Shown: positions 1 through 64,000 of the stretch, piece after piece | Layout: each line of letters starts with the position of its first letter | Position numbering within the stretch: the first letter of the stretch is position 1 | Sequence record: NC_048196.1 | Direction: 5' to 3' (one strand) | DNA length: 64,000 bases | Source: Escherichia phage vB_EcoM_Schickermooser | Program-made: the position numbers and the translations under genes | Notes under the pieces: model-generated | The model's database searches: none | Told to the model about the DNA's origin: nothing | What the model saw: only the letters and a program-made list of their open reading frames with translations

Positions 1-1088
1 ACTTTTCTGGAAAAGCTACGGAAGAGTCACTAGGTGCTCATATTGCTTACACTTTTGATTTTCAAGGTGGAGCGGCATCTGGTTATAATACCCCCCTTTT
101 ATTTAAGTCAGACGGATCTCCAGACATAACTTTTGAAAAGTTAGAAGCTCTCACTAAAATGGGAGAAGATGTTACAGAGTTACGTAAAAGCTATATTCAA
201 CAAGTGATGGATCGCATTTCTGAAAAAGTGCGTGAAAAATTTGAAGCTGGTTGGGATTGGGTTTACGTTATTGATGCTGACTTCGATGCGAACGTTGCAA
301 TTTTCTGTTCAGATAACGGTATGTTCTCTGTTGGCTTTAAAGTTGACGGACTGAATGTTGAAGTTGAAGAGGTTGCTAAACCTGTTGTTCGTGTTACTGA
401 TTATCAAGTTGTTGATGGTGATGTAATGATCTCCATTGATTTCTTTGAGGACGTTTTAGACGATGCTTTGAGTAATCTCGTTAAGAGTTCCTTGAAACAA
501 AGTCAAGTTAAAGATTATTTAGTGAAAGCTCACGCTAAAGCTAATACAAACTCTGTGGATGCAGAGGCTAACCCCGCAGGTGATAAATCTGCAAACACAA
601 CTGGAATCAATAAAGGAGAAACCCCTTTGGAAAATATCAACAAAGAAGAATTCCTGAAATCTGCTGAATTCCAAGAACTGATGAAAGCACAGATCGCTGA
701 AGCTGTAGAAAAAGCAGCCGCAGATGCACGTGCAGCCGCAGAACTTGAAGCACAGGAAAAAATCGCTAAGGCAGAACAGGAAGCAGAAGAACTTCGTAAA
801 GCTGAACAAGCTCGTATCGAAGAAGAATATACAACTGTTGTTAAATCCTATTCTTTCGTAGAAGAAGACAAAGTTGAAGCTCTCGTTAAATATCTGGTAG
901 ACAATAAAGATATCGCTGAAACTATCGTCAAAGCATTCGAAAAAGCACGTGCAGAAGTGGACGCAGTTAAGAAAGAATTTGGAGCAGAACGTGGTGTTGA
1001 TGTGATCAATACTCAACCTGTAGCTAAATCTTCTTCTGAACTGATTAGTCAGAAAGCTGCTGAACTTAAAAAAGCCCAGAAACAATAA
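1..1088 (+). CDS. prohead protease/scaffolding protein, C-terminal part (5' end outside window); possible internal in-frame scaffold start at 159
   Basis: Frame 3 is open from nt 3 with no stop before the ATG at 159 and there is no good RBS at 159; A/E/K-rich coiled-coil C-terminus typical of scaffolds; lies directly upstream of decoration and capsid genes (lambda C/Nu3-D-E order). Confidence 0.5.
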   Translation, partial: FSGKATEESLGAHIAYTFDFQGGAASGYNTPLLFKSDGSPDITFEKLEALTKMGEDVTELRKSYIQQVMDRISEKVREKFEAGWDWVYVIDADFDANVAIFCSDNGMFSVGFKVDGLNVEVEEVAKPVVRVTDYQVVDGDVMISIDFFEDVLDDALSNLVKSSLKQSQVKDYLVKAHAKANTNSVDAEANPAGDKSANTTGINKGETPLENINKEEFLKSAEFQELMKAQIAEAVEKAAADARAAAELEAQEKIAKAEQEAEELRKAEQARIEEEYTTVVKSYSFVEEDKVEALVKYLVDNKDIAETIVKAFEKARAEVDAVKKEFGAERGVDVINTQPVAKSSSELISQKAAELKKAQKQ

Positions 1089-1107
1089 TCTTAGGAGATT
1101 AAATTAA

Positions 1108-1506
1108 ATGGCTAAAGGAATTACTTTATCTAACTCTCGCCAGGAATTCGGACACCTGGTTCTGGGTGGAGTGTTTAGCTCTGACCTTGGACACTGTGTA
1201 CGTGAAGTTAACCTGGTTAAAACAGCAACCATGAAAATTGGTTCTATCCTGAAAGCTGACAACACTGAAGCTGCTAAAGCTGAAGCTGCCGATGCTGCTA
1301 AAGTTCTGATTTGGACTGATGCTCTGTTCGGTATTGATGATGTAGCAGTAGGTGACACTTTCACCGCAGTTGTTGGCGTACGTGATCTTACTCTGAACCG
1401 CTTTGCAGTATACTACAAAGATGGCTCCCTGGTAGATGACGCTGGCGTAGCAGCACTGGAAACACATGATCTGAAACTGACCGAAAAAGTCGTTTTCACT
1501 TCTTAA
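1108..1506 (+). CDS. head decoration protein (gpD-like, by position and size)
   Basis: 132 aa ORF with AGGAGA RBS between scaffold and major capsid gene; call rests on synteny, not on a verified motif. Confidence 0.45.
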   Translation: MAKGITLSNSRQEFGHLVLGGVFSSDLGHCVREVNLVKTATMKIGSILKADNTEAAKAEAADAAKVLIWTDALFGIDDVAVGDTFTAVVGVRDLTLNRFAVYYKDGSLVDDAGVAALETHDLKLTEKVVFTS

Positions 1507-1527
1507 TTTTAATAGGAGATTAATATA

Positions 1528-2529
1528 ATGCCAGCAGTAATTTTAGATCAGGTTGTAGATTTCAGCCCTATGATCGAACTTCAGGATTCCCCTGATACAC
1601 TGATTGCCAGCCTGAATCTGTTCAGTGTTGACTATCATTCAACTACCGCTATTGAAATCGGTAAAGAAAAAGCTGAAGATGCTCTGATCTCCGCTCGTGA
1701 GCGTGGTGGTGAGCGTAACTTCCTGACCATGAAAAATCCAGAACTGAAAGCGTTCCGCATTCCGTTCTTCCCTCTGGATAAAAACATCAAAGCTCAAGAT
1801 ATTCAATCTTTCCGTAGCTTTGCAATGGCAGGAATCAATGACTCTCTGCGCACAGACGCTGAAGTTGTTAACCGTTATATGTCCCAGATTCTGCGTGACG
1901 TAGCAAAAACCAAAGAGAAAATCTTTGCAGAAGCAGTTATGGGTCGTGCCTATAACGGCGTAGGTGGTGCAGCTAACTCTGCATACAACTGGTATACCGA
2001 GTGGAATGCTACCCAGAAATCTGTTGCTGTAGACTTTGCTTCTACCACTGTTTCTCCAGCAGCCACTATCGAACAAGAAGCTCGTGCTTACATCATCGAT
2101 ACTAAACAAGATGGCTCTACCGCTACCCGTATCGTAGCTCTGTGTTCTCGTGAATTTTTCGCATCTCTGGTTAACTCTCCATTTGTTCGCCAGGCGTATC
2201 AGTATTTCCAGGGAACTCCTAACCTTCTGCGTGACCGCCTTAGCGGTAACATGGATGTTCAGGTGTTCGAATGGAACGGTGTAACTTACATTGAAGATAT
2301 CCACGGTAACATCCCTGCTGGTGAAGCATATGTTCTGCCTATGGGTATCGAAGGTATGTTCCAGGCGCACTACGCTCCTGCGGATACTCCAGAACTGGCT
2401 AACACCCAGGCTCGTGAACTGTATACCTTCATGATCAGCCAGCACCGCACTATTCAGCTTCAGTCTGAATTCTCGCTGCTCGCAGTTAACACCCGTCCAG
2501 AACTGGTAGTTAAACTGACTACGGCTTAA
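1528..2529 (+). CDS. major capsid protein (lambda gpE-like class)
   Basis: 333 aa, strong RBS (AGGAGA), followed by strong terminator; position after scaffold/decoration genes. Confidence 0.65.
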   Translation: MPAVILDQVVDFSPMIELQDSPDTLIASLNLFSVDYHSTTAIEIGKEKAEDALISARERGGERNFLTMKNPELKAFRIPFFPLDKNIKAQDIQSFRSFAMAGINDSLRTDAEVVNRYMSQILRDVAKTKEKIFAEAVMGRAYNGVGGAANSAYNWYTEWNATQKSVAVDFASTTVSPAATIEQEARAYIIDTKQDGSTATRIVALCSREFFASLVNSPFVRQAYQYFQGTPNLLRDRLSGNMDVQVFEWNGVTYIEDIHGNIPAGEAYVLPMGIEGMFQAHYAPADTPELANTQARELYTFMISQHRTIQLQSEFSLLAVNTRPELVVKLTTA

Positions 2530-2549
2530 CAGAACTCTGCTAATATTAG

Positions 2550-2583
2550 AGGCTCGTCCGTGATGGGCGAGCCTTTTCTGTTT
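2550..2583 (+). terminator. rho-independent terminator after capsid gene
   Basis: 10-bp GC-rich stem (AGGCTCGTCC / GGGCGAGCCT) with 5-nt loop followed by TTTTCTGTTT. Confidence 0.7.
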
Positions 2584-2613
2584 ACAATAAGAGTTTACAA
2601 TGAGGAGATTGAT

Positions 2614-2958
2614 ATGTCAAACCCAGAATTGAAACGTTACTTTAGTTATCACGAAATGATTCGTGATTTCGAATCGCTTTCACCACTGATTGATGCTGAT
2701 AAAACATTAGTATCTGCGCCACCAATGTCTTTCTATCTGAAAGATGGTCGTATTGCATTAGGTGGAAACTTCATTCACTTCCTCACGCGTTTGAGAGAAG
2801 AAACAGGTATTCTTGTGCATCCTTTTGCAAGTGAAGAACACATGGGTTACTATCTTGTAAGTTACGAAGACTATGCACCTGTAAAAATCAAAGAAGAAGT
2901 TTTAAAAGTAGAAGCGGTAGACACTCCAGCTAAAAAACGTTCCCTTCGTAAAAAATAA
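2614..2958 (+). CDS. hypothetical protein (head/neck module)
   Basis: ORF-track start 2560 lies inside the terminator hairpin; ATG at 2614 has GAGGAG RBS. Confidence 0.4.
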   Translation: MSNPELKRYFSYHEMIRDFESLSPLIDADKTLVSAPPMSFYLKDGRIALGGNFIHFLTRLREETGILVHPFASEEHMGYYLVSYEDYAPVKIKEEVLKVEAVDTPAKKRSLRKK

Positions 2959-2967
2959 GGTGGGCTT

Positions 2968-3516
2968 ATGCTGAATGCGGTAGAGTTGGCACCACTGATC
3001 CGAATTCTTGTTTATAACCCTTCTCAAGAAGTATTGCCAGATGCAATGCTGATTCAGATCGTCCAAACTTGGATTGATATTATAGGGAATGAAGATAAGG
3101 ATAAGTGTGCAGTATTGTGGAACAGCTTGATTTCTGTTTTAGAGTATTTATGGAACAACGATGTTCTTAATAACAATACTCAAACAGGAGGAGCTATGTC
3201 CCGCAGAGAAAAGATGGGTGAAGTCGAAGTTGAAGTTAAATTTAACAACGGTCAAGTAACTTATAAGTCTCCGTGGGAAGATATCTATCATAACTATTTA
3301 AATGGTCTTATGGTGATCCCTGGGTGCACGGCAGGACGAGGAGCAACCAGTAAAGTTCTTATTGGTGGTGTTGATGCTCGTGAGATTGATCGAGTAAACA
3401 GTGATCCTAACTCTGTAAATGGTCTTGGTAATGTTGCAAGTGTTGATCGTAATACACGCAACGTTAATTATTTGCGAAATTACGGACCTGTTTCTTTTTA
3501 TCGTAGGGACAAATAA
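2968..3516 (+). CDS. hypothetical structural protein (head completion/neck candidate)
   Basis: 182 aa ORF in capsid-to-sheath gene block. Confidence 0.4.
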   Translation: MLNAVELAPLIRILVYNPSQEVLPDAMLIQIVQTWIDIIGNEDKDKCAVLWNSLISVLEYLWNNDVLNNNTQTGGAMSRREKMGEVEVEVKFNNGQVTYKSPWEDIYHNYLNGLMVIPGCTAGRGATSKVLIGGVDAREIDRVNSDPNSVNGLGNVASVDRNTRNVNYLRNYGPVSFYRRDK

Positions 3517-4004
3517 TGGAAAGTGAGATCTTACCAGGTGACGATACAGATTGGGAAACCATTATCAAAAAGATGATGGACCTTGAACAAGTTCAAATCG
3601 AAGCTGGTTTTTTAACAAACAAAAGGCATCCTGAATCAGATCTCACTATTCCTGCAATAGCAGCTATTCAACAATATGGTAATGAAACAAACAACATACC
3701 TGCTCGCCCTTTTATAACAGATGGTGCTGTTATCTCACAGAACAATATCGCTAAAAAGATGAAGCAGGTGTTTGCAAATTACCTAATGAATAATGTCGGG
3801 TTAGCTGTTTTTGAGCCTATAGCGAGAGCCTCTAGAGAAGGAATAGCTCAAGCGATTGCAATGCAACGTTATCGTCCTTTATCTCCTGTGACAATTAAGA
3901 TACGACAAGATAAAGGCAACTATTCTAATCATATCTTAATAGATACGGCACACATGATAAATGCAATCGAAACAAAAATCACAAAAAGCAAGTCTAAAAA
4001 ATAA
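3516..4004 (+). CDS. hypothetical structural protein (neck/tail completion candidate)
   Basis: 162 aa; ATG overlaps stop of upstream gene (TAATG). Confidence 0.4.
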   Translation: MESEILPGDDTDWETIIKKMMDLEQVQIEAGFLTNKRHPESDLTIPAIAAIQQYGNETNNIPARPFITDGAVISQNNIAKKMKQVFANYLMNNVGLAVFEPIARASREGIAQAIAMQRYRPLSPVTIKIRQDKGNYSNHILIDTAHMINAIETKITKSKSKK

Positions 4005-4049
4005 CTTGCATAAACTTTGTTTTTGATGTATACTAAAAAGGAGATACAA

Positions 4050-4466
4050 GTGTTACTAGATCAATTTACTCTCCTTGATCTAACTGAATACCAAGGTCGT
4101 AGACGAGTCTACAAAGAGGCAGTTGGTTCAGTTATTGCTAACTTAGAAAGTAGTGTAGAGTATGAACCATTTACTATCGAAGCAGCAAGCTTACAACCGA
4201 TATCTGGTAAAACACTGAATGCACTACCTGAAGGTTACAGATCTAAGGCTCAATATAGTTTCTGGACTAAAACAGAAATGAAGGGGTTACAACAAGGAAC
4301 AGAACAGTTATCAGATCAGATATTGATAGATGGTAAATGGTATTCTGTTTATTCCCTTAAAGATTGGACCAGAACATCTTTCTTAGTCCATCATCACTGT
4401 GTTGCAATATTAGACGATCAAAACAACTCCTGGTCTTATGGAACAGAAGGAGGAAACTTTGGCTAA
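4050..4466 (+). CDS. hypothetical structural protein
   Basis: GTG at 4050 preceded by AAGGAGA RBS; ORF-track start 4017 lacks RBS. Confidence 0.4.
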   Translation: MLLDQFTLLDLTEYQGRRRVYKEAVGSVIANLESSVEYEPFTIEAASLQPISGKTLNALPEGYRSKAQYSFWTKTEMKGLQQGTEQLSDQILIDGKWYSVYSLKDWTRTSFLVHHHCVAILDDQNNSWSYGTEGGNFG

Positions 4467-5097
4467 TATTTACCAACAAATAGAAGCATACGAAAATGCC
4501 ATCTACTTAAATATAGGTGGCTTCCTTCAAGAATTAGTGGGGTTGCCAGTCTATGTTATGGATAAGCCATTCATTAAACCGGATACTCCTTACCTAGCAC
4601 TACGTATTATCACTTCCAGCGATTCTGGAGGTTGGTCTTACCGAAGTTCTATTCAAAATGATATGTATTCCTACGAGATGGATAATACCTACGAGATTGA
4701 ACTTGTAGCCTATCGTGGAAGACCTACCACTTTGATGAGCTATGTTCTGGCTGCTCTCCGTGGTGCAGAGGAATTAAAATACAAACATCTCTATTCTAAA
4801 GGTCTTGGTTTTTTAGGAGCCTCTAATATAGCTCAAGCCAATACAATTGTAGACGGAGATAAGACTGAATTAAGAGCGCGTATGGTTATGACGTTCAACA
4901 CTCGCATGAGTATTGAAGATATTGCTACTACACCAATAGAAGCAATCAACATGCACATCCGTTCATTCAGAGATAGTTACAATGATCCTATCCCTTTAGA
5001 TTTAATTCTAAACAGGGTTTATGCAATTACTTTGGTTCCAGGCGAATACTCGTCAGTTAATCAAAATGGATCATTATTTAACAACCCTACCGAATAA
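4438..5097 (+). CDS. hypothetical structural protein (tail terminator/neck candidate)
   Basis: 219 aa ORF immediately upstream of sheath gene. Confidence 0.4.
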   Translation: MEQKEETLANIYQQIEAYENAIYLNIGGFLQELVGLPVYVMDKPFIKPDTPYLALRIITSSDSGGWSYRSSIQNDMYSYEMDNTYEIELVAYRGRPTTLMSYVLAALRGAEELKYKHLYSKGLGFLGASNIAQANTIVDGDKTELRARMVMTFNTRMSIEDIATTPIEAINMHIRSFRDSYNDPIPLDLILNRVYAITLVPGEYSSVNQNGSLFNNPTE

Positions 5098-5131
5098 ACT
5101 CATTGGAATTAAGTTTCTAACAGGAGCATAA

Positions 5132-6505
5132 ATGGCAACTTTTCGTGAAAAGGTAGCAACCGTAACTTTACTGTATGGTGCTACATCAATTCGTGAAACC
5201 CAGTTCGATATTCCCCTGATCCTTACAGGTCAGAACGTAACTGGCGAAGCGATTCAATATTACTCTTCTTCCGATGCACTTTTGGAAGCAGGTTATGGAT
5301 TAAATGATCCAGCGTATATTATGGCAGTCAAACTGTTTAACGGTTTGTTCCCACCAGATCAAGTTATGGTTGGTAAGCGTGAAGTTACAAACTTTACTCT
5401 AACTCCAATCGTAGAAGATAGTGCAACTTACACAATTACCATCAAAAATGGTACCAAGAAAAAAGAATTTAAATTCATTGCTGATGACACTGCAACTGCA
5501 CAAGAGATTGTAGTTGGTCTGACTGAAATGATCAATGCAGATCTTGTTTATGGCCCACTGTTTACAGTAGCTAACAACGGCGCTGCAATGACTTTCACTC
5601 CAGTAGAAGGTAAGTTTGGTTCTATTGACAGCACAGGTTTCACTCAAGAAACTGTCTATGCTAATGCTATTACGGAAGATATTGCTGCTCTGCATGATAT
5701 TGATAGTAGCTGGTTCTGGACCCTTTCAGATTCCCATGAAACAGAAGATATTCTAGCTTTGGCTGCATGGGTAGAAGAGAATGATAAAGTTTACTTCTTC
5801 TCTAGTTCTGAACCTGGAATTAAAACGAAAGCAGAAGATAACGTTCTGGAACGACTGAATGATCTCGGTTATAATAACACTTGCTTTGCATTGTGGATGA
5901 CCGATGCAGATTCTGTATTCCCAGAAGCAGCAGTTGTTGGTGCTATCTGTTCTCGTCAACCTGGTTTAACTACCCTTCACGGTAAAACACTGGTAGGTGT
6001 AGAGATCGAGAAACTGGATCAGACTTCGGAAAACAATATTGTTCAACAGAACGGTAACATCTATCGTAAAGAGCATGGAACTCTGTTCTATCGTGATGGA
6101 TTGATGGTTAGCGGTTTCTTTGTTGACTATGTTGTTCATGCTTTGTGGTTTAAAGCTCGCACAGAAGAATCACTGTTTACACTGTTTAAACAACAGTCTA
6201 TGCTGGGTGGTGGTGTTCGTGCTACTTCAAACGGTCTAGCTTTGATTCGACAAGCTGTTCTGGCTAACCCGATCCAAGTAGGTATCCTCAACGGTTCCAT
6301 CGCTAATGAAGTTGTTACTTCTGAAGAGACTGGTTTGCGTGTCGATCTGAAACCTATTGTTTATATTCCTTCTCGTGCCGATATGACCGATGCGCAAATC
6401 AATGCTCGTCTGGTTGATGGGATGAAGATTGAATATGTTTACGCTGGCTTCTTCCATTACGTTAAAGTTCAGGTCAACGTCCTGACTAACCGTACTGCAA
6501 ACTAA
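5132..6505 (+). CDS. tail sheath protein
   Basis: 457 aa, strong RBS, followed by ~160 aa tube gene, chaperone pair and tape measure (canonical contractile-tail order). Confidence 0.7.
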   Translation: MATFREKVATVTLLYGATSIRETQFDIPLILTGQNVTGEAIQYYSSSDALLEAGYGLNDPAYIMAVKLFNGLFPPDQVMVGKREVTNFTLTPIVEDSATYTITIKNGTKKKEFKFIADDTATAQEIVVGLTEMINADLVYGPLFTVANNGAAMTFTPVEGKFGSIDSTGFTQETVYANAITEDIAALHDIDSSWFWTLSDSHETEDILALAAWVEENDKVYFFSSSEPGIKTKAEDNVLERLNDLGYNNTCFALWMTDADSVFPEAAVVGAICSRQPGLTTLHGKTLVGVEIEKLDQTSENNIVQQNGNIYRKEHGTLFYRDGLMVSGFFVDYVVHALWFKARTEESLFTLFKQQSMLGGGVRATSNGLALIRQAVLANPIQVGILNGSIANEVVTSEETGLRVDLKPIVYIPSRADMTDAQINARLVDGMKIEYVYAGFFHYVKVQVNVLTNRTAN

Positions 6506-6506
6506 T

Positions 6507-6535
6507 ACGGCGGGGGTTAAGCCCCCGTTATCAAA
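6507..6535 (+). terminator. hairpin between sheath and tube genes (weak terminator/attenuator)
   Basis: CGGGGG-TTAA-CCCCCG stem-loop; only a short T tract after it. Confidence 0.45.
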
Positions 6536-6551
6536 ATAAAGAGGATCTATA

Positions 6552-7031
6552 ATGGATAAAATGCTTACTGGCGTAATGGCCTACGACCCATCTCAAGTTA
6601 TCCTTTCATTAGGTGGTTGGGAACCGTGGGGTTTTGCGGCTGATACTAAAATCGTTATTGCTAAATCTAACGATATTATCAACCCTTATTCAGGGACTGA
6701 TGGGGACGTTTCATTAGCTTTGAGTCGTAACCGTTTGGGAACACTCACAATGTCTTTGCAACGCACATCTCCAGCTAACGAAGTACTTGCAACATATGCA
6801 CAAACAATGTATTCTACTCGTCAAGTAGCATTCAGTGTTTACTTGGAAGACCCACGTGGCTATTACATTAGCACGATTGGATGGATTCAAAGTCAGCCTG
6901 AAGATACTATTGGCGAAATGATTACAGAGAACCAATGGGTTATTGGTCTTAAAGATGCAAGCCTTCTGCGTAATGAAGTTGGTGTAGGTTTGAGCACCCT
7001 TAACTCAATCTCTGCTCTGACAATTCAATAA
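6552..7031 (+). CDS. tail tube protein
   Basis: 159 aa ORF directly after sheath gene. Confidence 0.6.
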   Translation: MDKMLTGVMAYDPSQVILSLGGWEPWGFAADTKIVIAKSNDIINPYSGTDGDVSLALSRNRLGTLTMSLQRTSPANEVLATYAQTMYSTRQVAFSVYLEDPRGYYISTIGWIQSQPEDTIGEMITENQWVIGLKDASLLRNEVGVGLSTLNSISALTIQ

Positions 7032-7036
7032 TAAAT

Positions 7037-7060
7037 AAAGGGCAGAAATGCCCTTTTTTA
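7037..7060 (+). terminator. rho-independent terminator after tube gene
   Basis: AAAGGGCA-GAAA-TGCCCTTT followed by TTTTTTA. Confidence 0.7.
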
Positions 7061-7077
7061 TCATTAGAGAGGAAAAT

Positions 7078-7560
7078 ATGTCACAAGAACAAGATAACAC
7101 AATTCAAAAATATGCTCGACCAGAAGAAGTAGTTGAGATTCCGTTAGATGGAAACAGATCTGTTACTTTCCGTATTATGAAGTGGAGTCCATCTAAAGTG
7201 TTTGACAGGATTCCAGAATTAGGTAGTGTTCTGGTTGTTCCTATGACTATGTATAGCACAGCAACAATGTCCGCAGACGAAGACCTTGAGTCACGTATTG
7301 CTATGGCACTGATCCAACTTTTTGCAGGTTTGGAAGAAAAGAATTTAACTGTCTTTTTGCGTAAAATTTTAGATGAGGTTTATACCCAAGACGGTTATAA
7401 CGTTGCAGAAAATTTTGATGAATTATTTATGGCTCACCCAGAACTAGTGTTAGATCTTACTGCTAAAGTTCTGGAGGTAAACTACGGCCCTTTTTTCAAA
7501 CGAGGTTTCGGAAAACTGTTCACACAGCTTCAGGCGATGACGAGTTTAGCAGCAAATTAA
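7078..7560 (+). CDS. tail assembly chaperone (G-like)
   Basis: ATG at 7078 with GAGAGG RBS (track start 7048 is inside terminator); located between tube and tape measure; contains slippery heptamer. Confidence 0.55.
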   Translation: MSQEQDNTIQKYARPEEVVEIPLDGNRSVTFRIMKWSPSKVFDRIPELGSVLVVPMTMYSTATMSADEDLESRIAMALIQLFAGLEEKNLTVFLRKILDEVYTQDGYNVAENFDELFMAHPELVLDLTAKVLEVNYGPFFKRGFGKLFTQLQAMTSLAAN

Positions 7561-7826
7561 CACCTGCGATTGAACATGCTATCGACACAGCAACGAAAAC
7601 CCTTACTTTGAAGTGGTATGAGGTTATTCTTTGCAAAGTCGTTAAAGATACCTCGGAAACACTGAAAACATTGGATAACTACGGTGTAGATTATCTTTTA
7701 AAACTATATGAGTATTTAACATACGAAGAGTATGTTGAAGCCATGTATGTTAAAGACACTTCAATAAAGAGAAAACATCAAAACCAGACAAATAAAATGT
7801 CAGATTTGTTTAAGAAACTTGTTTAA
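7467..7826 (+). CDS. -1 frame extension of tail assembly chaperone (GT-like fusion C-terminus)
   Basis: ORF in the -1 frame relative to 7078..7560, overlapping its 3' end and ending just before the tape measure gene; no independent ATG/RBS (track start 7608 is TTG). Confidence 0.5.
   Translation, partial: SSGGKLRPFFQTRFRKTVHTASGDDEFSSKLTPAIEHAIDTATKTLTLKWYEVILCKVVKDTSETLKTLDNYGVDYLLKLYEYLTYEEYVEAMYVKDTSIKRKHQNQTNKMSDLFKKLV
7491..7497 (+). other. candidate -1 programmed ribosomal frameshift site (TTTTTTC)
   Basis: X XXY YYZ heptamer T TTT TTC in the zero frame of the chaperone ORF; the -1 frame is open from 7467 to 7826. Confidence 0.5.
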
Positions 7827-7846
7827 TCCAACACGAGGAACATACT

Positions 7847-9835
7847 TTGTTAGAAATTAACGCCTCCAGAATTAGTAACGTGGTTACGTTTAAGGTGGAC
7901 AAGAACAGTCTCAAGGAAGCAAAAGATGCCGTGTTGAGTGTTCAGAAGTTTGCAAATAAAATGCAACCCACTATGAACATGACCAAGTTTAGACAACAAA
8001 TGAAAGAGATTGAGCGTGAACTTAAGAAAGCTCAAACTCAAAGTCAAAAACCTATGCGAGCACCTACTCCCGCCGGAGCGGGTGCTCCTGTAGGAGGATC
8101 TGGTAGACCTAGAACTCCTAAAACCCCGCAAGGAAGAGAAGAAGAAAAAGCTCGTAAAGCTGCTGAACGCGAAGCTAAAGCAGCAGCACGTAGGGAAGAT
8201 TTAGGTAATCTTCGTTTGCAGAACTTTAACTACAGAGCAAGAGCATTTAGTAAAGCCAGTCCTGGCGCTATGCAAGAAGCTAGGGACGTTATGGGTAAAG
8301 CTGTAGAGCAATACAAAAAGGGTGAAATAACTCTTCAACGTATGAACCAAGCTCTTGCTCACCAGTTGGATGCTTTACGCAGATCTCATCGTGAAAAGAA
8401 TGCTGAAATAGAAGACGAGGTTCGCGGTCGTCGCCGTATTCGTAGAGAGCTAGAAGCAGAAGCTAAAATGCGTATACGTATGCGAAATCGTGAACTTAGA
8501 GATATAGAACGCAACCGTAAGCGTGAATTAGCTCAACAGAAACGTGATCGTGATCGTAGATACGGACAATTAAAAGAAGGTGCAGCAGGTCTTAATCCAC
8601 GCATGATTGCATCCTCTTTGATAGGTGCTGGGCTGTTTGCAGGTGGTTCTGTAGTTGGTAACACGTTGATGAATACTAACGAAAGAATTAAACTTGTAAG
8701 TCGTGGTGCTGAAAACGTTCAGACAAACGCCAACGCTATTTTGGCAATGACAGCTTGGGGTGAACAGAACGGTGTAGACTCTGCAAATATTATTAAATCA
8801 ATAGATAATATTAAAGACGTTCGTGAACGTCTTGGTAATACCGTTTTAGCTGCAAAGTGGAATGAGAAAGAAGGGAAGTGGAAAGGCGGTGATAATGGCA
8901 TAACTGACATTATGAACTTGTTTGGATGGAATCCAGAACAGCTTAAACCTTTACAGAACGATCCTTTAGCTTTTATTCAGGCTACTGTTAATGAAGGTGA
9001 GCGTCGAGGTATGAACTCTGCTCAAATCGGGCGACTTCTTGAAAACCTTGGTGATGACCTTATGCACTACCAACGTATGTTTAGTAAAAACGGCGAAGGG
9101 TATAATGAAGTATTGAAAATGCTTCAAAGAACAGGTGCAACATTAACTCAAGAACAAATAGATGCTTCTAAAGAGTTTACTCGTTTTGCTGCAACAGTTC
9201 AGCTTGTAGGTCAAGGTATGCAGAACCACTTCTTAGAGGGTTTTGTGAAAGCCTTACCTAAAGATGATTCTTGGTTGGATAACGTTAAAGTGCTAGATCA
9301 GTTTGCCAAAGATTTAGGTGAAGAACTCGGTAAGACAACAGTTCAATTAGGAGGTTTTGCTAAAGAATTAGGAGATGGCTTCGGATCTTTTACCAATTGG
9401 CTTAAAGAAACATTCCCAGATACATTCGGAGACAACACAGATCCTAATAAATCTATGGCACAAAAAGCATACGAGGCAACGCAAAGTGGAGACAGCAATC
9501 CTGTAGCAGATTGGTTGTACAATTTAACAGGTATTGATACACAAGACATTGGTCGTATGTGGAGAGGAGAACAAACAAGGACACGTGCTTTTGGATTTGG
9601 TAATCCTCTTGAAGATTTACGTGAATCAGCCTATACACCTAACGTAAGTTTGGCTCGTAATCAACCTGTTGTTGAGAATACGGTAGCAATACCAAGTGAT
9701 CTTATCAAAGTTACGATCAGCCCTTCTTCAGAGTTTGGAAATATTCTTGATGCAAGAATTCAAAATAGCGGAAATAGCATTTTCCAACGTTTGTCTCTTT
9801 CAACTCTAAGTGGACAATCTAACACTGGTGGTTAA
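7847..9835 (+). CDS. tail tape measure protein
   Basis: 662 aa, long charged helical regions (R/E/K-rich), position after chaperone pair; TTG start with GAGGAA RBS. Confidence 0.75.
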   Translation: MLEINASRISNVVTFKVDKNSLKEAKDAVLSVQKFANKMQPTMNMTKFRQQMKEIERELKKAQTQSQKPMRAPTPAGAGAPVGGSGRPRTPKTPQGREEEKARKAAEREAKAAARREDLGNLRLQNFNYRARAFSKASPGAMQEARDVMGKAVEQYKKGEITLQRMNQALAHQLDALRRSHREKNAEIEDEVRGRRRIRRELEAEAKMRIRMRNRELRDIERNRKRELAQQKRDRDRRYGQLKEGAAGLNPRMIASSLIGAGLFAGGSVVGNTLMNTNERIKLVSRGAENVQTNANAILAMTAWGEQNGVDSANIIKSIDNIKDVRERLGNTVLAAKWNEKEGKWKGGDNGITDIMNLFGWNPEQLKPLQNDPLAFIQATVNEGERRGMNSAQIGRLLENLGDDLMHYQRMFSKNGEGYNEVLKMLQRTGATLTQEQIDASKEFTRFAATVQLVGQGMQNHFLEGFVKALPKDDSWLDNVKVLDQFAKDLGEELGKTTVQLGGFAKELGDGFGSFTNWLKETFPDTFGDNTDPNKSMAQKAYEATQSGDSNPVADWLYNLTGIDTQDIGRMWRGEQTRTRAFGFGNPLEDLRESAYTPNVSLARNQPVVENTVAIPSDLIKVTISPSSEFGNILDARIQNSGNSIFQRLSLSTLSGQSNTGG

Positions 9836-9842
9836 TAAAATA

Positions 9843-9866
9843 CCTCGCTTCGGCGGGGTTTTTTCG
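9843..9866 (+). terminator. rho-independent terminator after tape measure gene
   Basis: CCTCGC-TTCG-GCGGGG hairpin followed by TTTTTTCGTTT. Confidence 0.7.
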
Positions 9867-9872
9867 TTTCCC

Positions 9873-9902
9873 TTGACACGAAGTTTCTATATGTGTTACA
9901 AT
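9873..9902 (+). promoter_or_regulatory. sigma70-type promoter with extended -10 (TTGACA-N18-TGtTACAAT)
   Basis: Perfect -35 TTGACA at 9873-9878, TGn at 9894-9896, -10 TACAAT at 9897-9902. Confidence 0.6.
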
Positions 9903-9912
9903 AATCAATATG

Positions 9913-9935
9913 GGAAGATCTTGCATCTTCCTTTT
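9913..9935 (+). promoter_or_regulatory. 5' leader stem-loop with T tract (attenuator/antitermination target candidate)
   Basis: Perfect 7-bp inverted repeat GGAAGAT-cttgc-ATCTTCC followed by TTTT, ~10-30 nt downstream of predicted TSS and upstream of ATG 9962. Confidence 0.4.
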
Positions 9936-9961
9936 GGCATTATCATTACTACGAGGTTATC

Positions 9962-10663
9962 ATGGCAGCAATGACTCCACAACAGTCGGTGAGAGCCGTC
10001 TATAAGGCAGAACAGGAAATCAACTCTACCGAGAATAAAAATACCTCGGCATCTACTGTAAAGGGTGATAATGGTTTCTGCATTTTAGCAAGTGTTTATA
10101 ATAGTTCAAGTGATCAATACATTCAAAACTTTAAAGCAATTACTTTCGATTCGGTCCCTGAAGTAGGTGTAACTCGTGAGGCAGATGTTACAAGTTTTCC
10201 AGTAGAATCAGGATCGGATGTAAGTGACCACGTTCAAATAAAAAACAACAGATTTAAACTTTCAGGTATAATTACCGAAACACCAATTCGGCTTATGCGA
10301 GATCAATTATACAGTGCAGGTGTAAATGGGGCAAGGATTTCTCAAGCAATAGAATATCTAGATCAAATATTTGAGTCAAGACAACCAATAGTTCTTTTGA
10401 CAGAACACAGGACTTTTGAAAATGTTATTCTGAAAGGGTACTCTTATGATTATAAATCTGAATTTGCTATGCAATTTGATTTAGAGTTCGAACAAATTCG
10501 TCTAGTCTCTAAGGCCACTACTAATGCTATTGCTGTAAAAACAGCACCAAATAAGTCAACTGGTGGTGATGTGAAAGGTCAAGTCGCTTCTAATGGTCCT
10601 AAGTCAGATATTACAGTAAGAACTGCTGAAGCTACTAATACCCCAACAAACAACGGAGGTTAA
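9962..10663 (+). CDS. hypothetical tail/baseplate protein
   Basis: 233 aa, first gene after tape measure. Confidence 0.4.
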   Translation: MAAMTPQQSVRAVYKAEQEINSTENKNTSASTVKGDNGFCILASVYNSSSDQYIQNFKAITFDSVPEVGVTREADVTSFPVESGSDVSDHVQIKNNRFKLSGIITETPIRLMRDQLYSAGVNGARISQAIEYLDQIFESRQPIVLLTEHRTFENVILKGYSYDYKSEFAMQFDLEFEQIRLVSKATTNAIAVKTAPNKSTGGDVKGQVASNGPKSDITVRTAEATNTPTNNGG

Positions 10664-10665
10664 TA

Positions 10666-11079
10666 GTGACAACTTATTCTAAAACAACAAGGTCTACAAG
10701 TAATACTGGCTACAGTGCAGTTTATCTGGAGGACCATTCTACTTATTTTGCATGGTATCTGAAAACTGAAGAGTACCCTGATCAAACATATACAGTTACA
10801 TTGGATGGAGTTGATTATGACATTCGTTTAAGGTGGAACACTAGGGACGAGTCTTGGCAATGTCAGATAGGATTATCTGGAGATGATCCAAGTATAAGTT
10901 TCAAAGTTACAAATGGTTTAGATCTTCTTAAACCTTATAAATATCTTGAAAGTGTGCCAGATGGTCAATTGTATATAGTAGATACAGTTAAGATTAATGG
11001 TCGTCCTGGGTATACAACTACAGGTCGAGATAAACGTTTTGTATTGGTTTATATTGATAACAAACCTAATCAGGCGTAA
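10666..11079 (+). CDS. hypothetical tail/baseplate protein
   Basis: 137 aa ORF in baseplate block. Confidence 0.4.
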   Translation: MTTYSKTTRSTSNTGYSAVYLEDHSTYFAWYLKTEEYPDQTYTVTLDGVDYDIRLRWNTRDESWQCQIGLSGDDPSISFKVTNGLDLLKPYKYLESVPDGQLYIVDTVKINGRPGYTTTGRDKRFVLVYIDNKPNQA

Positions 11080-11088
11080 GGAGATAAT

Positions 11089-12099
11089 ATGGCAGAAAGA
11101 GAGTATACAAAAGCTCCCGCCCCTAATTTAAACAGGGCATACAAATTATTAATTGGTTCTGCCACAAACACAATACAGAAGAGAACTAAGAACTCGGCAT
11201 TTAAATCTACAGTAGATTTGGATACCAAGTTAGGGACAACAGAAAAATCCTCTTCTAATTTGTATTTGTTGCAAGACCATCAAATAACCTTCAGTATTAA
11301 GAAAGATAATAACAAAGATCCTAACCAAGCAGAGATTGTAGTTTATAACCTTTCGGATGATACTGTTAACTATATAAACCGTGGTATCCGAAATAACTTG
11401 GCTGTTGCTTTAGCGGTAGGATACGAAGGTGAAGAGTTGGTTATGGTCTTCAAAGGAACTATCCAGTGGGTTAGTGATACTTTTGACTCGGTAGACAGGA
11501 AAACCACTTTACACTGTTTGGATGGCGGTATTAACATTGCAGAAGCAAGAACAAGCCGCAGTTATCCAAAAGGAACTAAAATCAAACGTGTTGTGACAGA
11601 TTTGGTAAAGGATTTAGGAACTACAGAAGGTAATATACACGTAGATAATGATCAAACCTTATCTTCAGCAACAGCTATGTGTGGAAACACTTCACATTAC
11701 CTAGAACATATTTGTAAAAGTATTGATCACAATGTGTCGATACAAGATGGATCTGTTTATGTCACTCCTCGTTCACAAATGTCTAGTGCACGTAGCGCCT
11801 ACATTAGCCCTGAAACTGGTCTGATAGGAAGTCCAGAACCATTCCACAACGATATAAAACCTACTAAAAAAGTTACCAAGTCCTCTAAGAAGGCAAAGAA
11901 ACCTACAGATGGTGTTAAATTCAAATGCCAAATGAATGGTGCAATACTACCAGAAAAAACAATCTGGTTAAAAAGCCGAGATTATGATGGTCCATTTAAA
12001 GTTGTTTCTGTTTCTCACAATGGTGATAAAGAGGGTAAAGAGTGGGTTACTGAAGTGGAGTGTGTATCCGTGTCTGAAATAATGACTAAGGAGAAATAA
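11089..12099 (+). CDS. baseplate hub candidate (gpD/gp27-like by position)
   Basis: 336 aa ORF immediately upstream of spike gene. Confidence 0.4.
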   Translation: MAEREYTKAPAPNLNRAYKLLIGSATNTIQKRTKNSAFKSTVDLDTKLGTTEKSSSNLYLLQDHQITFSIKKDNNKDPNQAEIVVYNLSDDTVNYINRGIRNNLAVALAVGYEGEELVMVFKGTIQWVSDTFDSVDRKTTLHCLDGGINIAEARTSRSYPKGTKIKRVVTDLVKDLGTTEGNIHVDNDQTLSSATAMCGNTSHYLEHICKSIDHNVSIQDGSVYVTPRSQMSSARSAYISPETGLIGSPEPFHNDIKPTKKVTKSSKKAKKPTDGVKFKCQMNGAILPEKTIWLKSRDYDGPFKVVSVSHNGDKEGKEWVTEVECVSVSEIMTKEK

Positions 12100-12833
12100 T
12101 GGATGCATTGAATTTTGTCACAGCAATGCGCGGATTAATGACAGAACAATTAGCAGAAGTCCATACAGCCCTGCCAGTCCGTGTGACTGGCGTTAATTAT
12201 GGTGCTAAAACTGTCACTTTAGAATCTATTGTTAAAAACACACGATCTAGTGAAGATGAAATAGATTATCCTACTTTTGAAGATGTTCCTTTTATGGTTA
12301 ATGGGGGTGGGACAGGAAGAATCTCATTCCCTATTAAAGCTGGCGATTTAGGAACTGTTATATTTTCTGAAAGAGATCCTTCTAATGCACTGCAAACTAG
12401 TGGAGAAACCTCTTCATCATCCACTTTTATGCAGCCTTGTGGATTATACCCTATTTGTTTTATTCCCAAAATAGCTACAGGAACAGATTCAACAGAAGCC
12501 GTAGATTCTGAAAAGGTAGTTATTTCTAATAACAAAAACACGTACGCTTCTTTCGACCCTACAGGTAATATTTCAATATGGAATAGTCAAGGGATGAAAA
12601 TAGATATTACTACCTCCGGTATTACTATTACAGATGGCACAGGGACTTTGGATCTAAAAGGTGGTAATTTAACTTTCAAAGGCGGCGTGGCAGATATCAA
12701 TGGTCTTAAAATAGATCAGAACGGTTTGATGACAGATGGTAATGGCATCGGATTCCATACTCACACGCACACGGTTCGTAACATTCAGAGCGGTAACTCA
12801 AGTGCCGAGTCCTTAAAACCAACAGGAGCCTAA
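12099..12833 (+). CDS. baseplate central spike protein (gpV/gp5-like)
   Basis: N-terminal OB-fold-like region (PVRVTGVNYGAKTVTLESIV), Gly-rich beta region, C-terminal His-rich apex (GFHTHTHTV) as in metal-binding spike tips. Confidence 0.6.
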   Translation: MDALNFVTAMRGLMTEQLAEVHTALPVRVTGVNYGAKTVTLESIVKNTRSSEDEIDYPTFEDVPFMVNGGGTGRISFPIKAGDLGTVIFSERDPSNALQTSGETSSSSTFMQPCGLYPICFIPKIATGTDSTEAVDSEKVVISNNKNTYASFDPTGNISIWNSQGMKIDITTSGITITDGTGTLDLKGGNLTFKGGVADINGLKIDQNGLMTDGNGIGFHTHTHTVRNIQSGNSSAESLKPTGA

Positions 12834-12834
12834 C

Positions 12835-13461
12835 ATGGGAATCCCTTTTGACTTAAAACTTGGGCCAAACAACGACCTCATCATGGATGATGGGGATTTG
12901 GTCCTCACTACAACCAGAACAGAAATTGCAGCACAAACTCTTGGGATAACTCTGAACACGTATCGTGGGGAGTGGTTTTTAAATACTAACTTCGGTGTTC
13001 CTTACTTACAAGAGATTATTGGTGTTGCTAGAAAGAAAGATATTGTAGACAGAATATTTTTAGCAGAGATTGCCAAAAACGTTTACATAGATACAATAAA
13101 CAGTTATAAATCTGCTTATGATATGGATCAACGTTATTACTCAATGACAGTTATGGTCACAGTTGGAGCAGATACAGTAACATCTATATTCAATACTCAA
13201 CCTTCTGAAGAGTTTATTTACCCTGAAGCTGGTGAAGACAATGCAGCGATCACTTGTGAAGCTTACAGTATTGTTGAGAATTCGAATAGACTTTATCGCT
13301 TTATCAACTTTGTTGGTTTGCCACGTGATACCTACTCTACTTGGTGGAATGAATGGTCTACAGAGTCAGCAGTGGAAAGAATCATGGTTAACGAAAAAGG
13401 TGATGCATTAGCTACAAACAATAATTTCGGTATAACAGCTATGACAGGAGTAGAAGAGTAA
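12835..13461 (+). CDS. baseplate wedge protein (gp25/W-like region)
   Basis: Pattern DDGDLVL...EIAAQTLGITLNTYRGEWFLNTNFGVPY resembles gp25/W-family N-terminal signature; position after spike. Confidence 0.45.
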   Translation: MGIPFDLKLGPNNDLIMDDGDLVLTTTRTEIAAQTLGITLNTYRGEWFLNTNFGVPYLQEIIGVARKKDIVDRIFLAEIAKNVYIDTINSYKSAYDMDQRYYSMTVMVTVGADTVTSIFNTQPSEEFIYPEAGEDNAAITCEAYSIVENSNRLYRFINFVGLPRDTYSTWWNEWSTESAVERIMVNEKGDALATNNNFGITAMTGVEE

Positions 13462-13934
13462 TGGCAGATTTAACTACGATCAAAGTTTCTGATCTTACAC
13501 AAACAACCTCTGTGTCTGATACAGATTTCTTTGTAACAGATCAGGCTGGAATAACAAAGAAAACTTCTTTGAAAGTGCTGTTGAGTGGTGCAGGGGTAAC
13601 TAGAAACCGTCTGAATGCACGGGGAACAGTAACTAGCACCCTGGCATTAGATATTAGTTTGGCAGAATATTTTTCAGCAACTTTATCTTCTGCAACGTGC
13701 ACAATTAGTTTTACTAATATTCCAGTAGCAACAAATGCAGTTTTAAACTTTACTTTAGCTTTGCGTCAAGGAAGTGGTGCAAATAAAGTCGTATGGCCTT
13801 CTTCTGTAAAATGGAGTTTTGGTCGTTCCCCAGTTTTGAGTTATCGTCAAGGTGCAACAGACACTTTTGAGTTTATCAGTTATGATAATGGAGCAACTTG
13901 GACAGGTAGCTTAGTTTTAGCAGGAGTTATTTAA
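13461..13934 (+). CDS. hypothetical baseplate/tail protein
   Basis: 157 aa ORF. Confidence 0.4.
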   Translation: MADLTTIKVSDLTQTTSVSDTDFFVTDQAGITKKTSLKVLLSGAGVTRNRLNARGTVTSTLALDISLAEYFSATLSSATCTISFTNIPVATNAVLNFTLALRQGSGANKVVWPSSVKWSFGRSPVLSYRQGATDTFEFISYDNGATWTGSLVLAGVI

Positions 13935-16810
13935 TGTCAAGAGTTAAGCACAATATTGACAACACGTTTCAGTTGATTGAAGGGTTGGTTCAGTTTTTGG
14001 AAAGAAATACTGGGCTTACCATAGATCCTACGGTTCAGCATTACATTATCAACCCACAAAACGTATTGGCGAACAACAGACACTTTATTAACTGGACAGC
14101 GCAGGAAGGGCAACCAAACGGTGACGCTACTACCGAAGGTCAATCTGTGCTTATCACTGGTTTTGCTTATGCATATTTGGCTACAGGGGATAAAAAATAT
14201 CTTGAATCTGCCGAGAAGTATTGGCAAGCCTATATAGATCACTTCTTCGGGGGCCAACCTATTCCTGATCCTCCGGCTAAGTATCGTCCCAACTGGATCA
14301 TCAATGGTAAAGAACCACGTTTAGCACATTACCCTCTCACAGATGATGGGTATCCTACGCACGGTGGGTTCAAAGGTAGCATGATGACTTGGATTAACGG
14401 AAGGACTGTTATTCCTAAAGGTGCACCGCATTGGGGAGAATACTTAGATAAAGCTTGGTTTGCTTTCAATGGTAATCTTGGTTGGAACTCCGTTAACGCA
14501 ACAGTTTATGCAACTAACCCAGATGGTTCAACTAACTGGAAAGAATATGGAGATCAGTGGGACGTTGAATGGATTATAGATCGTCTAGGACGTAAAGTTG
14601 ATTGGGATGGTAACATTTTATCTACAGGGCACAGCTTCGCAGAATATGGAACAGTGCAACTTAAAAATGCTTCTGTGAACGGTGATTATAAATTCAACTA
14701 CGCTACATGCAACCCTGTAGAACACGGTGGATATCTGCTTAAGCGTAATGAGATGTGGCATAACCGTCCTGTAAACGTTCCGGTAGAGTTAGGCTATCAA
14801 GATAATGCTTCCGATGCTGAAACGTGGTGGTGTGATGCAAACTACTTGATGTATCAGATCACAGGAGAGAGAAAATACTGGCTTTGCTGGCAATCTTCTT
14901 TATTGTTGTGTCAAGACTACTCAAACATCGATATGTTTGATAAATTCTTCCGTAGATCTACGACAGCAATAATTCCTTTTACAGATGGTATCTCGTATGA
15001 TTACTCATACCCATCTACAGCAATACCTAAATATTCTCGTGACGAATTAGGATATACAGTAATTCGCCAAGATGTTTCAGCACAAACAACTCTAGAACAA
15101 CAGGCAGTTTGGTTCAGAGTGGATCAGAATTCAAAACTGCGTATTGAGTTTCAAGGTGTAGATGATGCAGGGGAAGGTGTTCTTTTCCGTCCAGAGTTAG
15201 AATTAAGCAAGACTAAGAGTGAAACAGACACAGTGACATATCGTTGTGGCTTACCTCTTGGTGCAGCTAATATGACTAAGATGGATATACCTTTATCTAG
15301 TTTTATGCGCACCGAACCTCCTGGAGGTGGTGTATATATTATTGCTGAACCTAGAATCATTGTTGACTGGGGAAGCAATACTGTGATACAATATAAATAT
15401 GCAACTGGTATTGCTGGGACAAATAGTGATCAGATAGTTTCTGCTAATATGGATTCAGATGGTGGTTTTACTATTGGATTTTGGTTAACACCAACTAAAA
15501 CAGCCAATTTAAAATCTATTACCTATCGTTCATACGCAGATGATTTTAACATCACTATTACGGATTCCGCAGGTTGGAGATGGTGGGCCATGTTAGAAAA
15601 AACAAATTCTGCATGGGTTACTAAAGTTTTAAGTCCTGCTGATTTCAAATTAAGTACTTGGCAACCTAATCACAATGACACAGAGACAAAACCTTCGTCA
15701 ATAAACCTGACTGCTGTTGATCAGATCAACATTGCATTGGATTCTGAACCTGCAAATGGCTTGACAGGGGCAATCGACTTTTATTGCGTTAACGATATCC
15801 CATCTTTGTATTCTTCAGCCGCTGGTGATGATTACACAATGTATTTCAGGGTTACAGTTTCATCTGAAAATCCTTATACAGCAAAACTTGGAGATTGTAC
15901 AATACTGGACTACAAACTTGACAGTTTGAATTATACTCCAGGAATCATTCCATTTTCCAATATTAGTGATCCTAACACAGCATTATATGACGGTTGGCGT
16001 GGTATTCCTTACCCAGGTTATCAATACCCATCCTTATATTGTTTTAAAGGGAGAGATATTGACTGGGTTCGTATGAACAACAGTATAGACTTTTTATATG
16101 ATTCACAAATGTGGTTTTATAATAAGTTTGCCCCTGTGATGCCTGGGCCAATGGCACAAGCTTATGTTTGGGATCGTTGGGATGCTCATAAATACGGAAA
16201 CAAGAATGAGTTCACAATGTATCATTGGAACGATAAAGCTTGGGATGGTTATGAAGCACGAGCATTCTTCTGTGCATGTCATACAGTATACGAACTGAAA
16301 CAACGAGGAGCAGAAGTTCCTGCAAAACTTTTAACAGTTTGTAAAAACTGGATCAACTATCTGAAATGGTTCCAAGATAACAACGAAGGAAGAACACCAA
16401 CAATATTTTATCCCAATGGAGAAGTGGCTGCGCCTGTAGATGACTTTACAAGTCACATGTCTGCGCTCTTTATGGCGGGATGTGCTATAATGGGGATGGC
16501 TGGATATGATTCAGAAATTCCTAACATTAGAATAGTAGCAGACCGCTGTTTTGAACTTATTCAGGAAAACTATATTGTTCTTGGTCCTAATCACGTCATG
16601 AATGGTTGTTGGAGTGCCGCTCCTAGACCAGACAGTGATAACGGAGTCTTCTTTGGCTTCCACGCTGGAGAGTTGTTACGTGGTTTTGGGTTGTATGCTT
16701 TATACAAAAAACTTAATCCCCAAAATGCATTACCTGTTTTGGATTCGAGCAATATTCCTGCACTTACTGTTTTGACAATGGCAAACATTAGTGTGGACGT
16801 TACCGAGTAA
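13934..16810 (+). CDS. large virion protein (958 aa); possible carbohydrate-active domain
   Basis: Long ORF in baseplate block; W/Y-rich segments; enzymatic domain not verified. Confidence 0.35.
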   Translation: MSRVKHNIDNTFQLIEGLVQFLERNTGLTIDPTVQHYIINPQNVLANNRHFINWTAQEGQPNGDATTEGQSVLITGFAYAYLATGDKKYLESAEKYWQAYIDHFFGGQPIPDPPAKYRPNWIINGKEPRLAHYPLTDDGYPTHGGFKGSMMTWINGRTVIPKGAPHWGEYLDKAWFAFNGNLGWNSVNATVYATNPDGSTNWKEYGDQWDVEWIIDRLGRKVDWDGNILSTGHSFAEYGTVQLKNASVNGDYKFNYATCNPVEHGGYLLKRNEMWHNRPVNVPVELGYQDNASDAETWWCDANYLMYQITGERKYWLCWQSSLLLCQDYSNIDMFDKFFRRSTTAIIPFTDGISYDYSYPSTAIPKYSRDELGYTVIRQDVSAQTTLEQQAVWFRVDQNSKLRIEFQGVDDAGEGVLFRPELELSKTKSETDTVTYRCGLPLGAANMTKMDIPLSSFMRTEPPGGGVYIIAEPRIIVDWGSNTVIQYKYATGIAGTNSDQIVSANMDSDGGFTIGFWLTPTKTANLKSITYRSYADDFNITITDSAGWRWWAMLEKTNSAWVTKVLSPADFKLSTWQPNHNDTETKPSSINLTAVDQINIALDSEPANGLTGAIDFYCVNDIPSLYSSAAGDDYTMYFRVTVSSENPYTAKLGDCTILDYKLDSLNYTPGIIPFSNISDPNTALYDGWRGIPYPGYQYPSLYCFKGRDIDWVRMNNSIDFLYDSQMWFYNKFAPVMPGPMAQAYVWDRWDAHKYGNKNEFTMYHWNDKAWDGYEARAFFCACHTVYELKQRGAEVPAKLLTVCKNWINYLKWFQDNNEGRTPTIFYPNGEVAAPVDDFTSHMSALFMAGCAIMGMAGYDSEIPNIRIVADRCFELIQENYIVLGPNHVMNGCWSAAPRPDSDNGVFFGFHAGELLRGFGLYALYKKLNPQNALPVLDSSNIPALTVLTMANISVDVTE

Positions 16811-16818
16811 GGGGTAAA

Positions 16819-18882
16819 ATGAAACAAGCTATATTTACTGTCACGCGAGACAAGAGAGTAAATGCGAGTTCATTTAACTACACGACTGTTGACGGAACAG
16901 CAGTCGCTGGTAGAGATTATATAGCAAAATCGGGAACACTTGTGTTCCCTGATGATGCTGATTCTGCTACCATTGTGGTTGAAGTATTTGAACGACCAAA
17001 GAACTCAATAGATCTTAACTTCTCCCTCCAAGTTTCAGGGATTAGTCAAAATAACATGATGGTTGAAACGACCATCAATTGTATTATAACTACTATCCAA
17101 GAAAACACTACTCCAATAACTTGGACTACAAAAGACGTTAAAATGTTCTCTCCTATGTATTGGACAATAGACTCTCAAGCAACGGAAAGTTGTTCTATTG
17201 TATCTCATGGAGACTCTTTTACTGCAAGATTTGTAAACAGAACAGCAGCAGGTTTGGCAGGGGTTATCTGGAGCACAGTTGACAAATATGATCACAAAGG
17301 AGTTGGGTATTTACCCCACACAGATTTAAGTTCAGAGAAACTTTGGTTTAAAATGGAAATTAGTCAAAACATGCCAGGTTTTAAAGAAGAACCTTTGGTG
17401 CCGACTTTGACTGTAACTCTCCTGGATAAAAGTGTTCATTATGTCAGTTTAGGATTCTACGCTTCAGATATTTCAGAAGATGGTAAAACAGCCACAATCA
17501 AGTTAGATTTTGGTAATATCTTTTCTGGCCCTAATAATGATATTCCTTTGGATATGAGTGCTGTAGATAATATTTTCTTCTCTTTGATTACAGCAAGGTA
17601 TGAAGAAATAGAAGAGATTGTACCTATTGCCAGTCAAGAGGCTTGGTTTACTTTCACTCTTCTTGAACCTACTTCTGGTTACAGTATGATGAAAGTCAGC
17701 AACCTTGTCCAGCCTGAACATGATATTCGCATGTGCACATCTTATGATGATATGTATAACCTGACTCCAGAGAGAGTTATTTATAATACGTATGCACTAG
17801 GTTATCGTGGAATGATTAACCATTACAACGGAATGTCTCACTATTATGAGTTCTCATGGAACGGAACATCTTGGGCTTTAAATAGATCTGTTTTCCTGAA
17901 TCCGGCTACAGAAGCTTGGCTTAACAGTTTCCATTCTATAGCTAATGAAAATGGCTACACAATAATGAACTCTTTGAGTTTTGAGTTGATGAGCACAGTT
18001 TGTCCTGTAGAATGGGTTCAACATGATTGGAACGATGCTCTTGCAGCAACAGGTTATGAGCCGCCTAGTTATGTGTTATCTCCAACAATTGATGAAGGTA
18101 TGGAATATTTGCAAAATGTTATTAACAAAATAGCATCTATTTCTCAAGCTAACAATATTCCAGTCGTCATTCAAATTGGTGAACCTTGGTGGTGGTATAA
18201 TACAGCAAGTAAAATGCCTTGTATATATGATTACACTACCAAACTAGCATTCAATACAGAAACAGGCTTATTTGCACAAGATGCAGGAACAATAGATAAT
18301 TATAAAACAGGAACACCGTTTGACGAATACTATGCATTTTTGTCTCGTAAACTAGGATTAAGAGTTACAAAGTTTGCAACAGACACTAGAGCAACTTATC
18401 CAGGAGCTAAAGTAACATTGCTTCCGTTCTTACCGTCAATTATTGGCAACGGTTTGATGGAGAAAGTTAACTTTCCGTCTGATTACTACATTCCTGAAGC
18501 TTTTGATTTTTACTGTTCAGAGTGTTACGACTGGCTTCTGGAAGGTAAAATGATGAAAGCATTTGATGCAATTACCATACCACATGAAAAATTAGGTTTT
18601 GAATATTCTGATATTCACTATCTTTCAGGTTTTGTTCCAGATGCTACTCTTGCACCTTTGTATGGCTTCGATCCTGAATCAAACTACCGCACGTATCTTT
18701 GGAAAATGATTATAGGTAATATAGTGTTGAACGCCAATAAGTTCAATGGACTTACACAATATATATGGGCCTATCCTCAAATAATGCACGATTCCATCAC
18801 GGTAGTTAATTCTCAATCCCAAGTTTTCTATATGGGTAACGTGCCTTTGAACGTTTATTTACAGGATACAGTATATGCCTAA
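16819..18882 (+). CDS. large virion protein with N-terminal Calx-beta-like domain
   Basis: N-terminus DGTAVAGRDYIAKSGTLVFPDDADSATIVVEVFER matches Calx-beta-like pattern. Confidence 0.4.
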   Translation: MKQAIFTVTRDKRVNASSFNYTTVDGTAVAGRDYIAKSGTLVFPDDADSATIVVEVFERPKNSIDLNFSLQVSGISQNNMMVETTINCIITTIQENTTPITWTTKDVKMFSPMYWTIDSQATESCSIVSHGDSFTARFVNRTAAGLAGVIWSTVDKYDHKGVGYLPHTDLSSEKLWFKMEISQNMPGFKEEPLVPTLTVTLLDKSVHYVSLGFYASDISEDGKTATIKLDFGNIFSGPNNDIPLDMSAVDNIFFSLITARYEEIEEIVPIASQEAWFTFTLLEPTSGYSMMKVSNLVQPEHDIRMCTSYDDMYNLTPERVIYNTYALGYRGMINHYNGMSHYYEFSWNGTSWALNRSVFLNPATEAWLNSFHSIANENGYTIMNSLSFELMSTVCPVEWVQHDWNDALAATGYEPPSYVLSPTIDEGMEYLQNVINKIASISQANNIPVVIQIGEPWWWYNTASKMPCIYDYTTKLAFNTETGLFAQDAGTIDNYKTGTPFDEYYAFLSRKLGLRVTKFATDTRATYPGAKVTLLPFLPSIIGNGLMEKVNFPSDYYIPEAFDFYCSECYDWLLEGKMMKAFDAITIPHEKLGFEYSDIHYLSGFVPDATLAPLYGFDPESNYRTYLWKMIIGNIVLNANKFNGLTQYIWAYPQIMHDSITVVNSQSQVFYMGNVPLNVYLQDTVYA

Positions 18883-19135
18883 AGAAAGTGGTTTTAAAAA
18901 ATTTATTCGCGGAATGTTCTGCACTTACCCTGGCAACGGGGTAAGCTCTACAAAAGTCTGGAACGCTGTAGGCATGTCTGTTATGACAGGCATGTTTATC
19001 TTTTTAGGAATAGAAAAAGAAATTCCTGAATGGATGGGTTGGGCTTTTGTTTTCATGATAACTCCTTCTCGCCTCATGAAAAATCTTATTGATTTACGCT
19101 GGGGCAGATCACAATCTACCAAAGAGGATGACTAA
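18875..19135 (+). CDS. small membrane protein
   Basis: 86 aa with one hydrophobic segment (VWNAVGMSVMTGMFIFLGI). Confidence 0.4.
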   Translation: MPKESGFKKFIRGMFCTYPGNGVSSTKVWNAVGMSVMTGMFIFLGIEKEIPEWMGWAFVFMITPSRLMKNLIDLRWGRSQSTKEDD

Positions 19136-20622
19136 TGGATGAATATGGTTTGACAGATGCGGGATTTGTAATCCCGACTTTTGACGATGTTCTAAACAAC
19201 TATATGACAGCAGTAAAAAACACATTTGGTGCAGATGCAGCCACTTCGGAAGATACTGTGATCGGACAACTGTTTAGAATAATTGCATACACAGATTACA
19301 CATTGTGGGAAGGTATGCAAGGTGTTTATAATACTCAAACACTGGATGGTGCAGAAGGTATTTATCTTGATGAAATCTTTTCTAAACGCGGTTTCTATCG
19401 AGCAGGGGCAGCAGCAAGTACAGGTTATGCCTATGTTAAGAGTAATAACAAAGCAGCTTGGACTTATGAGTTAGGCACGGATATTTACTTCAACTCTGAT
19501 AGTGATATGAACTACTATGTTAGCACACCAACTATGTTGAATGCTAAGATTGCAGCTTATCAAATCTCTCGTGCTAATGCAACTGCTACAGGTGTTCCAA
19601 ATATTACTTTTTATGCACAAAGTGCGGTGGATGGAGGACTAAACAGTAAAACACTTGCACCTGGTTCTTCTACATTTATAACCGATCTTGAAACTTTTAT
19701 CAAGGCGAATTTAACAGAAGCTGATCGTAGTCTTGTATTTTCTGATTCAGGTAACTTATCAATTGGTTTTACTTCTTTAACCAGTGATACTCCAGTGGGG
19801 CTGGTAACTCCTATTAAATTTTATGCTAGTGTTCCGGTTGGAACCAAGTGGAGTGAGATTCCGGTAGTTGCAGCAGAGAAAGGATACAATCCTGTTGGTG
19901 TGGAGTCTATTACAGGGATATCTTCTACCTTTACAGGTTATCTTGATAGTGGTAACTTCTATTCATTTTCCCCTGGTCGAGATGTTGAGACAGACGCAGA
20001 ATTCCGCTCTCGTTTCAATGACAACGTTGACGAAGCTAACGCAGGGACACGAGCAGCTATTGTGAAAGCTCTGCTACTTACAGATGGTGTTACTAAGGTG
20101 AAGATTTATGATAACCCTACATTACATGATCAAGAACATGCTCCAGCTATGACTTTCCAGACTATAGTTTATGGTGGCAGTGCAGAAGAAATTGCAAATG
20201 TTATCTATAAAACCAAACCAATCAACACTTTGACACACGGAACAACAAACATAACAGTTACAACAGAAGATGGAGGACAAGAAATTATTCGCTTCTCTCC
20301 TGGTGCTTCTGCTATGTATTCCGTAAAACTTGTTTATCAAACTGTCAACGGAACAACTTTAAGTGGAACAGAAAAACAAAACATCGTAGAAGCTTTACAA
20401 AACCTGCAAGCTTACTTTGAGTTAGGTTCTTCAGTAACGAACGATCAAATCAAAGGTGTTATTTATGCAGCACTTGCTTTTGGACGCTTGACTTCTCTTC
20501 GTGTTTATGTTAAACTTAATACTGAGGATGACAGTAAATATACAGAGAATAATATAGTTCCTGCTTATAATGTTGTCCCTTCTTTTGACCTTGATAACAT
20601 TTCTTACGAGTATGGAGTGTAA
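19135..20622 (+). CDS. baseplate protein (gpJ/gp6-like candidate)
   Basis: 495 aa, followed by gpI-like, fiber and fiber-assembly genes (P2/Mu-like J-I-H-G order). Confidence 0.5.
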   Translation: MDEYGLTDAGFVIPTFDDVLNNYMTAVKNTFGADAATSEDTVIGQLFRIIAYTDYTLWEGMQGVYNTQTLDGAEGIYLDEIFSKRGFYRAGAAASTGYAYVKSNNKAAWTYELGTDIYFNSDSDMNYYVSTPTMLNAKIAAYQISRANATATGVPNITFYAQSAVDGGLNSKTLAPGSSTFITDLETFIKANLTEADRSLVFSDSGNLSIGFTSLTSDTPVGLVTPIKFYASVPVGTKWSEIPVVAAEKGYNPVGVESITGISSTFTGYLDSGNFYSFSPGRDVETDAEFRSRFNDNVDEANAGTRAAIVKALLLTDGVTKVKIYDNPTLHDQEHAPAMTFQTIVYGGSAEEIANVIYKTKPINTLTHGTTNITVTTEDGGQEIIRFSPGASAMYSVKLVYQTVNGTTLSGTEKQNIVEALQNLQAYFELGSSVTNDQIKGVIYAALAFGRLTSLRVYVKLNTEDDSKYTENNIVPAYNVVPSFDLDNISYEYGV

Positions 20623-20624
20623 AA

Positions 20625-21254
20625 ATGGCAGTGAGTGTTGACCATGTAACAACTTGGGCCAGTATCAATGAAGACGTTAAAAACCTTCTGATTGAAGATT
20701 TTAAATCTTCTCCTAACATTGTCAAGCTCCTCTACATCGTATCCAGTGAAAAGCAAAAGATAGATCAGGCAATGATCTATCTTGCTAAACACCGCTTGAT
20801 CTCCACAGCCACAGGCAAATACCTAGATATCTTAGGAGAAGAAATGGGGATCGAACGTAATGGCTCTGATGATGAAGAGTATAGAACAATATTAAAAATC
20901 AGGGCTTACCGCGTAGCCTCATCGGGGACTCGTGGTGACATAATTGATATCTTCGCCCGTTTCACAGGAACAGAGCGTGAAACGCTTAATACTTACGTAG
21001 GTTTGAATAAAACCTTTGATGTGTTTTTCTACAACCTGTGTCTTCAATCTGATCAAGCTTTAGAGCAGTTGCTAAGTGTTTTCCCTATTATTAGTAGCTA
21101 CCGTCTTGGAGCAAAAGCAGGATCAGCTTTTGGTTTTAGTTCTTATTATGCTACCAAACCGCCTCATGGTATTGGTGGTTTAGGTTCCCTGTACATGGAA
21201 TCTACTGGGGATGAAACAGGACGCATGTGTACGCTTCTCAAGCAAATAGATTAA
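20625..21254 (+). CDS. baseplate/tail protein (gpI-like candidate)
   Basis: 209 aa between J-like gene and tail fiber. Confidence 0.4.
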   Translation: MAVSVDHVTTWASINEDVKNLLIEDFKSSPNIVKLLYIVSSEKQKIDQAMIYLAKHRLISTATGKYLDILGEEMGIERNGSDDEEYRTILKIRAYRVASSGTRGDIIDIFARFTGTERETLNTYVGLNKTFDVFFYNLCLQSDQALEQLLSVFPIISSYRLGAKAGSAFGFSSYYATKPPHGIGGLGSLYMESTGDETGRMCTLLKQID

Positions 21255-21263
21255 GGAGTTTAA

Positions 21264-22325
21264 ATGGCGAAGCCAATATATTATCCTGACTGGGCTACAC
21301 AAACTGTAACGCTCCCAGGAACTTTAAACACAAACAAAATTAGACCTAAAGAAACCATCCGCACAGTTGGTATGGATTATGGTCAAATCATGACTTGCGA
21401 AGAAATGAACTGGATTCTTAATAATATCGGTTTATGGATTCGCTATTTGGTGGATGACTTTCTTCCAACTTTACCTAATACCTACTTGCCTTTAGTGGGA
21501 ACTAAGATTACAATGGCAGGTGATGCTACTGGTGAGGCTACTTGGAACGGTAACAAAGAAGTTACTTTATCTATCCAGGTTCAAGATAACAGTCATAATC
21601 ACTTGTCGGCAAACATTACGGATGCCACTAGTTCAACAGTAACACCAAACGTGTTGGTAAAACGTGATGCGGGTGGTGCTATTTATGGTGGTGATGTTTA
21701 TGTTAACGGTACTTCCACAACAGATCCTGCAACACTGTTCTTCAAAAACTTTGCAGGACAAACGAATGGTGAGATTTCTGCCGAGTATCAAAGCGGAGGT
21801 CAGCTTTACATCTACCGTAGAAATCCTAGCACAGGTAGTGTATCGGCAGGTGTTCGTTTATATGATGCAGGTTATGTTCTAATAGATAATCCAAGATCAA
21901 ACAGTGGACAAGACACTTCTAACGGAAATGCTTTAGTTCGTTTAGATTATCTGAACTCTCGTTTGACTTCCCTTCAGAACACATTGCAGACGAATATTAA
22001 CACTGTTCAAAACAACTTGAATAATGTTAACAACAACCTCTCTTCTCGTATAAACAATGTAGAAAGTAATCATCAAAGTCAGATTACAAATAACTACAAC
22101 TATGCTAACGGAACCTTTGTAAGAGATATTCGTTATACTAGCCAAGGTGTGTATTATCCACCAGGGAACGAGGTTTCTTGGACTTATATCTGTTCTTCTG
22201 GTTATGTTCTTTCTGGTATTATCGTACAGGAAACAGGACGTAGCTCTGCGGATAACATCGGTGGGGTTTACTTCAAACGCCTCCAGCGCAACGTTAACGG
22301 AAACTGGTACGATATTGGAGGCTAA
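21264..22325 (+). CDS. tail fiber protein
   Basis: 353 aa; N/Q/T-rich heptad-like stretch (NTLQTNINTVQNNLNNVNNNLSSRINNVESNH); followed by assembly chaperone. Confidence 0.6.
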   Translation: MAKPIYYPDWATQTVTLPGTLNTNKIRPKETIRTVGMDYGQIMTCEEMNWILNNIGLWIRYLVDDFLPTLPNTYLPLVGTKITMAGDATGEATWNGNKEVTLSIQVQDNSHNHLSANITDATSSTVTPNVLVKRDAGGAIYGGDVYVNGTSTTDPATLFFKNFAGQTNGEISAEYQSGGQLYIYRRNPSTGSVSAGVRLYDAGYVLIDNPRSNSGQDTSNGNALVRLDYLNSRLTSLQNTLQTNINTVQNNLNNVNNNLSSRINNVESNHQSQITNNYNYANGTFVRDIRYTSQGVYYPPGNEVSWTYICSSGYVLSGIIVQETGRSSADNIGGVYFKRLQRNVNGNWYDIGG

Positions 22326-22871
22326 ATGATATTTACAAACTTTAAAAAATATATTCCTGAAGACCCTGAACTAAAAGAATTGGTAGAAGCAGAGAACATT
22401 CTTTTTCTTCGTTGCGATCAAGGTTACGATTGGTATGATTTACGTAGCACAGAATTCAATAACGATAAAATGAAAGTCGTTTTTGATGATCAAAATCGTA
22501 TTGTGTTTTGGAATACTGATCCTACACTACTTTGCCCTGAAGATCTTTCTATAGCACAAGTAGACTTTAACATAGATACTTTTGAGGATATTAGGAACAA
22601 GGTTCTGGATTTAGAAACCTTAACTCTTAAGAATAAAGAGTATTCCCGTGAAGAGTTGATGACACAAGCTAGTGCAAAAATTCGCTCTTTACAAGAAACA
22701 GCGGTAGCACTTATAACACCTTTACAGTATGCTAAAGATTTAGAAATGGCTACTGAAGACGAATTAGCTTATCTTAAAAATCTTCAAGTTTATGTAGTTA
22801 AACTAAATCGTGTTCCGCTTCAAAAAGACTATCCTTACGCTATAGATTGGCCTACATTACCGACAGAATAA
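22326..22871 (+). CDS. tail fiber assembly protein
   Basis: 181 aa immediately downstream of fiber gene; conserved-looking C-terminal region (YPYAIDWPTLP). Confidence 0.5.
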   Translation: MIFTNFKKYIPEDPELKELVEAENILFLRCDQGYDWYDLRSTEFNNDKMKVVFDDQNRIVFWNTDPTLLCPEDLSIAQVDFNIDTFEDIRNKVLDLETLTLKNKEYSREELMTQASAKIRSLQETAVALITPLQYAKDLEMATEDELAYLKNLQVYVVKLNRVPLQKDYPYAIDWPTLPTE

Positions 22872-22880
22872 GGGATCACT

Positions 22881-23216
22881 ATGGAATTTCAAGAAGCATG
22901 GGGACTTGCAAAGGATGCAATAATCCCTTTAATCGGAGTCATCTGGTTCTTTTTCAAACAAAAAATGGATAAATTCGGCTCTGATCTTGAGGAAATGGAG
23001 GAGAAAAGTCGAGAGCTAGAGAAGAAGTTGGTCTTTGTTGAATCAACTTATGCAACTAAAGCCGAACTTACCCAGATGCTAAATCAAATTAACTCTACAT
23101 TAATGGCAAATAATAACACCCTTGAGCAAAAAATTGAAAAGATTATGGACCTCAAGAATGCGACTATCCAAATGATGCTAGATGACATAGTTAAACGTAC
23201 ACAGAATAAGGGGTAA
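22881..23216 (+). CDS. membrane-anchored coiled-coil protein
   Basis: N-terminal hydrophobic segment (IIPLIGVIWFFF) followed by charged helical region. Confidence 0.4.
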   Translation: MEFQEAWGLAKDAIIPLIGVIWFFFKQKMDKFGSDLEEMEEKSRELEKKLVFVESTYATKAELTQMLNQINSTLMANNNTLEQKIEKIMDLKNATIQMMLDDIVKRTQNKG

Positions 23217-23219
23217 TTA

Positions 23220-26200
23220 ATGGCAACATTCCCAACATATCCAGCAACGTCTCTCGAACAGGGCGTAGACCTGGTTATTTTCTCATCTAACCAACTCCAT
23301 GATGTTATTAATGGAAGTGCTACAGAGAGTATTGAAACAGAATCAGGGTTGATACCAACCCTGAGAAAAGCCCTTGTTGACAACTTTTTCTTTAAAAGCC
23401 CATTGGATTGGGCGCAAGGCACAAACGAAACAGTTTTTAACCAACTACGTTATTTTCAGAATGGGGTATTGAGCGGTTATTATTATGCTCCTAATGCTAC
23501 ATTGGTAAACCCAATCCCTATGCAAGGTACTCCAGTAGGAGATAACAACTGGGTATTGTGGGGATTGAAGACAGAACAATTGGCAACAGAAGTCACACCT
23601 TGGGTATATTCTGGTGCAACGGGTTATGAAACAGTAATTAGTCCTCCTTACATCTTTGATAGTGCTATTGTTACGATCAATGGTGTTATTCAGGTTCTGG
23701 GGGAAGCTTTCCGTATAGAAGATAGTAAGATCATCTTATCTGAACCTTTGGGACACGATCCTGCAACAGGACTGCCAAACAAACTTTTTGCTTATATTGG
23801 CAAAATCGTAGCTTCAGCAGATACAGATCCTAATCTAGAGAACCGTCTTGTTAGTTTAGAAACAAAAACGGAAGAACTAACAGAAAGTATGGATAAAGTC
23901 CCTCTGCAAACTATTGCTCGTAAGTATGGTTTGTTAGATGATGAGGTGGCTTACGCAACAGCAGGTCAATCGTTAACAGGGATTAAAGCTCTATATGATC
24001 CGGTAGCGCAGTCTTCCTACACATTACCTCCTAACATTACAGGCACTTTAACATCCCTGTCTGTTTCTGGAGTAATGACTTATTCTGGAGGATCTGTAGA
24101 CCTTTCTGCACTGGCTGTTGAGCGTGGACAGTTTGTTCATTTGCCTACAAGCTTTGGTAATAATGTAACTCTGACAGCTAAAAATCAGACGATTGGACGT
24201 GGCGCTGGTCGTTATCGTTGGGCTGGAAGTTTACCAAAAAGTATTTTGGCTTCTGATACATTGGAGACGAGCGGAGGATTAGGTCCAAATGCATGGGTTC
24301 TGACTAATACAGAAGGACTGTTAACCCCTCGTGGTGGAACATACAACGATTTATTCGATGTTGTCTACTTGTCCGAATTTGCTAACAATACAACTACCTA
24401 TACCACACCAGAAGCAGCTTTCCAGGCGGCACTGTTAGCAGCAAAAGCTTCGAAAAGCAAGATTCTCGATGCTTACGGTTGCGATATGACTTTCACGACA
24501 AGCTCTTTTGATATTCAAGGTATCACTTTGCGTGGGGGTGTGTTCCGTGGTCAACGCGACTATCGTGTGCAAAATGCTACGGTAGAAGGCACAACTTTCC
24601 GTAACTCTCGTGTTATGTATTGGGGTGGTGCTGTGCGCATGTTCGATTGTTTATGGGATGGTGCTCCTCGCGCAGGTCAAGTTGGTAGCTTGGTATTCCA
24701 AGGCAACCCAATATCAGGTACTTTTGAAATTGATAATTGTACTTTTAAAAACGGGTTATATGGCATTCTTCAACAAGGAACAGGGGAACCAGTAACACGT
24801 GGTGTCTTCCGTAACCTTACCTTCATGGACATGCAAGGTGATGCAATAGAACTGAACGTCATCAATAAACATTATGACGATGGTTGTGTGATTGAGAATA
24901 TTTACCTGTCTAATATCGATGGAACTAATGCTCCTATTCCTCTGTCGAACTGGGGTATCGGTATCGGTGTAGCTGGTAAAGGACCATATGGTTACGGAAT
25001 TCCTGATGATCAATATTGCAAGAATATTACAATTCGTAACGTTTTTGCAAAACGTTGCCGTCAGATTGTCCACGTAGAAGTTGGTCGTAATATTTCTATC
25101 GAAAACATTCATGGCGATCCAGATCAAACCGTATCTGTTGGGACAGGTTTGGCAACTGGCGCAGTTGTAATGTATGGAAGTAAAGATTTTACGATTGACG
25201 GTGTTTATGGAGAGCCTAAAACAGACGGTAGCACACTTGCAAGTAATATCCGTATGATTTATTTGGAGTGGGGAACTAACGCAGTTCTGGACGAAGAGGG
25301 TAATCCGGTAGTTCCGGCACAGGGTAGACCTTCAAACCCATGTTTTAACTATTCTGTTCGTAACATTCACACCAAAACTGGGCGTGTTTTTGCGGGAGTT
25401 TCCGCTGGGCCAGGTTATGAAAACAGAGTTAGCTTTGAAAATATTCGTTGCGCTGCATTGCAGTTGTTCGGTATAGCTTCTTGGCTTTCAATGTCTAACA
25501 TCACCTGTAATATCTTCGATTGTGTTGGTCAACCTGAATCTGGTCCAGGAACATTTTATGATGGATTCTTCCGTAGAGAAAAATCTGTTCTTGAAATGGT
25601 TAACGTAAACTGTTACCCAGATGGCAAGACGATGGTTACTGGTCGTCCACAGTGGAGCCGTTGCCGTTACTCGGATATTCATCGTGTCAACTGTAATGTT
25701 GAAGCTAATATGTATACCAATATCGCAGGTGGTATTGGAGCTATTGTAGGGACAACGGGCAAAGTTTATTACTTAGAGCCTAATCCTAGTCGAAACATTG
25801 ATGGAATGCATTTCCCAACAGGGAAAGAGTTTGACAAAGGTGATATGATAGTCAAAGCGGATAATACGTTCTTCCTTGTAACAACAAGTGGGGCATATAT
25901 TCCAGATATCCCAGCTTTCGGTATTCGAGCTACACAGGCAGGAGATACCTTCCTGACACAGAACTTGACTCCTAACGGGACAGCAACAAATGCTTCTTGG
26001 TTGTATCATTACCCTCTGTCAGCAGGGACACGTATCCGTATTCCTGGTGCTGGCGTAGGTGGAGCAGATTTGGACACAGTTATTACTCGTGCACCTTATC
26101 AAGATAATGATACGTGGACTAACCCAGTTAAAATAGACATTGCAGATCCAATTGTAACGCCTACAAGTGCTGGAGTTAGAATTAAAACCATACCTAATGA

Positions 26201-26273
26201 TTCCAGTAATGTTTCTGTAGGTAATACTGCGGTTATTCGCCCAACGCCAGTAGTAGATGTGCCAACAACCTAA
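23220..26273 (+). CDS. tailspike protein with right-handed beta-helix (pectate-lyase-like) depolymerase domain
   Basis: 1017 aa; repetitive N/G/T-rich beta-helix-like segments (NCTFKNGLYGI, NITIRNVFAKRC, ISIENIHGD). Confidence 0.65.
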   Translation: MATFPTYPATSLEQGVDLVIFSSNQLHDVINGSATESIETESGLIPTLRKALVDNFFFKSPLDWAQGTNETVFNQLRYFQNGVLSGYYYAPNATLVNPIPMQGTPVGDNNWVLWGLKTEQLATEVTPWVYSGATGYETVISPPYIFDSAIVTINGVIQVLGEAFRIEDSKIILSEPLGHDPATGLPNKLFAYIGKIVASADTDPNLENRLVSLETKTEELTESMDKVPLQTIARKYGLLDDEVAYATAGQSLTGIKALYDPVAQSSYTLPPNITGTLTSLSVSGVMTYSGGSVDLSALAVERGQFVHLPTSFGNNVTLTAKNQTIGRGAGRYRWAGSLPKSILASDTLETSGGLGPNAWVLTNTEGLLTPRGGTYNDLFDVVYLSEFANNTTTYTTPEAAFQAALLAAKASKSKILDAYGCDMTFTTSSFDIQGITLRGGVFRGQRDYRVQNATVEGTTFRNSRVMYWGGAVRMFDCLWDGAPRAGQVGSLVFQGNPISGTFEIDNCTFKNGLYGILQQGTGEPVTRGVFRNLTFMDMQGDAIELNVINKHYDDGCVIENIYLSNIDGTNAPIPLSNWGIGIGVAGKGPYGYGIPDDQYCKNITIRNVFAKRCRQIVHVEVGRNISIENIHGDPDQTVSVGTGLATGAVVMYGSKDFTIDGVYGEPKTDGSTLASNIRMIYLEWGTNAVLDEEGNPVVPAQGRPSNPCFNYSVRNIHTKTGRVFAGVSAGPGYENRVSFENIRCAALQLFGIASWLSMSNITCNIFDCVGQPESGPGTFYDGFFRREKSVLEMVNVNCYPDGKTMVTGRPQWSRCRYSDIHRVNCNVEANMYTNIAGGIGAIVGTTGKVYYLEPNPSRNIDGMHFPTGKEFDKGDMIVKADNTFFLVTTSGAYIPDIPAFGIRATQAGDTFLTQNLTPNGTATNASWLYHYPLSAGTRIRIPGAGVGGADLDTVITRAPYQDNDTWTNPVKIDIADPIVTPTSAGVRIKTIPNDSSNVSVGNTAVIRPTPVVDVPTT

Positions 26274-26278
26274 TGGAA

Positions 26279-26304
26279 TAGAGGGGGATTCCCCCTCTTC
26301 TTCC
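26279..26304 (+). terminator. rho-independent terminator after tailspike
   Basis: GAGGGGG-ATT-CCCCCTC hairpin followed by TTCTTCC. Confidence 0.55.
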
Positions 26305-26334
26305 AATAGAATGGTCTAATGATAGGAGAGATAA

Positions 26335-28359
26335 ATGAATTTAACAAGACCTAATAGTGCGATAGCCGATCTGGTAGAAGCTACTTATCGAAAACGTCGC
26401 AGCTTTGAGGCAGGTTTTACATTACGTAATTCCCGTGAAGTTTTGCTGTTAGCAGCAGAAGGGAATTATTACCAATGGAAAGGAACTTTTCCTAAAGTGG
26501 TTCCAGCAAACTCTACGCCAGCCACCACAGGTGGTATTTCTTCCCTTGCATGGCAAAGTGTTGGGACCGCTGATGATATAGCAATTATCAATGCCAAGTT
26601 TACGGCAATGCAGCAACAAATTGATGATCTGTCGGAAACAATACCTGAAGCTGGTAAATCGGCTTATCAGATCGCACTTGATAATGGTTTTGTTGGAACA
26701 GAAGCACAGTGGCTTGCCTCTTTGAAAGGGGATACTGGTGCTCAACTTAATATTAAAGGATCATTAGCAAGTACTAGTGAACTACCATCCACAGGTAACG
26801 TTGCAGGGGATGGTTATATCGTAGGTGATGTAATCTACGCTTGGGATGGTTCTGTTTGGAAACTTATTTCTTCTCTTGGGCCAGAAGGTAAATCAGCTTA
26901 CGAGGTATGGTTGGCAGATGGTAATACAGGATCTGTTTATGATTTCCTTACCTCTATAAAAGGTGATAAAGGCGATGTTGGTCCTACAGGGCCACAGGGA
27001 GCACCTGGTGTTAACGCCAACGGTTTTGATTATCGTGGAGATTTGCCTTCTACAAGTAACTTACCACAACCTAACTCTGAAAACGTAAGCCAAGCTTATT
27101 CTATCAATGGAAATCTTTATGTCTCTAATGGGACAGCTTGGGTCAACATGGGTAATATTGTTGGTCCTCAAGGTCCACAAGGTGAGGCAGGTAAAGACGG
27201 TCTAGATGGAACAGATGGAGATGAAGGGAAATCTGCATATCAAAGTTGGCTGGATGCTGGTAATGAAGGGACAGAAGTAGATTTTATTGCCTCGCTTAAA
27301 GGTCCAAAAGGAGACAAGGGTGATCAAGGAGAGCAAGGTCCACAAGGTGAATTAGGTCCACAAGGACCAGTAGGTGCAACAGGATCAGGCTTAGAGATTA
27401 TCGGGGTTCTGAACAGCGAAGCTGAACTTCCTCCGACTGGAGAAGTAGGTGACGCATATAAAATTAATAATGATTTATATGTTTGGGTCCAAGATGCTAC
27501 GGAATGGATGAATGTTGGCAGTCTTGGAGGAACATCAATTACAGCTAAAGGTCATGTTCCGAACAGTGAAGCTCTCCCTGTTTACAATAACTATGGTGAT
27601 GCTTACTTAACTGAAGACACTAGTAATCTTTACATCTATACCTACGATCAAGACACCAATTCCGCATCTTTTGTTGACATGGGAAGTATTAAAGGCGACA
27701 AAGGTGAAAAAGGGGATAAAGGAGATAAGGGTGATCCTGGAACAAACGGAACCAACGGTACTGATGGGACCAACGGTAAGGATGGCGCACAGTGGTTTGT
27801 AGCAACAACTAATCCAGTCACAGGAGACGGTGTTATCAATGATTACGCCTTCAATACTACCACTGGAGCAGTATTTAAGAAAACAGATTCTTCTACGTGG
27901 ACACTTATAGGAACTCTTCCTAGTATACCAGAAGCCCCTCAAGACGGCTTGACGTATGGTCGTTCTGATGGAAACTGGATCGAACTATCAGGATCAGATC
28001 CTACGGAAGCTATAACACCAACTAGAGTTACAGCAGGTTTCATGGAACTTGAAACAACTACTGCCAACTCTGGAGCATCTTGGACTCCTTCTGGAACTTC
28101 CAATATGTATGTTGTTACAGTAACTGACGCTCTGACAGTTGGAGCATGGCCTGGTGTCACTGGCTCTACAAAACCTAAAGCGTTTTCAGCAATGATTTAT
28201 TTGATTCAAGATACAACGGGACACACGGTTACACTAGATGCGTCTTATGGAGCACTAAATGATACAGAAATAGCAACTACTGCTAACGCAGTAACAATTT
28301 TGCAATTAACGTATCCTGGTGTGGGTGATATCGTGGACATGGTTGTTGTAACACGATAA
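26335..28359 (+). CDS. tail fiber protein with collagen-like repeats and phage fiber repeats
   Basis: Multiple G-X-Y runs (GPQGPQGEAGKDGLDGTDGDEG; GDKGEKGDKGDKGDPGTNGTNGTDGTNGKDG); three copies of KSAY..WL..GN.G...DF..SLKG repeat. Confidence 0.75.
   Translation: MNLTRPNSAIADLVEATYRKRRSFEAGFTLRNSREVLLLAAEGNYYQWKGTFPKVVPANSTPATTGGISSLAWQSVGTADDIAIINAKFTAMQQQIDDLSETIPEAGKSAYQIALDNGFVGTEAQWLASLKGDTGAQLNIKGSLASTSELPSTGNVAGDGYIVGDVIYAWDGSVWKLISSLGPEGKSAYEVWLADGNTGSVYDFLTSIKGDKGDVGPTGPQGAPGVNANGFDYRGDLPSTSNLPQPNSENVSQAYSINGNLYVSNGTAWVNMGNIVGPQGPQGEAGKDGLDGTDGDEGKSAYQSWLDAGNEGTEVDFIASLKGPKGDKGDQGEQGPQGELGPQGPVGATGSGLEIIGVLNSEAELPPTGEVGDAYKINNDLYVWVQDATEWMNVGSLGGTSITAKGHVPNSEALPVYNNYGDAYLTEDTSNLYIYTYDQDTNSASFVDMGSIKGDKGEKGDKGDKGDPGTNGTNGTDGTNGKDGAQWFVATTNPVTGDGVINDYAFNTTTGAVFKKTDSSTWTLIGTLPSIPEAPQDGLTYGRSDGNWIELSGSDPTEAITPTRVTAGFMELETTTANSGASWTPSGTSNMYVVTVTDALTVGAWPGVTGSTKPKAFSAMIYLIQDTTGHTVTLDASYGALNDTEIATTANAVTILQLTYPGVGDIVDMVVVTR
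26959..27790 (+). repeat. collagen-like G-X-Y triplet repeat tracts (coding)
   Basis: Interrupted Gly-X-Y runs within fiber ORF. Confidence 0.7.
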
Positions 28360-28361
28360 CA

Positions 28362-28388
28362 GAAGCCCCGAAAGGGGCTTTCTTTTTA
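28362..28388 (+). terminator. rho-independent terminator after collagen-like fiber
   Basis: GAAGCCCC-GAAA-GGGGCTTT hairpin followed by TCTTTTTAT. Confidence 0.7.
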
Positions 28389-28400
28389 TGGAGGGTTTAA

Positions 28401-31076
28401 ATGTTTCCAATTCCAATATTTACTATTATGACCAGCACTGGTGTCGTTCCTCTGCCAGCAGGTATTGTTAAAAAAGTAATCACTCTAGATTACCCAGATA
28501 ATGCTGGCAATTCTAATAGCAGTTTAGCAATTTTGCTTAATGATGGTAGATTGTTTACTCAAGGCGCAAACCTTTTTGGTGAGATTGCAGATGGAACTCG
28601 TAGTGCACGATTCAATAATTTCCACTTAGCTTCTACTGTAGTAGCGGATGTGTTTACCGCAGATCGTTGTTTTGTTATTAAAACTAACAGTGGGGGATGG
28701 CAATATTCAGGATTGACAGCAGGGTTGGTAGGATCTATAGCAGCAGGTGGTACGGATGCATGTGTAACCACTTGGACCAGCTTTCCATCTGTAATAACAG
28801 GGACTATCTCTTTAGCCAATCTTAAAGAGGTTAAGGGAGGATATAACAATACTCTCTGGTTAATGAATAGTGGTGTTCTTTATGGATCGGGTCAAAACAC
28901 AGTAGGCAGTTTAGGTGCAAGCACTACTAACGAAGTTTCTACTCCTCGTCAGATAACAAGCGCAGCAGTTGCTTTTGATGCAGGTTACAACCAATGTTCT
29001 TATGTCAACAATGTGGGAACCTTGCGTGTTTGTGGAGCCAGTAAAGGTTTAGCAGGTAATAATAACACAACAACAGCTTTTGTCAATGCCAAGATATCCG
29101 CTACTGAAACAGTGTATGTCAAAGATTACATCAATACAGTTTCCCAGACAATAGTTGTAGGAGATACCTCCGGTGGCACGGGTACAGTAAACTACTTATA
29201 TGTTAGATCTAATACAGAAACAACCTACACTAAACTGGATACCTTTGCAGCAGGTTTCTCAACATGGAAGTTTCCACCAAGCCGCCACTCTTTTTTCGTT
29301 GGGATTAATAATTCCTTGTGGGCTATTGGTAAGAACTACACTGCAAACTTAGGTTTGGGGTATGATTCTGCGAGCGGAGATCCACTCCAAGTGGGAAAAC
29401 CAGTTAAACCTGAAGGAGTGGGTTCTTGGGATATAAACAAGCTCACAAGCGTTCATACGCTGAATATGGATGTTACTAACCAATTAGGTTATCAAGGAAC
29501 CTTTTTCGTTTATAATGGAGATATGTATTATTCCGGTATTTGGAAAGATGGGAAAGCCTCGTATCTGTTCAATAGTGGTCTAAACTATAATAAATTCACA
29601 CCAATAGCAAGCTCCGTGATTACGGGCGATATTCTGGCAACTGGCTTAACTACAGATTCTTTAGGAATTTGTATTGTAGGTGGAACTAAACAGTTGACAC
29701 ATTCTGTTAGCCCAGAAGGAGGTAAACTTTTCAATATTAAATACACTTCTTCTGCCCCTGCAAACATGACAATATCATCTACTGGTTTAATGACTTTCCA
29801 TGCAGAAGGTGGTTTTGATGCAGGTATGACAGCCTTAAACGCTGAAGGAACAACTTTATCAGATACCTCTGGAGGATATGCTTCAACATTGAGCGTTTAC
29901 ACCCCTAGCTTATCTGCGATGGATGTAGGAACAACACAAACAATGGTAGCAGAAATAACGCCAACAGGAGCAGCAAGCTTACCTGGTATGGTTGTTGAGT
30001 ATTTCTCTAATGACCCTACGGTAGCAACAGTTGACCCCGTTACAGGCGTTATTACAGCGGTTGCTGATGGGGATTGTCGTATCGGTTGTAGAGCAACTTA
30101 TCAAGGTGTGGTAACTGCCGAAGATAGTTCTTATCTCGCAGTGAATGCTGTGGTGATTGTGATGGACTATGATTTGACGCAAGAAACTATTCCAACGGAT
30201 GTAAAGGTCAATAGGAGTAACCGTTATGCCAGGGCTTCTGGAGATATCCTTGTACCTACAGAGAGTTCTGCTCCCGTAGCACCTTTAGAATATGTTGGTA
30301 CAACTCCACAAGGTAGACGTGTTGTAGCAGCCAACCGTACACATATCTTTATCAACAATAACTTGACAACAGCTTCCCCGTGGTTGAAGACGAACTTGAC
30401 AGTCACAGCATCAACAATCAACTCTCCGGTTGGAACTACGGCTAACACTTACAAGTTAACACCTTCTACAACTTCAGGACAACATATTTTATCAGCAGTG
30501 AATACAGCCTCTGATATTACAGCAGGTAAGCACTGGGCGGCATCCGTATTCTTGAAGACAGACGGGATCACTAAAGTTAAACTCAAATTGACTTCAGGAG
30601 ATGAGATTAACGAAGGGACTTATGATCTTGTAGCTGGAACATTTACAGGTGCAGATGCAAACATAATCGATATGGGGAATGGTTGGTATCGTGTAATTCT
30701 ACACAAAGTGACAGTTGCCAAACAAGCATCTATAACCTATGAGATTATAGCTTTGAATGCAAGTGGATCAGACACTTTCGCAGGAGATGGTACGGCAGGT
30801 CTTATTGCTTGGGTTCCACAGCTTGAGATGGGTGATATGACAAATCCAGTTTGGGCGGGGACACCATTTGTTTGTTCTTATGCACGAGACACTACCAGTG
30901 CTGTTACCTTCACTATTCCTAAGAATGGACATACTGGCGTGGACATTTACCACACCGATGGTACTGTGCAACGAGAGGTCTTCACTGGTACAGCTACAAC
31001 TTGGATGTTGACGTTCACCGCCGCAAGTGCGGATTGGGGATCGAAGTTCATTACAGGTTTGAAATATTACGACTAA
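28401..31076 (+). CDS. tail fiber / receptor-binding protein with bacterial Ig-like (Big_2-type) domain
   Basis: 891 aa; segment TPTGAASLPGMVVEYFSNDPTVATVDPVTGVITAVADGDCRIGCRATYQGV matches Big_2 pattern. Confidence 0.6.
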   Translation: MFPIPIFTIMTSTGVVPLPAGIVKKVITLDYPDNAGNSNSSLAILLNDGRLFTQGANLFGEIADGTRSARFNNFHLASTVVADVFTADRCFVIKTNSGGWQYSGLTAGLVGSIAAGGTDACVTTWTSFPSVITGTISLANLKEVKGGYNNTLWLMNSGVLYGSGQNTVGSLGASTTNEVSTPRQITSAAVAFDAGYNQCSYVNNVGTLRVCGASKGLAGNNNTTTAFVNAKISATETVYVKDYINTVSQTIVVGDTSGGTGTVNYLYVRSNTETTYTKLDTFAAGFSTWKFPPSRHSFFVGINNSLWAIGKNYTANLGLGYDSASGDPLQVGKPVKPEGVGSWDINKLTSVHTLNMDVTNQLGYQGTFFVYNGDMYYSGIWKDGKASYLFNSGLNYNKFTPIASSVITGDILATGLTTDSLGICIVGGTKQLTHSVSPEGGKLFNIKYTSSAPANMTISSTGLMTFHAEGGFDAGMTALNAEGTTLSDTSGGYASTLSVYTPSLSAMDVGTTQTMVAEITPTGAASLPGMVVEYFSNDPTVATVDPVTGVITAVADGDCRIGCRATYQGVVTAEDSSYLAVNAVVIVMDYDLTQETIPTDVKVNRSNRYARASGDILVPTESSAPVAPLEYVGTTPQGRRVVAANRTHIFINNNLTTASPWLKTNLTVTASTINSPVGTTANTYKLTPSTTSGQHILSAVNTASDITAGKHWAASVFLKTDGITKVKLKLTSGDEINEGTYDLVAGTFTGADANIIDMGNGWYRVILHKVTVAKQASITYEIIALNASGSDTFAGDGTAGLIAWVPQLEMGDMTNPVWAGTPFVCSYARDTTSAVTFTIPKNGHTGVDIYHTDGTVQREVFTGTATTWMLTFTAASADWGSKFITGLKYYD

Positions 31077-31112
31077 TAAAAAAGGGAACCCGCAAAGGTT
31101 CCCTTTTCTTTT
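31077..31112. terminator. bidirectional rho-independent terminator at convergence of late (+) and early (-) modules
   Basis: GGGAACC-cgcaaa-GGTTCCC hairpin flanked by AAAA upstream and TTTTCTTTT downstream. Confidence 0.7.
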
Positions 31113-31139
31113 ATAAAAACTCTTTATAAATCAATAAGA

Positions 31140-32027
31140 TCAGAATGGAATATCATCGTCGAAGTCCATTGGAGGTTCTTCTTGATTACTTGGAGTTGGT
31201 TCTGGTTGTGGTTCAGGTTTCTTAACTTCTTTCTTCTCTTCTTTCTTAGGCTGTTCTGCGGAACCACGAATGGCAGCAGCAACTTTATCAGACAGAGCCA
31301 GAACTTTACGAGCAGAATCAATCAGATCTTCTACAGAGACAGTCTTGATGGTATGGTCTTTACAAGCATTGAGAATAGCGTGACCAACAGATGCCCCAAG
31401 ATCATAATCATTAATATCAACGCCACGAGATTCAGCAATTTCAGATTTCAGCGTGACAGTTGCAGATTGAACAACCCCAGCGATATCGAAAGCATCGCCT
31501 TTAACACCATTACGAATCAGTTCCAGTGCACCATTTACTGCGTGACCAGTTTCCAGACCTACAGTATCACGTTTTTTATAGGACTGCTTAGGAGCAGCAT
31601 CGTTGGAACCTTTATTGCCAGAAGATTTGTTAGACTTCTGAACACCATCGGTAGACAATACTGTAATACGAGATTTTTTAGTATTGTAGTAAGTTTTACC
31701 GCCTTTATTATCAACGCGATCAATATCAATACTTACTTCTACACCTTTTTCAATAGTGATCCAATTATCACCTTCTTTGACTTGCAGGTTTTCATAACCT
31801 TCTTTCAGTTCAATGTCACCAAGAGAAATCCAAACACCTTTCTCATCTGGTTTAGCACCTTTCTCTTTCAGAACAAGAGAAGCTCGGTGAGTTGAAACAA
31901 TCGTTTTTCCTTCCCAATGGAAGGTTTTAGGTTCAGCGAATTTATCCAGTTTAACGTAGTCTACGATACCAGTTGCATAAGTTACGGTTTTGCCTTTACG
32001 ATCAGTTTCAGTATTAATTACGGACAT
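31140..32027 (-). CDS. ssb: single-stranded DNA-binding protein
   Basis: C-terminal acidic tail DFDDDIPF (bacterial/phage SSB C-terminal motif) preceded by Pro/Glu/Lys-rich linker. Confidence 0.7.
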   Translation of the reverse strand: MSVINTETDRKGKTVTYATGIVDYVKLDKFAEPKTFHWEGKTIVSTHRASLVLKEKGAKPDEKGVWISLGDIELKEGYENLQVKEGDNWITIEKGVEVSIDIDRVDNKGGKTYYNTKKSRITVLSTDGVQKSNKSSGNKGSNDAAPKQSYKKRDTVGLETGHAVNGALELIRNGVKGDAFDIAGVVQSATVTLKSEIAESRGVDINDYDLGASVGHAILNACKDHTIKTVSVEDLIDSARKVLALSDKVAAAIRGSAEQPKKEEKKEVKKPEPQPEPTPSNQEEPPMDFDDDIPF

Positions 32028-32043
32028 TATTATCTCCTCTACA

Positions 32044-32436
32044 TTACATTAATTTTGCACAGAAAGAGCGGAGTCTTTCCATATCATCTTGCTCTAACAG
32101 GTATTTACCTTTACCTATTCCAACCCCAATTTCACCATTAGGAAAATGAACTATTTGCACTGGGAAACCTCCGAGTTTAATTGTGGCAGCTTTGCCTTCT
32201 TCGTCTATAACGTTTCGGATTGTATCTTGCAGTGAAATGAATTCTTTGTTTGTAACAGTGGTTTCAATTATTTCAGATGTTTCAACACGAGCAGTTAGCT
32301 TCTTGTTTCCACCTTGAATAACCAAAATTTGAAAATAAAAAGAGTTGTCAAGACCTACAACATTTTTCTCAACTAGTGTCAAACTGGTATAGTTTCCATA
32401 AACAGTTTCAACAGCTATCTTAGAACGTTCAGTCAT
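32044..32436 (-). CDS. hypothetical protein
   Basis: 130 aa ORF. Confidence 0.4.
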   Translation of the reverse strand: MTERSKIAVETVYGNYTSLTLVEKNVVGLDNSFYFQILVIQGGNKKLTARVETSEIIETTVTNKEFISLQDTIRNVIDEEGKAATIKLGGFPVQIVHFPNGEIGVGIGKGKYLLEQDDMERLRSFCAKLM

Positions 32437-32481
32437 TGAATGCTATCCTATCATAAAATGTTTAATATTGTCAAGCTTTAA

Positions 32482-33078
32482 TTACCAAGGAATATCATCT
32501 TCTTCTTCCGATTTGGTATCTACTTGAGGTGGACGTGGAACCTTAACCTCTTTAACAAAGCGAAGATATGGGAAACGCGTAGCGATTTTAATAACATGTT
32601 TGGCATCTTCTCTAACATCTTTGTGCAAGAAGCAGATCCCTGTTTCCAAAGTTGTTTCAAAATCTTTAGAGTAATAACAATCCTTTCCATCAAATGCAGC
32701 CTGGCAGATGGACAGATCAAACTCATTCAGAAAGGTTGTCATTACATTTGGGTCCATAATCATAAGGTTGCAAAGCTGACCATCACGTTCAAATTCAAAA
32801 ACGTGTTTAAGACCAGTAACACCCTCGTAGTTATCAGAAGCATCTTTGTTTCCTAGTTTACGAATATTAGTTCCCATCAAAGCAGATGCAATCAAGTCTT
32901 GTATTTGCTCTTCTGATCGATGTGCAGGAAGAGACGTGTAAAAATCCAGATCACGTCCAGCAATATCAAGAATACGCCAATCACGAACAGCACCGCCAGC
33001 CAAGACAGAATTAGGATCAGCGATCTTTAATACGGTAAGAATTTCTTTGGCAATATTGATTTGTTTTGATTTAGTCAT
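32482..33078 (-). CDS. minimal nucleotidyltransferase (Pol-beta/CCA-head-like) with SSB-like acidic C-terminal tail
   Basis: LAGGAVRDWRILDIAGRDLDF matches GGxVRD...DxD NTase head motif; C-terminus EEEDDIPW resembles SSB tail. Confidence 0.5.
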   Translation of the reverse strand: MTKSKQINIAKEILTVLKIADPNSVLAGGAVRDWRILDIAGRDLDFYTSLPAHRSEEQIQDLIASALMGTNIRKLGNKDASDNYEGVTGLKHVFEFERDGQLCNLMIMDPNVMTTFLNEFDLSICQAAFDGKDCYYSKDFETTLETGICFLHKDVREDAKHVIKIATRFPYLRFVKEVKVPRPPQVDTKSEEEDDIPW

Positions 33079-33289
33079 TGATACGCTCCACAGTTACTTT
33101 AACAATATCGTCCATATTAATCTCATCTCCCAAGACTTCAATAACACCTTCCTCATAAAGTCGAGCACATTCTTCCCATACTTCTGCTTCCGTCATTCCA
33201 CCTTCAATCTTATTTGCAAGACCTTTAATAACATCTTCATTTTGTTCATCAATAAGAATTGAAACATTAAAGCTCACTAGTTTACGCAT
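33071..33289 (-). CDS. hypothetical acidic protein
   Basis: 72 aa, acidic. Confidence 0.4.
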   Translation of the reverse strand: MRKLVSFNVSILIDEQNEDVIKGLANKIEGGMTEAEVWEECARLYEEGVIEVLGDEINMDDIVKVTVERIND

Positions 33290-33299
33290 TGTTTTCTCC

Positions 33300-33467
33300 T
33301 TATACCTCTAAACGGAAAGTTTCTTTAGATACAAAATCGTATCCACCTTTTTCAAGCCAGCCATTGTAAACCTCATCGGCTTGAGACTCTATCATAAAAT
33401 ACCGAGTGGTAACTTCGTCTCCGACAATACGCACAATTTTATAGCAAATCATGATACCATTTCCCAT
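33300..33467 (-). CDS. hypothetical small protein (55 aa, not in ORF track)
   Basis: ATG at 33467 preceded by GGAGGA RBS; fills the gap in a tightly packed operon. Confidence 0.4.
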   Translation of the reverse strand: MGNGIMICYKIVRIVGDEVTTRYFMIESQADEVYNGWLEKGGYDFVSKETFRLEV

Positions 33468-33658
33468 TAATCTTCCTCCAGATCAATTTCATTATAACAA
33501 TGTATGCAGAAACCATCATTGTGCATATGTTGTTCATAAGACATATCTTTACCACAAGACCAACAACGGATATCCCCATCGTCCCATTCACGTTCTTCTT
33601 CACCTTCAAATTCATCTGGTAGGTAAGGCATACCAAGACAATCTAAATCGTAATGCAT
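33467..33658 (-). CDS. small zinc-ribbon protein
   Basis: CWSC...CIHC pairs. Confidence 0.45.
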   Translation of the reverse strand: MHYDLDCLGMPYLPDEFEGEEEREWDDGDIRCWSCGKDMSYEQHMHNDGFCIHCYNEIDLEED

Positions 33659-33670
33659 ATCTCCTCCTAT

Positions 33671-33690
33671 AAAGGGGCAGAAGCCCCTTA
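33671..33690 (-). terminator. hairpin after DNA polymerase gene (weak terminator)
   Basis: GGGGC-AGAA-GCCCC stem-loop with short T/A flanks. Confidence 0.4.
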
Positions 33691-33706
33691 TAAAACAATG
33701 AGTTAA

Positions 33707-36304
33707 CTAGTGACAGGACGCCCAGGAGTTACCCACATCATATCCGGCAGTAAGCTGAACGTTAAGATTGTAAAATTCTCCAGCCTTAGTAACAGCTAAA
33801 GCAGCAAGTTCACCTGCCCGACTATAGGCTGTAAACCATCCACCTTTGGGAGATTCATGAATGTTAGCCCAAATTTGCCCTGTCTCTTTTTCCTTATTAT
33901 GCTTCCATTCTTCGACTTTAGCAAGGCATTCTTTATCAATTTTCTTTTGTTCTTCAGGATCGTCTACTTTTTTCCAACCTAATGATTCGGGTGAAAACCA
34001 TTTAAATTCTACAAGGTTACGAGAAACTTCAAGCTGGGCTTCATCGTGATATGCAATCATTTGTTGTACGAAGTCTTTATTCTTCCAGTCATCTTTAAAG
34101 AAGTCAACACTTAGTCCTTCTTCTTCGATCATATCATCATAAATAACCATTGCACGTTTAGCACAGATAACCCCACCGCTTTGGAACAGAGAGTTAAGAA
34201 TCGCATGAGCAGAACGAGTAGGAACCTTACGACCGTCAATACCCAAAACATATTGTTTACCAGTCTTAACCCAGAAATCGTTTAAACGTTCTTTAAGACG
34301 CGCCAATGGGAATGCAGCTTCCCAGAAAGCATCGAACACCAATTGACCTGTAAACTTATCGCTACCAATTGTTTTAGCAACCTTGTCGGCTTGTGCACCA
34401 TAGGTAATACCATACTTAACAGATTTAGCAGGACTACGTTCAAATTTACGTCCAATAGTTTCAGTGATACGTTTTGCCATCATTGTGTGAACATCATTAG
34501 GTTTCTCTAACAACAGAGCGTTACAATATTCGTGTGGCTCCGGCTCGTATCGCCAACAGTAGTGTGATTCAATTTTTGCTTCCAAAGAGTCGAAGTCGTA
34601 GCCAATCTGGAAGTATTTAGGAACCTCTACACCAAACAAGTTACGCATCTCCCATCCAAACAAAGATGTGACACGAGGAATATTAGCTACAGACCTATGC
34701 TTCATACGAGAGGTTGCAGCATCACATGTAGCGGCTGGTGTAGGAATACGCCCATCCGCCCTTACTGCGGCTAAGAAACCTTTATCATATTCTTGGTCTT
34801 CTTCATCTTCTTCCCAATCAGCACCACCACCTAAAATAGAGTTCCTACGATGCTTATACGTTAAGTATTCTACAATCTGTGTAGCATAAGGGAATTTCTC
34901 ACCCAAAGCTTGCAGGTTAGGACAGATTTCTTTTTCCTGACCTTTGGTAAAACATGGGTTAGTCAATACTTTAAGACCGCGACCTTTACCTTTTGCTATA
35001 CGCTCTTGAATCTTCCTTTCCAAGGTTTCCGGTGTGCACTCCAGATGATCACAACGGTCCTGACAAAAATTAGAAGATAAAGTTTGCTCAACGTAAGCTC
35101 GAATACCTTTCTGAAGTTCTTCCTCGCTCTTTTTAATCTTGGTGCCAGATTTAAGAGTCAAATCTTTATCTTTATATTCCGATGGTACCCAACCTAATCC
35201 TACAAGCCAGTTTTTAATATGGGTTGTATCGTTTAATGTTGCAGGGATGTGAGGATCACATAAAGGCTCATCTGCTGCAACTGGCAGTTTCCACTCTTTC
35301 CCCAACATAACTAACCACCAATCTCCATCCCTCTCTTCCAAATGACCATCATGTTTCTTAGCAAAATTGATCATATGGTTAGTTGGTTCTAAGTTCTTTT
35401 TAATTTGCAACTTAGGTGGAATAAAAGCTTTAAGATAACCTTTTGTTGCTGGTTTAGGTGGCAAAATAGGCTCAACGAGTAAACGAAGACGCTCCATTTC
35501 TGCATCCAAAAAAGCAAGGTTCTCTTCTGCTTGCTTCATGTTAAAAGCAAACCCACGGTGTTCCTGGCGCGTGATAATGTCTGCTACACGTTGTTCAAGT
35601 TCAAATGGACCTTCCCATTTATCATAATCACCCCATTCTTCCATGAGGTAATTATATACACTTGTGTTGGCTTTGTTATCATAGATACAGTAATAAAGCA
35701 TATCCGCAGCAAAAGTCTTAAATCGATCTTCTTCTGGAATCTCTTTACGGAAATCTATTTTTACATCACCGCCTGCTTTTCGAGAAAGTGCTGCCAAGCT
35801 ATGTCCTGATTTGCCCTCAATCTTTCGATCTGGGTTTAACACTTTACTCAAAATCAAAGAGTCAATAAGTTTTACCTTATTTTTGCCCCACGTGTTATAT
35901 TTAACACTGTAATCTAATCCATAAAACAGTTTTGTAGCCAACCAGTCATAGTTGATACCGTTGTGTGCCACAGCCATTTCAACCAAATATTCAGGCTTGT
36001 CTTTAAAATAACCTTCATGATTAATAAAGTCTGGGAAATCTTTTAGTTGAAAATGTGTGTAATCTTGCGCCACATATTCTTTAAGAACATACGTGTATTT
36101 ACCATCTGATTCTTCATAAGGACGCCCGTCAAAAATATACTTAGGGCCATCGTGGAAAGCTACTATCTCTCCTGTTTCATGGTTCTCTAAGACAATACAG
36201 TGCATTTGAAATGTGTCTTTGAGACGATAAGGACTAGCTAAATAATCGATAGTGTCATTATTCAACAATCCGTTTGCTTCAATATCCCATGTAAACTTAC
36301 TCAC
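33707..36304 (-). CDS. DNA polymerase, family A (T7 gp5-like) with 3'-5' exonuclease domain
   Basis: Exo I motif WDIEANGL; motif B RSPAKSVKYGITYG; motif C HDEAQLEV. Confidence 0.85.
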   Translation of the reverse strand: MSKFTWDIEANGLLNNDTIDYLASPYRLKDTFQMHCIVLENHETGEIVAFHDGPKYIFDGRPYEESDGKYTYVLKEYVAQDYTHFQLKDFPDFINHEGYFKDKPEYLVEMAVAHNGINYDWLATKLFYGLDYSVKYNTWGKNKVKLIDSLILSKVLNPDRKIEGKSGHSLAALSRKAGGDVKIDFRKEIPEEDRFKTFAADMLYYCIYDNKANTSVYNYLMEEWGDYDKWEGPFELEQRVADIITRQEHRGFAFNMKQAEENLAFLDAEMERLRLLVEPILPPKPATKGYLKAFIPPKLQIKKNLEPTNHMINFAKKHDGHLEERDGDWWLVMLGKEWKLPVAADEPLCDPHIPATLNDTTHIKNWLVGLGWVPSEYKDKDLTLKSGTKIKKSEEELQKGIRAYVEQTLSSNFCQDRCDHLECTPETLERKIQERIAKGKGRGLKVLTNPCFTKGQEKEICPNLQALGEKFPYATQIVEYLTYKHRRNSILGGGADWEEDEEDQEYDKGFLAAVRADGRIPTPAATCDAATSRMKHRSVANIPRVTSLFGWEMRNLFGVEVPKYFQIGYDFDSLEAKIESHYCWRYEPEPHEYCNALLLEKPNDVHTMMAKRITETIGRKFERSPAKSVKYGITYGAQADKVAKTIGSDKFTGQLVFDAFWEAAFPLARLKERLNDFWVKTGKQYVLGIDGRKVPTRSAHAILNSLFQSGGVICAKRAMVIYDDMIEEEGLSVDFFKDDWKNKDFVQQMIAYHDEAQLEVSRNLVEFKWFSPESLGWKKVDDPEEQKKIDKECLAKVEEWKHNKEKETGQIWANIHESPKGGWFTAYSRAGELAALAVTKAGEFYNLNVQLTAGYDVGNSWASCH

Positions 36305-37098
36305 TATTCCTCCTTTCTAATGTTCTCCAGAACCCACTGAAGTTCTTTTAAACTTAAACTTCTTACTCCCGCAGTTTTACTAGCTTCGGCTTTAAGTAAC
36401 GGGTAAGCCTCAATGATACGCGTTTTAAGATCAGAAGTCAAGGCTTTTAAAAAATAGGTAGATGCTTCAGATAAAGAATCTTCTTCTGATAACACTTTAC
36501 CTGCACTTGCTCCCGCTCTCCTAACGGCTATGTCGTAGTCTTTACTGTTGCCTAATACGAATAGTCGATTTTCTCCTAAAACAACGGGAGAACGCTTCTC
36601 GTTGCGTTTAATCCATACCTGGAATACACAAGGAACATCCCAAGGTTCTCCATGAAGAATAAAAGATCCTTTTGGACATTCTTCTTCGTAAAGAAGATGC
36701 ATGTGGGGATTTAGTTTGTGTGCAAAAAAGATTTTTTGAAATGTGCGAGGCAAGATAAAACAAATACCACCTTCGTTATCCAACATTTCAGCACAATGGT
36801 TAAAGAACTTAATGGCAAGACTAGCATTTTTTCCAAACGGAGGATTACCGACAAAAGCAGTTACACTACCAACAGACTCAACAGATTGAGCTAAAAAATC
36901 TGCCTCAATACAATCTTCAAACTTAGGGTCAATATCAAAAGAAGTTATGTTTTTAAAACAAGAAGAGAAAGCTCCTTCTCCCGCAGATGGTTCTACGTAG
37001 TTAGCTTCCTCTCCAAAAATTTCTTTGATCTTATCACATAAGAACCCCGCATAAGCGGGGTTAGTGTAATATTGATCAAGTGTGTTCAACTTGCTCAA
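36304..37098 (-). CDS. DNA methyltransferase (N6-adenine type, NPPF)
   Basis: Motif I EPSAGEGAF followed by motif IV GNPPFGK. Confidence 0.7.
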   Translation of the reverse strand: MSKLNTLDQYYTNPAYAGFLCDKIKEIFGEEANYVEPSAGEGAFSSCFKNITSFDIDPKFEDCIEADFLAQSVESVGSVTAFVGNPPFGKNASLAIKFFNHCAEMLDNEGGICFILPRTFQKIFFAHKLNPHMHLLYEEECPKGSFILHGEPWDVPCVFQVWIKRNEKRSPVVLGENRLFVLGNSKDYDIAVRRAGASAGKVLSEEDSLSEASTYFLKALTSDLKTRIIEAYPLLKAEASKTAGVRSLSLKELQWVLENIRKEE

Positions 37099-37107
37099 TA
37101 GTCCTCC

Positions 37108-37539
37108 TTAGTTGTTAGCGAACTCAATAGTGAGGTCAACTTTACCATCGTCAGAAATAACCATGTTTTTGGTATTTTTAAAGATGATATCTACTTTACC
37201 TTCACTTACACGACAGAATGCAACACCATCTGCAACTTTATCGATATAATATTTGTAAGAAAGAATACCCACTTTACTACGACCAGCACCTTTTGTGAAA
37301 GAAGGGCTTACATCGAAACGGAAACCTTTAGAAGAAACAACACGGTAAGAACGTCCAGTTGGAAGATGTTCAATAACAGAGACATTGTTCTCAACAACTT
37401 TTACAGCAAACTCTTCAGGATGATCCTCAACAATCATATGTGGGATGGCAAATGCCAACGCTTGTTTGTGTTTAATAACACCAGCACCCAGAGCACCAGC
37501 AGCTTTAACTTTTGCATTCAGATCGATTGTCATACGCAT
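37108..37539 (-). CDS. hypothetical protein
   Basis: 143 aa, first gene after promoter. Confidence 0.4.
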   Translation of the reverse strand: MRMTIDLNAKVKAAGALGAGVIKHKQALAFAIPHMIVEDHPEEFAVKVVENNVSVIEHLPTGRSYRVVSSKGFRFDVSPSFTKGAGRSKVGILSYKYYIDKVADGVAFCRVSEGKVDIIFKNTKNMVISDDGKVDLTIEFANN

Positions 37540-37572
37540 TTTTACTTCTCCTCTTGTTTGGTTGATGAGACA

Positions 37573-37601
37573 AGTATAAGTCCCTTCCGTAAAGTTGTCA
37601 A
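37573..37601 (-). promoter_or_regulatory. sigma70-type promoter (TTGACA-N17-TATACT)
   Basis: On minus strand: -35 TTGACA (37601..37596), 17-nt spacer, -10 TATACT (37578..37573). Confidence 0.6.
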
Positions 37602-37615
37602 CAGGTATTTTTAAT

Positions 37616-37634
37616 AAAAGGGCCGAAGCCCTTA
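37616..37634 (-). terminator. terminator after primase-helicase gene
   Basis: AAGGGC-CGAA-GCCCTT hairpin overlapping stop codon, followed on minus strand by TTATTAAAAA. Confidence 0.5.
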
Positions 37635-39410
37635 ATAGTTGCTATCCGTAGGCAAATTAGCAGGATTGTTGAAATACTGCTCTTTGTCATGCAGAGTTGC
37701 AGTTCTAATGTCATAGTAAAACTGCCCTGCCGGACCCGTTTCCGAGAACTCACGGTTTTTTAGGATAAAGCAATGAGTCGTATTGCGTTCTACAGGGTCT
37801 TCAGCGGCTTTATCTCGTTCCAAAGCCAAGGTAATACCAGCACCTTTAGCCAAGAAACTACTACCCATTGCATCGTCCTCTGTTAAGTGTTCATTGCCAC
37901 CATTAGCTGACTTCTTAACGTGTGAGATGACGATAATAGTTATAGCATACTCTTTCATGATTCGCTTCAACCATGTTGCTAACTCTTCCTGGGCTTGAAC
38001 ATCCATACCAGAAAGCAAATCAGAATAAGGGTCGATAACAAGAATTGTTACTCCAAAATAGATGATCATCTCCAAAACTTTTTCTTTGATAGACTCCACA
38101 TCTGCTCCACGATCATCACACACATAAAAACGTGGTGATCCATCTTCTCTTTCGTAAAAATCTAGGATTTTTTCTTTATTCTCTTCCAAGATTTGAAATT
38201 TCTCTTCCGGTGTTTTCCTGTGTAGAGGAATATGCAAGAAAGAGGACAACAGGTTACGAGAATATTTCTTATAAGTTGCTTCCAAGGACAGAATACCTAG
38301 GGTATGTTCTGGGTGTGCAACGATAATATGTTTGGTGATCTCGTTCACCATCAAAGTTTTACCGATACTGGTCTTTGCCAGGATGACTGTAATCTCTTCC
38401 TCTACTAAACCACCACCCAGCATATTTGCAGCAACACGCATAAAAGGAGGCAAGGTAATCATCTTGGATTCCAAGCATTCTAATGCAGCTTCATACAAGA
38501 CATTAGAAGCATAAACACCTGCTGGGGTGTATAGACGAGCACTCCAAAAAGCTTTTACGAAATCTTTTGCACGACCTTCTTCCAGATACTGATTGGCATC
38601 CTTAAGATCCATCTGCATACGGTAGACTTTGTTACGAGGCAGCACCTTAACAATATTTTCAAATGCCTCATTACCTGCTTTGTCATTATCCATGCAAACA
38701 ATAATCTTCTTAAATTTTTCAAAGAAAGGATATTGTGCCTGAACTTGTTTATACATACTGGTTTCACCAGTTGTGCCACTAACTACTGCTGGAAGTTCAT
38801 ATTTGTTGTCCAAGTTTTCAGACAGCATTTGATAAGCTGCCAGAGCATCGTGTTCACCACCTGTAATTACCACAGTATGAGAACGGTCTGCAAAACGAAT
38901 TTGTCCAAAAAGATCTACATCTTTACCTACTTGACCAATAGGTTTACTGAAATCTTTAGGATGAATACGACGCTTAAAACCAACCAATTCTTTACCGATA
39001 GTAGTCGGATATAAACAACTTTCTACTACCATCTGATCCCCTTCCTGACGGTATTCATAACGAACACCATAGAAAGATGAAACTTTTTCTTTAATGCCTC
39101 GATAACCACGTGGGTTGGTTGATGTTTCTTGAACAATTTTACGATGAATCTGTTTATTAAATTCCGAACCCACAATCTCCTCCTCTTCTTCTAAAACTTC
39201 ACCATTTTCTCGTAACCATTCTACGCTAGGAATAGTGTATTCACACGCAAAGCACTTAGCACCTTTATGCTCTCCATTAGAATCTAATCCATAAACCATC
39301 AGGTTATTACGAGAGCGATCCTTGCCATTTTTCATGCAGCGCGGACAACCTGTATGCCCTTCCTTGCTAAGATCAACATCAAATCCATATTTAGTTATAA
39401 TGTGCGACAC
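37632..39410 (-). CDS. DNA primase-helicase (T7 gp4-like)
   Basis: N-terminal Cys4 zinc ribbon (CPRCMKNG...CFACEY); C-terminal helicase with Walker A (SIGKT) and Walker B-like (VIDPYSDL). Confidence 0.85.
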   Translation of the reverse strand: MSHIITKYGFDVDLSKEGHTGCPRCMKNGKDRSRNNLMVYGLDSNGEHKGAKCFACEYTIPSVEWLRENGEVLEEEEEIVGSEFNKQIHRKIVQETSTNPRGYRGIKEKVSSFYGVRYEYRQEGDQMVVESCLYPTTIGKELVGFKRRIHPKDFSKPIGQVGKDVDLFGQIRFADRSHTVVITGGEHDALAAYQMLSENLDNKYELPAVVSGTTGETSMYKQVQAQYPFFEKFKKIIVCMDNDKAGNEAFENIVKVLPRNKVYRMQMDLKDANQYLEEGRAKDFVKAFWSARLYTPAGVYASNVLYEAALECLESKMITLPPFMRVAANMLGGGLVEEEITVILAKTSIGKTLMVNEITKHIIVAHPEHTLGILSLEATYKKYSRNLLSSFLHIPLHRKTPEEKFQILEENKEKILDFYEREDGSPRFYVCDDRGADVESIKEKVLEMIIYFGVTILVIDPYSDLLSGMDVQAQEELATWLKRIMKEYAITIIVISHVKKSANGGNEHLTEDDAMGSSFLAKGAGITLALERDKAAEDPVERNTTHCFILKNREFSETGPAGQFYYDIRTATLHDKEQYFNNPANLPTDSNY

Positions 39411-39422
39411 TTTGTTCTCCTG

Positions 39423-39701
39423 TTAAAATGGTTCGTTAGTCTCCATCATATATTCTGCTTCTAGTTCTTCCATATGCTTTCTAAATTGGAAAGCAATTTC
39501 TGCTACAGTTACATTTAAATCTTTTTCAAAAACTTCTGTAGAGCCTTCATAAAAACGAATACCGTCAATTAAAAGCCCTCCGTGGTAATCCCAATCACTT
39601 TCACGAGAAAGCGGGTTAGGCTCTTCATAATAGTAATCCACCTCCACGACTAAAGCTTTCCCGTTACGAGTGGTGTATTCAAAATCAAAAGTGTTAATCA
39701 T
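39423..39701 (-). CDS. hypothetical protein
   Basis: 92 aa. Confidence 0.4.
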   Translation of the reverse strand: MINTFDFEYTTRNGKALVVEVDYYYEEPNPLSRESDWDYHGGLLIDGIRFYEGSTEVFEKDLNVTVAEIAFQFRKHMEELEAEYMMETNEPF

Positions 39702-40645
39702 TATAGCTCCTCAAATAAAAGTCTACGACGCTCATTCAACACATCAATGTGATAATGAGTCCTGACATACTTAGCTAATGCTAATCCTTTCTCCATGCAA
39801 ACATCGGGAGCACTTAATAAGTATTCCGTAATATCTTTCCACTCGGAAGGTGTTTCAGCAAAGAATAACAAATCTTTAAACTCTTGTGTATGATAATTCT
39901 CACGAGGAGAACAGATCAAAGGTAAACCCTTAGCACCTGCCTCAAGAATTTTAAGATTGCTTTTTGCATTATTAAACACGTTATCAATCAATGGCGCAAG
40001 ACTGATTTGATGACCATCGTAAGATTCCATGTAGTTGGCATATGGTCTTACACCTTCATAAACACAAGTTGGTGCTACATTTTCTCTGATTACAGACCAT
40101 TCACGACTACTTAAAACTTCAGAATCCCTACGAAAACCACATATTGTAAGATCTTTACCAAAATCGGGCAAGATAGCCAAATCTTGTTTATGTGTTTCAC
40201 TTCCAGCCCAGACTAATGGAGTTTTGGAGTAGCGATCACGGGTCAACACAAATTGACCTTCCTCGTAAGGAAGTCCATTAGGGATTATGTGCACATTATC
40301 ATTGTATTGTGAAAGTTCAACTTGCAAGGCAGGTGTCGTAGTTGTAACAAGATCACTGTGCTCTAAAAACCATTTTAAATGTTCACGAATACCTGATTCA
40401 AAAATACCTTCTAACATGTGTCCTTTTGGAATAACTAAAGAGTCATCCAAATCCATAACCATTTTAAAGCCTAGGTTTTTAAGGGCTAAAAAGCCCTCTT
40501 TACCTTTTGTTGGCACTCCGTTAAAAACGAAAACGTTGTGTTTAGGTTGTGAAGAGAACTGCCTTGAGTAAGGCAGCACTACCCTATGGAAATCGCAGAC
40601 ACTATAATTGATTCCGTTACGATTGTCAAGAATTATTTGTCCCAT
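39701..40645 (-). CDS. glycosyltransferase, GT-B fold (paralog 1)
   Basis: C-terminal KSNLKILEAGAKGLPLICS matches GT-B sugar-donor-binding motif; paralogous to next gene. Confidence 0.55.
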   Translation of the reverse strand: MGQIILDNRNGINYSVCDFHRVVLPYSRQFSSQPKHNVFVFNGVPTKGKEGFLALKNLGFKMVMDLDDSLVIPKGHMLEGIFESGIREHLKWFLEHSDLVTTTTPALQVELSQYNDNVHIIPNGLPYEEGQFVLTRDRYSKTPLVWAGSETHKQDLAILPDFGKDLTICGFRRDSEVLSSREWSVIRENVAPTCVYEGVRPYANYMESYDGHQISLAPLIDNVFNNAKSNLKILEAGAKGLPLICSPRENYHTQEFKDLLFFAETPSEWKDITEYLLSAPDVCMEKGLALAKYVRTHYHIDVLNERRRLLFEEL

Positions 40646-40652
40646 ACTTCAC

Positions 40653-41600
40653 CTACAAACTTTCAATAACCTGGCGTCGCAATTCGTTTGCATCTGCCAG
40701 ATTATAATGTGTTCGAACATGTTCCGCTAAGAACAAGCCGCGATCTTCCCGATAGTTCGGATTGCGAAGAAGCTTAACAATTTCGTAATGCCATTCTGCT
40801 TTATTCTCTGCATAAGCAACAGCGCGAGCATCTACAGGGTTAAAATAAGGTAATACCTTAGAACAAACAATCGGAATACCTTTTGCCCCAGCTTCAAGGA
40901 TTTTGAGATTACTTTTACAATTATTAAAATCATTATCTACCAAAGGAGCTATAGCAATAGCATGACTTTCGTAAACACTCATGTAATTATCTAAATCTTT
41001 TACAGCAGCTTTATATTTGGCATTTGGTAAATTTCTACGGATCTTAATCCACTCTTGCCCTGTGATACTCTGCGAAGCTTCATACCCCGCAATAGTAAGA
41101 AGTTCATCATCAAAAGTGTTAGAGACTAGTCGTAAATCAGGTTCATGACTAGCACCTCCAGCCCATACAATAGGGGTACCGGATGAACGGTCATTTGACA
41201 AAGTAAATTGTCCGCTATCAAAAGGAAGTGCATTTCGGATTACAACAACATTTCTATTTAAATGACGGATTTTATATGCCAAATATTCCGTAGTCACAAT
41301 GACCACATCAGCAAGCTTAACCATAGCCACAATAGCGTGAGTGTTTGACTCATATAAACTTGCTAAATAATGTTCTGGATTAAGTTGGTAGAAATCATCT
41401 AAATCTACAACAATCTTAACACCTTGACGTTTCAGGGACAGAACATATTCTGCACCTTTAGAATGAATACGGTTAAACACGACAACATCTTTCTTAGGCT
41501 GAAAATTATTGTTGTTAAATGGTATAACAATACGATGATAATCACAACCGCTGTGAGGTTTTGCATCAATTTTCAGTTTAGTCCATTTTTTATTTGACAT
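40653..41600 (-). CDS. glycosyltransferase, GT-B fold (paralog 2)
   Basis: KSNLKILEAGAKGIPIVCS motif; start moved to ATG 41600 (GAGGAGG RBS) to avoid 50-nt overlap. Confidence 0.55.
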   Translation of the reverse strand: MSNKKWTKLKIDAKPHSGCDYHRIVIPFNNNNFQPKKDVVVFNRIHSKGAEYVLSLKRQGVKIVVDLDDFYQLNPEHYLASLYESNTHAIVAMVKLADVVIVTTEYLAYKIRHLNRNVVVIRNALPFDSGQFTLSNDRSSGTPIVWAGGASHEPDLRLVSNTFDDELLTIAGYEASQSITGQEWIKIRRNLPNAKYKAAVKDLDNYMSVYESHAIAIAPLVDNDFNNCKSNLKILEAGAKGIPIVCSKVLPYFNPVDARAVAYAENKAEWHYEIVKLLRNPNYREDRGLFLAEHVRTHYNLADANELRRQVIESL

Positions 41601-42273
41601 GTGCCAGTGCCTCCTCATAAGAAATTCGGATTTTCCCATTTTTAATATCTTCTAAAGACGCTTTATATTCTTCCCAGTTAATGCCAATAGCAGCTTCTTT
41701 CTCTTCTTTTGTCAGGTTAGCAAAAGGCATAGGATTGTTTCCAAAAACATCGTCTGGGTGGATATAAGCCATGATACGAAGTGGACAAGGTATTGCCTGA
41801 ATACCCTGATTCAAACCAGCAGCTTTCAAACGGTGTACCCATTCAGCATCTTCAAAACCATAGCCGTGAGTGTAAGGGCGGAAATAACCCATCTTCTCAA
41901 CAACGGCACGAGAATACATTGCAAATTGACACATTGCAAGCTCCCAGAGAATAACTTCTCCTTTACTCCCAACAACTTTATCTTTGAAATACTCCGGCAT
42001 ACCAAAGAAATCCCATCCTCCAGAGACAGCTTGATCTACAAAATATGTTTCCCATCCCTCCATGATTGGGTAGCAATCGTCGTCAAAAATAAACCAATAA
42101 TCATAACCTTCTTCATAAAACTGGTGCATAAGTTCATTCCTGGCGTAAGCTACACCTTTACGATCTGGATCGTTGAATACTCGAAAATCTGCATGTGGAT
42201 CTGTTACAAGATAGTCTTTAAGTGGACGGACACCTACAGTGATAACACCCACTCCGATTTTAATATTTTCCAT
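41590..42273 (-). CDS. glycosyltransferase, GT-A fold (GT2-like)
   Basis: KGVAYARNELMHQFYEEGYDYWFIFDDDCYP resembles GT2 nucleotide-sugar binding region with DxD. Confidence 0.5.
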   Translation of the reverse strand: MENIKIGVGVITVGVRPLKDYLVTDPHADFRVFNDPDRKGVAYARNELMHQFYEEGYDYWFIFDDDCYPIMEGWETYFVDQAVSGGWDFFGMPEYFKDKVVGSKGEVILWELAMCQFAMYSRAVVEKMGYFRPYTHGYGFEDAEWVHRLKAAGLNQGIQAIPCPLRIMAYIHPDDVFGNNPMPFANLTKEEKEAAIGINWEEYKASLEDIKNGKIRISYEEALAHVK

Positions 42274-42281
42274 TTTCTCTC

Positions 42282-42845
42282 CTAGATAGTTTTACTGTGA
42301 TCGTGACAGTGTAATAAATGATGTATAGACCGTTGAGGATTTGTTTGACCTAATCTGTAAATGTGAAACAGATACATTCCCCGCATCAATCCTAACCTCT
42401 TTCCTTTTTCATGTAAAGTGCGAGAGAAAATTAAGTCGAATTGGATAGATTTTTCTTCGAAAGGAATTTCATTCCACAATGATTTTCTAAAAAGCAAAAA
42501 GAAACCTGCCAGAGGTGTTCCGAAAGGAACTTCTTCAACACTCACTTTATGATATTCTCTTGCAATCTTAGCATATTCTATATGGTTTAGAATGTCTGGA
42601 TCATCGTTAATTTGGTTAGAGAAAAGCTGATAACCACTACCTAACCTGTTACAAGTTGCACCTATTACATCAAAAGGCGGGTTTGACATAACAAGCTCTT
42701 CAAGCATAGATGGTTGATCAGGTAGGAGGAACATCGTATCGGTATCTCTTAAACACACCCAACTATCATCTGGAAGAACGGCAATAGCTTCATTGATAGC
42801 CTTGCCGATATTTCCTGTCAGATAGGGAGTAATATAATAAATCAT
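42282..42845 (-). CDS. putative glycosyltransferase-like protein (weak)
   Basis: DxD-like LRDTDTMF; strong RBS. Confidence 0.3.
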   Translation of the reverse strand: MIYYITPYLTGNIGKAINEAIAVLPDDSWVCLRDTDTMFLLPDQPSMLEELVMSNPPFDVIGATCNRLGSGYQLFSNQINDDPDILNHIEYAKIAREYHKVSVEEVPFGTPLAGFFLLFRKSLWNEIPFEEKSIQFDLIFSRTLHEKGKRLGLMRGMYLFHIYRLGQTNPQRSIHHLLHCHDHSKTI

Positions 42846-42861
42846 TCTCCCCTCCGTTATA

Positions 42862-43053
42862 TTAACTGTCAGCTACAATCCCACGTTTAATCATTTCTTG
42901 TTGGATTTGGATGACACGATCTCGTGCTTCCATATATTCTTTAAAAGATTCTTGTAGATGGTCACGAGCTACATCCCGTAGTTTAATCAGTTTGTCGTTT
43001 GTCACTTCTTGAAGAGAGATCTCGCCAGTTTCATTGGTCCCAAGCGTTTTCAT
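42862..43053 (-). CDS. hypothetical protein
   Basis: 63 aa helical. Confidence 0.35.
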   Translation of the reverse strand: MKTLGTNETGEISLQEVTNDKLIKLRDVARDHLQESFKEYMEARDRVIQIQQEMIKRGIVADS

Positions 43054-43261
43054 TTACAACCTCCTTAATAGCTACTGCACAGTTCTTACAAATACATTGA
43101 CCTTTGTTCTTAGAAATTTCAATGTAAGGTTCATTTTCGTTTTCTCCGCGTCGTGAATCGTATATTACAGTATTGAAGCAGACAACGCAAATGTTTTTAA
43201 TAACGACATATTTTTGCACTTTTTGTTTAGTGCGAAAATTGACTTCAATGACTTCTCCCAT
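43031..43261 (-). CDS. small zinc-ribbon protein
   Basis: CVVC...CKNC; start at ATG overlapping upstream stop (TGATG). Confidence 0.4.
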   Translation of the reverse strand: MGEVIEVNFRTKQKVQKYVVIKNICVVCFNTVIYDSRRGENENEPYIEISKNKGQCICKNCAVAIKEVVNENAWDQ

Positions 43262-43545
43262 CAGTGAATCTCCCCTAAAATGTTGTTTTGAGACATTACT
43301 GCGGAGCATTCTACAGCATCATGAGTCCTTGCAAAACGCTCCCACAACACAGCATCTACTTTAAGAACCATACAAGGATAAATACTGTCGTTGATCATAT
43401 CAATGCTATATTTATCTACATCCTTTTCATCTTCCATAAACAAAGTAGCGTATGCTTCCAAATGTTTACGGGTGTAGTATACGTCCTCTTCGGTAAGACC
43501 GACAACCAGGTAACTTGCTACAACAACAGTATTATCTTCTTGCAT
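43261..43545 (-). CDS. hypothetical protein
   Basis: ATG at 43545 with AAGGGGAG RBS. Confidence 0.4.
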   Translation of the reverse strand: MQEDNTVVVASYLVVGLTEEDVYYTRKHLEAYATLFMEDEKDVDKYSIDMINDSIYPCMVLKVDAVLWERFARTHDAVECSAVMSQNNILGEIH

Positions 43546-43546
43546 T

Positions 43547-44068
43547 TTAACTCCCCTTTGGTAGATAGAAACCATGCACTTTATCTCGATAAACAAGACG
43601 CATATCACGCTCCCAGTGTGTCCTTATATTCCGTTTCTTGAAGTATAGAGCACCTTTAGTAACATCTAAAACAGACCGCAATTCAGGAAAATGTTTCTCT
43701 AAATAAAGTAAACGCTCCGCTATTGCTTTTGCTTCCTGCCACTTATCTTTCTCTGTCACGTTAAAAGTTTTCGCATATGAGAATTGCCCTTTCTGGAACA
43801 AGACTCCCTTGACTGTGTTAGGGAAGTAGGCATCATTTCTTCTGTTGATTACCACATTCCCAACGGCATTCATTCCTTTTTTACCCAGACCGCGACCTTC
43901 TGCGTAAATTGCACAAGCTAATAGAATTTTATCATTATATTGCTTTGTACATTTGTGAACTACTTTAGCGGTTTTTACGTTTGCAGCTTCGGCTTTCGCC
44001 ACAACAGGTGTAAATGTAAAAGCAGTTAAGGATAGTAACGCAACTGTTACAAAGTTTTTTATCAGCAA
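43547..44068 (-). CDS. cell wall hydrolase, SleB-like, with N-terminal signal peptide (candidate endolysin)
   Basis: Signal-like N-terminus (VTVALLSLTAFTFTPVVAKA); AIYAEGRG...GMNAVGNVVINRRN...GQFS matches SleB-like signature. Confidence 0.65.
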   Translation of the reverse strand: MLIKNFVTVALLSLTAFTFTPVVAKAEAANVKTAKVVHKCTKQYNDKILLACAIYAEGRGLGKKGMNAVGNVVINRRNDAYFPNTVKGVLFQKGQFSYAKTFNVTEKDKWQEAKAIAERLLYLEKHFPELRSVLDVTKGALYFKKRNIRTHWERDMRLVYRDKVHGFYLPKGS

Positions 44069-44100
44069 ATTTTGCCTCCTTTTTAAGTTAACGAACTTCT

Positions 44101-44129
44101 AGTATAACACGATAGAGGCTTTATTGCAA
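44101..44129 (-). promoter_or_regulatory. sigma70-type promoter (TTGCAA-N17-TATACT)
   Basis: On minus strand -35 TTGCAA (44129..44124), -10 TATACT (44106..44101); ~30 nt upstream of RBS/ATG at 44068. Confidence 0.5.
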
Positions 44130-44150
44130 GAGGGGGGATTTCTCCCCCTC
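44130..44150 (-). terminator. hairpin downstream of terD (weak terminator)
   Basis: GAGGGGGG-att-TCTCCCCCTC stem; weak U tract. Confidence 0.4.
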
Positions 44151-44168
44151 AAAATCATTTGTTAATTA

Positions 44169-44771
44169 TTATGGACATTCATACCATTCTTTTTTACCAC
44201 CGAAGGCCATCACCACATCGCAAATATCCAGACCAGCTTTACCTACACCATATGCTTTCAGCTTCCATTCTCCATCTTCACGAACCAGGGAAGCCACGTG
44301 GCAGATTGTGTTGCCAGCTACTTCAGGAGCCAGGAAGTCAAAATCCAGAATTTCCACATTACGCTCGGAGTCGAAGATTTTAAGCATACCTTCAGAAGCA
44401 TGACCAAAACGTTTCAGACCTGTATCATCATCAATAGTCAGAACAAAGGCAATCTCTTGTGCATCAGGAGAGATTTTAGCCAGAGTAATATCAATCTGCT
44501 CCATGCTGCCAGTTCCATCACGAACATCGTCACCAGCAAAGGTAGAACGTTCAGGATCAAACTTATTAGCATAGCAAACCAGATGACGTGCAGACAGCAT
44601 TTCAGGATTGCCAGCGGCATTGTGACGACAAACCAGTGCACTTACATCCAGATCCAGTTTAGAATCAGATTTCCAAGAGAATTCCAGGCGTAGTTCTTTC
44701 AGAGCCGGAGCAACTTTCTTCAGGGAAATTTTTTCGCTAGAGCCTTTTTTCAGGGAAATTTTATCAGTCAT
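44169..44771 (-). CDS. terD: TerD-family stress-response protein
   Basis: N-terminal ISLKKG...ISLKK, DLDVSALVC, and C-terminal EDGEWKLKAYGVGKAGL match TerD-domain signatures. Confidence 0.85.
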   Translation of the reverse strand: MTDKISLKKGSSEKISLKKVAPALKELRLEFSWKSDSKLDLDVSALVCRHNAAGNPEMLSARHLVCYANKFDPERSTFAGDDVRDGTGSMEQIDITLAKISPDAQEIAFVLTIDDDTGLKRFGHASEGMLKIFDSERNVEILDFDFLAPEVAGNTICHVASLVREDGEWKLKAYGVGKAGLDICDVVMAFGGKKEWYECP

Positions 44772-44786
44772 CTTTTGTCTCCTCTA

Positions 44787-45056
44787 TTATTTAAGTGTAA
44801 TACCAGTTACAGTCAATTCTACTTCCAAAAGCTTAGATGTGTTTTGGATTGCTACTAATTGTGCATGATGGTTTAGTTCTACAGCAGAATAATCATTTTC
44901 CCCATCATCTACTTTTAAATAAACAATTACTTCACTAAGGTCTAAACCATTTTCGTCAAATGCATTTTCATAGACGAAAGTATCTCCTACATCCAAATCT
45001 TTAATGGTAAGGCATCGTTTATTTACTTTTTGCTCATCAATTTCGAAGTTTAACAC
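44787..45056 (-). CDS. hypothetical protein, paralog B of 46078..46356
   Basis: Shares DLDVGDTFVYENAFDENGLD and EVELTVTGITLK with paralog A. Confidence 0.45.
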   Translation of the reverse strand: MLNFEIDEQKVNKRCLTIKDLDVGDTFVYENAFDENGLDLSEVIVYLKVDDGENDYSAVELNHHAQLVAIQNTSKLLEVELTVTGITLK

Positions 45057-45285
45057 TTCTTCCTCCTAATGTTATCTCCGGTTTGTATATACGAAGAATT
45101 ATAGCATTTTCATTTTCTTTGTCAACCCATTCTTCATAATCAGGCCATACATGAATCTCTACTCTACTTACAATATCTTCCATCCGCACAGTCCCAATGA
45201 AATATTCTTTGAGACTGCGCATAATGAAAGCTTCTCTCTCGCGCCAATAATTTTCTACGACTTGAGAGGCAAGCTCGTCGATCAT
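45037..45285 (-). CDS. hypothetical protein
   Basis: 82 aa. Confidence 0.35.
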   Translation of the reverse strand: MIDELASQVVENYWREREAFIMRSLKEYFIGTVRMEDIVSRVEIHVWPDYEEWVDKENENAIILRIYKPEITLGGRSVKLRN

Positions 45286-46076
45286 TTTTTAGCACCTACT
45301 TTAACAACCCACTCTCCGAACTCTTCAGATAAGAGTTTGTCATAAAGCTCTGAATCTGTCAAGTCTAAATCTTTAATGCCAATAAAACCAACATTGTCAT
45401 AAGCATTTGCCAGTTCTTTCAGGAAGCTGAACTTCTCATTACCAACGCCAACCATGAACCAATAGATAGGCTTATTCTTATTCTCTTCAATAAGACGACG
45501 AACAGCACTAGGATCACCATTCTCACCGTCTGTCTGGAAGAATACAACGCCAGGAGTAACATCAGCACCTGGTTCAGATACAGCTACAACTTTTTCACGC
45601 TCTACCGATACTGTTTCAGTTTTACCAAGCAGACGATTAAAGAAGCCTTTCTTTGGAGCCTCCTCTTGTACCACTTGTTTAGTGGTAACATATTTGGTAA
45701 CAGTGCCAAAATACTCATCGTAGATATCTGCCATTACAGGGGCGTAATTTGTTCCACCTCCGATACGAACATTACGCATACATTTACCAACGTAGTCATC
45801 GTAAACGTCTGCTGTTGCTGGAGTAAGCTCTTGAGAACTCGTATTGAAGGCCCACATGTCAATTTGTTCATTATCGTCGAACAGCATACCAAAAGGAAGC
45901 AGTTTACCTACAAAATCACTCACTACCCCACGAGTATATAGACCATGCATACTACCAGAAATATCTAGAGCACATGCTACACGAAGAACAATCTTACCTT
46001 CGTTCAGGTTCTTATTCTTTTTCAGAGAGAAAGCAAGGTTTTCTTGACGTTTTTTCAGGCTGATTTTCTCGGACAT
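45282..46076 (-). CDS. von Willebrand factor A domain protein (TerF/TerY-like)
   Basis: MIDAS motif DISGSM; N-terminal EKISLKK...SLKK resembles TerD leader. Confidence 0.6.
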   Translation of the reverse strand: MSEKISLKKRQENLAFSLKKNKNLNEGKIVLRVACALDISGSMHGLYTRGVVSDFVGKLLPFGMLFDDNEQIDMWAFNTSSQELTPATADVYDDYVGKCMRNVRIGGGTNYAPVMADIYDEYFGTVTKYVTTKQVVQEEAPKKGFFNRLLGKTETVSVEREKVVAVSEPGADVTPGVVFFQTDGENGDPSAVRRLIEENKNKPIYWFMVGVGNEKFSFLKELANAYDNVGFIGIKDLDLTDSELYDKLLSEEFGEWVVKVGAKK

Positions 46077-46077
46077 A

Positions 46078-46356
46078 TTATTTCTCCTTCTTAAGTGTAA
46101 TATTGGTAACTTCTAAATCTACTTCCACCATATTTGTATCTGGTGGGATGCAATGAGTATAGCCTCGTTGTGCTAGTGATCCATTAATACAGATCGCACT
46201 GTTTGTGGAATTTTTAATGAACACCAAGTTACGGTAGGTATCCAACCCTGCGTCTTCATAGGCATCATAATACATGAATGTGTCCCCTATGCCAAGGTCT
46301 TCGAAAGCAATAGGTAAATCCTGACACTTTTCTTCTTGAATATTGAATCTAAACAC
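46078..46356 (-). CDS. hypothetical protein, paralog A of 44787..45056
   Basis: GTG start at 46356 with GGAGG RBS gives 92 aa aligned with paralog B; track ATG 46422 would overlap upstream gene by 74 nt. Confidence 0.4.
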   Translation of the reverse strand: MFRFNIQEEKCQDLPIAFEDLGIGDTFMYYDAYEDAGLDTYRNLVFIKNSTNSAICINGSLAQRGYTHCIPPDTNMVEVDLEVTNITLKKEK

Positions 46357-46912
46357 GCATACCTCCTCTACCAATTTTGAAGCCCAAATCGTAAGCTTCC
46401 TTAGTGATCTTTTGTAACTCACTTATAGGAAGTGTTACAAGAGGATCATCTTCTTCAATTTCCATCTTGTCATCTTCTGTTTCAATGAGAGTATTATGCA
46501 CTTTGTGATAAGGGTTGTCAACACGTTTAAACTTATTCTTTTCTGTGCTGAAAAAACAATCTGGATCTTCTTCGCCATCACCCCAACCTTGGTTAGGATC
46601 TCCGTCAGATTGTTCTGTAGGGATTTCACCTGTAAAATACTCTTCCAGCACCATAGCGATACCGTCCCTTGGATTCGAGGAATGCATTAAATCACAAACC
46701 TTACCCCAATCCATAGCCCATTCGAACCGTTCACGAACGCCATTTTCATCCTCCTTTCCAGAGAAAACACAACCATAACTATCATAGTTGCCATACATCT
46801 CTTCAATAACAACACCATCCTTCAAAAGAAAGAGATAGCAAGGTGATCCGTCGAAAGAAGTAGAAAGGGCAGCTTTGCCCGATTCCTTACACAAAAAGCT
46901 AAAACAACCCAT
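46349..46912 (-). CDS. hypothetical acidic protein
   Basis: 187 aa, D/E-rich. Confidence 0.4.
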   Translation of the reverse strand: MGCFSFLCKESGKAALSTSFDGSPCYLFLLKDGVVIEEMYGNYDSYGCVFSGKEDENGVRERFEWAMDWGKVCDLMHSSNPRDGIAMVLEEYFTGEIPTEQSDGDPNQGWGDGEEDPDCFFSTEKNKFKRVDNPYHKVHNTLIETEDDKMEIEEDDPLVTLPISELQKITKEAYDLGFKIGRGGMRV

Positions 46913-47109
46913 TACAAACCCTCCTTCAGATTATCAAGAGCTACAGTGGTTTCACAAAATTCTCCATACGCTTTATGATGTTCTAGAAAAGCTTCAGGTC
47001 CACCCCAATCATTATCTTGTGTATTCCAACCATCAATAAAAGCATCTTCAATGATTGTGATCAGTTCCTGTCGAGTCAACGTAATGGTATCAGGTTTTGG
47101 ATTATGCAT
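46912..47109 (-). CDS. hypothetical small acidic protein
   Basis: 65 aa. Confidence 0.35.
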   Translation of the reverse strand: MHNPKPDTITLTRQELITIIEDAFIDGWNTQDNDWGGPEAFLEHHKAYGEFCETTVALDNLKEGL

Positions 47110-47275
47110 CTTCTTTCTCCTCTAAAATATGAAACCCATAGCTACAATAGTCCTGAAAGGTTTCGTGTGCAAGATCTTCTATATCCTCTTGAGACATATC
47201 ATCTTCAATTTCGATATCCACAACCTCATTGCATCCACACCAAGCAGTTTCAATATTCACTCGTAAAGTTTTCAT
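47102..47275 (-). CDS. hypothetical small acidic protein (57 aa, not in ORF track)
   Basis: ATG overlaps upstream stop (ATGA); very acidic. Confidence 0.35.
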   Translation of the reverse strand: MKTLRVNIETAWCGCNEVVDIEIEDDMSQEDIEDLAHETFQDYCSYGFHILEEKEDA

Positions 47276-47469
47276 TCTTCTTCCTCATTGAAGTCAATAT
47301 CTGCAAGGAGTTGAAATTTACGGAAGTTACGACAACCTTCATAAATATAACAATCACGACAAACTGCTAGAACACTTGGGGGATATATGCCTCCCATCGG
47401 TGCGAATCGTTTTTCGTCATCATAACGGACACCAATGTCTTCATCAATTATATAGATACGGATTCTCAT
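47272..47469 (-). CDS. hypothetical small Cys-containing protein
   Basis: 65 aa. Confidence 0.35.
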   Translation of the reverse strand: MRIRIYIIDEDIGVRYDDEKRFAPMGGIYPPSVLAVCRDCYIYEGCRNFRKFQLLADIDFNEEEE

Positions 47470-48578
47470 TTACCAAGCCCTCGTTTCACAGCAGCTACCA
47501 TCCCGTCTTCCAGAGATTGAACTTCATTAATATAATCAACACGAGCAGCACGGGCTTCCGTATTGATGCGGTTAGTTTCTTCCAACATCTTAACCAAGTT
47601 TTCCTGATCGTGACGCAGAGTTTCAATATCCAACACTTGACGGTTAGCCAGTGCTGCTGCTTCGATCTGATTCTGTGTGGCAAGATCGCTACCCAGTTTA
47701 ATTGCCAGGTTAAATTCATCAAGAACGTTATTCTGCGTCTCTGCTGCTTTCATTTGACGTAAGCTCTCGATATACATTGAGAAGTTAGCAGAGTAAGCAG
47801 GAATAACATTATTTACTATGTTACGCGCAGATCGCATTAAGCTTGCAGAAACTTTTTGCATACCTTGCACACGTGGTCCCATTTGGACACACAGTAGGCG
47901 CAATGCTTTTAAATCGGCAATACGAATCTCCAGAAGATCCAAAGTATCTCGGATCACTTGTCGCTGTTCTACTGCATCTTCTGGAAGAGCAGCCAAAGCT
48001 TGTTCTTCTTTTTCATAGGTTGCTGTTAGAAGCTGCATATCTCGGTTCAAACTTGCAGCATATTGTCCAATAGCTTGATGCAGTTTTTCAAGATATACCA
48101 AGGAATCTTCTTCTTTGCGAATATCCATTTGAAGGTTCTTTACCAACTCTTCAATACGGTTATTAACATTATCAAACTCCCCAAACAGGTCTTCTTTCAT
48201 ACCCATAACTTTTTTAATGAGTTTAGTAATACCTTTGCTTTGTTTAATAGAGTTTGGATCAAGTTGTTTTGCCTGTTTAATCAAAGCTGTGAGTCGTTCA
48301 CTCATCTGATCGCCTTGATTACTACGTTGATGTTTTAATACCTCGGCATTCAAGGAACGCAAGGTTGTCCCTGCCTCTGCCCCGATCTCTTCGATCTCTT
48401 GTCGGGTCATAGAAGGCAAAACTGGGACTTCTTGCGGTGCGGCTGGTGCATAAACAGGACTGGCATCTAATACGCTTGGAGCGAATACAGATTTACTTGC
48501 ATCTGTTGTTGCAGTGAATACACTCATTTCAGACTTCTTCTGACCACCAGTAGCTGCTTTTAAAAACGGACTTGTCAT
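47466..48578 (-). CDS. TelA-like (toxic anion resistance family) coiled-coil protein, tentative
   Basis: 370 aa, predominantly helical/coiled-coil, size and context (between terC and terD) consistent with TelA/KlaA family; not motif-verified. Confidence 0.4.
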   Translation of the reverse strand: MTSPFLKAATGGQKKSEMSVFTATTDASKSVFAPSVLDASPVYAPAAPQEVPVLPSMTRQEIEEIGAEAGTTLRSLNAEVLKHQRSNQGDQMSERLTALIKQAKQLDPNSIKQSKGITKLIKKVMGMKEDLFGEFDNVNNRIEELVKNLQMDIRKEEDSLVYLEKLHQAIGQYAASLNRDMQLLTATYEKEEQALAALPEDAVEQRQVIRDTLDLLEIRIADLKALRLLCVQMGPRVQGMQKVSASLMRSARNIVNNVIPAYSANFSMYIESLRQMKAAETQNNVLDEFNLAIKLGSDLATQNQIEAAALANRQVLDIETLRHDQENLVKMLEETNRINTEARAARVDYINEVQSLEDGMVAAVKRGLGK

Positions 48579-49165
48579 TCTTCATTCTCCTCTTCTGCAT
48601 CTCTTATGTATGGTGAAACACCGTATTCTTTAGCTACTTTAACCCAATCGTCCCATTTATACAACCATAATTTTCCTTCTGTTCCTTCTTTATCTGATTT
48701 TAACCACATATTAGGTTGCTTACCTGGATACATGCGATTAGGTTTACGATTATACCCTCTAACACATCTTGTCGCAAACCTATCCACCAAAACAAGAACA
48801 TATTTATATTCATGGTTCAACGGCTCTTTGGAAGTAGCTTTAGGGTTTGCCCCTAATTCTGCTGCCAGTTTTTGCCAATGAGCACCGTGCCGACTAAACT
48901 TACCCATACAACCATCAATAGCATGAGCAATTTCGTGCTTCATTGTATCCACGATCATATCTCTTGTAGAGTTCTTATGCAAGTGCCAATTTACAACAAC
49001 AATTTTATCTCGGTAGTTGCACCAACCGAAAGAGTTATTCACTTTGTTTCTAACGCAAGCTTTATATCCTGCTTCACGTAACATGTTGTAGTAAACAGGA
49101 AAATCTTCTTTTATTTCCTGCATCACTTCCCACCACAAGAGTTGCAAGTCTCTCTCGGTATACAT
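48575..49165 (-). CDS. SprT-like zinc metallopeptidase (HExxH)
   Basis: MKHEIAHAIDGCMGKFSRHGAHWQKLAAELG contains HExxH followed by HG..W. Confidence 0.55.
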   Translation of the reverse strand: MYTERDLQLLWWEVMQEIKEDFPVYYNMLREAGYKACVRNKVNNSFGWCNYRDKIVVVNWHLHKNSTRDMIVDTMKHEIAHAIDGCMGKFSRHGAHWQKLAAELGANPKATSKEPLNHEYKYVLVLVDRFATRCVRGYNRKPNRMYPGKQPNMWLKSDKEGTEGKLWLYKWDDWVKVAKEYGVSPYIRDAEEENEE

Positions 49166-49168
49166 AAC

Positions 49169-49762
49169 TTACACCTTAAAAGTGAAATGCGTGGTCGTGG
49201 CTTCAAAATCAGGGCCAGATAAACGTGCACTGAAATCTGAAATATTTGTAATTAAAAAGCTTTTATGCATACCCAACACAGCCACGCTTTCAATATCTTC
49301 TACTAACATTTCAATCATGTTAGAAACATGGCTGAACGTAGTGTTTTGTTTTTTGATGGTGTAGAAAGAAAGATTCCCACCTGCTGTATAAGATACTTCT
49401 TCAAAATCTTTAATCGTATACTGTGTCCCATCAGTAAAGAAAATGGTAGCTTTATTAGTAGCACGTTTCTTGTTTTTTGGTCCTTTTTTACGTTTACTGC
49501 GAGTAGGAAAACCATTTGGGAATACCGTAGCTACAAATTCTTCAGGAGAAACCTCCTTACCGAAATCATAACCATAAGAAACAGCATCTATAAACTCATC
49601 GTCCTCATTTTTAAAATAATGGAAATAGGGCCAATTTGAAAGATTATCAAGCATCTTATGCTCGTCCACAGCAGAGAATGTATCCCTCAAAGCGCGTGTG
49701 ATTTGCAAAGCATTAGGCAACCTTTTAACACCTACGATGGAAGTACGAATAGAAATTGTCAT
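49169..49762 (-). CDS. hypothetical protein
   Basis: 197 aa. Confidence 0.4.
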   Translation of the reverse strand: MTISIRTSIVGVKRLPNALQITRALRDTFSAVDEHKMLDNLSNWPYFHYFKNEDDEFIDAVSYGYDFGKEVSPEEFVATVFPNGFPTRSKRKKGPKNKKRATNKATIFFTDGTQYTIKDFEEVSYTAGGNLSFYTIKKQNTTFSHVSNMIEMLVEDIESVAVLGMHKSFLITNISDFSARLSGPDFEATTTHFTFKV

Positions 49763-49776
49763 TGTTTTTCTCCTTA

Positions 49777-50214
49777 TTAACGTCGCTTGCTACGAGATGA
49801 ACTCTTTTTACTTAAAGGGCTATTGTAAGATTTACGAGTTGTATAGCTACTATTTGTTTTAAAAGTTTGTCTCGGCTTTTCATAAGTTTTTATCTCTTGT
49901 TTAGGCTTACTATAAAAATTAGTTTTCGGTTTAGGTGTGTTATAATGTTTATTAATAATCGTTCTGTTATCGTTATAATCCCCGCCGCTACGATTACTAC
50001 TACCGCTCATCATATGTCCTAACAACATACCTGTAGCAAACTCACCAACACCGCTACTACTAGAACCGCCACCATTGTTGATAATAGTTGTATCTCCGTC
50101 AGATCCTTGTTGAGCGTATTGTTGAGGAGGTTGTTGATATTGTGTAGGATTTGTTTCATCCTCGCAAGCTGTTAAAAAGATACAACCAATTAAAATCAGG
50201 GCTAGTTTTTTCAT
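49777..50214 (-). CDS. lipoprotein (Gly/Ser-rich, glycine-zipper-like)
   Basis: Start at ATG 50214 (GAGGAA RBS): MKKLALILIGCIFLTAC lipobox; GGGSSSSGVGEFATGMLLGHMMSG. Confidence 0.55.
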   Translation of the reverse strand: MKKLALILIGCIFLTACEDETNPTQYQQPPQQYAQQGSDGDTTIINNGGGSSSSGVGEFATGMLLGHMMSGSSNRSGGDYNDNRTIINKHYNTPKPKTNFYSKPKQEIKTYEKPRQTFKTNSSYTTRKSYNSPLSKKSSSRSKRR

Positions 50215-50401
50215 ATTTGCTTTCCTCGTTTTGACTATTAATACATCTGTGTTTGAAATCTCCAGAGAAGCAATAAAGCTGCTCTCCATCTCGGTATAAA
50301 CTCACTTTACTGCCGTTGATTACGCTTGTCAATACAAAAATTACAACAAACAACCCTATTGCAAAACAAATATTTTCAAACACAACCAACAAGTATTTCA
50401 T
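50156..50401 (-). CDS. small N-terminally membrane-anchored protein overlapping lipoprotein start
   Basis: ATG overlaps upstream stop (ATGA); N-terminal TM (LLVVFENICFAIGLFVVIFVL); overlaps lipoprotein gene by 59 nt in another frame. Confidence 0.45.
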   Translation of the reverse strand: MKYLLVVFENICFAIGLFVVIFVLTSVINGSKVSLYRDGEQLYCFSGDFKHRCINSQNEESKYEKTSPDFNWLYLFNSLRG

Positions 50402-50748
50402 TTTAAAAATACCTCATCATCAGTTTCATTATCCCAGAAGAACAAATCCCAACCATTAGGATCATTCCACTTGGCGGTTGGAGAAGTCCAAATTTGTTCG
50501 ATATCAATATTCAAAACTTCGCCGTTTCGTTTTGAAACAGCCTTGGTTAATTCCCAACGAGATACAGGTTCTACCTCTCCTGAACCACTCCCACAACAAG
50601 CTACTACATTAGGAGGAAGGTTAATTGGATCTTTGGTCACAATCATAACGCTTACCCCAGGGTAAACTTTTGAAAGATAATCTGAAACGTAATCAACATC
50701 ACCAGGTAAATCCCAAACAAGTTTTTGAATTTCATCGAAATTGCTCAT
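50398..50748 (-). CDS. hypothetical protein
   Basis: 116 aa; GGAGAG RBS. Confidence 0.4.
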   Translation of the reverse strand: MSNFDEIQKLVWDLPGDVDYVSDYLSKVYPGVSVMIVTKDPINLPPNVVACCGSGSGEVEPVSRWELTKAVSKRNGEVLNIDIEQIWTSPTAKWNDPNGWDLFFWDNETDDEVFLK

Positions 50749-50766
50749 AAGTCTCTCCTATAAAAT

Positions 50767-50784
50767 AGCCTCCCGAAGGAGGCT
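50767..50784 (-). terminator. terminator/attenuator hairpin after terC
   Basis: AGCCTCC-CGAA-GGAGGCT followed on minus strand by ATTTTAT. Confidence 0.5.
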
Positions 50785-50790
50785 CATCTA

Positions 50791-51765
50791 TTAAACAGCA
50801 GCTTGTTCTTTTTCAGGGAAGATAAAGCTTGCAATAACACCAAGAGCTAATGTGCCTAGAACAATCATCAGACTTACGTTAGGGGAAATATCATGCGGAA
50901 GGAATGACCACTTGGCATGAAGTGTTTCACCGAACGGGTGATACATAAGTTTAGCACCAACAAACACCAGAACCACAGCAACAGCTTTCTCTAAGTGAAC
51001 CAAATATTTCACAGCTACACTTAACACAAAGAAAAGTGCACGTAAACCAAGAACAGCCATCAGCATTGCAGAATAAACTAGCAGAGGTTCTTGTGTCACA
51101 CCGATCACAGCCGGAACTGAATCAAAAGAGAAGACAATATCTGTAAGCTCAATAACAAACACACAAAGAAGAGCAGGAGTTGCATATTTAATACCATTCT
51201 TAATGGTAATGAACTTTTCACCATCCAGTGCATTGTGCACAGGCAGAACTTTACCTACTAAACGAACAGCCCAATGCTTAGAGTAATCAATATCCTCTTC
51301 TTCGTCACAACCTTTGATGATAGCCACGGCAGACCAAGCTACAATCAAACCGAACAACACTTGGACCGACCAATGAAGGTTAAACAAAGCGGTCCCTGCT
51401 GCAACAAAAATACCTCGGAAAACAATGGCTCCTGCAATCCCCCAAAGTAAAATCTTATGTTGGAGATGTGTGCTCTTAATTCCAAAGCTTGCAAAAATTG
51501 CCATGAACACCATCAGGTTATCTACAGAAAGACTCTTTTCCAACACATAGCCGCTTAGGAAAAGCGCGGCAAACTCTTTACCATGTTCTACCCAAATGAA
51601 TGCGTAATATCCTAAAGCTAAAGCAATCCAAAAAACAGACCAAAGCAAAGCAGATTTAATTCCAATTTCTTTATTCTCTTTATGACCAAAGAAATCGATA
51701 CCAATAGACAATGCTAAAATACCAACTAAAACAACTACATCAATAATTGGGAAACCAAGTTGCAT
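50791..51765 (-). CDS. terC: TerC-family integral membrane protein
   Basis: Multi-pass membrane protein with EKSLSVDN and FSFDSVPAV motifs characteristic of TerC family. Confidence 0.85.
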   Translation of the reverse strand: MQLGFPIIDVVVLVGILALSIGIDFFGHKENKEIGIKSALLWSVFWIALALGYYAFIWVEHGKEFAALFLSGYVLEKSLSVDNLMVFMAIFASFGIKSTHLQHKILLWGIAGAIVFRGIFVAAGTALFNLHWSVQVLFGLIVAWSAVAIIKGCDEEEDIDYSKHWAVRLVGKVLPVHNALDGEKFITIKNGIKYATPALLCVFVIELTDIVFSFDSVPAVIGVTQEPLLVYSAMLMAVLGLRALFFVLSVAVKYLVHLEKAVAVVLVFVGAKLMYHPFGETLHAKWSFLPHDISPNVSLMIVLGTLALGVIASFIFPEKEQAAV

Positions 51766-51844
51766 TCTTTTCTCCTCTCTTTGCGGGGAACTATTCCCCG
51801 CTTCATGTGATATATCTTACTCTTTTTAAGAACTATGTCAACAC

Positions 51845-52066
51845 TTATTTTGTTGAATGAGAGGAAAAGATTCCTCGTAATACAGCCAGAATAAACGAAA
51901 CACAAACCACGGTCCAGAAGGTTACTGGAACAGTGATATCTGCATGACCCATAACTTCAGCAACATAGTTGTAAGCCAGCAACAGTAACCAAGCTGGAAT
52001 CAAACTAAGCATAAAAGCAATAACAAAAAAGCTTACCACTGCAACAATACCTGCAAAAACACCCAT
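51845..52066 (-). CDS. small membrane protein (2 predicted TM segments)
   Basis: 73 aa; two hydrophobic helices. Confidence 0.45.
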   Translation of the reverse strand: MGVFAGIVAVVSFFVIAFMLSLIPAWLLLLAYNYVAEVMGHADITVPVTFWTVVCVSFILAVLRGIFSSHSTK

Positions 52067-52078
52067 ACTAATCTCCTC

Positions 52079-52564
52079 TTAAAGTTTATAAATAGTCACA
52101 TCGTGACCAGCTTTTACTAAAGTTTCTTTGATCATGACTTCAATGATAGCCCAATTACCTCCAGCATGACCTGCACCTATCATAGGTAGACCAATCTTAT
52201 GTGCTGGCTGATCTCCTTTATCGTAATTGTGTAAGTCCATTGCCATAGCTGCAAGAGCATCATACAGCGCATCATAATCTAGTTGACGACCTTTACTATT
52301 GTATCCATAACGATACTGTCCATAAAGGTTGTATACCATAGGGTTAGGATAATCTTCTGGTTCCCCTAAACTAAAAGAACCAAGCTTTTTCTGGTTTCCT
52401 GCTCCTGTAGCTAAATCTGCTTCGTATGCATATGGAAACGCATATTTTATTTGTGGGGCAATACCTGCCCCCATATTACACATACAGTTGCAACAATGAG
52501 CAATAACAGTTACTTCACCTGTTTTAGCGGCATCAATAAGATTACCTGTTTTCATTTTAAGCAT
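52079..52564 (-). CDS. macrodomain protein (TARG1/OARD1/DarG-like)
   Basis: VIAHCCNCMCNMGAGIA and PMIGAGHAGGNW...VTIYKL resemble TARG1-type macrodomain motifs; start at ATG 52564 with AAGGAG RBS. Confidence 0.65.
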   Translation of the reverse strand: MLKMKTGNLIDAAKTGEVTVIAHCCNCMCNMGAGIAPQIKYAFPYAYEADLATGAGNQKKLGSFSLGEPEDYPNPMVYNLYGQYRYGYNSKGRQLDYDALYDALAAMAMDLHNYDKGDQPAHKIGLPMIGAGHAGGNWAIIEVMIKETLVKAGHDVTIYKL

Positions 52565-52577
52565 TTTTAGCTCCTTA

Positions 52578-53405
52578 TTACAGAATGTGTTGTTTTGTGT
52601 AACGATCCAAGAATTCAAAGTTTTCAGCATACTTTGCAATTCGATTGTAGCCTTCAGCTAAACAGCCGAAGAAAAGTTGTTCCACATAGTAGTGTGGCAA
52701 TTGGCTAAGAATGATTTTGAAGTCTTCATGATTTTGGCCCATAAGATACTTAATAGGACGAACAAGGCACTGTGCATCACGTTCTTCATTAATCATTTTA
52801 ACAAACGCTTCTGGTGTATTAATGTAGTTAAAATTCAGTTTAGCTTCAGTATCTGCTTGATTACCTTCGTATTTTGCAAAATACAAGAAGTAAACATCAT
52901 TTTTAACTTGATTTTCATCAAGAATCTCAATCAGTTTGTCTTCATGCGTTCCGGTGATATTTACATCATCAATGAACACCAACTTCTTATCACCCCAGAA
53001 TTCTTTGTTGCAGTAGAATGTATCCCCATCAATAAGTTTCTTACGACTAGCTTTATCCAAGAAGCCATAATCGTTAATATAACTAACTTTACGATGAATA
53101 ATATCCAGTTCTGCTGAACGACCTTGATCATATTGTGCTTGCAACATATTAAAGTAATTAATAAAATGATCTGTCATCATTGTTGCAGCATTATGCACAT
53201 GGTTATAAGGAGAAGGAATGATAACAAATTGTTCCCCAATATGTTTCATTGCCACTTGAGCAAAAAACTGAAGTGCCAATTCTTTACCCATACGACGCGC
53301 AGCTTGGTTACTGCCAAATTTCAATTTTGAATAATCTTTGATATCAAAAGTAGCAGTTTCCAGGTCATCAAATTTATTTGCAAAAATTTGAGTTTGATTA
53401 CGCAT
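52578..53405 (-). CDS. phosphoribosyltransferase-type (PRT type I fold) protein
   Basis: KLVFIDDVNITGTH matches PRPP-binding motif of type I PRTases/PRPP synthetases. Confidence 0.5.
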   Translation of the reverse strand: MRNQTQIFANKFDDLETATFDIKDYSKLKFGSNQAARRMGKELALQFFAQVAMKHIGEQFVIIPSPYNHVHNAATMMTDHFINYFNMLQAQYDQGRSAELDIIHRKVSYINDYGFLDKASRKKLIDGDTFYCNKEFWGDKKLVFIDDVNITGTHEDKLIEILDENQVKNDVYFLYFAKYEGNQADTEAKLNFNYINTPEAFVKMINEERDAQCLVRPIKYLMGQNHEDFKIILSQLPHYYVEQLFFGCLAEGYNRIAKYAENFEFLDRYTKQHIL

Positions 53406-54054
53406 TTACAATTTCTCCTCTTTTAAGTTTCTCTAGTAAGTCGTTAGGGTTCTTAATATGACAGAAGTTAATCCCTATGTCAACACATTTTCCATCAAAT
53501 TCTTCGCTGTCCCCAACATGTAAAATCTCTTCAGCCTTCAAAGGAATGCTTGAATATGTGGCGGTCCTAACAAAGAATCTAGGATCTGGTTTACACAACA
53601 GATGTTCGTCTGAAAAATGCATAAATTCAAAACAATTCCAACTGTCAAACATACAAGCACGACGCAAAATATCCCCAGATATGAAATTAGTATTGCTTTT
53701 AATACTAAGATCATATTTACCAGACAAGTATAGCAAACAAACTGGCAAATCTAAAGCAATATGTGGAGGAAATTTAAGAAACCATTGTTCACACTCAAAA
53801 CGCATTTGTGCAGATTCTACAGGGGTTAAACCTATCTTTCTTCCCAACATGTTCCATGCATATGCTACGCCTTCTGCACACCCATTTAGTGCAGCATTAT
53901 CCATAATTTCTTTGGCATCTTTATATGCTTCTTTTGCGGCACGTTCAGACATTCTACCATATGTGGCAATAGTGTGCGTACGTGCATCTGCATAGTTTTG
54001 ATTGGCAGAAATAAGAGTATTCCATACATCAAAAGAGATATGTTTTATTGTCAT
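53398..54054 (-). CDS. HAD-superfamily hydrolase
   Basis: Motif I-like ISFDVWNTL and motif IV-like HVGDSEEFD. Confidence 0.5.
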   Translation of the reverse strand: MTIKHISFDVWNTLISANQNYADARTHTIATYGRMSERAAKEAYKDAKEIMDNAALNGCAEGVAYAWNMLGRKIGLTPVESAQMRFECEQWFLKFPPHIALDLPVCLLYLSGKYDLSIKSNTNFISGDILRRACMFDSWNCFEFMHFSDEHLLCKPDPRFFVRTATYSSIPLKAEEILHVGDSEEFDGKCVDIGINFCHIKNPNDLLEKLKRGEIVNA

Positions 54055-54055
54055 A

Positions 54056-54661
54056 TTAGGCCCACCATGCATCAAGATTTAAGTTACTGTCTACCACAAC
54101 TTGCTCTATGTGGTAGCCTTTTATCTGTATCCCACTGTTCAAGAGCATACCATATGCCTCATTGAAACGCAACTTATCTTCTGCGGAATATAAGCGAGCA
54201 TTGTAAAATCGGTAATCAAGTTCTTCAGCATTAGAAGAAATACGGAAGAAGTTTGTTTCTACTTCAGGATCACTTGCTGAAGTTTTAATGTGAACTTCTC
54301 CGTAATTTTCTTTGCTTAGATCCATGAAAAGAACACAGGCAACATGTTTGAACATTCGTTCTAGTTTGTAACGAACAACATTGAAACCTGCATTCTCAAG
54401 TTTTTCTACACATTGCAACATTAACGTAGTGTCGAGATCGCTTTGATACTTTGTTAACATACGATCACGTTGAGACTTTGTATCCCGATGTAAATCAATT
54501 GTTGTGCATTTGGCACCAATGATCTTAGCTGCTTTCATCAACTCTTCAGAACTAACGTTAGATAAAGTAAGATGAAAATGGGCTTTCCACACTTTTTGAG
54601 TAGGGACACCAAAAGATTTATCCCCACTATTCGGCATGTTAACTACTACACTATGTTGCAT
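54056..54661 (-). CDS. hypothetical protein (one HxT motif; possible 2H-phosphoesterase relative, weak)
   Basis: AHFHLTL motif; second HxT motif not found. Confidence 0.3.
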   Translation of the reverse strand: MQHSVVVNMPNSGDKSFGVPTQKVWKAHFHLTLSNVSSEELMKAAKIIGAKCTTIDLHRDTKSQRDRMLTKYQSDLDTTLMLQCVEKLENAGFNVVRYKLERMFKHVACVLFMDLSKENYGEVHIKTSASDPEVETNFFRISSNAEELDYRFYNARLYSAEDKLRFNEAYGMLLNSGIQIKGYHIEQVVVDSNLNLDAWWA

Positions 54662-54676
54662 TACTTATCTCCTCAC

Positions 54677-54868
54677 TTAAAATGGAAGTCTTTGAAGTTC
54701 ATCTCCTCCGATATCAAGTAATTTAGCAACATCTCGATCAGAAAGCAACTCTTTTCTTTGTAAAATATCCACAAGGGTTGCAAGAATCTCCTTAACGTCT
54801 CGATCACTGTTCTTCAAAAGTTCTCCCGCTGTTCCTACCTTGTCTCCTACAGCAAAGTATGTAACCAT
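54677..54868 (-). CDS. hypothetical small protein
   Basis: ATG at 54868 with AGGAGG RBS. Confidence 0.4.
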   Translation of the reverse strand: MVTYFAVGDKVGTAGELLKNSDRDVKEILATLVDILQRKELLSDRDVAKLLDIGGDELQRLPF

Positions 54869-54881
54869 ACAACCTCCTACG

Positions 54882-55352
54882 CTAATCTGATTGCCAACCA
54901 CTCGCCGTTTTGGTCCATAATCTTTGATTATCTGATCCTCTGAAAGGTTTTGTGGTTGGATTGTTTATTTCATACTTTCCGTCTACAATAATGTCAACAA
55001 GATTTTTAATATACAAAGGCACTTCCTCAAAAGTATATCCTGTATACACCATTATATCTTTGCTTGACCCATAAACGTCTCTAACCTTTTCTATAAGGTT
55101 TTTAACATTGTAAATATTCTGCGGATCTAATGGTTCTCCTCCTAAAATTGTTAAACCTTTTACAAACGGTCTTGACAAATCTTTTAAAACTTGTTCTACA
55201 TTTTCGTTAGTGAACGGTTTCCCATAAGAATAAGACCAGGCTTTCTGGTTAAAACAGCCACGACAACCGTGGCTACAACCACTAACCCAGAGGGAGCACC
55301 TAACTCCCTCACCATTAATAAGATCTACAGGTTCATATCCTGCAAAATTCAA
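54882..55352 (-). CDS. nrdG: anaerobic ribonucleotide reductase activating protein (radical SAM)
   Basis: CSHGCRGC (CxxxCxxC) near N-terminus; 156 aa; directly downstream of nrdD. Confidence 0.8.
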   Translation of the reverse strand: MNFAGYEPVDLINGEGVRCSLWVSGCSHGCRGCFNQKAWSYSYGKPFTNENVEQVLKDLSRPFVKGLTILGGEPLDPQNIYNVKNLIEKVRDVYGSSKDIMVYTGYTFEEVPLYIKNLVDIIVDGKYEINNPTTKPFRGSDNQRLWTKTASGWQSD

Positions 55353-57163
55353 AGATGTTTCTCCCTTTGCAAAACTTCCTGCATTTTACCTTTGTTATAA
55401 GGCCGTGAATTAGGGGCAGAAAGATACCCTGATACACGTCTAACTACAGAAATAGTTTCTTCTTCATGGTTGCCACAATTAGGACACTCAAACCCTTTAG
55501 CCGTTGCCTTAAATTCTCCATGAAAACCACACTTAAAGCATTGATCCACGGGCTGATTAATACCAAAATAGTGAATATGTTCATAAGCGTAGTCTACTAA
55601 AGTCTCCAAAGCTTCTAAGTTATTCTTTAAGTTTGATGTTTCGACATAACTTATGTTACCACCATTGCTAATCTGTGCAAAACCTGCTTCATAATCCCAT
55701 TTTTCAAAAGGATTTGTTACCAACCATACAGGTTGATGAAAAGAATTAGTAAGATAGTCTCTTTCTACCAGACCTGGATATTTTTCATTTAAAGCTGTTG
55801 CAAATTTATAGCACAAGGATTCTGCTGGAGTTCCATAAAGACTAAATGCCAACTTAGATCGTTCTTTAAACACAGCACACACATCTTTCATATGTTGCAG
55901 AATGTTTTTACCTAGTTCCTTTTTATCTTTTTCCTCTGGATAAAGAATTTCCAAGGCTTCGGCAAGACCTACATAACCAATACTAATAGAAGCATAACCA
56001 CCTTCAAACAAAACACCAATTTCATCGTTGGCATTTAAACGCGCTAAAGCACCTTCCATGAAAAGAATAGGGTTTTCAGATGCTTTGGTATGTCTAATAC
56101 GGTTTACACGTAGCATGTGAGCATCGTAGGCTATCTCCATATGTTTATTAAGAAGATCGGTGAAAGATTCTCCTTTACTTCTCGCTTCCGCAGCAATCAG
56201 AGGCAAGTTGATAGAAACTACTCCAAGGTTGAATCGTCCATCATATTTTTCTCCTTGTTCGGTGGCATAGTACGACAAAAAGGAACGACAACCCATACTC
56301 GTAACGGTACCATCTGCTGATCCCGTAACTTCTTTGTTCAAAGGAACAGAAATAAAATCTGGATAAATACGATCAGCACAACATGCCAAAGCTTGTTGCT
56401 TAAGGTCGTAGTTAGGATCACTAGGTTTCATGTTAACACCTTCTTGTAAAAAGAAAATAACTTTAGGGAATACAGGCGTTACATGATCTTTGCCTAGACC
56501 GTTACTATGCACTTTAAGATAGTTAGCTGTGATCATTCTGCCAAAAACAGAGGTATCCAGACCCATACTGATTGTAATAAAAGGAGATTGTCCATTAACA
56601 CTCATTAAAGTGTTAACCTGATACAAGAGAGTTTGCATAGCGTCATATACATCTTGTTCGGTCATTTCTAGAGCTTCTTTCCTTGCATAACAACCGTAGC
56701 GACGTTTGGTTATCTCCATGTTTTTAAGGAAACTGGCTTCAACATAAGGACTAAGACCTTTATCAATGTGAGCACACGTCTGACCTCCATACTGACTGGA
56801 GGCAACAGCTTGGATGATTTGAGTTAGCACTGTAGTAGCTACTCCAATAGATTTTGGTTTTTCTATCTGTGCAGCACCGATCTTAAAACCATTCTCTAAC
56901 ATATCTTGATAATTAACAAGACAACAGTTTGTAAGAGGAGAGAGCAGATAATCCAAGTCGTGAATATGTCCAAAACCTTCTGTATGCCATTCTGACAAGT
57001 TTTTTGGCAGTATCTGTGTCATTGCCATATGTTTGCTTAAAATCCCCGCCAAGAGATCCCTATGCGTGTTAACGAGGTGGGAAGGTTTGTTTGCATTCTC
57101 TCTGGTGTATGTTTCTGAAGTGCGATCTAAAAAAGAAAAAACATCTTGGTACAAATCTTTCAT
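55349..57163 (-). CDS. nrdD: anaerobic ribonucleoside-triphosphate reductase (class III)
   Basis: 604 aa; C-terminal zinc site CFKCG...CPNCG and glycyl-radical motif RRVSGYL. Confidence 0.85.
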   Translation of the reverse strand: MKDLYQDVFSFLDRTSETYTRENANKPSHLVNTHRDLLAGILSKHMAMTQILPKNLSEWHTEGFGHIHDLDYLLSPLTNCCLVNYQDMLENGFKIGAAQIEKPKSIGVATTVLTQIIQAVASSQYGGQTCAHIDKGLSPYVEASFLKNMEITKRRYGCYARKEALEMTEQDVYDAMQTLLYQVNTLMSVNGQSPFITISMGLDTSVFGRMITANYLKVHSNGLGKDHVTPVFPKVIFFLQEGVNMKPSDPNYDLKQQALACCADRIYPDFISVPLNKEVTGSADGTVTSMGCRSFLSYYATEQGEKYDGRFNLGVVSINLPLIAAEARSKGESFTDLLNKHMEIAYDAHMLRVNRIRHTKASENPILFMEGALARLNANDEIGVLFEGGYASISIGYVGLAEALEILYPEEKDKKELGKNILQHMKDVCAVFKERSKLAFSLYGTPAESLCYKFATALNEKYPGLVERDYLTNSFHQPVWLVTNPFEKWDYEAGFAQISNGGNISYVETSNLKNNLEALETLVDYAYEHIHYFGINQPVDQCFKCGFHGEFKATAKGFECPNCGNHEEETISVVRRVSGYLSAPNSRPYNKGKMQEVLQREKHL

Positions 57164-57224
57164 TATTAATCCTTATTTTGTGAGTAGAACTATTATTCTA
57201 CCTCTTCCAACCGAAAAAAGCTTT

Positions 57225-57246
57225 GAGGGAAATCAAAAAAGGCGCA
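57225..57246 (-). terminator. rho-independent terminator upstream of nrdD block
   Basis: GGCGC-aaagt-GCGCC hairpin followed on minus strand by TTTTTTGATTT. Confidence 0.65.
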
Positions 57247-57266
57247 AAGTGCGCCTTTAAGTTTTA

Positions 57267-58652
57267 TCATTTGGAGAGGAATTGTCTTCCCATGATCTTA
57301 CCGTTCTTCACAGCGGTCCCATCGTGTCCATTGTAATCCCAGGTTCCATCGATATTACGCAAGAAGCTATCACGAACAGTATAGGCTTTACCGTTCTCTA
57401 CTTTACTTTCTTCCACAATGATTGCCATAACAAGCTTATTTTCAATTTCGGTAGTAACCGATTCTTTGATACCCTCTGTAACTTCACGATCATATTGGAT
57501 ATAAACTCGCTCCTCGGTTACTTGCACGTCTACCACATTTTTAAATGTGTAGGTCTGTTGCGTAGTGTAGAGGACACGAACGACACTCTTCTTACCTACC
57601 GGAGGCTTCTTACGAGGCTTACGGTAACGTGGTTTAGGGTTGTTAGTTGGAAGCCAACCAACAATATCCCGATCATATCCAACATGACCCCAAGTGAAAT
57701 GCGTAGCCGATCCACTATCCGTAGTTCCGTCACGAAAGAGAACTTCTACGTGACCACCACAAGGGCGGTGTCCACCATTATTATAGTTGTATTTTGCCGT
57801 GCGCGGGAGAATGAAGTATTCTTTAATCGCCCACTCTTCCAGATTGTCGATATTCCAAGTGAATACTGTTCCCTTAGCAACATCTGTTTGACCATTGTTG
57901 AAGCGAACCTGCACGAAATCTTCTGAAGGCATAACACCTGTGTTCGGCAGATATTCAAATGCAGTATCTTCCGCTACAAACTGTTCTTCCTCTTGCTCCT
58001 CAATACTTGGCACAGGCGCAGCTTCATCGTATTTCGCAGCAAACATATTTTTAAATTCTTGAGCCGTGACTTCTACAAGGCCGCGATCACCAGTAGCAGC
58101 AGAGTGTGGGCGTGGTAAATCCCCAACTTCAATATGCATTGCATCTAAGCCTGCTTGACGATCAAAGAAGATAACCTTGCGGAATTGTTTATCTTTATAT
58201 TGTGGCAGTTCATACATACTTGGATCGATTGTCTTCAAACGTTCAGCATCTTCTGGCTTCCAGAAGCTTTTACCTGTTGCAAATCTAAAGTCTACCAGTA
58301 GTTTAACAACATCTCCTAATGATAAACTATCTGCATCTACGAAAACGTCTTCGATTCCCAATAACCCTGATTTCTTAAGAATCAGATCTAACATGTAACC
58401 TCCTGTGGTTTGTTCTGCATCTGGATAACGATCAACACTGGTGCTGGTTACACCGTTTATTTCACCAGTGGAGGCATTGTAGGAAATATATGGGAAGGTC
58501 ATATCGTTCATTGCAAAATCACCTGAACAGGTTGGATCATCTTCTCCCTCCCAGCCATACACCTTCACAATACCTTCACACAATTTGTCATACACACCAG
58601 CGCGACGTGCTGCTTCAGCAACTTCCTGTTTACGGGCAAATTTATTAATCAT
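57267..58652 (-). CDS. hypothetical protein (461 aa)
   Basis: Start at ATG 58652 with AGGAGG RBS. Confidence 0.4.
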   Translation of the reverse strand: MINKFARKQEVAEAARRAGVYDKLCEGIVKVYGWEGEDDPTCSGDFAMNDMTFPYISYNASTGEINGVTSTSVDRYPDAEQTTGGYMLDLILKKSGLLGIEDVFVDADSLSLGDVVKLLVDFRFATGKSFWKPEDAERLKTIDPSMYELPQYKDKQFRKVIFFDRQAGLDAMHIEVGDLPRPHSAATGDRGLVEVTAQEFKNMFAAKYDEAAPVPSIEEQEEEQFVAEDTAFEYLPNTGVMPSEDFVQVRFNNGQTDVAKGTVFTWNIDNLEEWAIKEYFILPRTAKYNYNNGGHRPCGGHVEVLFRDGTTDSGSATHFTWGHVGYDRDIVGWLPTNNPKPRYRKPRKKPPVGKKSVVRVLYTTQQTYTFKNVVDVQVTEERVYIQYDREVTEGIKESVTTEIENKLVMAIIVEESKVENGKAYTVRDSFLRNIDGTWDYNGHDGTAVKNGKIMGRQFLSK

Positions 58653-59199
58653 GATTCCTCCTGTTAATTGCCATAGATGCACGAGGTTCGGCTATGGCTG
58701 TTGCATAAATATATGGATGACCTTGTGGAGAAGTTCTCATCCCAAACGAACCTAATTCTAACCCATACATATCTTCCACGTCAAGACCAATATCTGTCTC
58801 TATGATTTGAGTTTGAACTTTGTAATACGTCCAAAAGAAATAGCGCATAGTTTCGGCATATTCTTTGACGGACGCTCCTGGATAAAACTCAATAATTTCC
58901 AACTTTAAGAAAATGTTAAAATGAGCATCATCCAACTCTTCTTCTGTTCGGTAGCAAGGTGTTAGAGCCATATAAGGATGATCTGTTGAAAATTCAAACC
59001 CATCTTTCTCCATCTGAAGGAAAGACTGCTCTGCACTAGCTACGTAGAACTTACCATTAGGATGCCCCAAGGGGCGATCCTCTTTACCTTCTGGTAATGT
59101 ATATGCAAGGATATCCGCATCTACAAGATAAGGGACTTCCAACATCTCCGCAAATCGCCCGTAGTAATCAATAGCTTGAGCAATAACAGCTACGTTCAT
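58645..59199 (-). CDS. hypothetical protein
   Basis: 184 aa. Confidence 0.4.
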   Translation of the reverse strand: MNVAVIAQAIDYYGRFAEMLEVPYLVDADILAYTLPEGKEDRPLGHPNGKFYVASAEQSFLQMEKDGFEFSTDHPYMALTPCYRTEEELDDAHFNIFLKLEIIEFYPGASVKEYAETMRYFFWTYYKVQTQIIETDIGLDVEDMYGLELGSFGMRTSPQGHPYIYATAIAEPRASMAINRRNHD

Positions 59200-59447
59200 G
59201 ATCTTCCTCCTGTGCGGAAAGCGCGTTTAGTAATGTTGGACATAATGATTAAATCTTGTAAAGTCATATCTGGGAACTGTTGTTCTAAAACTCCCTCAAC
59301 AGCACCTATAATATCTGATAATTCAACAAGTTGCATTATTTTGCAATCCTGTTCAACAGCATCAAAAAGTTCTTCTACTTCCTCTTTAATCTTTTCTATG
59401 CTGCCATAAGGTTGTTTCTTAATGTCTGTTATGTGATACCCCGCCAT
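59196..59447 (-). CDS. MazG-like nucleotide pyrophosphohydrolase (tentative)
   Basis: 83 aa helical protein with EEVEEL...E..D acidic motifs reminiscent of MazG/HisE fold. Confidence 0.35.
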   Translation of the reverse strand: MAGYHITDIKKQPYGSIEKIKEEVEELFDAVEQDCKIMQLVELSDIIGAVEGVLEQQFPDMTLQDLIIMSNITKRAFRTGGRS

Positions 59448-61040
59448 TTAACGATCCTCTCTGATTTGATTAATCTTACGAGCAAGGGCAGCTATAAGCT
59501 TATCTTCTTCGGATACAGGAGCCGTGCTCTTACCTAAACGATGCATGTCTAGAATCTCTTGAACAGTCCGGTTCCATTGTAGACATTTAATACAACGTGT
59601 ATGTGCAACATACAGAAGGTTTCGTTCTGATTCTTCAAGACCTACCCACTCACCCTTCTTATCATAATTAGAAGGGAAGTCATTTGCAACAATAACCTGA
59701 TCCCATTCCAAACCTTTTGATTTGTGGGCTGTAGTTAAAGTAACTTTAGCCGTTGGAGAGTTACGGTGCATACGTAAAGTGTATGCAATATTATTAGCTT
59801 TACCAGAAACAACAATGTTTAAAAGTCGTTTTGCATCAGGATCTGATTCTGCACACTCTACAAATTCTTCCCAAGAAGTGTAAGGTAGAACTGTCTCATG
59901 CTTAACTTTGTCCAAATCACCTCTACGTAAAGCATTAACACTATCAACCATAGAAATGAAATCTTTGGTATCTACGTTAATAATAATCTCTTCTCCGTTA
60001 GCGATTCGGTCCATAGCTTCGAGCAACAGAGTCAAATTCTTACGGAAAATAATGGTGTAAGGTTTACTATAATCTACTACATCAGAATGAAAACTTCCAG
60101 TGACAGTATCATAACCTTTGCCTACCAGCGGATGCTTCAGAGGTGAGCGATCAGAAAGGATCGCATTGGCAATGTCCGCAACTTTAGGACCAAAGCGAAA
60201 ACAAGCTGTCAGAGGCAACTCAACCCCATATGTAGCCGTTTGCTTCATCATGTTCTGGCTTCCACGGAACTGATAAATACTCTGAAATTCATCACCCACA
60301 ACAACAATACGTTTAGCCGATTTAGCATTGCGAAGGATAGACAGGAATGCAGGGTTAACATCCTGGAATTCATCTCCAAAAATAATATCGTATCCTAAAT
60401 CTTCTTTACTCAATTCAAAGAGTTTCACATAGGTGTCATGAGTCATAATGGTTTCTGATTTAGGATCAATACGCTCACGCCAAAGTTGCTTCGCATATTT
60501 AACAACTTCATTAATAAGTTTTTGTTCGTTGATGTTCTTACGTTTAAGATCTGACATATGCACTTTAGGAAAATGTTTATGTCCAATATGTTCATCGTCA
60601 GAAAACTCATATTTAGCTAAAGTTTGTTTTACCATTAGCCCGATCATTGCACGAGTCAGTAGCACTTTACCATTCTTATCAATCAAATTCTGAATCTTGA
60701 ATTTTTTGGCAATCTCACTACCAGTTCCAGCTACGTTAACATATTGACCTTCTGGACGAGACAATTTGTGTCGAAGGTTTTGTGGAAGACGTTGGTAACA
60801 GATTGAATGTAGCGTTCGGCACATAACGTTAGGCGGCATTTTACGTCGAGCTTCCTCTGCCATACTTTTGTTAAACGCCAAGTATAGAATACTATCATTT
60901 GTGCCATTAGCCAACATATATAGTGTTGACGTTTTACCTGATCCAGATTTAGCTTGAATTGTAACGAAACGATTTTCTTTATACCCGCTTTCAATAGCGT
61001 ATTGTTCCTCGGTAGGTGTAAAACTCAATTGTGTAGACAC
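59448..61040 (-). CDS. UvrD/Rep-type superfamily 1 DNA helicase
   Basis: Walker A AKSGSGKT; motif II FGDEFQD; 530 aa. Confidence 0.75.
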   Translation of the reverse strand: MSTQLSFTPTEEQYAIESGYKENRFVTIQAKSGSGKTSTLYMLANGTNDSILYLAFNKSMAEEARRKMPPNVMCRTLHSICYQRLPQNLRHKLSRPEGQYVNVAGTGSEIAKKFKIQNLIDKNGKVLLTRAMIGLMVKQTLAKYEFSDDEHIGHKHFPKVHMSDLKRKNINEQKLINEVVKYAKQLWRERIDPKSETIMTHDTYVKLFELSKEDLGYDIIFGDEFQDVNPAFLSILRNAKSAKRIVVVGDEFQSIYQFRGSQNMMKQTATYGVELPLTACFRFGPKVADIANAILSDRSPLKHPLVGKGYDTVTGSFHSDVVDYSKPYTIIFRKNLTLLLEAMDRIANGEEIIINVDTKDFISMVDSVNALRRGDLDKVKHETVLPYTSWEEFVECAESDPDAKRLLNIVVSGKANNIAYTLRMHRNSPTAKVTLTTAHKSKGLEWDQVIVANDFPSNYDKKGEWVGLEESERNLLYVAHTRCIKCLQWNRTVQEILDMHRLGKSTAPVSEEDKLIAALARKINQIREDR

Positions 61041-61054
61041 GTATTTCTCCTCTC

Positions 61055-61570
61055 TTAATAAAAACTCTTGACAATCCTCATCATTTCCTTAGCTCTGCTG
61101 GCATAAGGTTCTTTTAGATTAGGTGGCAAATGTGCATTAATGTACCCCATTTGTTTTTCCCATGTCCACTTATCTTTAAATCTTGGCATGGTGTCTCCTG
61201 CTAAACTGTTTTCTTTTCGTGTTTGAATAATCCAATTACATGGAAAATGCACACCACCTTTACGGAAGGGAATATAATGTCCCAATGTGAATGCCTTATT
61301 GTTCTTTAAACGTCCAGCTAAATTAAGATTAACAATAAGACTACGAAACACGTAGTATTGATAAAGATTGTCAACAGTATATACAGAGTAGTATGCTCTA
61401 AGTGCATTATCTCTACTAAGATTACCAACATCCAAACTGCACCAGTTTAAATTACTTGGATCGTAGTTGTGATTATCAATCCATTCTTCTCTTTCCTCAA
61501 ATTCTGCATTAACAGCAGACTGCCCTGCTGTAGATACAAAAAGAGAATTTGCATCAAAGAACATACTCAC
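61055..61570 (-). CDS. HNH endonuclease-like protein (tentative)
   Basis: GHYIPFRKGGVHFPCNWIIQTRKEN resembles H-N-N/H core. Confidence 0.4.
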   Translation of the reverse strand: MSMFFDANSLFVSTAGQSAVNAEFEEREEWIDNHNYDPSNLNWCSLDVGNLSRDNALRAYYSVYTVDNLYQYYVFRSLIVNLNLAGRLKNNKAFTLGHYIPFRKGGVHFPCNWIIQTRKENSLAGDTMPRFKDKWTWEKQMGYINAHLPPNLKEPYASRAKEMMRIVKSFY

Positions 61571-61577
61571 TCCCCCT

Positions 61578-61931
61578 TTAGTTTACATCGTTTAGAGCAT
61601 TACCAATCTTTAAGATAATAACATCATTAAGAGCTTCTTCTCCATTAAGACCAGAGAAAGCAGGAGTAACGAAAGTTACCATATAATAATGGTCTTCTTG
61701 TAGGATTGCGATAACGCCGTCTAGTTTAACATCTCCTGTGAAACGAAAAACTTTCAACTTTTGTTCTAAAGGGAGATCTCCTTCAACATTTAAAACCATA
61801 TCTCCGACACCAAACTTTTCTGCCCCGATGTAGATGTAAGCTTGGTCCTCTTTTTTATGATAATACAGTGTTGCTTGTTTGTCTTGTAGTGTTGTGATAC
61901 CAAACACATCTACATCAATAATATTTTTCAA
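61578..61931 (-). CDS. hypothetical protein
   Basis: 117 aa. Confidence 0.4.
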   Translation of the reverse strand: MKNIIDVDVFGITTLQDKQATLYYHKKEDQAYIYIGAEKFGVGDMVLNVEGDLPLEQKLKVFRFTGDVKLDGVIAILQEDHYYMVTFVTPAFSGLNGEEALNDVIILKIGNALNDVN

Positions 61932-61942
61932 AAATTCTCCTC

Positions 61943-62485
61943 TTATTTTGTGTTGACCTTATTTCGCATTAACCTGTGGGATACAGAGTTGCGAGATCTG
62001 TTTAGAACCTTACCAATCCCTGCATGACTATACCCTTCACTATTTAACTTTTCAAGAATCTGGTCTTCTTCCTCTGTCCAGTAGCGGCGTTTAGCTTGTC
62101 TATCATCCACACCATACATGATAGGTTGCTTTACATCCATCACTTTTAGCAATCTGACAGCCTCTTCCGCTTTCTCTTTTTTGAAACGGAGATAAGGGAT
62201 TAAATTCTCAAGCAATCTTATCACACTTTCTCTGCTGCTAACATTGATATTATACATCAAATTATCATATTTTTCAGCCCAAGCTACGCGCGATGTGAAA
62301 GAGACAGTATATCCATAACTTTCCAACTCTTTAGCCAAATCGGTCATTTCTTCTGCCGATCTCTCGTGTTGTGTAAGGTTTACTGTGTAGGAGTCTGAAG
62401 TCTCCCTGTTTCTGCTTATAATAGACCCATCACAATCTATGCAACCTGCGTAGTAAGCATAAAACAGTTGTTCTTTTATGTCCAC
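61943..62485 (-). CDS. LAGLIDADG-like homing endonuclease candidate with C-terminal Myb/SANT-like segment
   Basis: YYAGCIDCDGSI resembles LAGLIDADG motif; C-terminal WTEEEDQILEKL resembles Myb/SANT helix. Confidence 0.4.
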   Translation of the reverse strand: MDIKEQLFYAYYAGCIDCDGSIISRNRETSDSYTVNLTQHERSAEEMTDLAKELESYGYTVSFTSRVAWAEKYDNLMYNINVSSRESVIRLLENLIPYLRFKKEKAEEAVRLLKVMDVKQPIMYGVDDRQAKRRYWTEEEDQILEKLNSEGYSHAGIGKVLNRSRNSVSHRLMRNKVNTK

Positions 62486-62489
62486 AATA

Positions 62490-62852
62490 TTAACCTAAAC
62501 ACATACGTGCGATCAGACCCTGGATGAGTTTATCTGCTTCTTCGCGATCATAGTCGGTATCTTCTATACCACCATCTTCGTCACGATAAACTTTACCTTC
62601 CAGGTACCCAGCATCGATCAAACCAATAATCAAATCGAACTGCCAGCAAGAGTTACCGAAAGGACGTTTTCCACTGAAACTGTCTTCTTCTTCCCAAAGT
62701 GTAGAGAGCAGTCGTCTGAAATATTCACGCACAGTAACAGTGCCAAGATCATCGTCTTCAAAAACAACATCTAAAGCATCTGGTTCAGCTTTCTCTACAA
62801 CAGGCACATAACGTTGACCATTAATAACAACATCTACAATCGTTTCTCTCAT
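62490..62852 (-). CDS. hypothetical acidic protein
   Basis: 120 aa, D/E-rich. Confidence 0.4.
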   Translation of the reverse strand: MRETIVDVVINGQRYVPVVEKAEPDALDVVFEDDDLGTVTVREYFRRLLSTLWEEEDSFSGKRPFGNSCWQFDLIIGLIDAGYLEGKVYRDEDGGIEDTDYDREEADKLIQGLIARMCLG

Positions 62853-63211
62853 TTTTCCTCCTTCTTGTATTCTAAGAACATGTCAACTTCATAAGCTGTC
62901 CGTTCATCAAATTTGCTAGGATCTACTAAAATAAAAAGTTGTTTATTTATATCTTGAAACTCTTTTACTACAATGTAAAGGTGTTTCTTACAAGAGAAGC
63001 TTGTTGCTTGATAAGCATCACCCCAATTATCCACACCTTTTAATGTTTCTACATACTTACATTTTATTTTATCTTTACCATCTTGGTAAAGTGCTTCACC
63101 TCCGAACCATGTGAAGAATTTAGTGCGATCTGCCCCAACCTTAAAGCCGTCACGAGCAAAAACACCAGTAGAGGCTAGTAACAGCAAGGCAAACAGCACT
63201 TTTCTCATCAC
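62849..63211 (-). CDS. secreted/periplasmic protein with signal peptide
   Basis: N-terminal MMRKVLFALLLLASTGVFA signal-like sequence. Confidence 0.5.
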   Translation of the reverse strand: MMRKVLFALLLLASTGVFARDGFKVGADRTKFFTWFGGEALYQDGKDKIKCKYVETLKGVDNWGDAYQATSFSCKKHLYIVVKEFQDINKQLFILVDPSKFDERTAYEVDMFLEYKKEEK

Positions 63212-63516
63212 ATCTCCTCGTCGGACTTCAAGGCTTTAGAGAATACTACATTAAACATTTCACCGCAACCATTATTAACATAATACATGATGTAATTATC
63301 ATCTTCATCTACAGGCGCACGATACTCCAATTCATAACTATACAAATTAGAATTACTTGTGCAACCTTGTGGATACCAAAAGTAAAGTTCACCCCAAGAT
63401 TCTACCCATTTAAGACCAGTCCGATCTTCAAACACCAATGTAGAAGGGTTTTCTGAATCTTTCACAGCTTCTTCATACTGTTGATGTACCATGACTGCTA
63501 ATGACAATGTACTCAT
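63208..63516 (-). CDS. hypothetical protein
   Basis: ATG at 63516 overlaps upstream stop; track GTG start 63519 less likely. Confidence 0.4.
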   Translation of the reverse strand: MSTLSLAVMVHQQYEEAVKDSENPSTLVFEDRTGLKWVESWGELYFWYPQGCTSNSNLYSYELEYRAPVDEDDNYIMYYVNNGCGEMFNVVFSKALKSDEEM

Positions 63517-63689
63517 CACGCCTCCAAATAGTGTTTACAAATGACAAAACGCCATGTTTGTTTGTAATAGTCTCTTTTTTCAAGAGCCTCTTTGTAAGAG
63601 GGTATACGTTGCGACAGAAGCATCCATTCACAATCTGCACCCATTCTTCCATAAAGCGCGTAACGGATGTTACTTTGTTTATCTCCCAT
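63516..63689 (-). CDS. hypothetical small protein (57 aa, not in ORF track)
   Basis: ATG at 63689 with AAGGAGG RBS; stop overlaps next start. Confidence 0.4.
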   Translation of the reverse strand: MGDKQSNIRYALYGRMGADCEWMLLSQRIPSYKEALEKRDYYKQTWRFVICKHYLEA

Positions 63690-63732
63690 AAATGCCTCCT
63701 TAATCTTGTTTACAAGTATACCCTCTAATTAG

Positions 63733-63930
63733 TTACACTTTTTCCCAAGTACCAAAAGCACAGGAAGGGTAGATTCCAACTTGAGGGTTTCCGTTATCAT
63801 CTTTGAAAGTAAAACTGTTGTTGTCTTTATCAAGAACTGTAGAATAAATCTTACCAACAGTAACGCAGTTGGAAGCTTGACCCAGTTCAGTAAGAGTAAG
63901 ACATTTCATTTTCTGTTTCTTTGTAGCCAT
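63733..63930 (-). CDS. hypothetical small protein
   Basis: 65 aa; AAGGAGA RBS; first gene after promoter. Confidence 0.45.
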   Translation of the reverse strand: MATKKQKMKCLTLTELGQASNCVTVGKIYSTVLDKDNNSFTFKDDNGNPQVGIYPSCAFGTWEKV

Positions 63931-63960
63931 TTATAAAGTCTCCTTAGTAAGTGAATCTTT

Positions 63961-63990
63961 ATTCTACACAAAGAGCTTTGCACATGTCAA
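63961..63990 (-). promoter_or_regulatory. sigma70-type promoter (TTGACA-N18-TAGAAT)
   Basis: On minus strand -35 TTGACA (63990..63985), -10 TAGAAT (63966..63961). Confidence 0.6.
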
Positions 63991-64000
63991 GTAACTCTTT

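Follow-up and report, generated by a model that had tools for sequence, protein, structure and literature searches.

The genome of Escherichia phage vB_EcoM_Schickermooser encodes an abbreviated Ter system. This system is a fixed accessory module in the phAPEC8-like and phi92-like E. coli myophages, which make up the Stephanstirmvirinae. Judged by sequence families, its core comprises a single TerD together with TerC, TelA and a vWA-TerF-like protein; a HAD/PRTase_3 enzyme pair, small membrane proteins and a lipoprotein are probable further members. The source genome is that of a virulent E. coli phage of the genus Phapecoctavirus (phAPEC8-like, ~150 kb), and the window analysed here is a stretch of 64,000 nucleotides from record NC_048196.1, in which all genes of the block share the minus strand, as originally predicted. 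The gene set is not new, being already known in Phapecoctavirus and many other phage genera. The 2018 genome paper on ZCKP1, a phage of the same genus, reported “four genes related to tellurite resistance” and suggested superinfection and colicin protection (PMC6141743); phage Ter systems were also treated by Iyer et al. (2021), with superinfection exclusion as the proposed role (PMC7824862). The original prediction hence overstated the novelty of the four genes, and the roles it raised (superinfection exclusion, host takeover and counter-defence) were already in print (PMC7824862, PMC6141743). Its view that phage Ter sets are functionally uncharacterised agrees with our literature search, which found no functional experiment on any of them. 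Here, we add a probable extension of the module to a HAD/PRTase_3 gene pair (perhaps also a macro-domain gene), the conservation of Mn2+-export residues in TerC together with its arrangement as a separate unit, and allele exchange between phages.

Composition and conservation of the block

All four family assignments, including the tentative one for TelA, are borne out by curated profiles. TerD (200 aa; 44169-44771, minus strand like all features below) matches Pfam PF02342 at 3e-28 (98.9 bits, curated cut-off 25.3), contains the motifs DLDVSALVC and GEWKLKAYGVGKAGL by which it had been recognised, and matches the solved K. pneumoniae TerD (PDB 2kxt) at low identity (phmmer E 1.5e-15). The vWA-TerF-like protein (264 aa; 45282-46076) matches PF10138 at 3e-37 (129 bits, cut-off 29.4) and has both the DISGSM MIDAS motif and the ISLKK leader. 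In an alignment of five phage lineages the MIDAS is complete (D38-x-S40-x-S42, T109, D183) and invariant, as is the N-terminal TerD-like strand motif (I5, L7, K9, L18, K20). TelA (370 aa; 47466-48578) matches PF05816 at 3e-33 (116 bits, cut-off 30) and phrog_5890, ‘tellurite resistance’, at 2e-139. TerC (324 aa; 50791-51765) carries the expected EKSLSVDN and FSFDSVPAV motifs and matches PF03741 at 5e-40 (138 bits, cut-off 27.8) and the NCBIfam Alx-subfamily model TIGR03718 at 319 bits (cut-off 246).

As predicted, small phage-specific genes are interspersed among the Ter genes. Two accessory ORFs (44787-45285) separate TerD from the vWA gene: p89 (44787-45056), a phrog_11278 paralogue, and p82 (45037-45285), a phrog_22387 member, both absent from the equivalent position in phi92. 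A second phrog_11278 protein, the paralogue of p89 (46078-46356), lies beside the vWA gene here and in phi92 (63% identity). It is followed by p187 (46349-46912), a widespread phage protein that is not Ter-specific and has an invariant MGCxSxxC N-terminus, and by p65a, p57 and p65b (46912-47469); p57 has a weak DUF7167 match and only p65a is conserved in phi92. The anticipated SprT-like HExxH peptidase (48575-49165; PF10263, 4e-9) has the motif HEIAH, and the stop codon of its gene overlaps the start of TelA. Since phi92 lacks the gene and Phapecoctavirus has it, it is an accessory gene. The envelope-directed and small genes p197, lipoprotein, p81 and p116 fill 49169-50748. The translation of the predicted lipoprotein (~49777-50214) contains the lipobox LTAC, p81 (50156-50401) is a membrane protein, and phi92 conserves these two and part of p197. 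A further small membrane protein, p73 (51845-52066), is 60% identical in phi92. The SprT-like gene, p82, p89 and p116 are the extra accessory ORFs of Schickermooser relative to phi92.

The original prediction asked whether related phages keep the block, and they do: ~60 independently sequenced, deposited phages carry it at 97-98% identity with the same flanks. TerD is 100% identical in ~60 Phapecoctavirus genomes, ZCKP1 and phAPEC8 among them. In phi92, from a second genus, the block is syntenic in the order HAD-PRTase-macro-TerC-...-TelA-...-vWA-TerD, with identities between the genera of 81% for TerD, 79% for TelA, 71% for TerC, 67% for vWA and 65% for PRTase_3. Nothing essential differs among the sets of Phapecoctavirus and Justusliebigvirus phages (phAPEC8, ZCKP1, ESCO13, phi92). 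Across the phage collection, 144 records match TerD, 173 TerC and 155 PRTase_3, all at a query coverage of at least 80%. TerD, TelA, vWA and PRTase_3 are near-invariant between phages, whereas TerC, HAD and macro are swapped as alleles against near-identical flanks, a pattern that fits a locus involved in conflict. The TerC allele here is of the phAPEC8 type, and some members of the genus (for example, tuntematon) carry the phi92 type. In the deposited genome of KKP 3954, the vWA gene carries a 2-bp frameshift; barring a sequencing error, this hints that the phage can do without the gene in culture.

Beyond these genera, the same six families recur on unrelated large phage-like metagenome contigs (350 kb and 198 kb) in the order TelA-vWA-...-TerC-HAD-PRTase_3-TerD. 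TerD, TerC, TerF-type vWA and TelA are also shared with the systems that Iyer, Anantharaman, Krishnan, Burroughs and Aravind (2021) describe in Acinetobacter phage ME3 and Caulobacter jumbo phages and propose to act in competition with superinfecting phages; the ‘relatively complete’ versions of these systems additionally have PRTase and HAD (PMC7824862). At 150 kb, the present genome is no jumbo phage and fits their ‘certain other related smaller tailed phages’ (PMC7824862). Caulobacter phage CcrColossus has a compact TelA-vWA-TerC-TerD operon, whereas the Schickermooser genes are scattered across ~10 kb and separated by many small phage ORFs. The bacterial terZABCDEF/telAB loci (IncHI2 R478, the EHEC O-island, K. 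pneumoniae virulence plasmids) have the TerC, TerD, TelA and TerF-type vWA families in common with the phage. In contrast to them, the phage lacks TerB, has one TerD where bacteria have five paralogues (TerZ, A, D, E and F), an Alx-like TerC and a vWA protein with a TerD-like leader of ~20 residues instead of a full TerD domain. Its TerD Ca2+-binding motif is also degenerate (GDDVR-DGTGSMEQ compared with GDNxTGxGxGDDE), with two acidic residues and one position missing.

Transcription signals and the TerC unit

The Ter block sits among replication genes (PolA, primase-helicase, NrdDG), and this position together with sigma-70 consensus sites suggests early expression. Upstream of p89 and TerD, at 45125-45098, is a perfect sigma-70 consensus (12/12) that includes an extended -10. 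Promoter-like sites as a class are not enriched, with 52 found compared with 45.6 +/- 6.8 expected in shuffled sequence. Hairpins at 44130-44150 and 50767-50784 had been proposed to bracket the block. Both fold, but only the first is at an edge. The GC-rich hairpin at 44130-44150 (-14.4 kcal/mol, z -2.2), just after the TerD stop codon and without a T-run, closes the Ter transcription block. Beyond it comes a promoter-like site (44129-44101) for a SleB-like cell-wall hydrolase gene. The hairpin at 50767-50784 lies inside the block directly after TerC, which it splits from the downstream genes; it resembles an intrinsic terminator (-17 kcal/mol, z -4.2; followed by AUUUUAU), and its phi92 equivalent has compensatory stem changes.

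TerC forms its own promoter-hairpin-terminator unit. Its leader (51782-51841) contains a sigma-70-like promoter, TTGACA-16-TAAGAT (51841-51814), and a 5'-UTR hairpin directly before the ribosome-binding site (51800-51782; -14.6 kcal/mol, z -4.4), with two compensatory pairs in the phi92 equivalent. The protein is 33% identical to the E. coli K-12 Mn2+ exporter Alx over 306 aa (E 1e-47). Mn2+ export by Alx needs five acidic residues (PMC10197570), and in the alignment all of them (E86, D92, E213, D216 and D222 in Alx) are kept in the phage protein as E76, D82, E206, D209 and D215. Unlike alx, the phage gene sits among other Ter genes and has the sigma-70-like promoter and simple 5' hairpin in place of a yybP-ykoY riboswitch; a riboswitch search of its leader found none.

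Upstream HAD, PRTase_3 and macro-domain genes

At its upstream end, the originally predicted block leaves out three co-oriented genes that are conserved together with the four Ter genes. PRTase_3 (52578-53405; PF15610, 1.5e-41) is a ComF-like type I phosphoribosyltransferase, with an intact PRPP loop (VFIDDVNITGTH) and a fold closest to ComF. The overlapping gene (53398-54054) encodes a HAD-superfamily hydrolase whose motif I, SFDVWNTL, keeps the nucleophile Asp and has the D+2 acid replaced by an invariant Trp; lacking this general acid, the enzyme may not be a simple phosphatase. The macro-domain protein (52079-52552) has a DarG-like macrodomain (NCBIfam DarG 2e-8, PADLOC DarG 2e-9; Pfam Macro 4e-4, below its cut-off), is found at the same position in phi92 and is perhaps part of the module.

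The module probably extends upstream to the HAD/PRTase_3 pair (52578-54054). On two large phage-like metagenome contigs that are unrelated to this phage (L005 and L009), TerC and TerD flank the pair. Alternatively, the pair (with macro) could be a separate nucleotide-metabolism or salvage unit between the Ter genes and NrdDG, leaving a module of four genes. HAD/PRTase_3 does occur without Ter genes in XaC1, Rhizobium phages and metagenome contigs including L007, where it adjoins thymidine kinase, PurA-like, DHFR, cytidyltransferase or RNA-ligase genes, it stands alone on Rhizobium plasmids, and the CcrColossus operon does without it. [quoted passage not shown] We consider a separate unit somewhat unlikely.

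Candidate roles of the module

As the most likely role we tentatively favour that the module conditions the inner membrane early in infection, in a cation-dependent way, and so excludes competitors. Host RNA polymerase would transcribe the block early in infection, and TerC would enter the inner membrane and move Mn2+ or another divalent cation, while TelA, vWA (via its metal-dependent adhesion site) and TerD would assemble on the cytoplasmic membrane face. The PRTase/HAD pair could supply the assembly with a nucleotide- or nucleoside-like ligand made from PRPP and some base. A sturdier, conditioned inner membrane would make later phages, colicins and other membrane insults less successful in the latent period, giving superinfection exclusion and envelope protection akin to the phage inhibition and colicin resistance conferred by bacterial ter loci, for which metal phenotypes are also described (PMC12054061; Whelan 1995). 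The conserved membrane partners p73, p81 and the lipoprotein count for an envelope-focused role. A functional analogy comes from K. pneumoniae, where deletion of terC enlarges plaques and makes the cells sensitive to Zn, Mn and Te (PMC12054061). Counting against membrane conditioning are the absence of TerB and of the several TerD paralogues found in ter operons that confer resistance, the degenerate TerD Ca2+ motif, the HAD protein without its D+2 acid, the occurrence of HAD/PRTase_3 without Ter genes, the KKP 3954 frameshift and the lack of promoter enrichment. The PADLOC defence models also recognised none of the Ter proteins.

An unlikely alternative is that these are auxiliary metal-homeostasis genes that aid replication or lysis in the infected cell and are not aimed at competitors. 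TerC would export Mn2+ or another divalent cation or metalate secreted proteins, such as the phage's exported SleB-like hydrolase or the lipoprotein, with TerD, vWA and TelA buffering or sensing cations. The Alx-type residues (PMC10197570) agree with this, terC confers Zn and Mn resistance (PMC12054061), and TerC proteins are described as metalating exoenzymes during Sec export (PMC10550928). The exported hydrolase gene lies immediately downstream of the block, and phages with TerC and no other Ter genes (GAP52; Proteus, Vibrio and Pectobacterium phages) show that TerC can be useful alone. Yet this reading leaves unexplained why unrelated phages carry TelA, vWA, TerD and the enzyme pair along with TerC and why TerC alleles are swapped, and the Mn riboswitch of host alx is absent here.

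Counter-defence is more doubtful still. The module, which is membrane-directed, would shield the cell from abortive-infection effectors acting through depolarisation or permeabilisation of the inner membrane, or from host Ter-type inhibition, so that the phage completes its cycle. The mosaic TerC, HAD and macro alleles and the candidate anti-defence neighbours (the DarG-like macrodomain and an AbiEi-like protein) are in line with it, but the Ter proteins match no known anti-defence family, and retention across hosts as different as Caulobacter, Brevundimonas and E. coli argues against a narrow system-specific inhibitor. Mis-assembly of plasmid or host ter DNA into the phage contig, the contamination route by which the original prediction could have failed, is so improbable as to be negligible: no point in its favour was found, megablast searches of 44169-54075 against 72,556 plasmids and 5,426 complete E. 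coli genomes gave no match, TerC and host Alx are only 33% identical, the ~60 phages share the flanks, and GC content is uniform across the region.

Composition and setting of the Ter gene set

The minus-strand block at 44169-51765 encodes four families of the Ter system, which is taken here in the sense of Anantharaman, Iyer and Aravind 2012 (terZABCDEF/telA; as summarised in PMC7824862). A TerD-domain protein (44169-44771) matches PF02342 at 3e-28 (98.9 bits, cut-off 25.3) and the PDB entries 2kxt (1.5e-15) and 3ibz (3e-14). A TerF/TerY-type vWA protein (45282-46076) matches PF10138 at 3e-37, and a TelA-family protein (47466-48578) matches PF05816 at 3e-33 over residues 59-361 of 370. The integral membrane protein TerC (50791-51765) matches PF03741 at 5e-40 and the NCBIfam model TIGR03718, 'TerC/Alx family' (319 bits, cut-off 246). 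All four calls of the original prediction lie well over the curated thresholds, every motif it quoted is found in the translations, and the SprT-like zincin (PF10263, 4e-9, HEIAH) and the lipoprotein (lipobox LTAC) it placed among these genes are likewise present. In PHROGs, TelA belongs to phrog_5890 ('tellurite resistance', category moron/AMG) and TerC to phrog_7180, and PDB sequence searches with vWA, TelA, TerC and PRTase_3 returned no significant match. A single TerD-domain ORF was found, and not the several paralogues TerZ/A/D/E/F. TerB had no Pfam match among the 40 minus-strand ORFs scanned between 33707 and 63211, a set to which NrdG, NrdD, the ORFs at 59196-59447 and 63208-63519 and the rest of the genome do not belong.

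Reading the block as a Ter-like gene set was therefore correct, although earlier publications already report such a set in this phage genus and in many others. The TerD of Klebsiella phage ZCKP1 is 100% identical to that of the window. The same four genes have been described in Pseudomonas phage PhiPsa374 and Klebsiella phage PhiKp34 (PMC9796965, PMC8386662), and Ter systems in jumbo 'and certain other related smaller tailed phages' were reviewed by Iyer et al. 2021 (PMC7824862).

Related phages do keep the block: over its full length it is 97-98% identical to about 60 deposited phage genomes, among them Escherichia phages KKP 3954, phAPEC8, ESCO13 and anhysbys and Klebsiella phage ZCKP1, all of them Phapecoctavirus myophages (subfamily Stephanstirmvirinae) with genomes of ~150 kb. 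The flanks are likewise syntenic among these relatives. NrdG, NrdD and a UvrD-like helicase lie upstream, and downstream, again on the minus strand, a SleB-like cell-wall hydrolase comes first, followed by four glycosyltransferase-like genes, then a primase-helicase and a family A DNA polymerase. GC content is uniform in the window, and the sign of the GC skew flips at the switch of coding strand near 31 kb. Contamination from host or plasmid ter loci, a concern raised with the original prediction, is ruled out, because megablast of the extended block 44169-54075 against 72,556 plasmids and 5,426 complete E. coli genomes gave no match; blastn of the TerC gene against E. coli also returned nothing.

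The four glycosyltransferase-like genes (39701-42845, minus strand) form a run flanked by the primase-helicase gene and the lysis/Ter region, and they may act on DNA or on a cell-surface polysaccharide. One of them has a weak match to the TET-associated glycosyltransferase family (E 1.3e-3, under the cut-off), and the annotation of phage phi92 has four glycosyltransferases at the corresponding place.

Extent of the module

Co-oriented genes continue upstream of TerC on the minus strand, with a small membrane protein, p73, immediately upstream (51845-52066), a macro-domain protein (52079-52552), PRTase_3 (52578-53405; PF15610 at 1.5e-41) and a HAD-superfamily gene (53398-54054; sub-threshold NCBIfam HAD-IA matches) that overlaps PRTase_3. 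This order is kept in phi92, a phage of another genus (Justusliebigvirus), where it runs HAD, PRTase, macro, p73, TerC, p81, lipoprotein, p197 (in part), TelA, p65a, p187, phrog_11278, vWA, TerD, an extra ~200-aa ORF and the hydrolase. Protein identity between the two phages is 81% for TerD, 79% for TelA, 71% for TerC, 67% for vWA, 65% for PRTase_3 and 47% for both HAD and macro. Phage phi92 lacks the SprT-like gene, the AbiEi-like gene, p82, p89, p116, p57 and p65b, which are therefore accessories rather than core.

PRTase_3 has the fold and the intact PRPP-binding loop of type I phosphoribosyltransferases of the ComF-like clade, and its fold matches do not point to a substrate. HAD phosphatases carry DxDx(T/V) as motif I, in which both residues are Asp and the Asp at D+2 is the general acid/base. 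Here motif I is SFDVWNTL, with Trp at D+2, and this is invariant in all seven aligned sequences from phages and Rhizobium plasmids (alignment A2); motifs II-IV are present (S127, K162, G188-D189...D194). Because Trp replaces the general acid, the protein may not be an ordinary phosphatase, and the substitution suggests an atypical chemistry. No ATP-grasp or C-C lyase partner for the two enzymes was found.

The pair probably, but not certainly, belongs to the Ter module; the reservation stems from its occurrence without Ter neighbours. Overlapping two-gene units of this kind are found in phages (Xanthomonas phage XaC1 and Rhizobium phages), on plasmids of Rhizobium and Sinorhizobium and on a further phage-like contig, and in phages the pair then usually adjoins nucleotide-metabolism genes, as would be expected if the two enzymes worked separately from the Ter genes. 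Against such a separation, which would be compatible with the other readings of the module and which we consider somewhat doubtful, TerC and TerD enclose the pair on L005 and L009, two unrelated metagenomic contigs of phage-like content (350 kb and 198 kb). Both have the order TelA, vWA, (unknowns), TerC, HAD, PRTase_3, TerD, and in the phage collection the groups of phages that carry TerD and those that carry PRTase_3 nearly coincide. Caulobacter phage CcrColossus differs in having its own version, a compact operon of TelA, vWA, TerC and TerD.

Kinship of PRTase_3 with the PRTases of classical enterobacterial ter loci was rejected, as its tblastn matches among plasmids were confined to those of Rhizobium, Sinorhizobium and Hymenobacter. 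The two plasmids inspected had no annotated Ter neighbours of HAD/PRTase in the PLSDB gene tables, which are incomplete.

Two neighbouring genes resemble antitoxins. The best matches of the macro-domain protein are to the macrodomain of the DarG antitoxin, a DNA ADP-ribosyl glycohydrolase (NCBIfam 2e-8, PADLOC 2e-9, both far under the full-length cut-offs), and it could possibly counter DarT-type DNA ADP-ribosylation; the macro gene lies beside PRTase_3 in phi92 too. A 201-aa protein (54056-54661, minus strand) matches PADLOC AbiEi antitoxin models over nearly the full length of the models (9e-13 and 8e-12), has no Pfam match and is a possible antitoxin mimic directed against AbiE abortive infection. 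In phi92 its place is taken by an AAA-type ATPase gene.

The TerC transcription unit and exchange of its alleles

By its sequence elements the phage TerC forms a small transcription unit of its own, with a sigma-70-like promoter (51841-51814), a 5'-UTR hairpin directly 5' of the ribosome-binding site (51800-51782, z -4.4) and a terminator-like hairpin 3' of the stop codon (50784-50767, z -4.2), all on the minus strand. Two hairpins, at 44130-44150 and 50767-50784, had been predicted to bracket the block; both exist, but they do not bracket it, since the one at 50784-50767 is internal and lies directly after TerC. All three elements recur at the TerC gene of phi92, the hairpins at 5965-5992 and 6995-7012 of its locus L002. 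Because both stems carry compensatory base changes and are conserved in phi92, the comparison points to selection on the RNA structures. Neither hairpin matches an Rfam family. Host alx is under the control of an Mn2+/pH riboswitch. A riboswitch ahead of the phage TerC was rejected, as Rfam gave no yybP-ykoY match at the gathering threshold in the window or at E<=1 in 43900-54900, and the leader is a simple hairpin only.

The window TerC is only 33% identical to Alx of E. coli K-12. TerC proteins of ~73-92 kb phages of Cronobacter, Proteus, Pectobacterium, Vibrio and Aeromonas (H131-H138 in the phage collection) are 46-55% identical to it, and this difference suggests a phage-specific TerC clade. 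Mn2+ export by Alx requires the acidic transmembrane residues E86, D92, E213, D216 and D222 (PMC10197570), and in BLASTP these align exactly with E76, D82, E206, D209 and D215 of the window TerC; the five residues are retained in both phage TerC alleles. TerC-family proteins act in Mn2+ export or in metalation of secreted enzymes (PMC10197570; PMC10550928). In K. pneumoniae, deletion of terC caused Te, Zn and Mn sensitivity, and eight phages formed larger plaques (PMC12054061). We consider metal homeostasis unlikely as the role of the whole Ter module.

Compared with tuntematon, another Phapecoctavirus, the DNA of the region is at least 95% identical except in three sharply bounded patches of 45-82% identity, in HAD (~54030-53480), macro (~52460-52160) and TerC (~51690-50850). 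The tuntematon proteins are 100% (TerD), 99.5% (TelA), 98.5% (PRTase_3) and 98% (vWA) identical to those of the window. Its TerC shares 95% identity with the phi92 protein and only 73% with that of the window, which indicates that TerC alleles cross between genera through recombination at gene ends and flanks that are conserved, with TerD, TelA, vWA and PRTase_3 fixed. Allele exchange is expected of components that face a variable partner, and is weak evidence on its own.

Proposed function and metal sites

In the 1970s-90s a single gene cluster was found to confer tellurite resistance, phage inhibition and colicin resistance, and what Ter proteins do has been in question ever since. In the scheme of Iyer et al. 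2021, PRTase and HAD enzymes form the biosynthetic arm, TerB and TerD are the ligand binders, TerC is the membrane component, and TelA and TerF-vWA form sub-membrane structures; phage Ter systems are proposed to compete with superinfecting phages (PMC7824862). We tentatively favour exclusion or envelope protection as the role of the present module. The data show the family identities, the intact metal sites of vWA and TerC and PRPP loop of PRTase_3, the conservation and recurrence of the genes and their organisation. By the mechanism we infer, the block would be transcribed early from host-type promoters, TerC would transport a divalent cation through the inner membrane, TelA, vWA and TerD would assemble at the membrane in a metal-dependent manner, and the enzyme pair would provide a nucleotide-like ligand. 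The membrane so conditioned would withstand secondary phage entry, colicins and like insults. That the Ter module instead serves as counter-defence against membrane-acting abortive infection is improbable. Membership in a catalogued defence system was rejected, as PADLOC models, including TerY-P, had no match for TerD, vWA, TelA, TerC, PRTase_3 or HAD.

A further reading would make the Ter set a self-contained, horizontally exchangeable 'membrane-immunity' device. Together, the ComF-like PRTase and the HAD, atypical in its Trp at D+2, would produce a nucleotide-like ligand, which, with divalent cations supplied via the Alx-type TerC, would drive assembly of TelA, vWA and TerD under the inner membrane. 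This assembly would stop the DNA entry of later phages or the action of pore-formers, and TerC, HAD and macro would be swapped among phage genera, keeping ahead of rivals. We consider this reading unlikely; if it holds, no system would be more tractable for working out Ter function than a virulent phage whose copy is compact and deletable.

The presence of these genes is not news, and the value of the locus lies in the experiments it enables and in small refinements, namely the likely true extent of the module, Mn-export residues that are intact without a riboswitch, and TerC cassette exchange between genera. A minimal, strongly conserved set in a virulent phage is a convenient model for Ter function, with one TerD, one TerC, one TelA, one vWA and a two-enzyme pair, each deletable, and our literature search found no experiment on a phage-encoded Ter set. 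The locus makes the old question testable rather than answering it.

The MIDAS metal site of the vWA protein is intact, its residues D38-x-S40-x-S42, T109 and D183 being invariant across five phage lineages. Its N-terminus has only a short TerD-like strand motif, also invariant in five lineages, to which the 'ISLKK leader' of the original prediction corresponds. The canonical dual Ca2+ site of TerD consists of DLD plus GDNxTGxGxGDDE. The window TerD retains DLD, and its second motif, GDDVR-DGTGSMEQ, is one residue shorter with two acidic residues replaced; other phage TerDs compared are canonical or nearly so (GDNLTGDGAGDDE in L004, GDELTGDTAGDDE in contig L009 and GDNRTGNAPGIDE in contig L005). 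The degenerate motif is common to the TerDs of phAPEC8-like and phi92-like phages (alignment A3).

The vWA gene of KKP 3954 (L001 15114-15910) differs from that of the window (45282-46076) solely by two inserted base pairs (TA) that disrupt the reading frame, and the annotation splits it into two ORFs; either this is a sequencing error or the gene is dispensable in culture. Paralogous small proteins of phrog_11278 (44787-45056 and 46078-46356, minus strand) lie on both sides of the vWA gene and are 31% identical (E 1e-13), and phi92 has a single copy.

What the first reader, a model, noticed from the sequence alone, without database searches (positions are those of the whole stretch)
44787..46356. 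Paralogous small proteins placed immediately upstream of vWA and TerD genes
ORFs 46078..46356 and 44787..45056 share conserved blocks (DLG[IV]GDTF.Y..A[YF][ED][DE][AN]GLD and EV[DE]L.VT.ITLK) and each directly precedes one of the two halves of a split TerF-like pair (vWA, then TerD). The duplicated partner arrangement suggests dedicated adaptor or chaperone subunits for each Ter component.
Basis: seen in the sequence. Interest (0 to 1): 0.45.

Follow-up and report, generated by a model that had tools for sequence, protein, structure and literature searches.

The report
Small partner proteins of phage Ter genes
Two related ~90-residue acidic proteins in a phAPEC8-like coliphage belong to a small, phage-only family of unknown function that is always encoded beside a vWA gene and a TerD gene, so it is probably an undescribed accessory part of the phage's tellurite-resistance-like (Ter) module, although the two-copy layout seen here is specific to one lineage.

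Summary
ORFs 46078..46356 and 44787..45056 (minus strand) are real genes and true paralogs: BLASTP gives 33% identity and E=8e-15, both match phrog_11278 end to end, and they share a predicted fold. The window is a Phapecoctavirus (phAPEC8-like) genome, where both are annotated as hypothetical proteins.

An exhaustive profile search found only about 20 clusters, all standalone proteins of 87-93 aa with no Pfam, NCBIfam or PADLOC match. AlphaFold gives a small SH3-like beta-barrel (pLDDT 84) with no close structural relative.

In every contig with context, a member lies beside a vWA-TerF-like gene, a TerD gene or both. Layout and copy number vary:
- vWA-S-TerD (most lineages, probably ancestral)
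- vWA-S-S-TerD
- S-vWA-TerD (phi92, 05F01)
- S-vWA-orf82-S-TerD (here)

Some phages with the same vWA and TerD have no S (FKP3, FBKp34, Caulobacter, Rhizobium and Pseudomonas phages).

In the two-copy phages, a perfectly conserved sigma-70 consensus promoter inside orf82 drives S_A-TerD. A second promoter-like site precedes S_B-vWA.

Functional linkage to the vWA/TerD pair is therefore well supported. "One dedicated adaptor per Ter component" is a lineage-specific elaboration, and physical binding is untested. Interest is moderate: this is a new variant of a known phage Ter-like module.

The parts
46078..46356 (-). S_B: 92-aa acidic small beta-barrel protein (phrog_11278), GTG start, directly upstream of vWA
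   Evidence: RBS GAGGAGG lies 5 nt before the GTG. The C-terminal KKEK codons contain the AAGGAG Shine-Dalgarno of the vWA gene. Orthologs start ATG/MF[RD]F.
44787..45056 (-). S_A: 89-aa paralog of S_B (33% identity), GTG start, directly upstream of TerD
   Evidence: Orthologs have ATG at the same codon. dN/dS is 0.26-0.40.
45282..46076 (-). vWA-TerF-like protein (264 aa) with an intact DxSxS MIDAS motif (LDISGSM)
   Evidence: PF10138 E=2.8e-37. The motif is conserved across loci.
45037..45285 (-). orf82: conserved 82-aa protein (phrog_22387) found only in two-copy phages; it carries the embedded promoter
   Evidence: Not related to S. The AlphaFold single-sequence model is unusable, pLDDT 53.
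45098..45125 (-). Perfect sigma-70 consensus promoter TTGACA-16-TGnTATAAT; the -10 element ends 42 nt upstream of the S_A start
   Evidence: Only exact match in the 64-kb window. Conserved at the same place in all fetched two-copy loci.
46493..46521 (-). Promoter-like site TTGACA-17-CATAAT, 137 nt upstream of S_B, inside the 187-aa gene
   Evidence: Conserved in L001-L003, L006 and L023-L025. phiWec181 instead has an intergenic TTGACA-17-TGgATAAT 36 nt before S_B.
44169..44771 (-). TerD-domain protein (200 aa)
   Evidence: PF02342 E=3.2e-28. Matches solved TerD 2kxt at E=1.5e-15. 81% identical to phi92 gp172.
47466..48578 (-). TelA-like protein of the same phage Ter-like gene block
   Evidence: PF05816 E=3.2e-33.
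50791..51765 (-). TerC/Alx-family membrane protein of the same block
   Evidence: TIGR03718 E=3.4e-95.
43547..44068 (-). SleB-like cell-wall hydrolase (Hydrolase_2); it lies just downstream of TerD in almost every S-containing locus long enough to show it
   Evidence: In phi92 and L026 one to three other genes intervene.
46349..46912 (-). 187-aa conserved hypothetical (phi92 gp175 homolog) upstream of S_B; a variable neighbour, absent in L015 and phiWec181

Best explanation
Proposal. S_A and S_B are two copies of a phage-restricted family ('S'). Its members are acidic, ~90-residue proteins with an SH3-like beta-barrel fold. S acts as an accessory, probably partner-binding, subunit of the phage's split TerF-like pair, which consists of a vWA protein with an intact MIDAS site and a TerD protein.

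Evolution. The ancestral layout was probably vWA-S-TerD, with one S serving the pair. In the ancestor of the phAPEC8/phi92 group the gene was duplicated. Phapecoctaviruses kept both copies and split them into two early, host-RNA-polymerase-dependent transcription units:
- promoter-S_B-vWA-orf82
- promoter (inside orf82)-S_A-TerD

Each Ter partner is therefore made together with its own S copy. phi92-like phages lost the pre-TerD copy.

Shown:
- paralogy and coding status
- fold class
- strict synteny
- copy-number and position variation
- conserved promoters
- faster evolution of S than of its partners

Inferred:
- that S physically binds vWA and/or TerD, for example by offering one of its conserved acidic residues (D/E25, D39) to the vWA MIDAS metal or by docking on TerD
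- that the whole TelA/TerC/vWA/TerD block serves membrane or ion-stress management or superinfection exclusion early in infection
For: Paralogy and family:
- BLASTP E=8e-15.
- Both copies match phrog_11278.
- The profile search of 1.84 billion representatives returns only ~20 standalone proteins of 87-93 aa.

Synteny: in all contexts recovered, S is adjacent to PF10138 vWA and/or PF02342 TerD. This holds in lineages where S identity to the window copies falls to 22-30% and other neighbours change.

Gene spacing is tight:
- 1-nt and 15-nt gaps in the window.
- 8-nt vWA/S overlaps in L008, L018, L027 and L029.

Fold and chemistry:
- AlphaFold mean pLDDT is 83.7.
- All members are acidic, pI 4.3-5.5.
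- Conserved polar positions are G24, D/E25, T26, D39, K48 and N58.
- The vWA MIDAS DxSxS motif is conserved in all partner vWAs.

Transcription units:
- A perfect TTGACA-16-TGnTATAAT promoter, unique in the 64-kb window, is conserved in all two-copy loci although S_A proteins are only 45-51% identical.
- A promoter-like site upstream of S_B is conserved in phi92 and others. phiWec181 has an intergenic equivalent.

Evolutionary scenario: in the neighbour-joining tree the pre-vWA copies form a clade (70% bootstrap) and the A-type copies form a clade (60%). The vWA-S-TerD lineages are basal.
Against: - No direct or predicted evidence of binding.
- S is dispensable in some phages. FKP3 has close vWA and TerD but no S. 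FBKp34 and the Caulobacter, Rhizobium, Pseudomonas and Lysinibacillus phages carry vWA-TerF-like genes without S; all but the Lysinibacillus phage also have an annotated TerD in the stretch examined.
- No acidic residue is strictly invariant: D/E25 in 19 of 21 members and D39 in 18 of 21. This weakens the MIDAS-ligand idea.
- S evolves 3-5 times faster than vWA and TerD. Between L015 and the window, S is 51% identical, against 83% for vWA and 90% for TerD. dN/dS is 0.17-0.40 for S, against 0.0-0.16 for the partners. That is unusual for a tightly co-adapted structural subunit.
- The tree rests on ~88 columns and has modest support.
Confidence: 0.5

Rival explanations
1. S is a regulator rather than a structural partner. 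It could be a small inhibitor or activity switch (antitoxin-like) that holds vWA and/or TerD in check. Alternatively, it could be an upstream cistron whose translation sets the amount of the downstream protein through translational coupling.
For: - S is always the immediately upstream cistron of vWA or TerD, with 1-15 nt gaps or overlaps.
- The vWA Shine-Dalgarno lies inside the last codons of the pre-vWA copies, and the K[KEG]EK tail is conserved only in those copies.
- Each copy is the first gene after a promoter.
- Loss of S is tolerated in FKP3.
Against: - A conserved, confidently folded domain under purifying selection across lineages only 22-30% identical argues for a protein-level role, not mere coupling.
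- In vWA-S-TerD lineages vWA lies upstream of S, so S cannot be a leader cistron for vWA there.
- There is no evidence that vWA or TerD is toxic.
Confidence: 0.2
2. S has a function unrelated to Ter. It would be a fast-evolving, acidic early protein aimed at a host or rival-phage target, such as an anti-defence factor or DNA mimic, that merely shares the early operon with vWA and TerD.
For: - All members are strongly acidic, with net charge -2 to -11.
- S is expressed from sigma-70-type early promoters.
- It evolves much faster than its neighbours.
- It is a phage-only orphan family with variable copy number.
- It is absent from some phages that keep vWA and TerD.
Against: - Adjacency to vWA and/or TerD is retained in every recovered context while other neighbours turn over. 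That is hard to explain by hitch-hiking.
- S was never found away from the pair. The window has only the two copies next to vWA and TerD.
- No PADLOC or anti-defence family match. This is a weak argument, because PADLOC holds defence models, not anti-defence models.
Confidence: 0.15
3. The similarity or the ORFs are artefacts, arising from chance similarity or non-coding DNA with wrong GTG start models.
For: - Both copies use GTG starts in this window.
- Neither has a Pfam match.
Against: - Pairwise E=8e-15.
- Full-length PHROG matches.
- Orthologs use ATG at the same codon.
- dN/dS is below 0.4.
- Confident AlphaFold model.
- About 20 diverged clusters of constant length.
Confidence: 0.01

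Closest known systems
PHROG family phrog_11278 (unknown function)
   Same: Both window proteins match the 92-position profile end to end, at E=1.6e-49 and 3.2e-44. Members are the 'hypothetical proteins' phAPEC8_00201/00204 and phi92 gp174.
   Different: The PHROG carries no function and no note of the vWA/TerD linkage. The family defined here is wider: metagenomic vWA-S-TerD lineages are only 22-35% identical to the window copies.
Abbreviated phage Ter operons (TelA, TerC, TerF-type vWA, TerD), described by Iyer et al. 2021, Viruses 13:63 (PMC7824862), and for Klebsiella phage phiKp34 (PMC8386662)
   Same: The window carries the same four components: TelA, TerC/Alx, vWA-TerF-like and TerD. 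The proposed roles (superinfection exclusion, stress tolerance) would apply equally.
   Different: Those descriptions list no small beta-barrel component. In the Caulobacter, Rhizobium and Pseudomonas phages TerC lies between vWA and TerD, and no S is present. In the S-bearing lineage S occupies that slot or precedes vWA, and it can be duplicated.
Bacterial TerF (TerD domain fused to a C-terminal vWA domain; Pfam PF10138 'vWA found in TerF C terminus')
   Same: The phage vWA matches PF10138 and the neighbouring gene is a TerD-domain protein, so the pair equals a split TerF.
   Different: The gene order is vWA then TerD, the reverse of the TerF domain order. The two are separate proteins with S, and here also orf82, between or before them. 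S has no detectable counterpart in bacteria: one search found only phage-like contigs, and one search found a single 18.6-kb contig binned in a MAG.
SH3-like small beta-barrel proteins (FeoA, C-terminal domain of DtxR/IdeR, HspQ/YccV, KOW and Tudor domains, ribosomal uL2 barrel)
   Different: Sequence identity is 2-19%. There is no Pfam or PDB sequence match, and Foldseek finds nothing significant in the PDB. S has an extra helix (residues 30-36) and conserved N- and C-terminal strands. Its genomic context is different.

Membership tests
phrog_11278 | Full-length match to the family HMM | tested here: met
   E=1.6e-49 (positions 1-92 of 92) and E=3.2e-44 (positions 1-89 of 92).
S family as defined here (vWA/TerD-linked small beta-barrel) | Standalone protein of ~87-93 aa matching the family profile (motifs M..F, L..G[DE]TF, GLD, YIK, A.ELN, V.V.L.V) | tested here: met
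S family as defined here (vWA/TerD-linked small beta-barrel) | Gene adjacent to a PF10138 vWA gene and/or a PF02342 TerD gene | tested here: met
   In the window, S_B is 1 nt before vWA and S_A is 15 nt before TerD. All other recovered contexts show the same adjacency.
SH3-like small beta-barrel fold | Five-stranded barrel superimposable on solved SH3-like, KOW or Tudor domains | tested here: inconclusive
FeoA (PF04023) and DtxR/IdeR SH3-like domain | Match to the Pfam family HMM | tested here: not met
   No Pfam match for any of 20 family members at E up to 0.1, apart from one chance DUF5006 hit.
TerD family (PF02342), as a possible degenerate TerD fragment | Match to the TerD HMM | tested here: not met
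   No match. The predicted fold is a small barrel, not the TerD beta-sandwich.
Known anti-phage defence components (PADLOC, including TerY-P) | Match to a PADLOC model | tested here: not met
   No hits for S_A, S_B, orf82, vWA, TerD, TelA or TerC.
   FKP3, FBKp34, CcrPW, Kremar and RHph_TM2_3B have vWA and TerD but no S. LysYB2 has vWA without S, and no TerD is annotated in the stretch examined.

The most novel reading that the evidence does not exclude
S is the variable, target-recognising subunit of a phage-encoded Ter-like machine made of the vWA MIDAS protein, the TerD calcium sensor, TelA and TerC. In this reading, its rapid evolution, changing copy number and acidic surface reflect an arms race with superinfecting phages or a host defence. 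Duplication into S_A and S_B, each with its own early promoter, would give the phage two specificities.
Probability: 0.12. Interest if true: 0.6.

Novelty: new variant of a known kind. Interest (0 to 1): 0.36.

Why it matters
- **An entry point into an unsolved system.** Ter/TelA/TerC/TerD genes are widespread in bacteria and phages, yet their mechanism is still unclear. A small protein that always travels with the vWA-TerD pair is a cheap experimental handle for pull-downs, co-structures and deletions. It could show how the vWA MIDAS site and TerD are engaged.
- **A natural experiment.** The lineages with no copy (FKP3), one copy (phi92, 05F01) and two copies (phAPEC8 group) are closely related coliphages that are easy to grow. 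They could be compared directly to find what S contributes.
- **Annotation.** The result gives a rationale for naming more than 100 'hypothetical protein' entries in Stephanstirmvirinae genomes. It also flags misannotations of the neighbouring genes.

Tried and rejected
- **Duplicated two-gene segment.** I tested whether orf82 is a diverged S copy, or the 3' part of the 187-aa gene duplicated together with S. hhalign of orf82 against the S profile gives probability 0.2%. BLASTP of orf82 against the 187-aa protein gives E=0.055. Rejected.
- **Second TerD in phi92.** gp171, the 200-aa gene after TerD, shows no similarity to TerD. Rejected.
- **Hidden S analogs in S-less phages.** Small ORFs next to vWA in FKP3, FBKp34 and CcrPW show no profile similarity to S. 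The HMM on six-frame translations gives E>3. Structural analogs cannot be excluded.
- **Fusions.** The two large proteins hit by the profile (P0034, P0036) are fn3 and Ig/cadherin repeat proteins, so the hits are spurious summed scores.
- **AlphaFold of orf82.** No diverse homologs were available. The model has pLDDT 53 and was not used.
  - The search for related loci with the broad alignments failed for lack of a conserved stretch.
  - IMG/VR yielded only 3 loci.
  - The genome scan found one MAG contig, probably phage.
- **Rfam.** No RNA family was found in the window, so there is no yybP-ykoY riboswitch before TerC.
- **Literature.** Searches found nothing on these small proteins. The 2012 Ter-system paper by Anantharaman, Iyer and Aravind could not be retrieved.
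- **MIDAS-ligand idea.** Kept only as a possibility, because no acidic residue is invariant.

Full report
**What the window is**

The 5.7 kb around the finding is 97.6-98.1% identical to more than 60 Phapecoctavirus genomes (phAPEC8, ESCO13, nieznany and others; subfamily Stephanstirmvirinae). All genes in this region lie on the minus strand. In transcription order they are:
- TerC/Alx (50791..51765; TIGR03718 E=3.4e-95)
- an SprT-like protein
- TelA (47466..48578)
- three very small ORFs
- a 187-aa conserved hypothetical (46349..46912)
- S_B (46078..46356)
- vWA-TerF-like (45282..46076)
- orf82 (45037..45285)
- S_A (44787..45056)
- TerD (44169..44771)
- a SleB-like cell-wall hydrolase (43547..44068)

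**Check of the observation**

The two small ORFs align end to end, with 33% identity, 54% positives and BLASTP E=8e-15. Both match PHROG 11278 over its full length.

Several results confirm the gene models.
- GenBank records annotate identical CDSs of 279 and 270 bp.
- Each GTG start follows a GGAGG-type ribosome-binding site by 5 nt.
- Orthologs in diverged phages use ATG at the same codon.
- dN/dS is 0.17-0.40, so the genes are under purifying selection, though weaker than for vWA (0.04-0.16) and TerD (0-0.14).

This conserved 82-aa gene lies between vWA and S_A and overlaps the S_A start by 20 nt. The window holds exactly two S copies.

**What the proteins are**

No Pfam, NCBIfam or PADLOC family matches them. 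Nor does any sequence in the PDB.

A word-indexed search found about 22 clusters. An exhaustive HMM search of 1.84 billion representatives found only about 20. All are standalone proteins of 87-93 aa. The two large hits are spurious matches to repeat proteins.

AlphaFold2 with a 21-sequence alignment gives a confident model, with mean pLDDT 83.7 and pTM 0.74.
- Foldseek finds nothing significant in the PDB.
- In BFVD the best match is the phAPEC8 A copy (TM 0.81-0.83), so both paralogs share the fold.

All members are acidic, with pI 4.3-5.5. The conserved polar positions are G24, D/E25, T26, D39, K48 and N58.

**Context in other genomes**

This is the decisive evidence. I recovered the neighbourhood of every representative cluster I could. 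In every case S lies beside a PF10138 vWA gene, a PF02342 TerD gene or both. Four layouts occur.

| Layout | Where seen |
|---|---|
| vWA-S-TerD-hydrolase, often with 8-nt overlaps | L008, L009, L010, L014, L017, L018, L026-L029 |
| vWA-S-S-TerD, two tandem paralogs | L011-L013 |
| S-vWA-TerD | phi92 and other Justusliebigviruses, Klebsiella phage 05F01 |
| S-vWA-orf82-S-TerD | window, phiWec181, PsgM04F, L015, L016, L024, L025 |

L007 starts at S-TerD, so its upstream side is unknown.

A neighbour-joining tree is weak, with ~88 columns. It groups the pre-vWA copies (70% bootstrap) and the A-type copies (60%), and it leaves the vWA-S-TerD lineages basal. This suggests that vWA-S-TerD is ancestral and that the duplication happened within the phAPEC8/phi92 group.

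The K[KEG]EK tail is found only in pre-vWA copies. It encodes the Shine-Dalgarno sequence of the vWA gene.

**Limits of the association**

S is not universal.
- Klebsiella phage FKP3 is a Justusliebigvirus whose vWA is 68% and TerD 86% identical to the window's. It has no S. It is also absent from the tblastn hit lists for both copies.
- FBKp34, Caulobacter CcrPW, Pseudomonas Kremar, Rhizobium RHph_TM2_3B and Lysinibacillus LysYB2 also lack S.
- In three of these (CcrPW, Kremar, RHph_TM2_3B) TerC sits between vWA and TerD.
- phi92 TerD is 81% identical to the window's and follows vWA directly, without an S_A.

A dedicated S is therefore not needed for TerD as such.

S also evolves much faster than its partners. 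Between L015 and the window, vWA is 83%, TerD 90% and the hydrolase 90% identical, while S_B and S_A are each 51%.

**Transcription units (found in passing, relevant to the interpretation)**

The only perfect sigma-70 consensus promoter in the 64-kb window lies at 45125..45098 on the minus strand, inside orf82. It reads TTGACA-16-TGnTATAAT, and its -10 element ends 42 nt upstream of the S_A start. The hexamers, spacing and extended -10 are conserved at the same place in every two-copy locus fetched, although the surrounding proteins have diverged.

A second site, TTGACA-17-CATAAT, lies 137 nt upstream of S_B. It is conserved in phi92 and others. phiWec181 lacks the 187-aa gene but has an intergenic TTGACA-17-TGgATAAT 36 nt before S_B. 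phi92 has a promoter-like TTGACT-17-TAAAAT in its vWA-TerD spacer.

In this lineage, then, each S copy most likely heads an early transcription unit with its downstream partner.

**Most likely mechanism**

S is best read as an accessory, probably partner-binding, subunit of the split TerF-like vWA/TerD pair. It was duplicated and divided between two expression units in Phapecoctaviruses.

The functional linkage rests on synteny, which I consider strong. Physical binding is inference, whether to the intact vWA MIDAS (LDISGSM) or to TerD.

The TerD calcium-binding loop is partly altered relative to solved TerD: GDGDDE becomes GTGSME.

I put about 0.5 on the accessory-subunit model, 0.2 on a regulatory or coupling role, 0.15 on an unrelated early function, and about 0.01 on artefact.

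**Comparison with what is known**

Abbreviated Ter operons in phages have been described and proposed to act in superinfection exclusion or stress tolerance (PMC7824862, PMC8386662). Those accounts mention no small barrel protein. The S family is catalogued only as a PHROG of unknown function.

The finding is therefore a new variant of a known phage module, not a new kind of system. Interest is moderate.

Noticed in passing
window 45098-45125 (minus strand), inside orf82: This is the only perfect sigma-70 consensus promoter in the 64-kb window (TTGACA-16-TGnTATAAT). It is embedded in a protein-coding gene, 42 nt upstream of S_A, and is conserved in all two-copy relatives. The codons W-V-D-K and A-I-I of orf82 double as the -35 and -10 elements.
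   Followed up: yes
window 43547-44068; L008, L011-L016, L018, L026-L029: A SleB-like Hydrolase_2 gene, annotated as endolysin, lies just downstream of TerD in almost every S-containing locus. It may belong to the same functional block, or simply to a conserved gene order.
   Followed up: partly
L019 (Klebsiella phage FKP3, PP895363.1 39683-46471): This close relative has vWA and TerD but no S and no gp175 homolog. Four unrelated small ORFs precede vWA. It is a natural S-null comparator.
   Followed up: partly
window 44169-44771 (TerD): Aligned to solved TerD (2kxt), the acidic calcium-binding loop GEGDGDDE is replaced by RDGTGSME. One calcium site may be weakened.
   Followed up: partly
window 46050-46076 and 44745-44771: vWA and TerD both start with a similar repeated N-terminal motif: M(S/T)(E/D)KISLKK...(I/F)SLKK.
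   Followed up: no
GenBank records PQ433349.1, PP895363.1, MG065650.1, OP562383.1, OR584014.1: Probable misannotations. vWA is called 'RNA-binding protein' (vB_Ec-G1) or 'tail protein' (FKP3), and TerD is called 'HNH endonuclease' (FKP3). Phages labelled Campylobacter, Acinetobacter or Pseudomonas are near-identical to these coliphages at this locus.
   Followed up: no
window 47102-47275: A 57-aa ORF between TelA and the 187-aa gene matches DUF7167 just below threshold (E=6.6e-5). The same small gene is present in L015.
   Followed up: no
L026 2095-2574; L029 1-296: Band_7 (SPFH/stomatin-like) genes lie near the vWA-S-TerD block in two metagenomic relatives. This fits a membrane-associated role for the module.
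   Followed up: no
window about 30000-32000: GC skew changes sign here, from positive before ~30 kb to negative after. This matches a switch of coding strand between two large gene blocks.
   Followed up: no
L013 710-737: A second perfect TTGACA-N-TATAAT promoter lies directly upstream of the TerC gene in this metagenomic relative.
   Followed up: no

What the first reader, a model, noticed from the sequence alone, without database searches (positions are those of the whole stretch)
52079..54661. TARG1/DarG-like macrodomain with PRT-type and HAD genes: candidate ADP-ribosylation reversal or nucleoside-metabolite module
The 161-aa protein carries HCxNxxxxMGAGIA and a C-terminal IGxG...VTIYKL pattern that I recognise as TARG1/OARD1-type macrodomain, the same class as the DarG antitoxin that removes ADP-ribose from DNA. 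DarT-type DNA ADP-ribosylation is an established anti-phage mechanism, so a phage macrodomain is a plausible counter-defence enzyme. Immediately upstream, in the same operon with overlapping stops and starts, are a PRT-type protein (KLVFIDDVNITGTH), a HAD hydrolase and a 201-aa protein with one HxT motif, downstream of nrdDG. Together with the adjacent Ter genes this matches the bacterial association of ter loci with a predicted nucleoside-like-metabolite pathway.
Basis: partly seen in the sequence, partly recalled or inferred. Interest (0 to 1): 0.7.

Follow-up and report, generated by a model that had tools for sequence, protein, structure and literature searches.

The report
Phage macrodomain beside Ter nucleoside-synthesis genes
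In this E. coli phage, four tightly packed genes turn out to be three separate things: a probable eraser of defensive DNA ADP-ribosylation (a relative of a T4 protein reported to do this), a two-enzyme pair that belongs to the phage's tellurite-resistance-like (Ter) gene set, and an uncharacterised protein linked elsewhere to RNA-end repair genes. The first two are ordinary members of known kinds; only the third is poorly known.

Summary
Window 52079-54661 (minus strand) encodes, in translationally coupled order, a 201-aa unknown protein, a HAD hydrolase, a PRTase_3 (PF15610) phosphoribosyltransferase and a 161-aa macrodomain. They lie between nrdDG and TerC, in a block bounded by two terminator-like hairpins. 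The window is a Phapecoctavirus (phAPEC8-like).

1. The macrodomain has the TARG1/DarG/SCO6735 fold. It carries Gln where DarG and TARG1 have the catalytic Lys. It is a homologue (39% identity, E 2e-21) of T4 Tk.4 (AdfM), whose knockout sensitises T4 to DarTG2. It is most likely a DNA de-ADP-ribosylase used for counter-defence.

2. HAD and PRTase_3 are adjacent in 40 of 41 loci, viral and bacterial. In bacteria the pair sits inside ter loci. This is the published Ter "nucleoside-like signal" pair.

3. The 201-aa protein belongs to an uncharacterised family that PADLOC labels "AbiEi". In metagenomic contigs that look cellular, members precede AbiEii nucleotidyltransferases, five of six fused to an RNA ligase domain. 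The phage copy is an orphan.

The macrodomain and the 201-aa gene join the pair only in this phage lineage. Novelty: a new member of known kinds.

The parts
57238..57258 (-). Terminator-like hairpin (9 bp stem, T-run) upstream of nrdD; upstream boundary of the block
55349..57163 (-). nrdD, anaerobic ribonucleotide reductase (context; first gene of the block)
   Evidence: ORF; annotation of near-identical relatives
54882..55352 (-). nrdG, activating protein (context)
54677..54901 (-). Small ORF of unknown function (63-74 aa, depending on start)
   Evidence: no Pfam match
54056..54661 (-). 201-aa protein of an uncharacterised alpha+beta family (PADLOC 'AbiEi' PDLC02277/02279). Orphan relative of proteins encoded just upstream of AbiEii nucleotidyltransferase(-RNA ligase) genes
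53398..54054 (-). HAD-superfamily hydrolase, REG-2/HDHD3-like. Motif I is S-F-D-x-W-x-T-L, with Trp at the D+2 position
52578..53405 (-). PRTase_3 (ComF-like, Ter-associated) phosphoribosyltransferase with PRPP loop VFIDDVNITGTH
52079..52564 (-). 161-aa stand-alone macrodomain, Gln type (N26, Q83). Homologue of T4 Tk.4/AdfM and SCO6735
51845..52066 (-). 73-aa hydrophobic (probable membrane) protein; sits between the macrodomain gene and TerC in this phage lineage
50791..51765 (-). TerC integral membrane protein
   Evidence: PF03741, E 4.8e-40
50767..50784 (-). Terminator-like hairpin directly after the TerC stop; downstream boundary of the block
47466..48578 (-). TelA (Ter system component)
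   Evidence: PF05816, E 3.2e-33
45282..46076 (-). vWA-TerF-like protein (Ter system component)
   Evidence: PF10138, E 2.8e-37
44169..44771 (-). TerD (Ter system component)
   Evidence: PF02342, E 3.2e-28

Best explanation
The interval is a mosaic of three functionally separate units that are co-transcribed in one block running from nrdD to TerC.

(1) The macrodomain. It is an ADP-ribosyl glycohydrolase of the ALC1-like class, which also holds TARG1, DarG and SCO6735. It uses a Gln (Q83) rather than a Lys in the active site. During infection it most likely removes ADP-ribose that host DarT2 places on thymidines in single-stranded phage DNA. In that role it acts as an orphan, DarG2-like enzymatic antitoxin, as reported for T4 Tk.4/AdfM. 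Shown here: the fold, the conserved residues and the homology. Inferred: the substrate and the phenotype.

(2) The HAD-PRTase_3 pair. It is the biosynthetic arm of the phage-borne Ter system (TerC, TerD, TelA, vWA-TerF). The PRTase would join phosphoribose from PRPP to an unknown base-like acceptor, and the HAD enzyme would process the phosphorylated product. The resulting nucleoside-like signal is thought to act through the TerD/TerC/TelA membrane complex, with published suggestions of superinfection exclusion or stress tolerance. Shown here: family membership and strict pairing inside ter loci. Inferred: the chemistry and the role.

(3) The 201-aa protein. It is an orphan member of an uncharacterised enzyme-like family. 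In metagenomic contigs that look cellular, members sit directly upstream of AbiEii-type nucleotidyltransferases, most of them fused to an RNA ligase domain. It probably acts on RNA or nucleotide ends, possibly as a second antitoxin-like counter-defence. This last part is speculative.
For: Macrodomain:
- Sequence matches in the PDB: SCO6735 3e-12, BT1257 5e-8, T. aquaticus DarG 4e-5, TARG1 1.5e-3.
- The NCBIfam and PADLOC DarG models match their macro part only.
- AF2 pLDDT 93.9. Foldseek top hits are TARG1, BT1257, Poa1p, DarG and SCO6735.
- N26 aligns with DarG N22. Q83 aligns with DarG K80, TARG1 K84 and SCO6735 Q85, and is invariant in 33 homologues.
- SCO6735 removes ADP-ribose from thymidine in DNA, rescues E. 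coli from DarT, and needs Gln85 (PMC9411070).
- BLASTP to T4 Tk.4: 39% identity over 124 aa, E 2e-21, same PHROG 335, and Gln at the same position.
- A tk.4 knockout sensitises T4 to DarTG2 (bioRxiv 10.1101/2025.11.20.689424). Macrodomain AdfM proteins of chimalliviruses de-ADP-ribosylate DNA (PMC13309987).

Independence of the units:
- tblastn finds the macrodomain in 2,337 phage records, PRTase_3 in 155 and the 201-aa family in 186, of which 110 are Rheinheimera phages. The organism tally for PRTase_3 lists no Rheinheimera phage.
- The macrodomain lies within 10 kb of PRTase_3 only in this phage lineage and in one other viral locus, and in no bacterial locus.

HAD-PRT pair:
- Adjacent in 40 of 41 loci.
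- The bacterial loci are ter loci holding TerD, TerY-type vWA, TerY_C, PP2C, kinase, TerC/DUF475 and vWA-TerF.
- The same reading is published for jumbo phages and some smaller tailed phages (PMC7824862).

201-aa protein:
- PADLOC 'AbiEi' models match the window protein (9e-13) and 10 of 10 distant members, full length.
- Genes directly upstream of AbiEii in L052, L053, L055, L057, L058 and L059. Five of these six AbiEii proteins also carry a T4 Rnl1-like ligase domain.

Block structure: terminator-like hairpins only at 57258-57238 and 50784-50767, with coupled gene junctions between.
Against: - No activity or phenotype was measured for any of these proteins.
- The macrodomain has Ala where SCO6735 has Lys34, a residue important for its DNA activity. 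Its P-loop (MGAGIA) is TARG1-like, so protein-linked or small-molecule ADP-ribose substrates remain possible.
- Poa1p, an ADP-ribose-1''-phosphate phosphatase, is an equally good structural match (TM 0.80).
- Tight translational coupling of the four genes could reflect a shared function that comparative genomics does not see.
- The HAD lacks the canonical D+2 Asp, so the assumed phosphatase step of the Ter model is uncertain.
- The T4 evidence comes from a preprint, and identity to Tk.4 is only 39%.
- Whether the AbiEii-RNA ligase partners are toxins or repair enzymes is unknown.
Confidence: 0.6

Rival explanations
1. One integrated pathway. PRTase_3 and HAD make a ribosylated, nucleoside-like compound. 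The macrodomain, an ADP-ribose or ribose-phosphate binding and hydrolysing fold, and the 201-aa enzyme modify, sense or recycle it for the Ter membrane complex.
For: The four genes are translationally coupled and lie in one terminator-bounded block with TerC. This order is conserved in Phapecoctavirus relatives. Macrodomains do process small ADP-ribose derivatives, and Poa1p is a close structural match.
Against: The macrodomain and the 201-aa family are absent next to HAD-PRT in 20 bacterial loci and in 9 of 10 other viral loci. The 201-aa gene is missing in L027 and L031, and extra DNA separates PRT from the macrodomain in L028 and L029. The closest phage homologue with a reported function, T4 Tk.4, sits in a T4 region whose annotation shows no Ter, PRT or HAD gene.
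Confidence: 0.12
2. RNA-repair by-product clearance. The macrodomain is a Poa1p-like ADP-ribose-1''-phosphate phosphatase. The 201-aa protein is an RNA-end or cyclic-phosphate processing enzyme. Together they support repair of tRNA damaged by host ribotoxins.
For: Relatives annotate the macrodomain as 'Macro_Poa1p_like phosphatase'. Poa1p gives Foldseek TM 0.80. The 201-aa family lies next to AbiEii-Rnl1 fusions, Rv2179c-like 3'-exoribonuclease, RlaP and Acb1, and is fused to NUDIX or HD domains. The KptA -> 2H -> Macro route is described for jumbo phages.
Against: No AbiEii-type or Rnl1-type sequence was found in the window. KptA and other ligase families were not tested. The 201-aa model has no match to solved 2H structures. 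By sequence the macrodomain is closer to SCO6735, BT1257 and Tk.4 than to Poa1p, which matches only residues 18-48 at E 4e-3.
Confidence: 0.12
3. The macrodomain erases protein ADP-ribosylation, or degrades soluble NAD-derived immune signals, rather than acting on DNA.
For: The P-loop is TARG1-like (MGAGIA), and the position of the DNA-binding Lys34 of SCO6735 is Ala. SCO6735 and TARG1 also act on proteins. A homologue in a 368-kb contig with phage-like gene content (L043) sits in a NAMPT/NUDIX/SIR2 NAD island. Macrodomains of jumbo phages have been proposed to degrade ADP-ribose-derived signals.
Against: The closest phage homologue with a reported phenotype (T4 Tk.4) has an anti-DarTG2 phenotype. 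The long basic 'mobile loop' of SCO6735 is retained with R, K and R residues.
Confidence: 0.1

Closest known systems
T4 Tk.4 / AdfM (anti-DarT factor, macrodomain)
   Same: Stand-alone phage macrodomain of about 155-160 aa. 39% identity over 124 aa, E 2e-21. Same PHROG 335. Gln at the position of the DarG catalytic Lys.
   Different: Different phage family and genomic neighbourhood; T4 tk.4 lies next to tk and vs. The window protein is untested. The chimallivirus AdfM (PhiKZ gp104) is the Lys type (N23/K78).
Streptomyces coelicolor SCO6735 (PDB 5E3B)
   Same: Closest solved structure by sequence (E 3e-12). The equivalents of Gln85 and Asn27 are conserved. The mobile loop has the same length. 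There is no TARG1 Asp.
   Different: Lys34 is Ala and Val25 is Cys in the phage protein. SCO6735 is a bacterial, DNA-damage-regulated protein.
DarG antitoxin / human TARG1
   Same: Same macro fold and ALC1-like class. Foldseek: TARG1 E 1e-10, T. aquaticus DarG E 3e-9.
   Different: No catalytic Lys (DarG K80, TARG1 K84) and no TARG1 Asp125. No C-terminal DarT-binding domain. No adjacent DarT.
Ter-system 'signal biosynthesis' pair, PRTase + HAD (Anantharaman, Iyer & Aravind 2012; Iyer et al. 2021)
   Same: PF15610 PRTase_3 with an upstream HAD gene, embedded among TerC, TerD, TelA and vWA-TerF, as in bacterial ter loci and jumbo phages.
   Different: The phage set is abbreviated: no ATP-grasp, TerB or TerY-kinase-phosphatase genes were found. 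HAD motif I has Trp at D+2, not the Asp of canonical phosphatases.
AbiEi antitoxin of AbiE type IV toxin-antitoxin systems
   Same: The 201-aa family matches two PADLOC 'AbiEi' models. Metagenomic members occupy the gene position directly upstream of AbiEii.
   Different: No winged helix-turn-helix and no Pfam AbiEi_1-4 match. No AbiEii sequence was found in the window. Most partner AbiEii proteins are fused to an RNA ligase domain, so they may be repair enzymes rather than toxins.

Membership tests
Macrodomain, ALC1-like class (TARG1/DarG/SCO6735) | Macro fold with an ADP-ribose-binding P-loop | tested here: met
   AF2 pLDDT 93.9. Foldseek TARG1 E 1e-10 with TM 0.77/0.87; BT1257, DarG and SCO6735 also near the top. 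Pfam Macro scores 21.1 bits, just under the 22-bit cutoff.
DarG antitoxin | Catalytic Lys (T. aquaticus DarG K80) | tested here: not met
   The aligned residue is Gln83, invariant in 33 homologues.
DarG antitoxin | C-terminal DarT-binding domain and an adjacent darT gene | tested here: not met
   The protein is 161 aa. The NCBIfam DarG model matches positions 2-147 of 338 at 34.8 bits against a cutoff of 250. The neighbouring genes are PRTase_3 and a 73-aa hydrophobic protein.
TARG1/OARD1 | Lys84-Asp125 catalytic dyad | tested here: not met
   Lys84 aligns with the Q83/Y84 position, and Asp125 aligns with Ala in GAGHAGGNW.
SCO6735-type (Gln-type) DNA/protein ADP-ribosyl hydrolase | Equivalents of Gln85 and Asn27, and an extended mobile loop | tested here: met
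   Q83 and N26 are conserved, and the loop region aligns without gaps.
SCO6735-type (Gln-type) DNA/protein ADP-ribosyl hydrolase | Lys34, contributing to DNA binding | tested here: not met
   The aligned residue is Ala33 in MGAGIA.
AdfM (phage anti-DarT2 macrodomain, T4 Tk.4 type) | Homology to Tk.4 as a stand-alone phage macrodomain | tested here: met
   BLASTP E 2e-21, 39% identity; both match phrog_335.
AdfM (phage anti-DarT2 macrodomain, T4 Tk.4 type) | Protects the phage against DarTG2 and removes ADP-ribose from thymidine in ssDNA | not testable with these tools
   Needs plaque assays and biochemistry.
Ter-associated PRTase_3 (PF15610) | Profile match above the curated cutoff, with a PRPP-binding loop | tested here: met
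   143 bits against a cutoff of 28.7. VFIDDVNITGTH; D146, D147, T151, G152 and T153 are invariant in 28 sequences.
Ter-associated PRTase_3 (PF15610) | Operon link to a HAD gene and to Ter genes | tested here: met
   A HAD gene lies directly upstream in 40 of 41 loci. TerD, TerC, vWA and TerY are present in the bacterial loci examined. TerC, TelA, vWA-TerF and TerD are in the window.
HAD-superfamily phosphatase | Motif I DxDx[T/V], with a nucleophile Asp and a D+2 acid/base Asp | tested here: not met
   Motif I is S-F-D-x-W-x-T-L. The Asp nucleophile is present, but D+2 is Trp in at least 90% of 37 family members. Motifs II-IV (SN, KP, GD...D) are conserved.
AbiEi antitoxin (canonical, Dy et al. 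2014) | N-terminal winged-helix DNA-binding domain; Pfam AbiEi families | tested here: not met
AbiEi antitoxin (canonical, Dy et al. 2014) | Encoded directly upstream of AbiEii | tested here: not met
   No AbiEii-like ORF was found in the window. The feature is met for metagenomic homologues in 6 loci.
2H phosphoesterase (LigT/CPDase/Acb1) | Two HxT/S motifs on a bilobed LigT-like fold | tested here: not met

The most novel reading that the evidence does not exclude
The 201-aa protein would be the phage-borne orphan of a previously undescribed enzyme family. In metagenomic contigs that look cellular, that family is the upstream partner of AbiEii-type nucleotidyltransferase-RNA ligase fusions. 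In the phage it would work as an enzymatic, antitoxin-like counter-defence that reverses nucleotidyl-transfer or ribotoxin damage to tRNA ends. Together with the DarG2-like macrodomain, this phage would then carry two orphan 'enzymatic antitoxins' placed around the Ter signal-biosynthesis pair.
Probability: 0.2. Interest if true: 0.7.

Novelty: new member of a known kind. Interest (0 to 1): 0.4.

Why it matters
Phapecoctaviruses are common candidates for E. coli and Klebsiella phage therapy. If this macrodomain is an AdfM-type eraser of DarT2 marks, it helps predict which DarTG-carrying hosts these phages can infect. It would also extend the Gln-type (SCO6735-like) chemistry to a large phage family, found in 2,337 of 50,697 phage records.

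The HAD-PRTase_3 pair is a compact two-gene handle on a question open since 2012: what the Ter 'nucleoside-like metabolite' is. The conserved Trp at the HAD D+2 position suggests the assumed phosphatase step should be re-examined.

The 201-aa family is an enzyme-like fold with no solved homologue. It is found in phages and giant viruses and is linked to nucleotidyltransferase and RNA ligase genes, so it is worth a biochemical look.

Tried and rejected
- The afdb50 Foldseek library was unavailable.
- The 2012 Ter paper and the 2016 RNA-repair paper from the Aravind group could not be read. Their content is cited through papers that describe them or from my own knowledge.
It was repeated with a tighter subgroup.
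- tblastn of a cellular 201-aa family member against plasmids found nothing.
- Profile searches of PRTase_3 and of the 201-aa family against PDB sequences gave no real homologue.
- NARP3 was checked as a possible role for the PRT. It is unrelated, being a PnuC-like transporter plus a NadR-like enzyme.
- Macrodomain and 201-aa genes are not adjacent in the macrodomain region of a Rheinheimera Barba phage, whose relatives carry both genes.
- Sigma-70 promoter-like matches in the block do not exceed chance: 42 found against 39.8 expected.
- Source names for cellular 201-aa family members were only 'hypothetical protein'.
Full report
**Identity of the window and anatomy of the locus**

The interval is 99% identical to Escherichia phage AV126 and 89-97% identical to dozens of phAPEC8-like myophages (genus Phapecoctavirus, Stephanstirmvirinae). 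All genes of interest lie on the minus strand. In order of transcription they are:

| Gene | Coordinates |
|---|---|
| nrdD | 55349-57163 |
| nrdG | 54882-55352 |
| small ORF | 54677-54901 |
| 201-aa ORF | 54056-54661 |
| HAD | 53398-54054 |
| PRT | 52578-53405 |
| macrodomain | 52079-52564 |
| 73-aa hydrophobic ORF | 51845-52066 |
| TerC | 50791-51765 |

The junctions are tight. The spacing is TAAtATG between the 201-aa gene and HAD, an 8-nt overlap between HAD and PRT, and 13 nt with an AAGGAG ribosome-binding site before the macrodomain ATG at 52564. The two strongest terminator-like hairpins on this strand (9- and 7-bp stems with five G-C pairs each) are at 57258-57238 and at 50784-50767, directly after TerC; weaker stems with three G-C pairs also lie inside the block. 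The four genes therefore sit in one nrdD-to-TerC block. Promoter-like matches do not exceed chance. Further downstream lie a SprT-like protein, TelA, vWA-TerF and TerD.

**The macrodomain**

- Pfam Macro scores just below its cutoff (21.1 against 22 bits).
- Sequence searches against solved structures give SCO6735 (5E3B) 3e-12, BT1257 5e-8, T. aquaticus DarG 4e-5 and TARG1 1.5e-3.
- The NCBIfam and PADLOC DarG models match through their macro part only.
- An AF2 model built from 33 homologues has pLDDT 93.9. Its best PDB matches are TARG1 (E 1e-10, TM 0.77/0.87), BT1257, Poa1p, DarG and SCO6735.

The catalytic residues differ, however. DarG N22 aligns with N26. DarG K80 and TARG1 K84 align with Gln83, and TARG1 D125 aligns with Ala. 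Gln83 is invariant in the family. This is the SCO6735 configuration.

SCO6735 has been shown to remove thymidine-linked ADP-ribose from DNA, to rescue E. coli from DarT, and to need Gln85 (PMC9411070). One difference stands out: SCO6735 Lys34, which is important for its DNA activity, is Ala in the phage protein. The phage P-loop (MGAGIA) is TARG1-like.

**Link to a phage protein with a reported function**

The window macrodomain is a homologue of T4 Tk.4: 39% identity over 124 aa, E 2e-21, Gln at the same position, and both proteins in PHROG 335. A transposon-sequencing preprint reports that tk.4 becomes essential on a DarTG2 host and that a clean knockout sensitises T4 to DarTG2. It names the gene adfM. 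Independently, Lys-type macrodomains of chimalliviruses (PhiKZ gp104) were shown to de-ADP-ribosylate DarT2-modified DNA and to protect the phage (PMC13309987).

It is also no longer a new idea. This macrodomain family occurs in 2,337 of 50,697 phage records, including T4-like, Felixounavirus-like, PAK_P1-like and Vequintavirus-like phages.

**The PRT and the HAD**

The PRT is a clear PRTase_3 (PF15610, E 1.5e-41) with a canonical PRPP loop. It has no solved homologue; only the PRPP loop weakly resembles that of HPRT.

I fetched 21 loci from prokaryotic genome assemblies (one, L006, is phage DNA in a metagenome bin) and 15 viral loci that encode relatives. In 40 of the 41 loci held at that point, a homologue of the HAD gene lies directly upstream of the PRTase. 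The exception is a degraded second copy on a Rhizobium plasmid.

The bacterial neighbourhoods I examined are ter loci:
- Tannerella: TerD, three TerY-type vWA proteins (one with TerY_C), PP2C, a kinase, HAD, PRTase_3 and a P-type ATPase.
- Pedococcus: three TerD proteins, TerC/DUF475, vWA-TerF, HAD and two PRTase_3 genes.
- Two Bacteroidetes bins: a similar content.

Loci from large phage-like contigs show TelA, vWA-TerF, TerC, HAD, PRTase_3 and TerD together. This is the association proposed by Anantharaman, Iyer and Aravind (2012). Iyer et al. [quoted passage not shown] In that model the PRTase and HAD make a nucleoside or nucleotide signal, TerD and TerB sense it, and TerC, TelA and TerF act at the membrane, possibly against superinfecting phages (PMC7824862).

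One detail deserves attention. HAD motif I is S-F-D-x-W-x-T-L, with Trp at the D+2 acid/base position in at least 90% of 37 members. This resembles REG-2/HDHD3-type HADs rather than canonical DxDxT phosphatases.

**Are the four genes one module?**

Comparative evidence says no.
- The macrodomain lies within 10 kb of PRTase_3 only in Stephanstirmvirinae-like contigs and in one other viral locus. It is absent from all 20 bacterial loci.
- The 201-aa gene is adjacent only in Phapecoctavirus-like contigs. It is missing in L027 and L031.
- In L028 and L029, 0.5-0.9 kb of extra DNA separates PRT from the macrodomain.
- Record counts differ by an order of magnitude: macrodomain 2,337, 201-aa family 186 (110 of them Rheinheimera phages), PRTase_3 155 with no Rheinheimera phage in its organism tally.
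- T4 tk.4 lies in a region of T4 whose annotation shows no Ter, PRT or HAD gene.

**The 201-aa protein**

It has no Pfam or NCBIfam match. A profile search of 1.8 billion representative proteins finds 251 relatives. Most are stand-alone proteins of 170-230 aa. Some are fusions: NUDIX at the N-terminus, an HD_4 domain, or an HTH_3 domain.

A constellation of polar residues is invariant or nearly so: H28, H30, T32, K51, T53, D66, T70, R97, K99, E101, E122, H124, S142, N144, R156, E186, D191 and D197, plus a terminal WW. This pattern suggests an enzyme.

Unexpectedly, two PADLOC models named 'AbiEi' match the window protein (9e-13) and all 10 distant members tested, over their full length, with E-values down to 7e-26. 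Context explains the name. In six metagenomic contigs, one with archaeal-type neighbours, a family member lies directly upstream of, and overlaps, a gene with an AbiEii nucleotidyltransferase domain. In five of these six, the AbiEii domain is fused to a T4 Rnl1-like RNA ligase domain.

In phage-like contigs, relatives lie next to:
- an Rv2179c-like 3'-exoribonuclease;
- Acb1, with a NADAR gene nearby;
- an RlaP nucleotidyltransferase.

The window itself has no AbiEii or Rnl1 sequence. I therefore read the phage gene as an orphan of a family tied to RNA 3'-end nucleotidyl transfer and ligation. It could be an antitoxin-like counter-defence or an RNA-end processing enzyme. This part is inference.

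**Verdict**

The most likely picture, at confidence about 0.6, has three parts:
- a Gln-type AdfM/SCO6735-like DNA de-ADP-ribosylase;
- the Ter-associated HAD-PRTase_3 pair;
- an orphan member of an uncharacterised family labelled 'AbiEi'.

All three are co-transcribed in an accessory block. Neither is new. The macrodomain is a new member of a known kind, and the Ter link is already published. What remains of interest is the unknown chemistry of the HAD-PRTase_3 pair, with its non-canonical HAD, and the 201-aa family.

Noticed in passing
window 54056-54661 (-); L052 5001-6448; L053, L055, L057, L058, L059: The 201-aa protein's family is the one behind PADLOC 'AbiEi' models PDLC02277/02279. In metagenomic contigs that look cellular, members precede AbiEii nucleotidyltransferase genes, and five of six of those are fused to a T4 Rnl1-like RNA ligase domain. 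This suggests an RNA-end repair or modification pair rather than a classical AbiE toxin-antitoxin pair.
   Followed up: yes
window 53398-54054 (-): The Ter-associated HAD family has motif I S-F-D-x-W-x-T-L. A conserved Trp replaces the D+2 general acid/base Asp of canonical HAD phosphatases, so the 'phosphatase' step assumed in the Ter biosynthesis model may involve different chemistry.
   Followed up: partly
window 57238-57258 and 50767-50784 (-): Two G+C-rich hairpins followed by T-runs bracket the nrdD-to-TerC genes. This suggests one transcription unit joining anaerobic ribonucleotide reductase, the four genes of the finding and TerC.
   Followed up: partly
window 46078-46422 (-) and 44787-45056 (-): Two small proteins of unknown function are paralogues (31% identity, E 1e-13). 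They flank the vWA-TerF gene inside the Ter region.
   Followed up: partly
window 48575-49165 (-): A SprT-like metallopeptidase-domain protein (PF10263, E 4e-9) overlaps the start of TelA. Homologues were detected in the same position in the near-identical relatives and in two of five more distant Stephanstirmvirinae-like loci (L029, L030).
   Followed up: no
L043 1997-12181 (368-kb contig): A contig with phage-like gene content carries two tandem macrodomain genes. The first is about 49% identical to the window protein. They sit in an island with NUDIX, NAMPT, HAD_SAK_2, NT5C, a deaminase and SIR2 genes, which looks like a NAD/ADP-ribose metabolism cluster.
   Followed up: no
L006 (JAEZZU010000022.1, 'MAG: Proteobacteria bacterium'): A 13-kb contig binned into a bacterial metagenome-assembled genome encodes a PRTase 99% identical to the window's, with the same nrdD-to-macrodomain gene order. 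It is almost certainly phage DNA mis-binned into the genome.
   Followed up: no
window 57267-58682 (-) and 58645-59199 (-): One relative annotates these ORFs as 'class III ribonucleotide reductase' (471 aa) and 'putative seryl-tRNA synthetase' (184 aa). Neither has any Pfam match at E <= 0.01, so those names look unsupported.
   Followed up: partly
(phage records): Near-identical phapecoctavirus or related Stephanstirmvirinae sequences are deposited as Acinetobacter (ABPW7), Campylobacter (A150) and Pseudomonas (PsgM04F) phages. These host labels may be unreliable.
   Followed up: no
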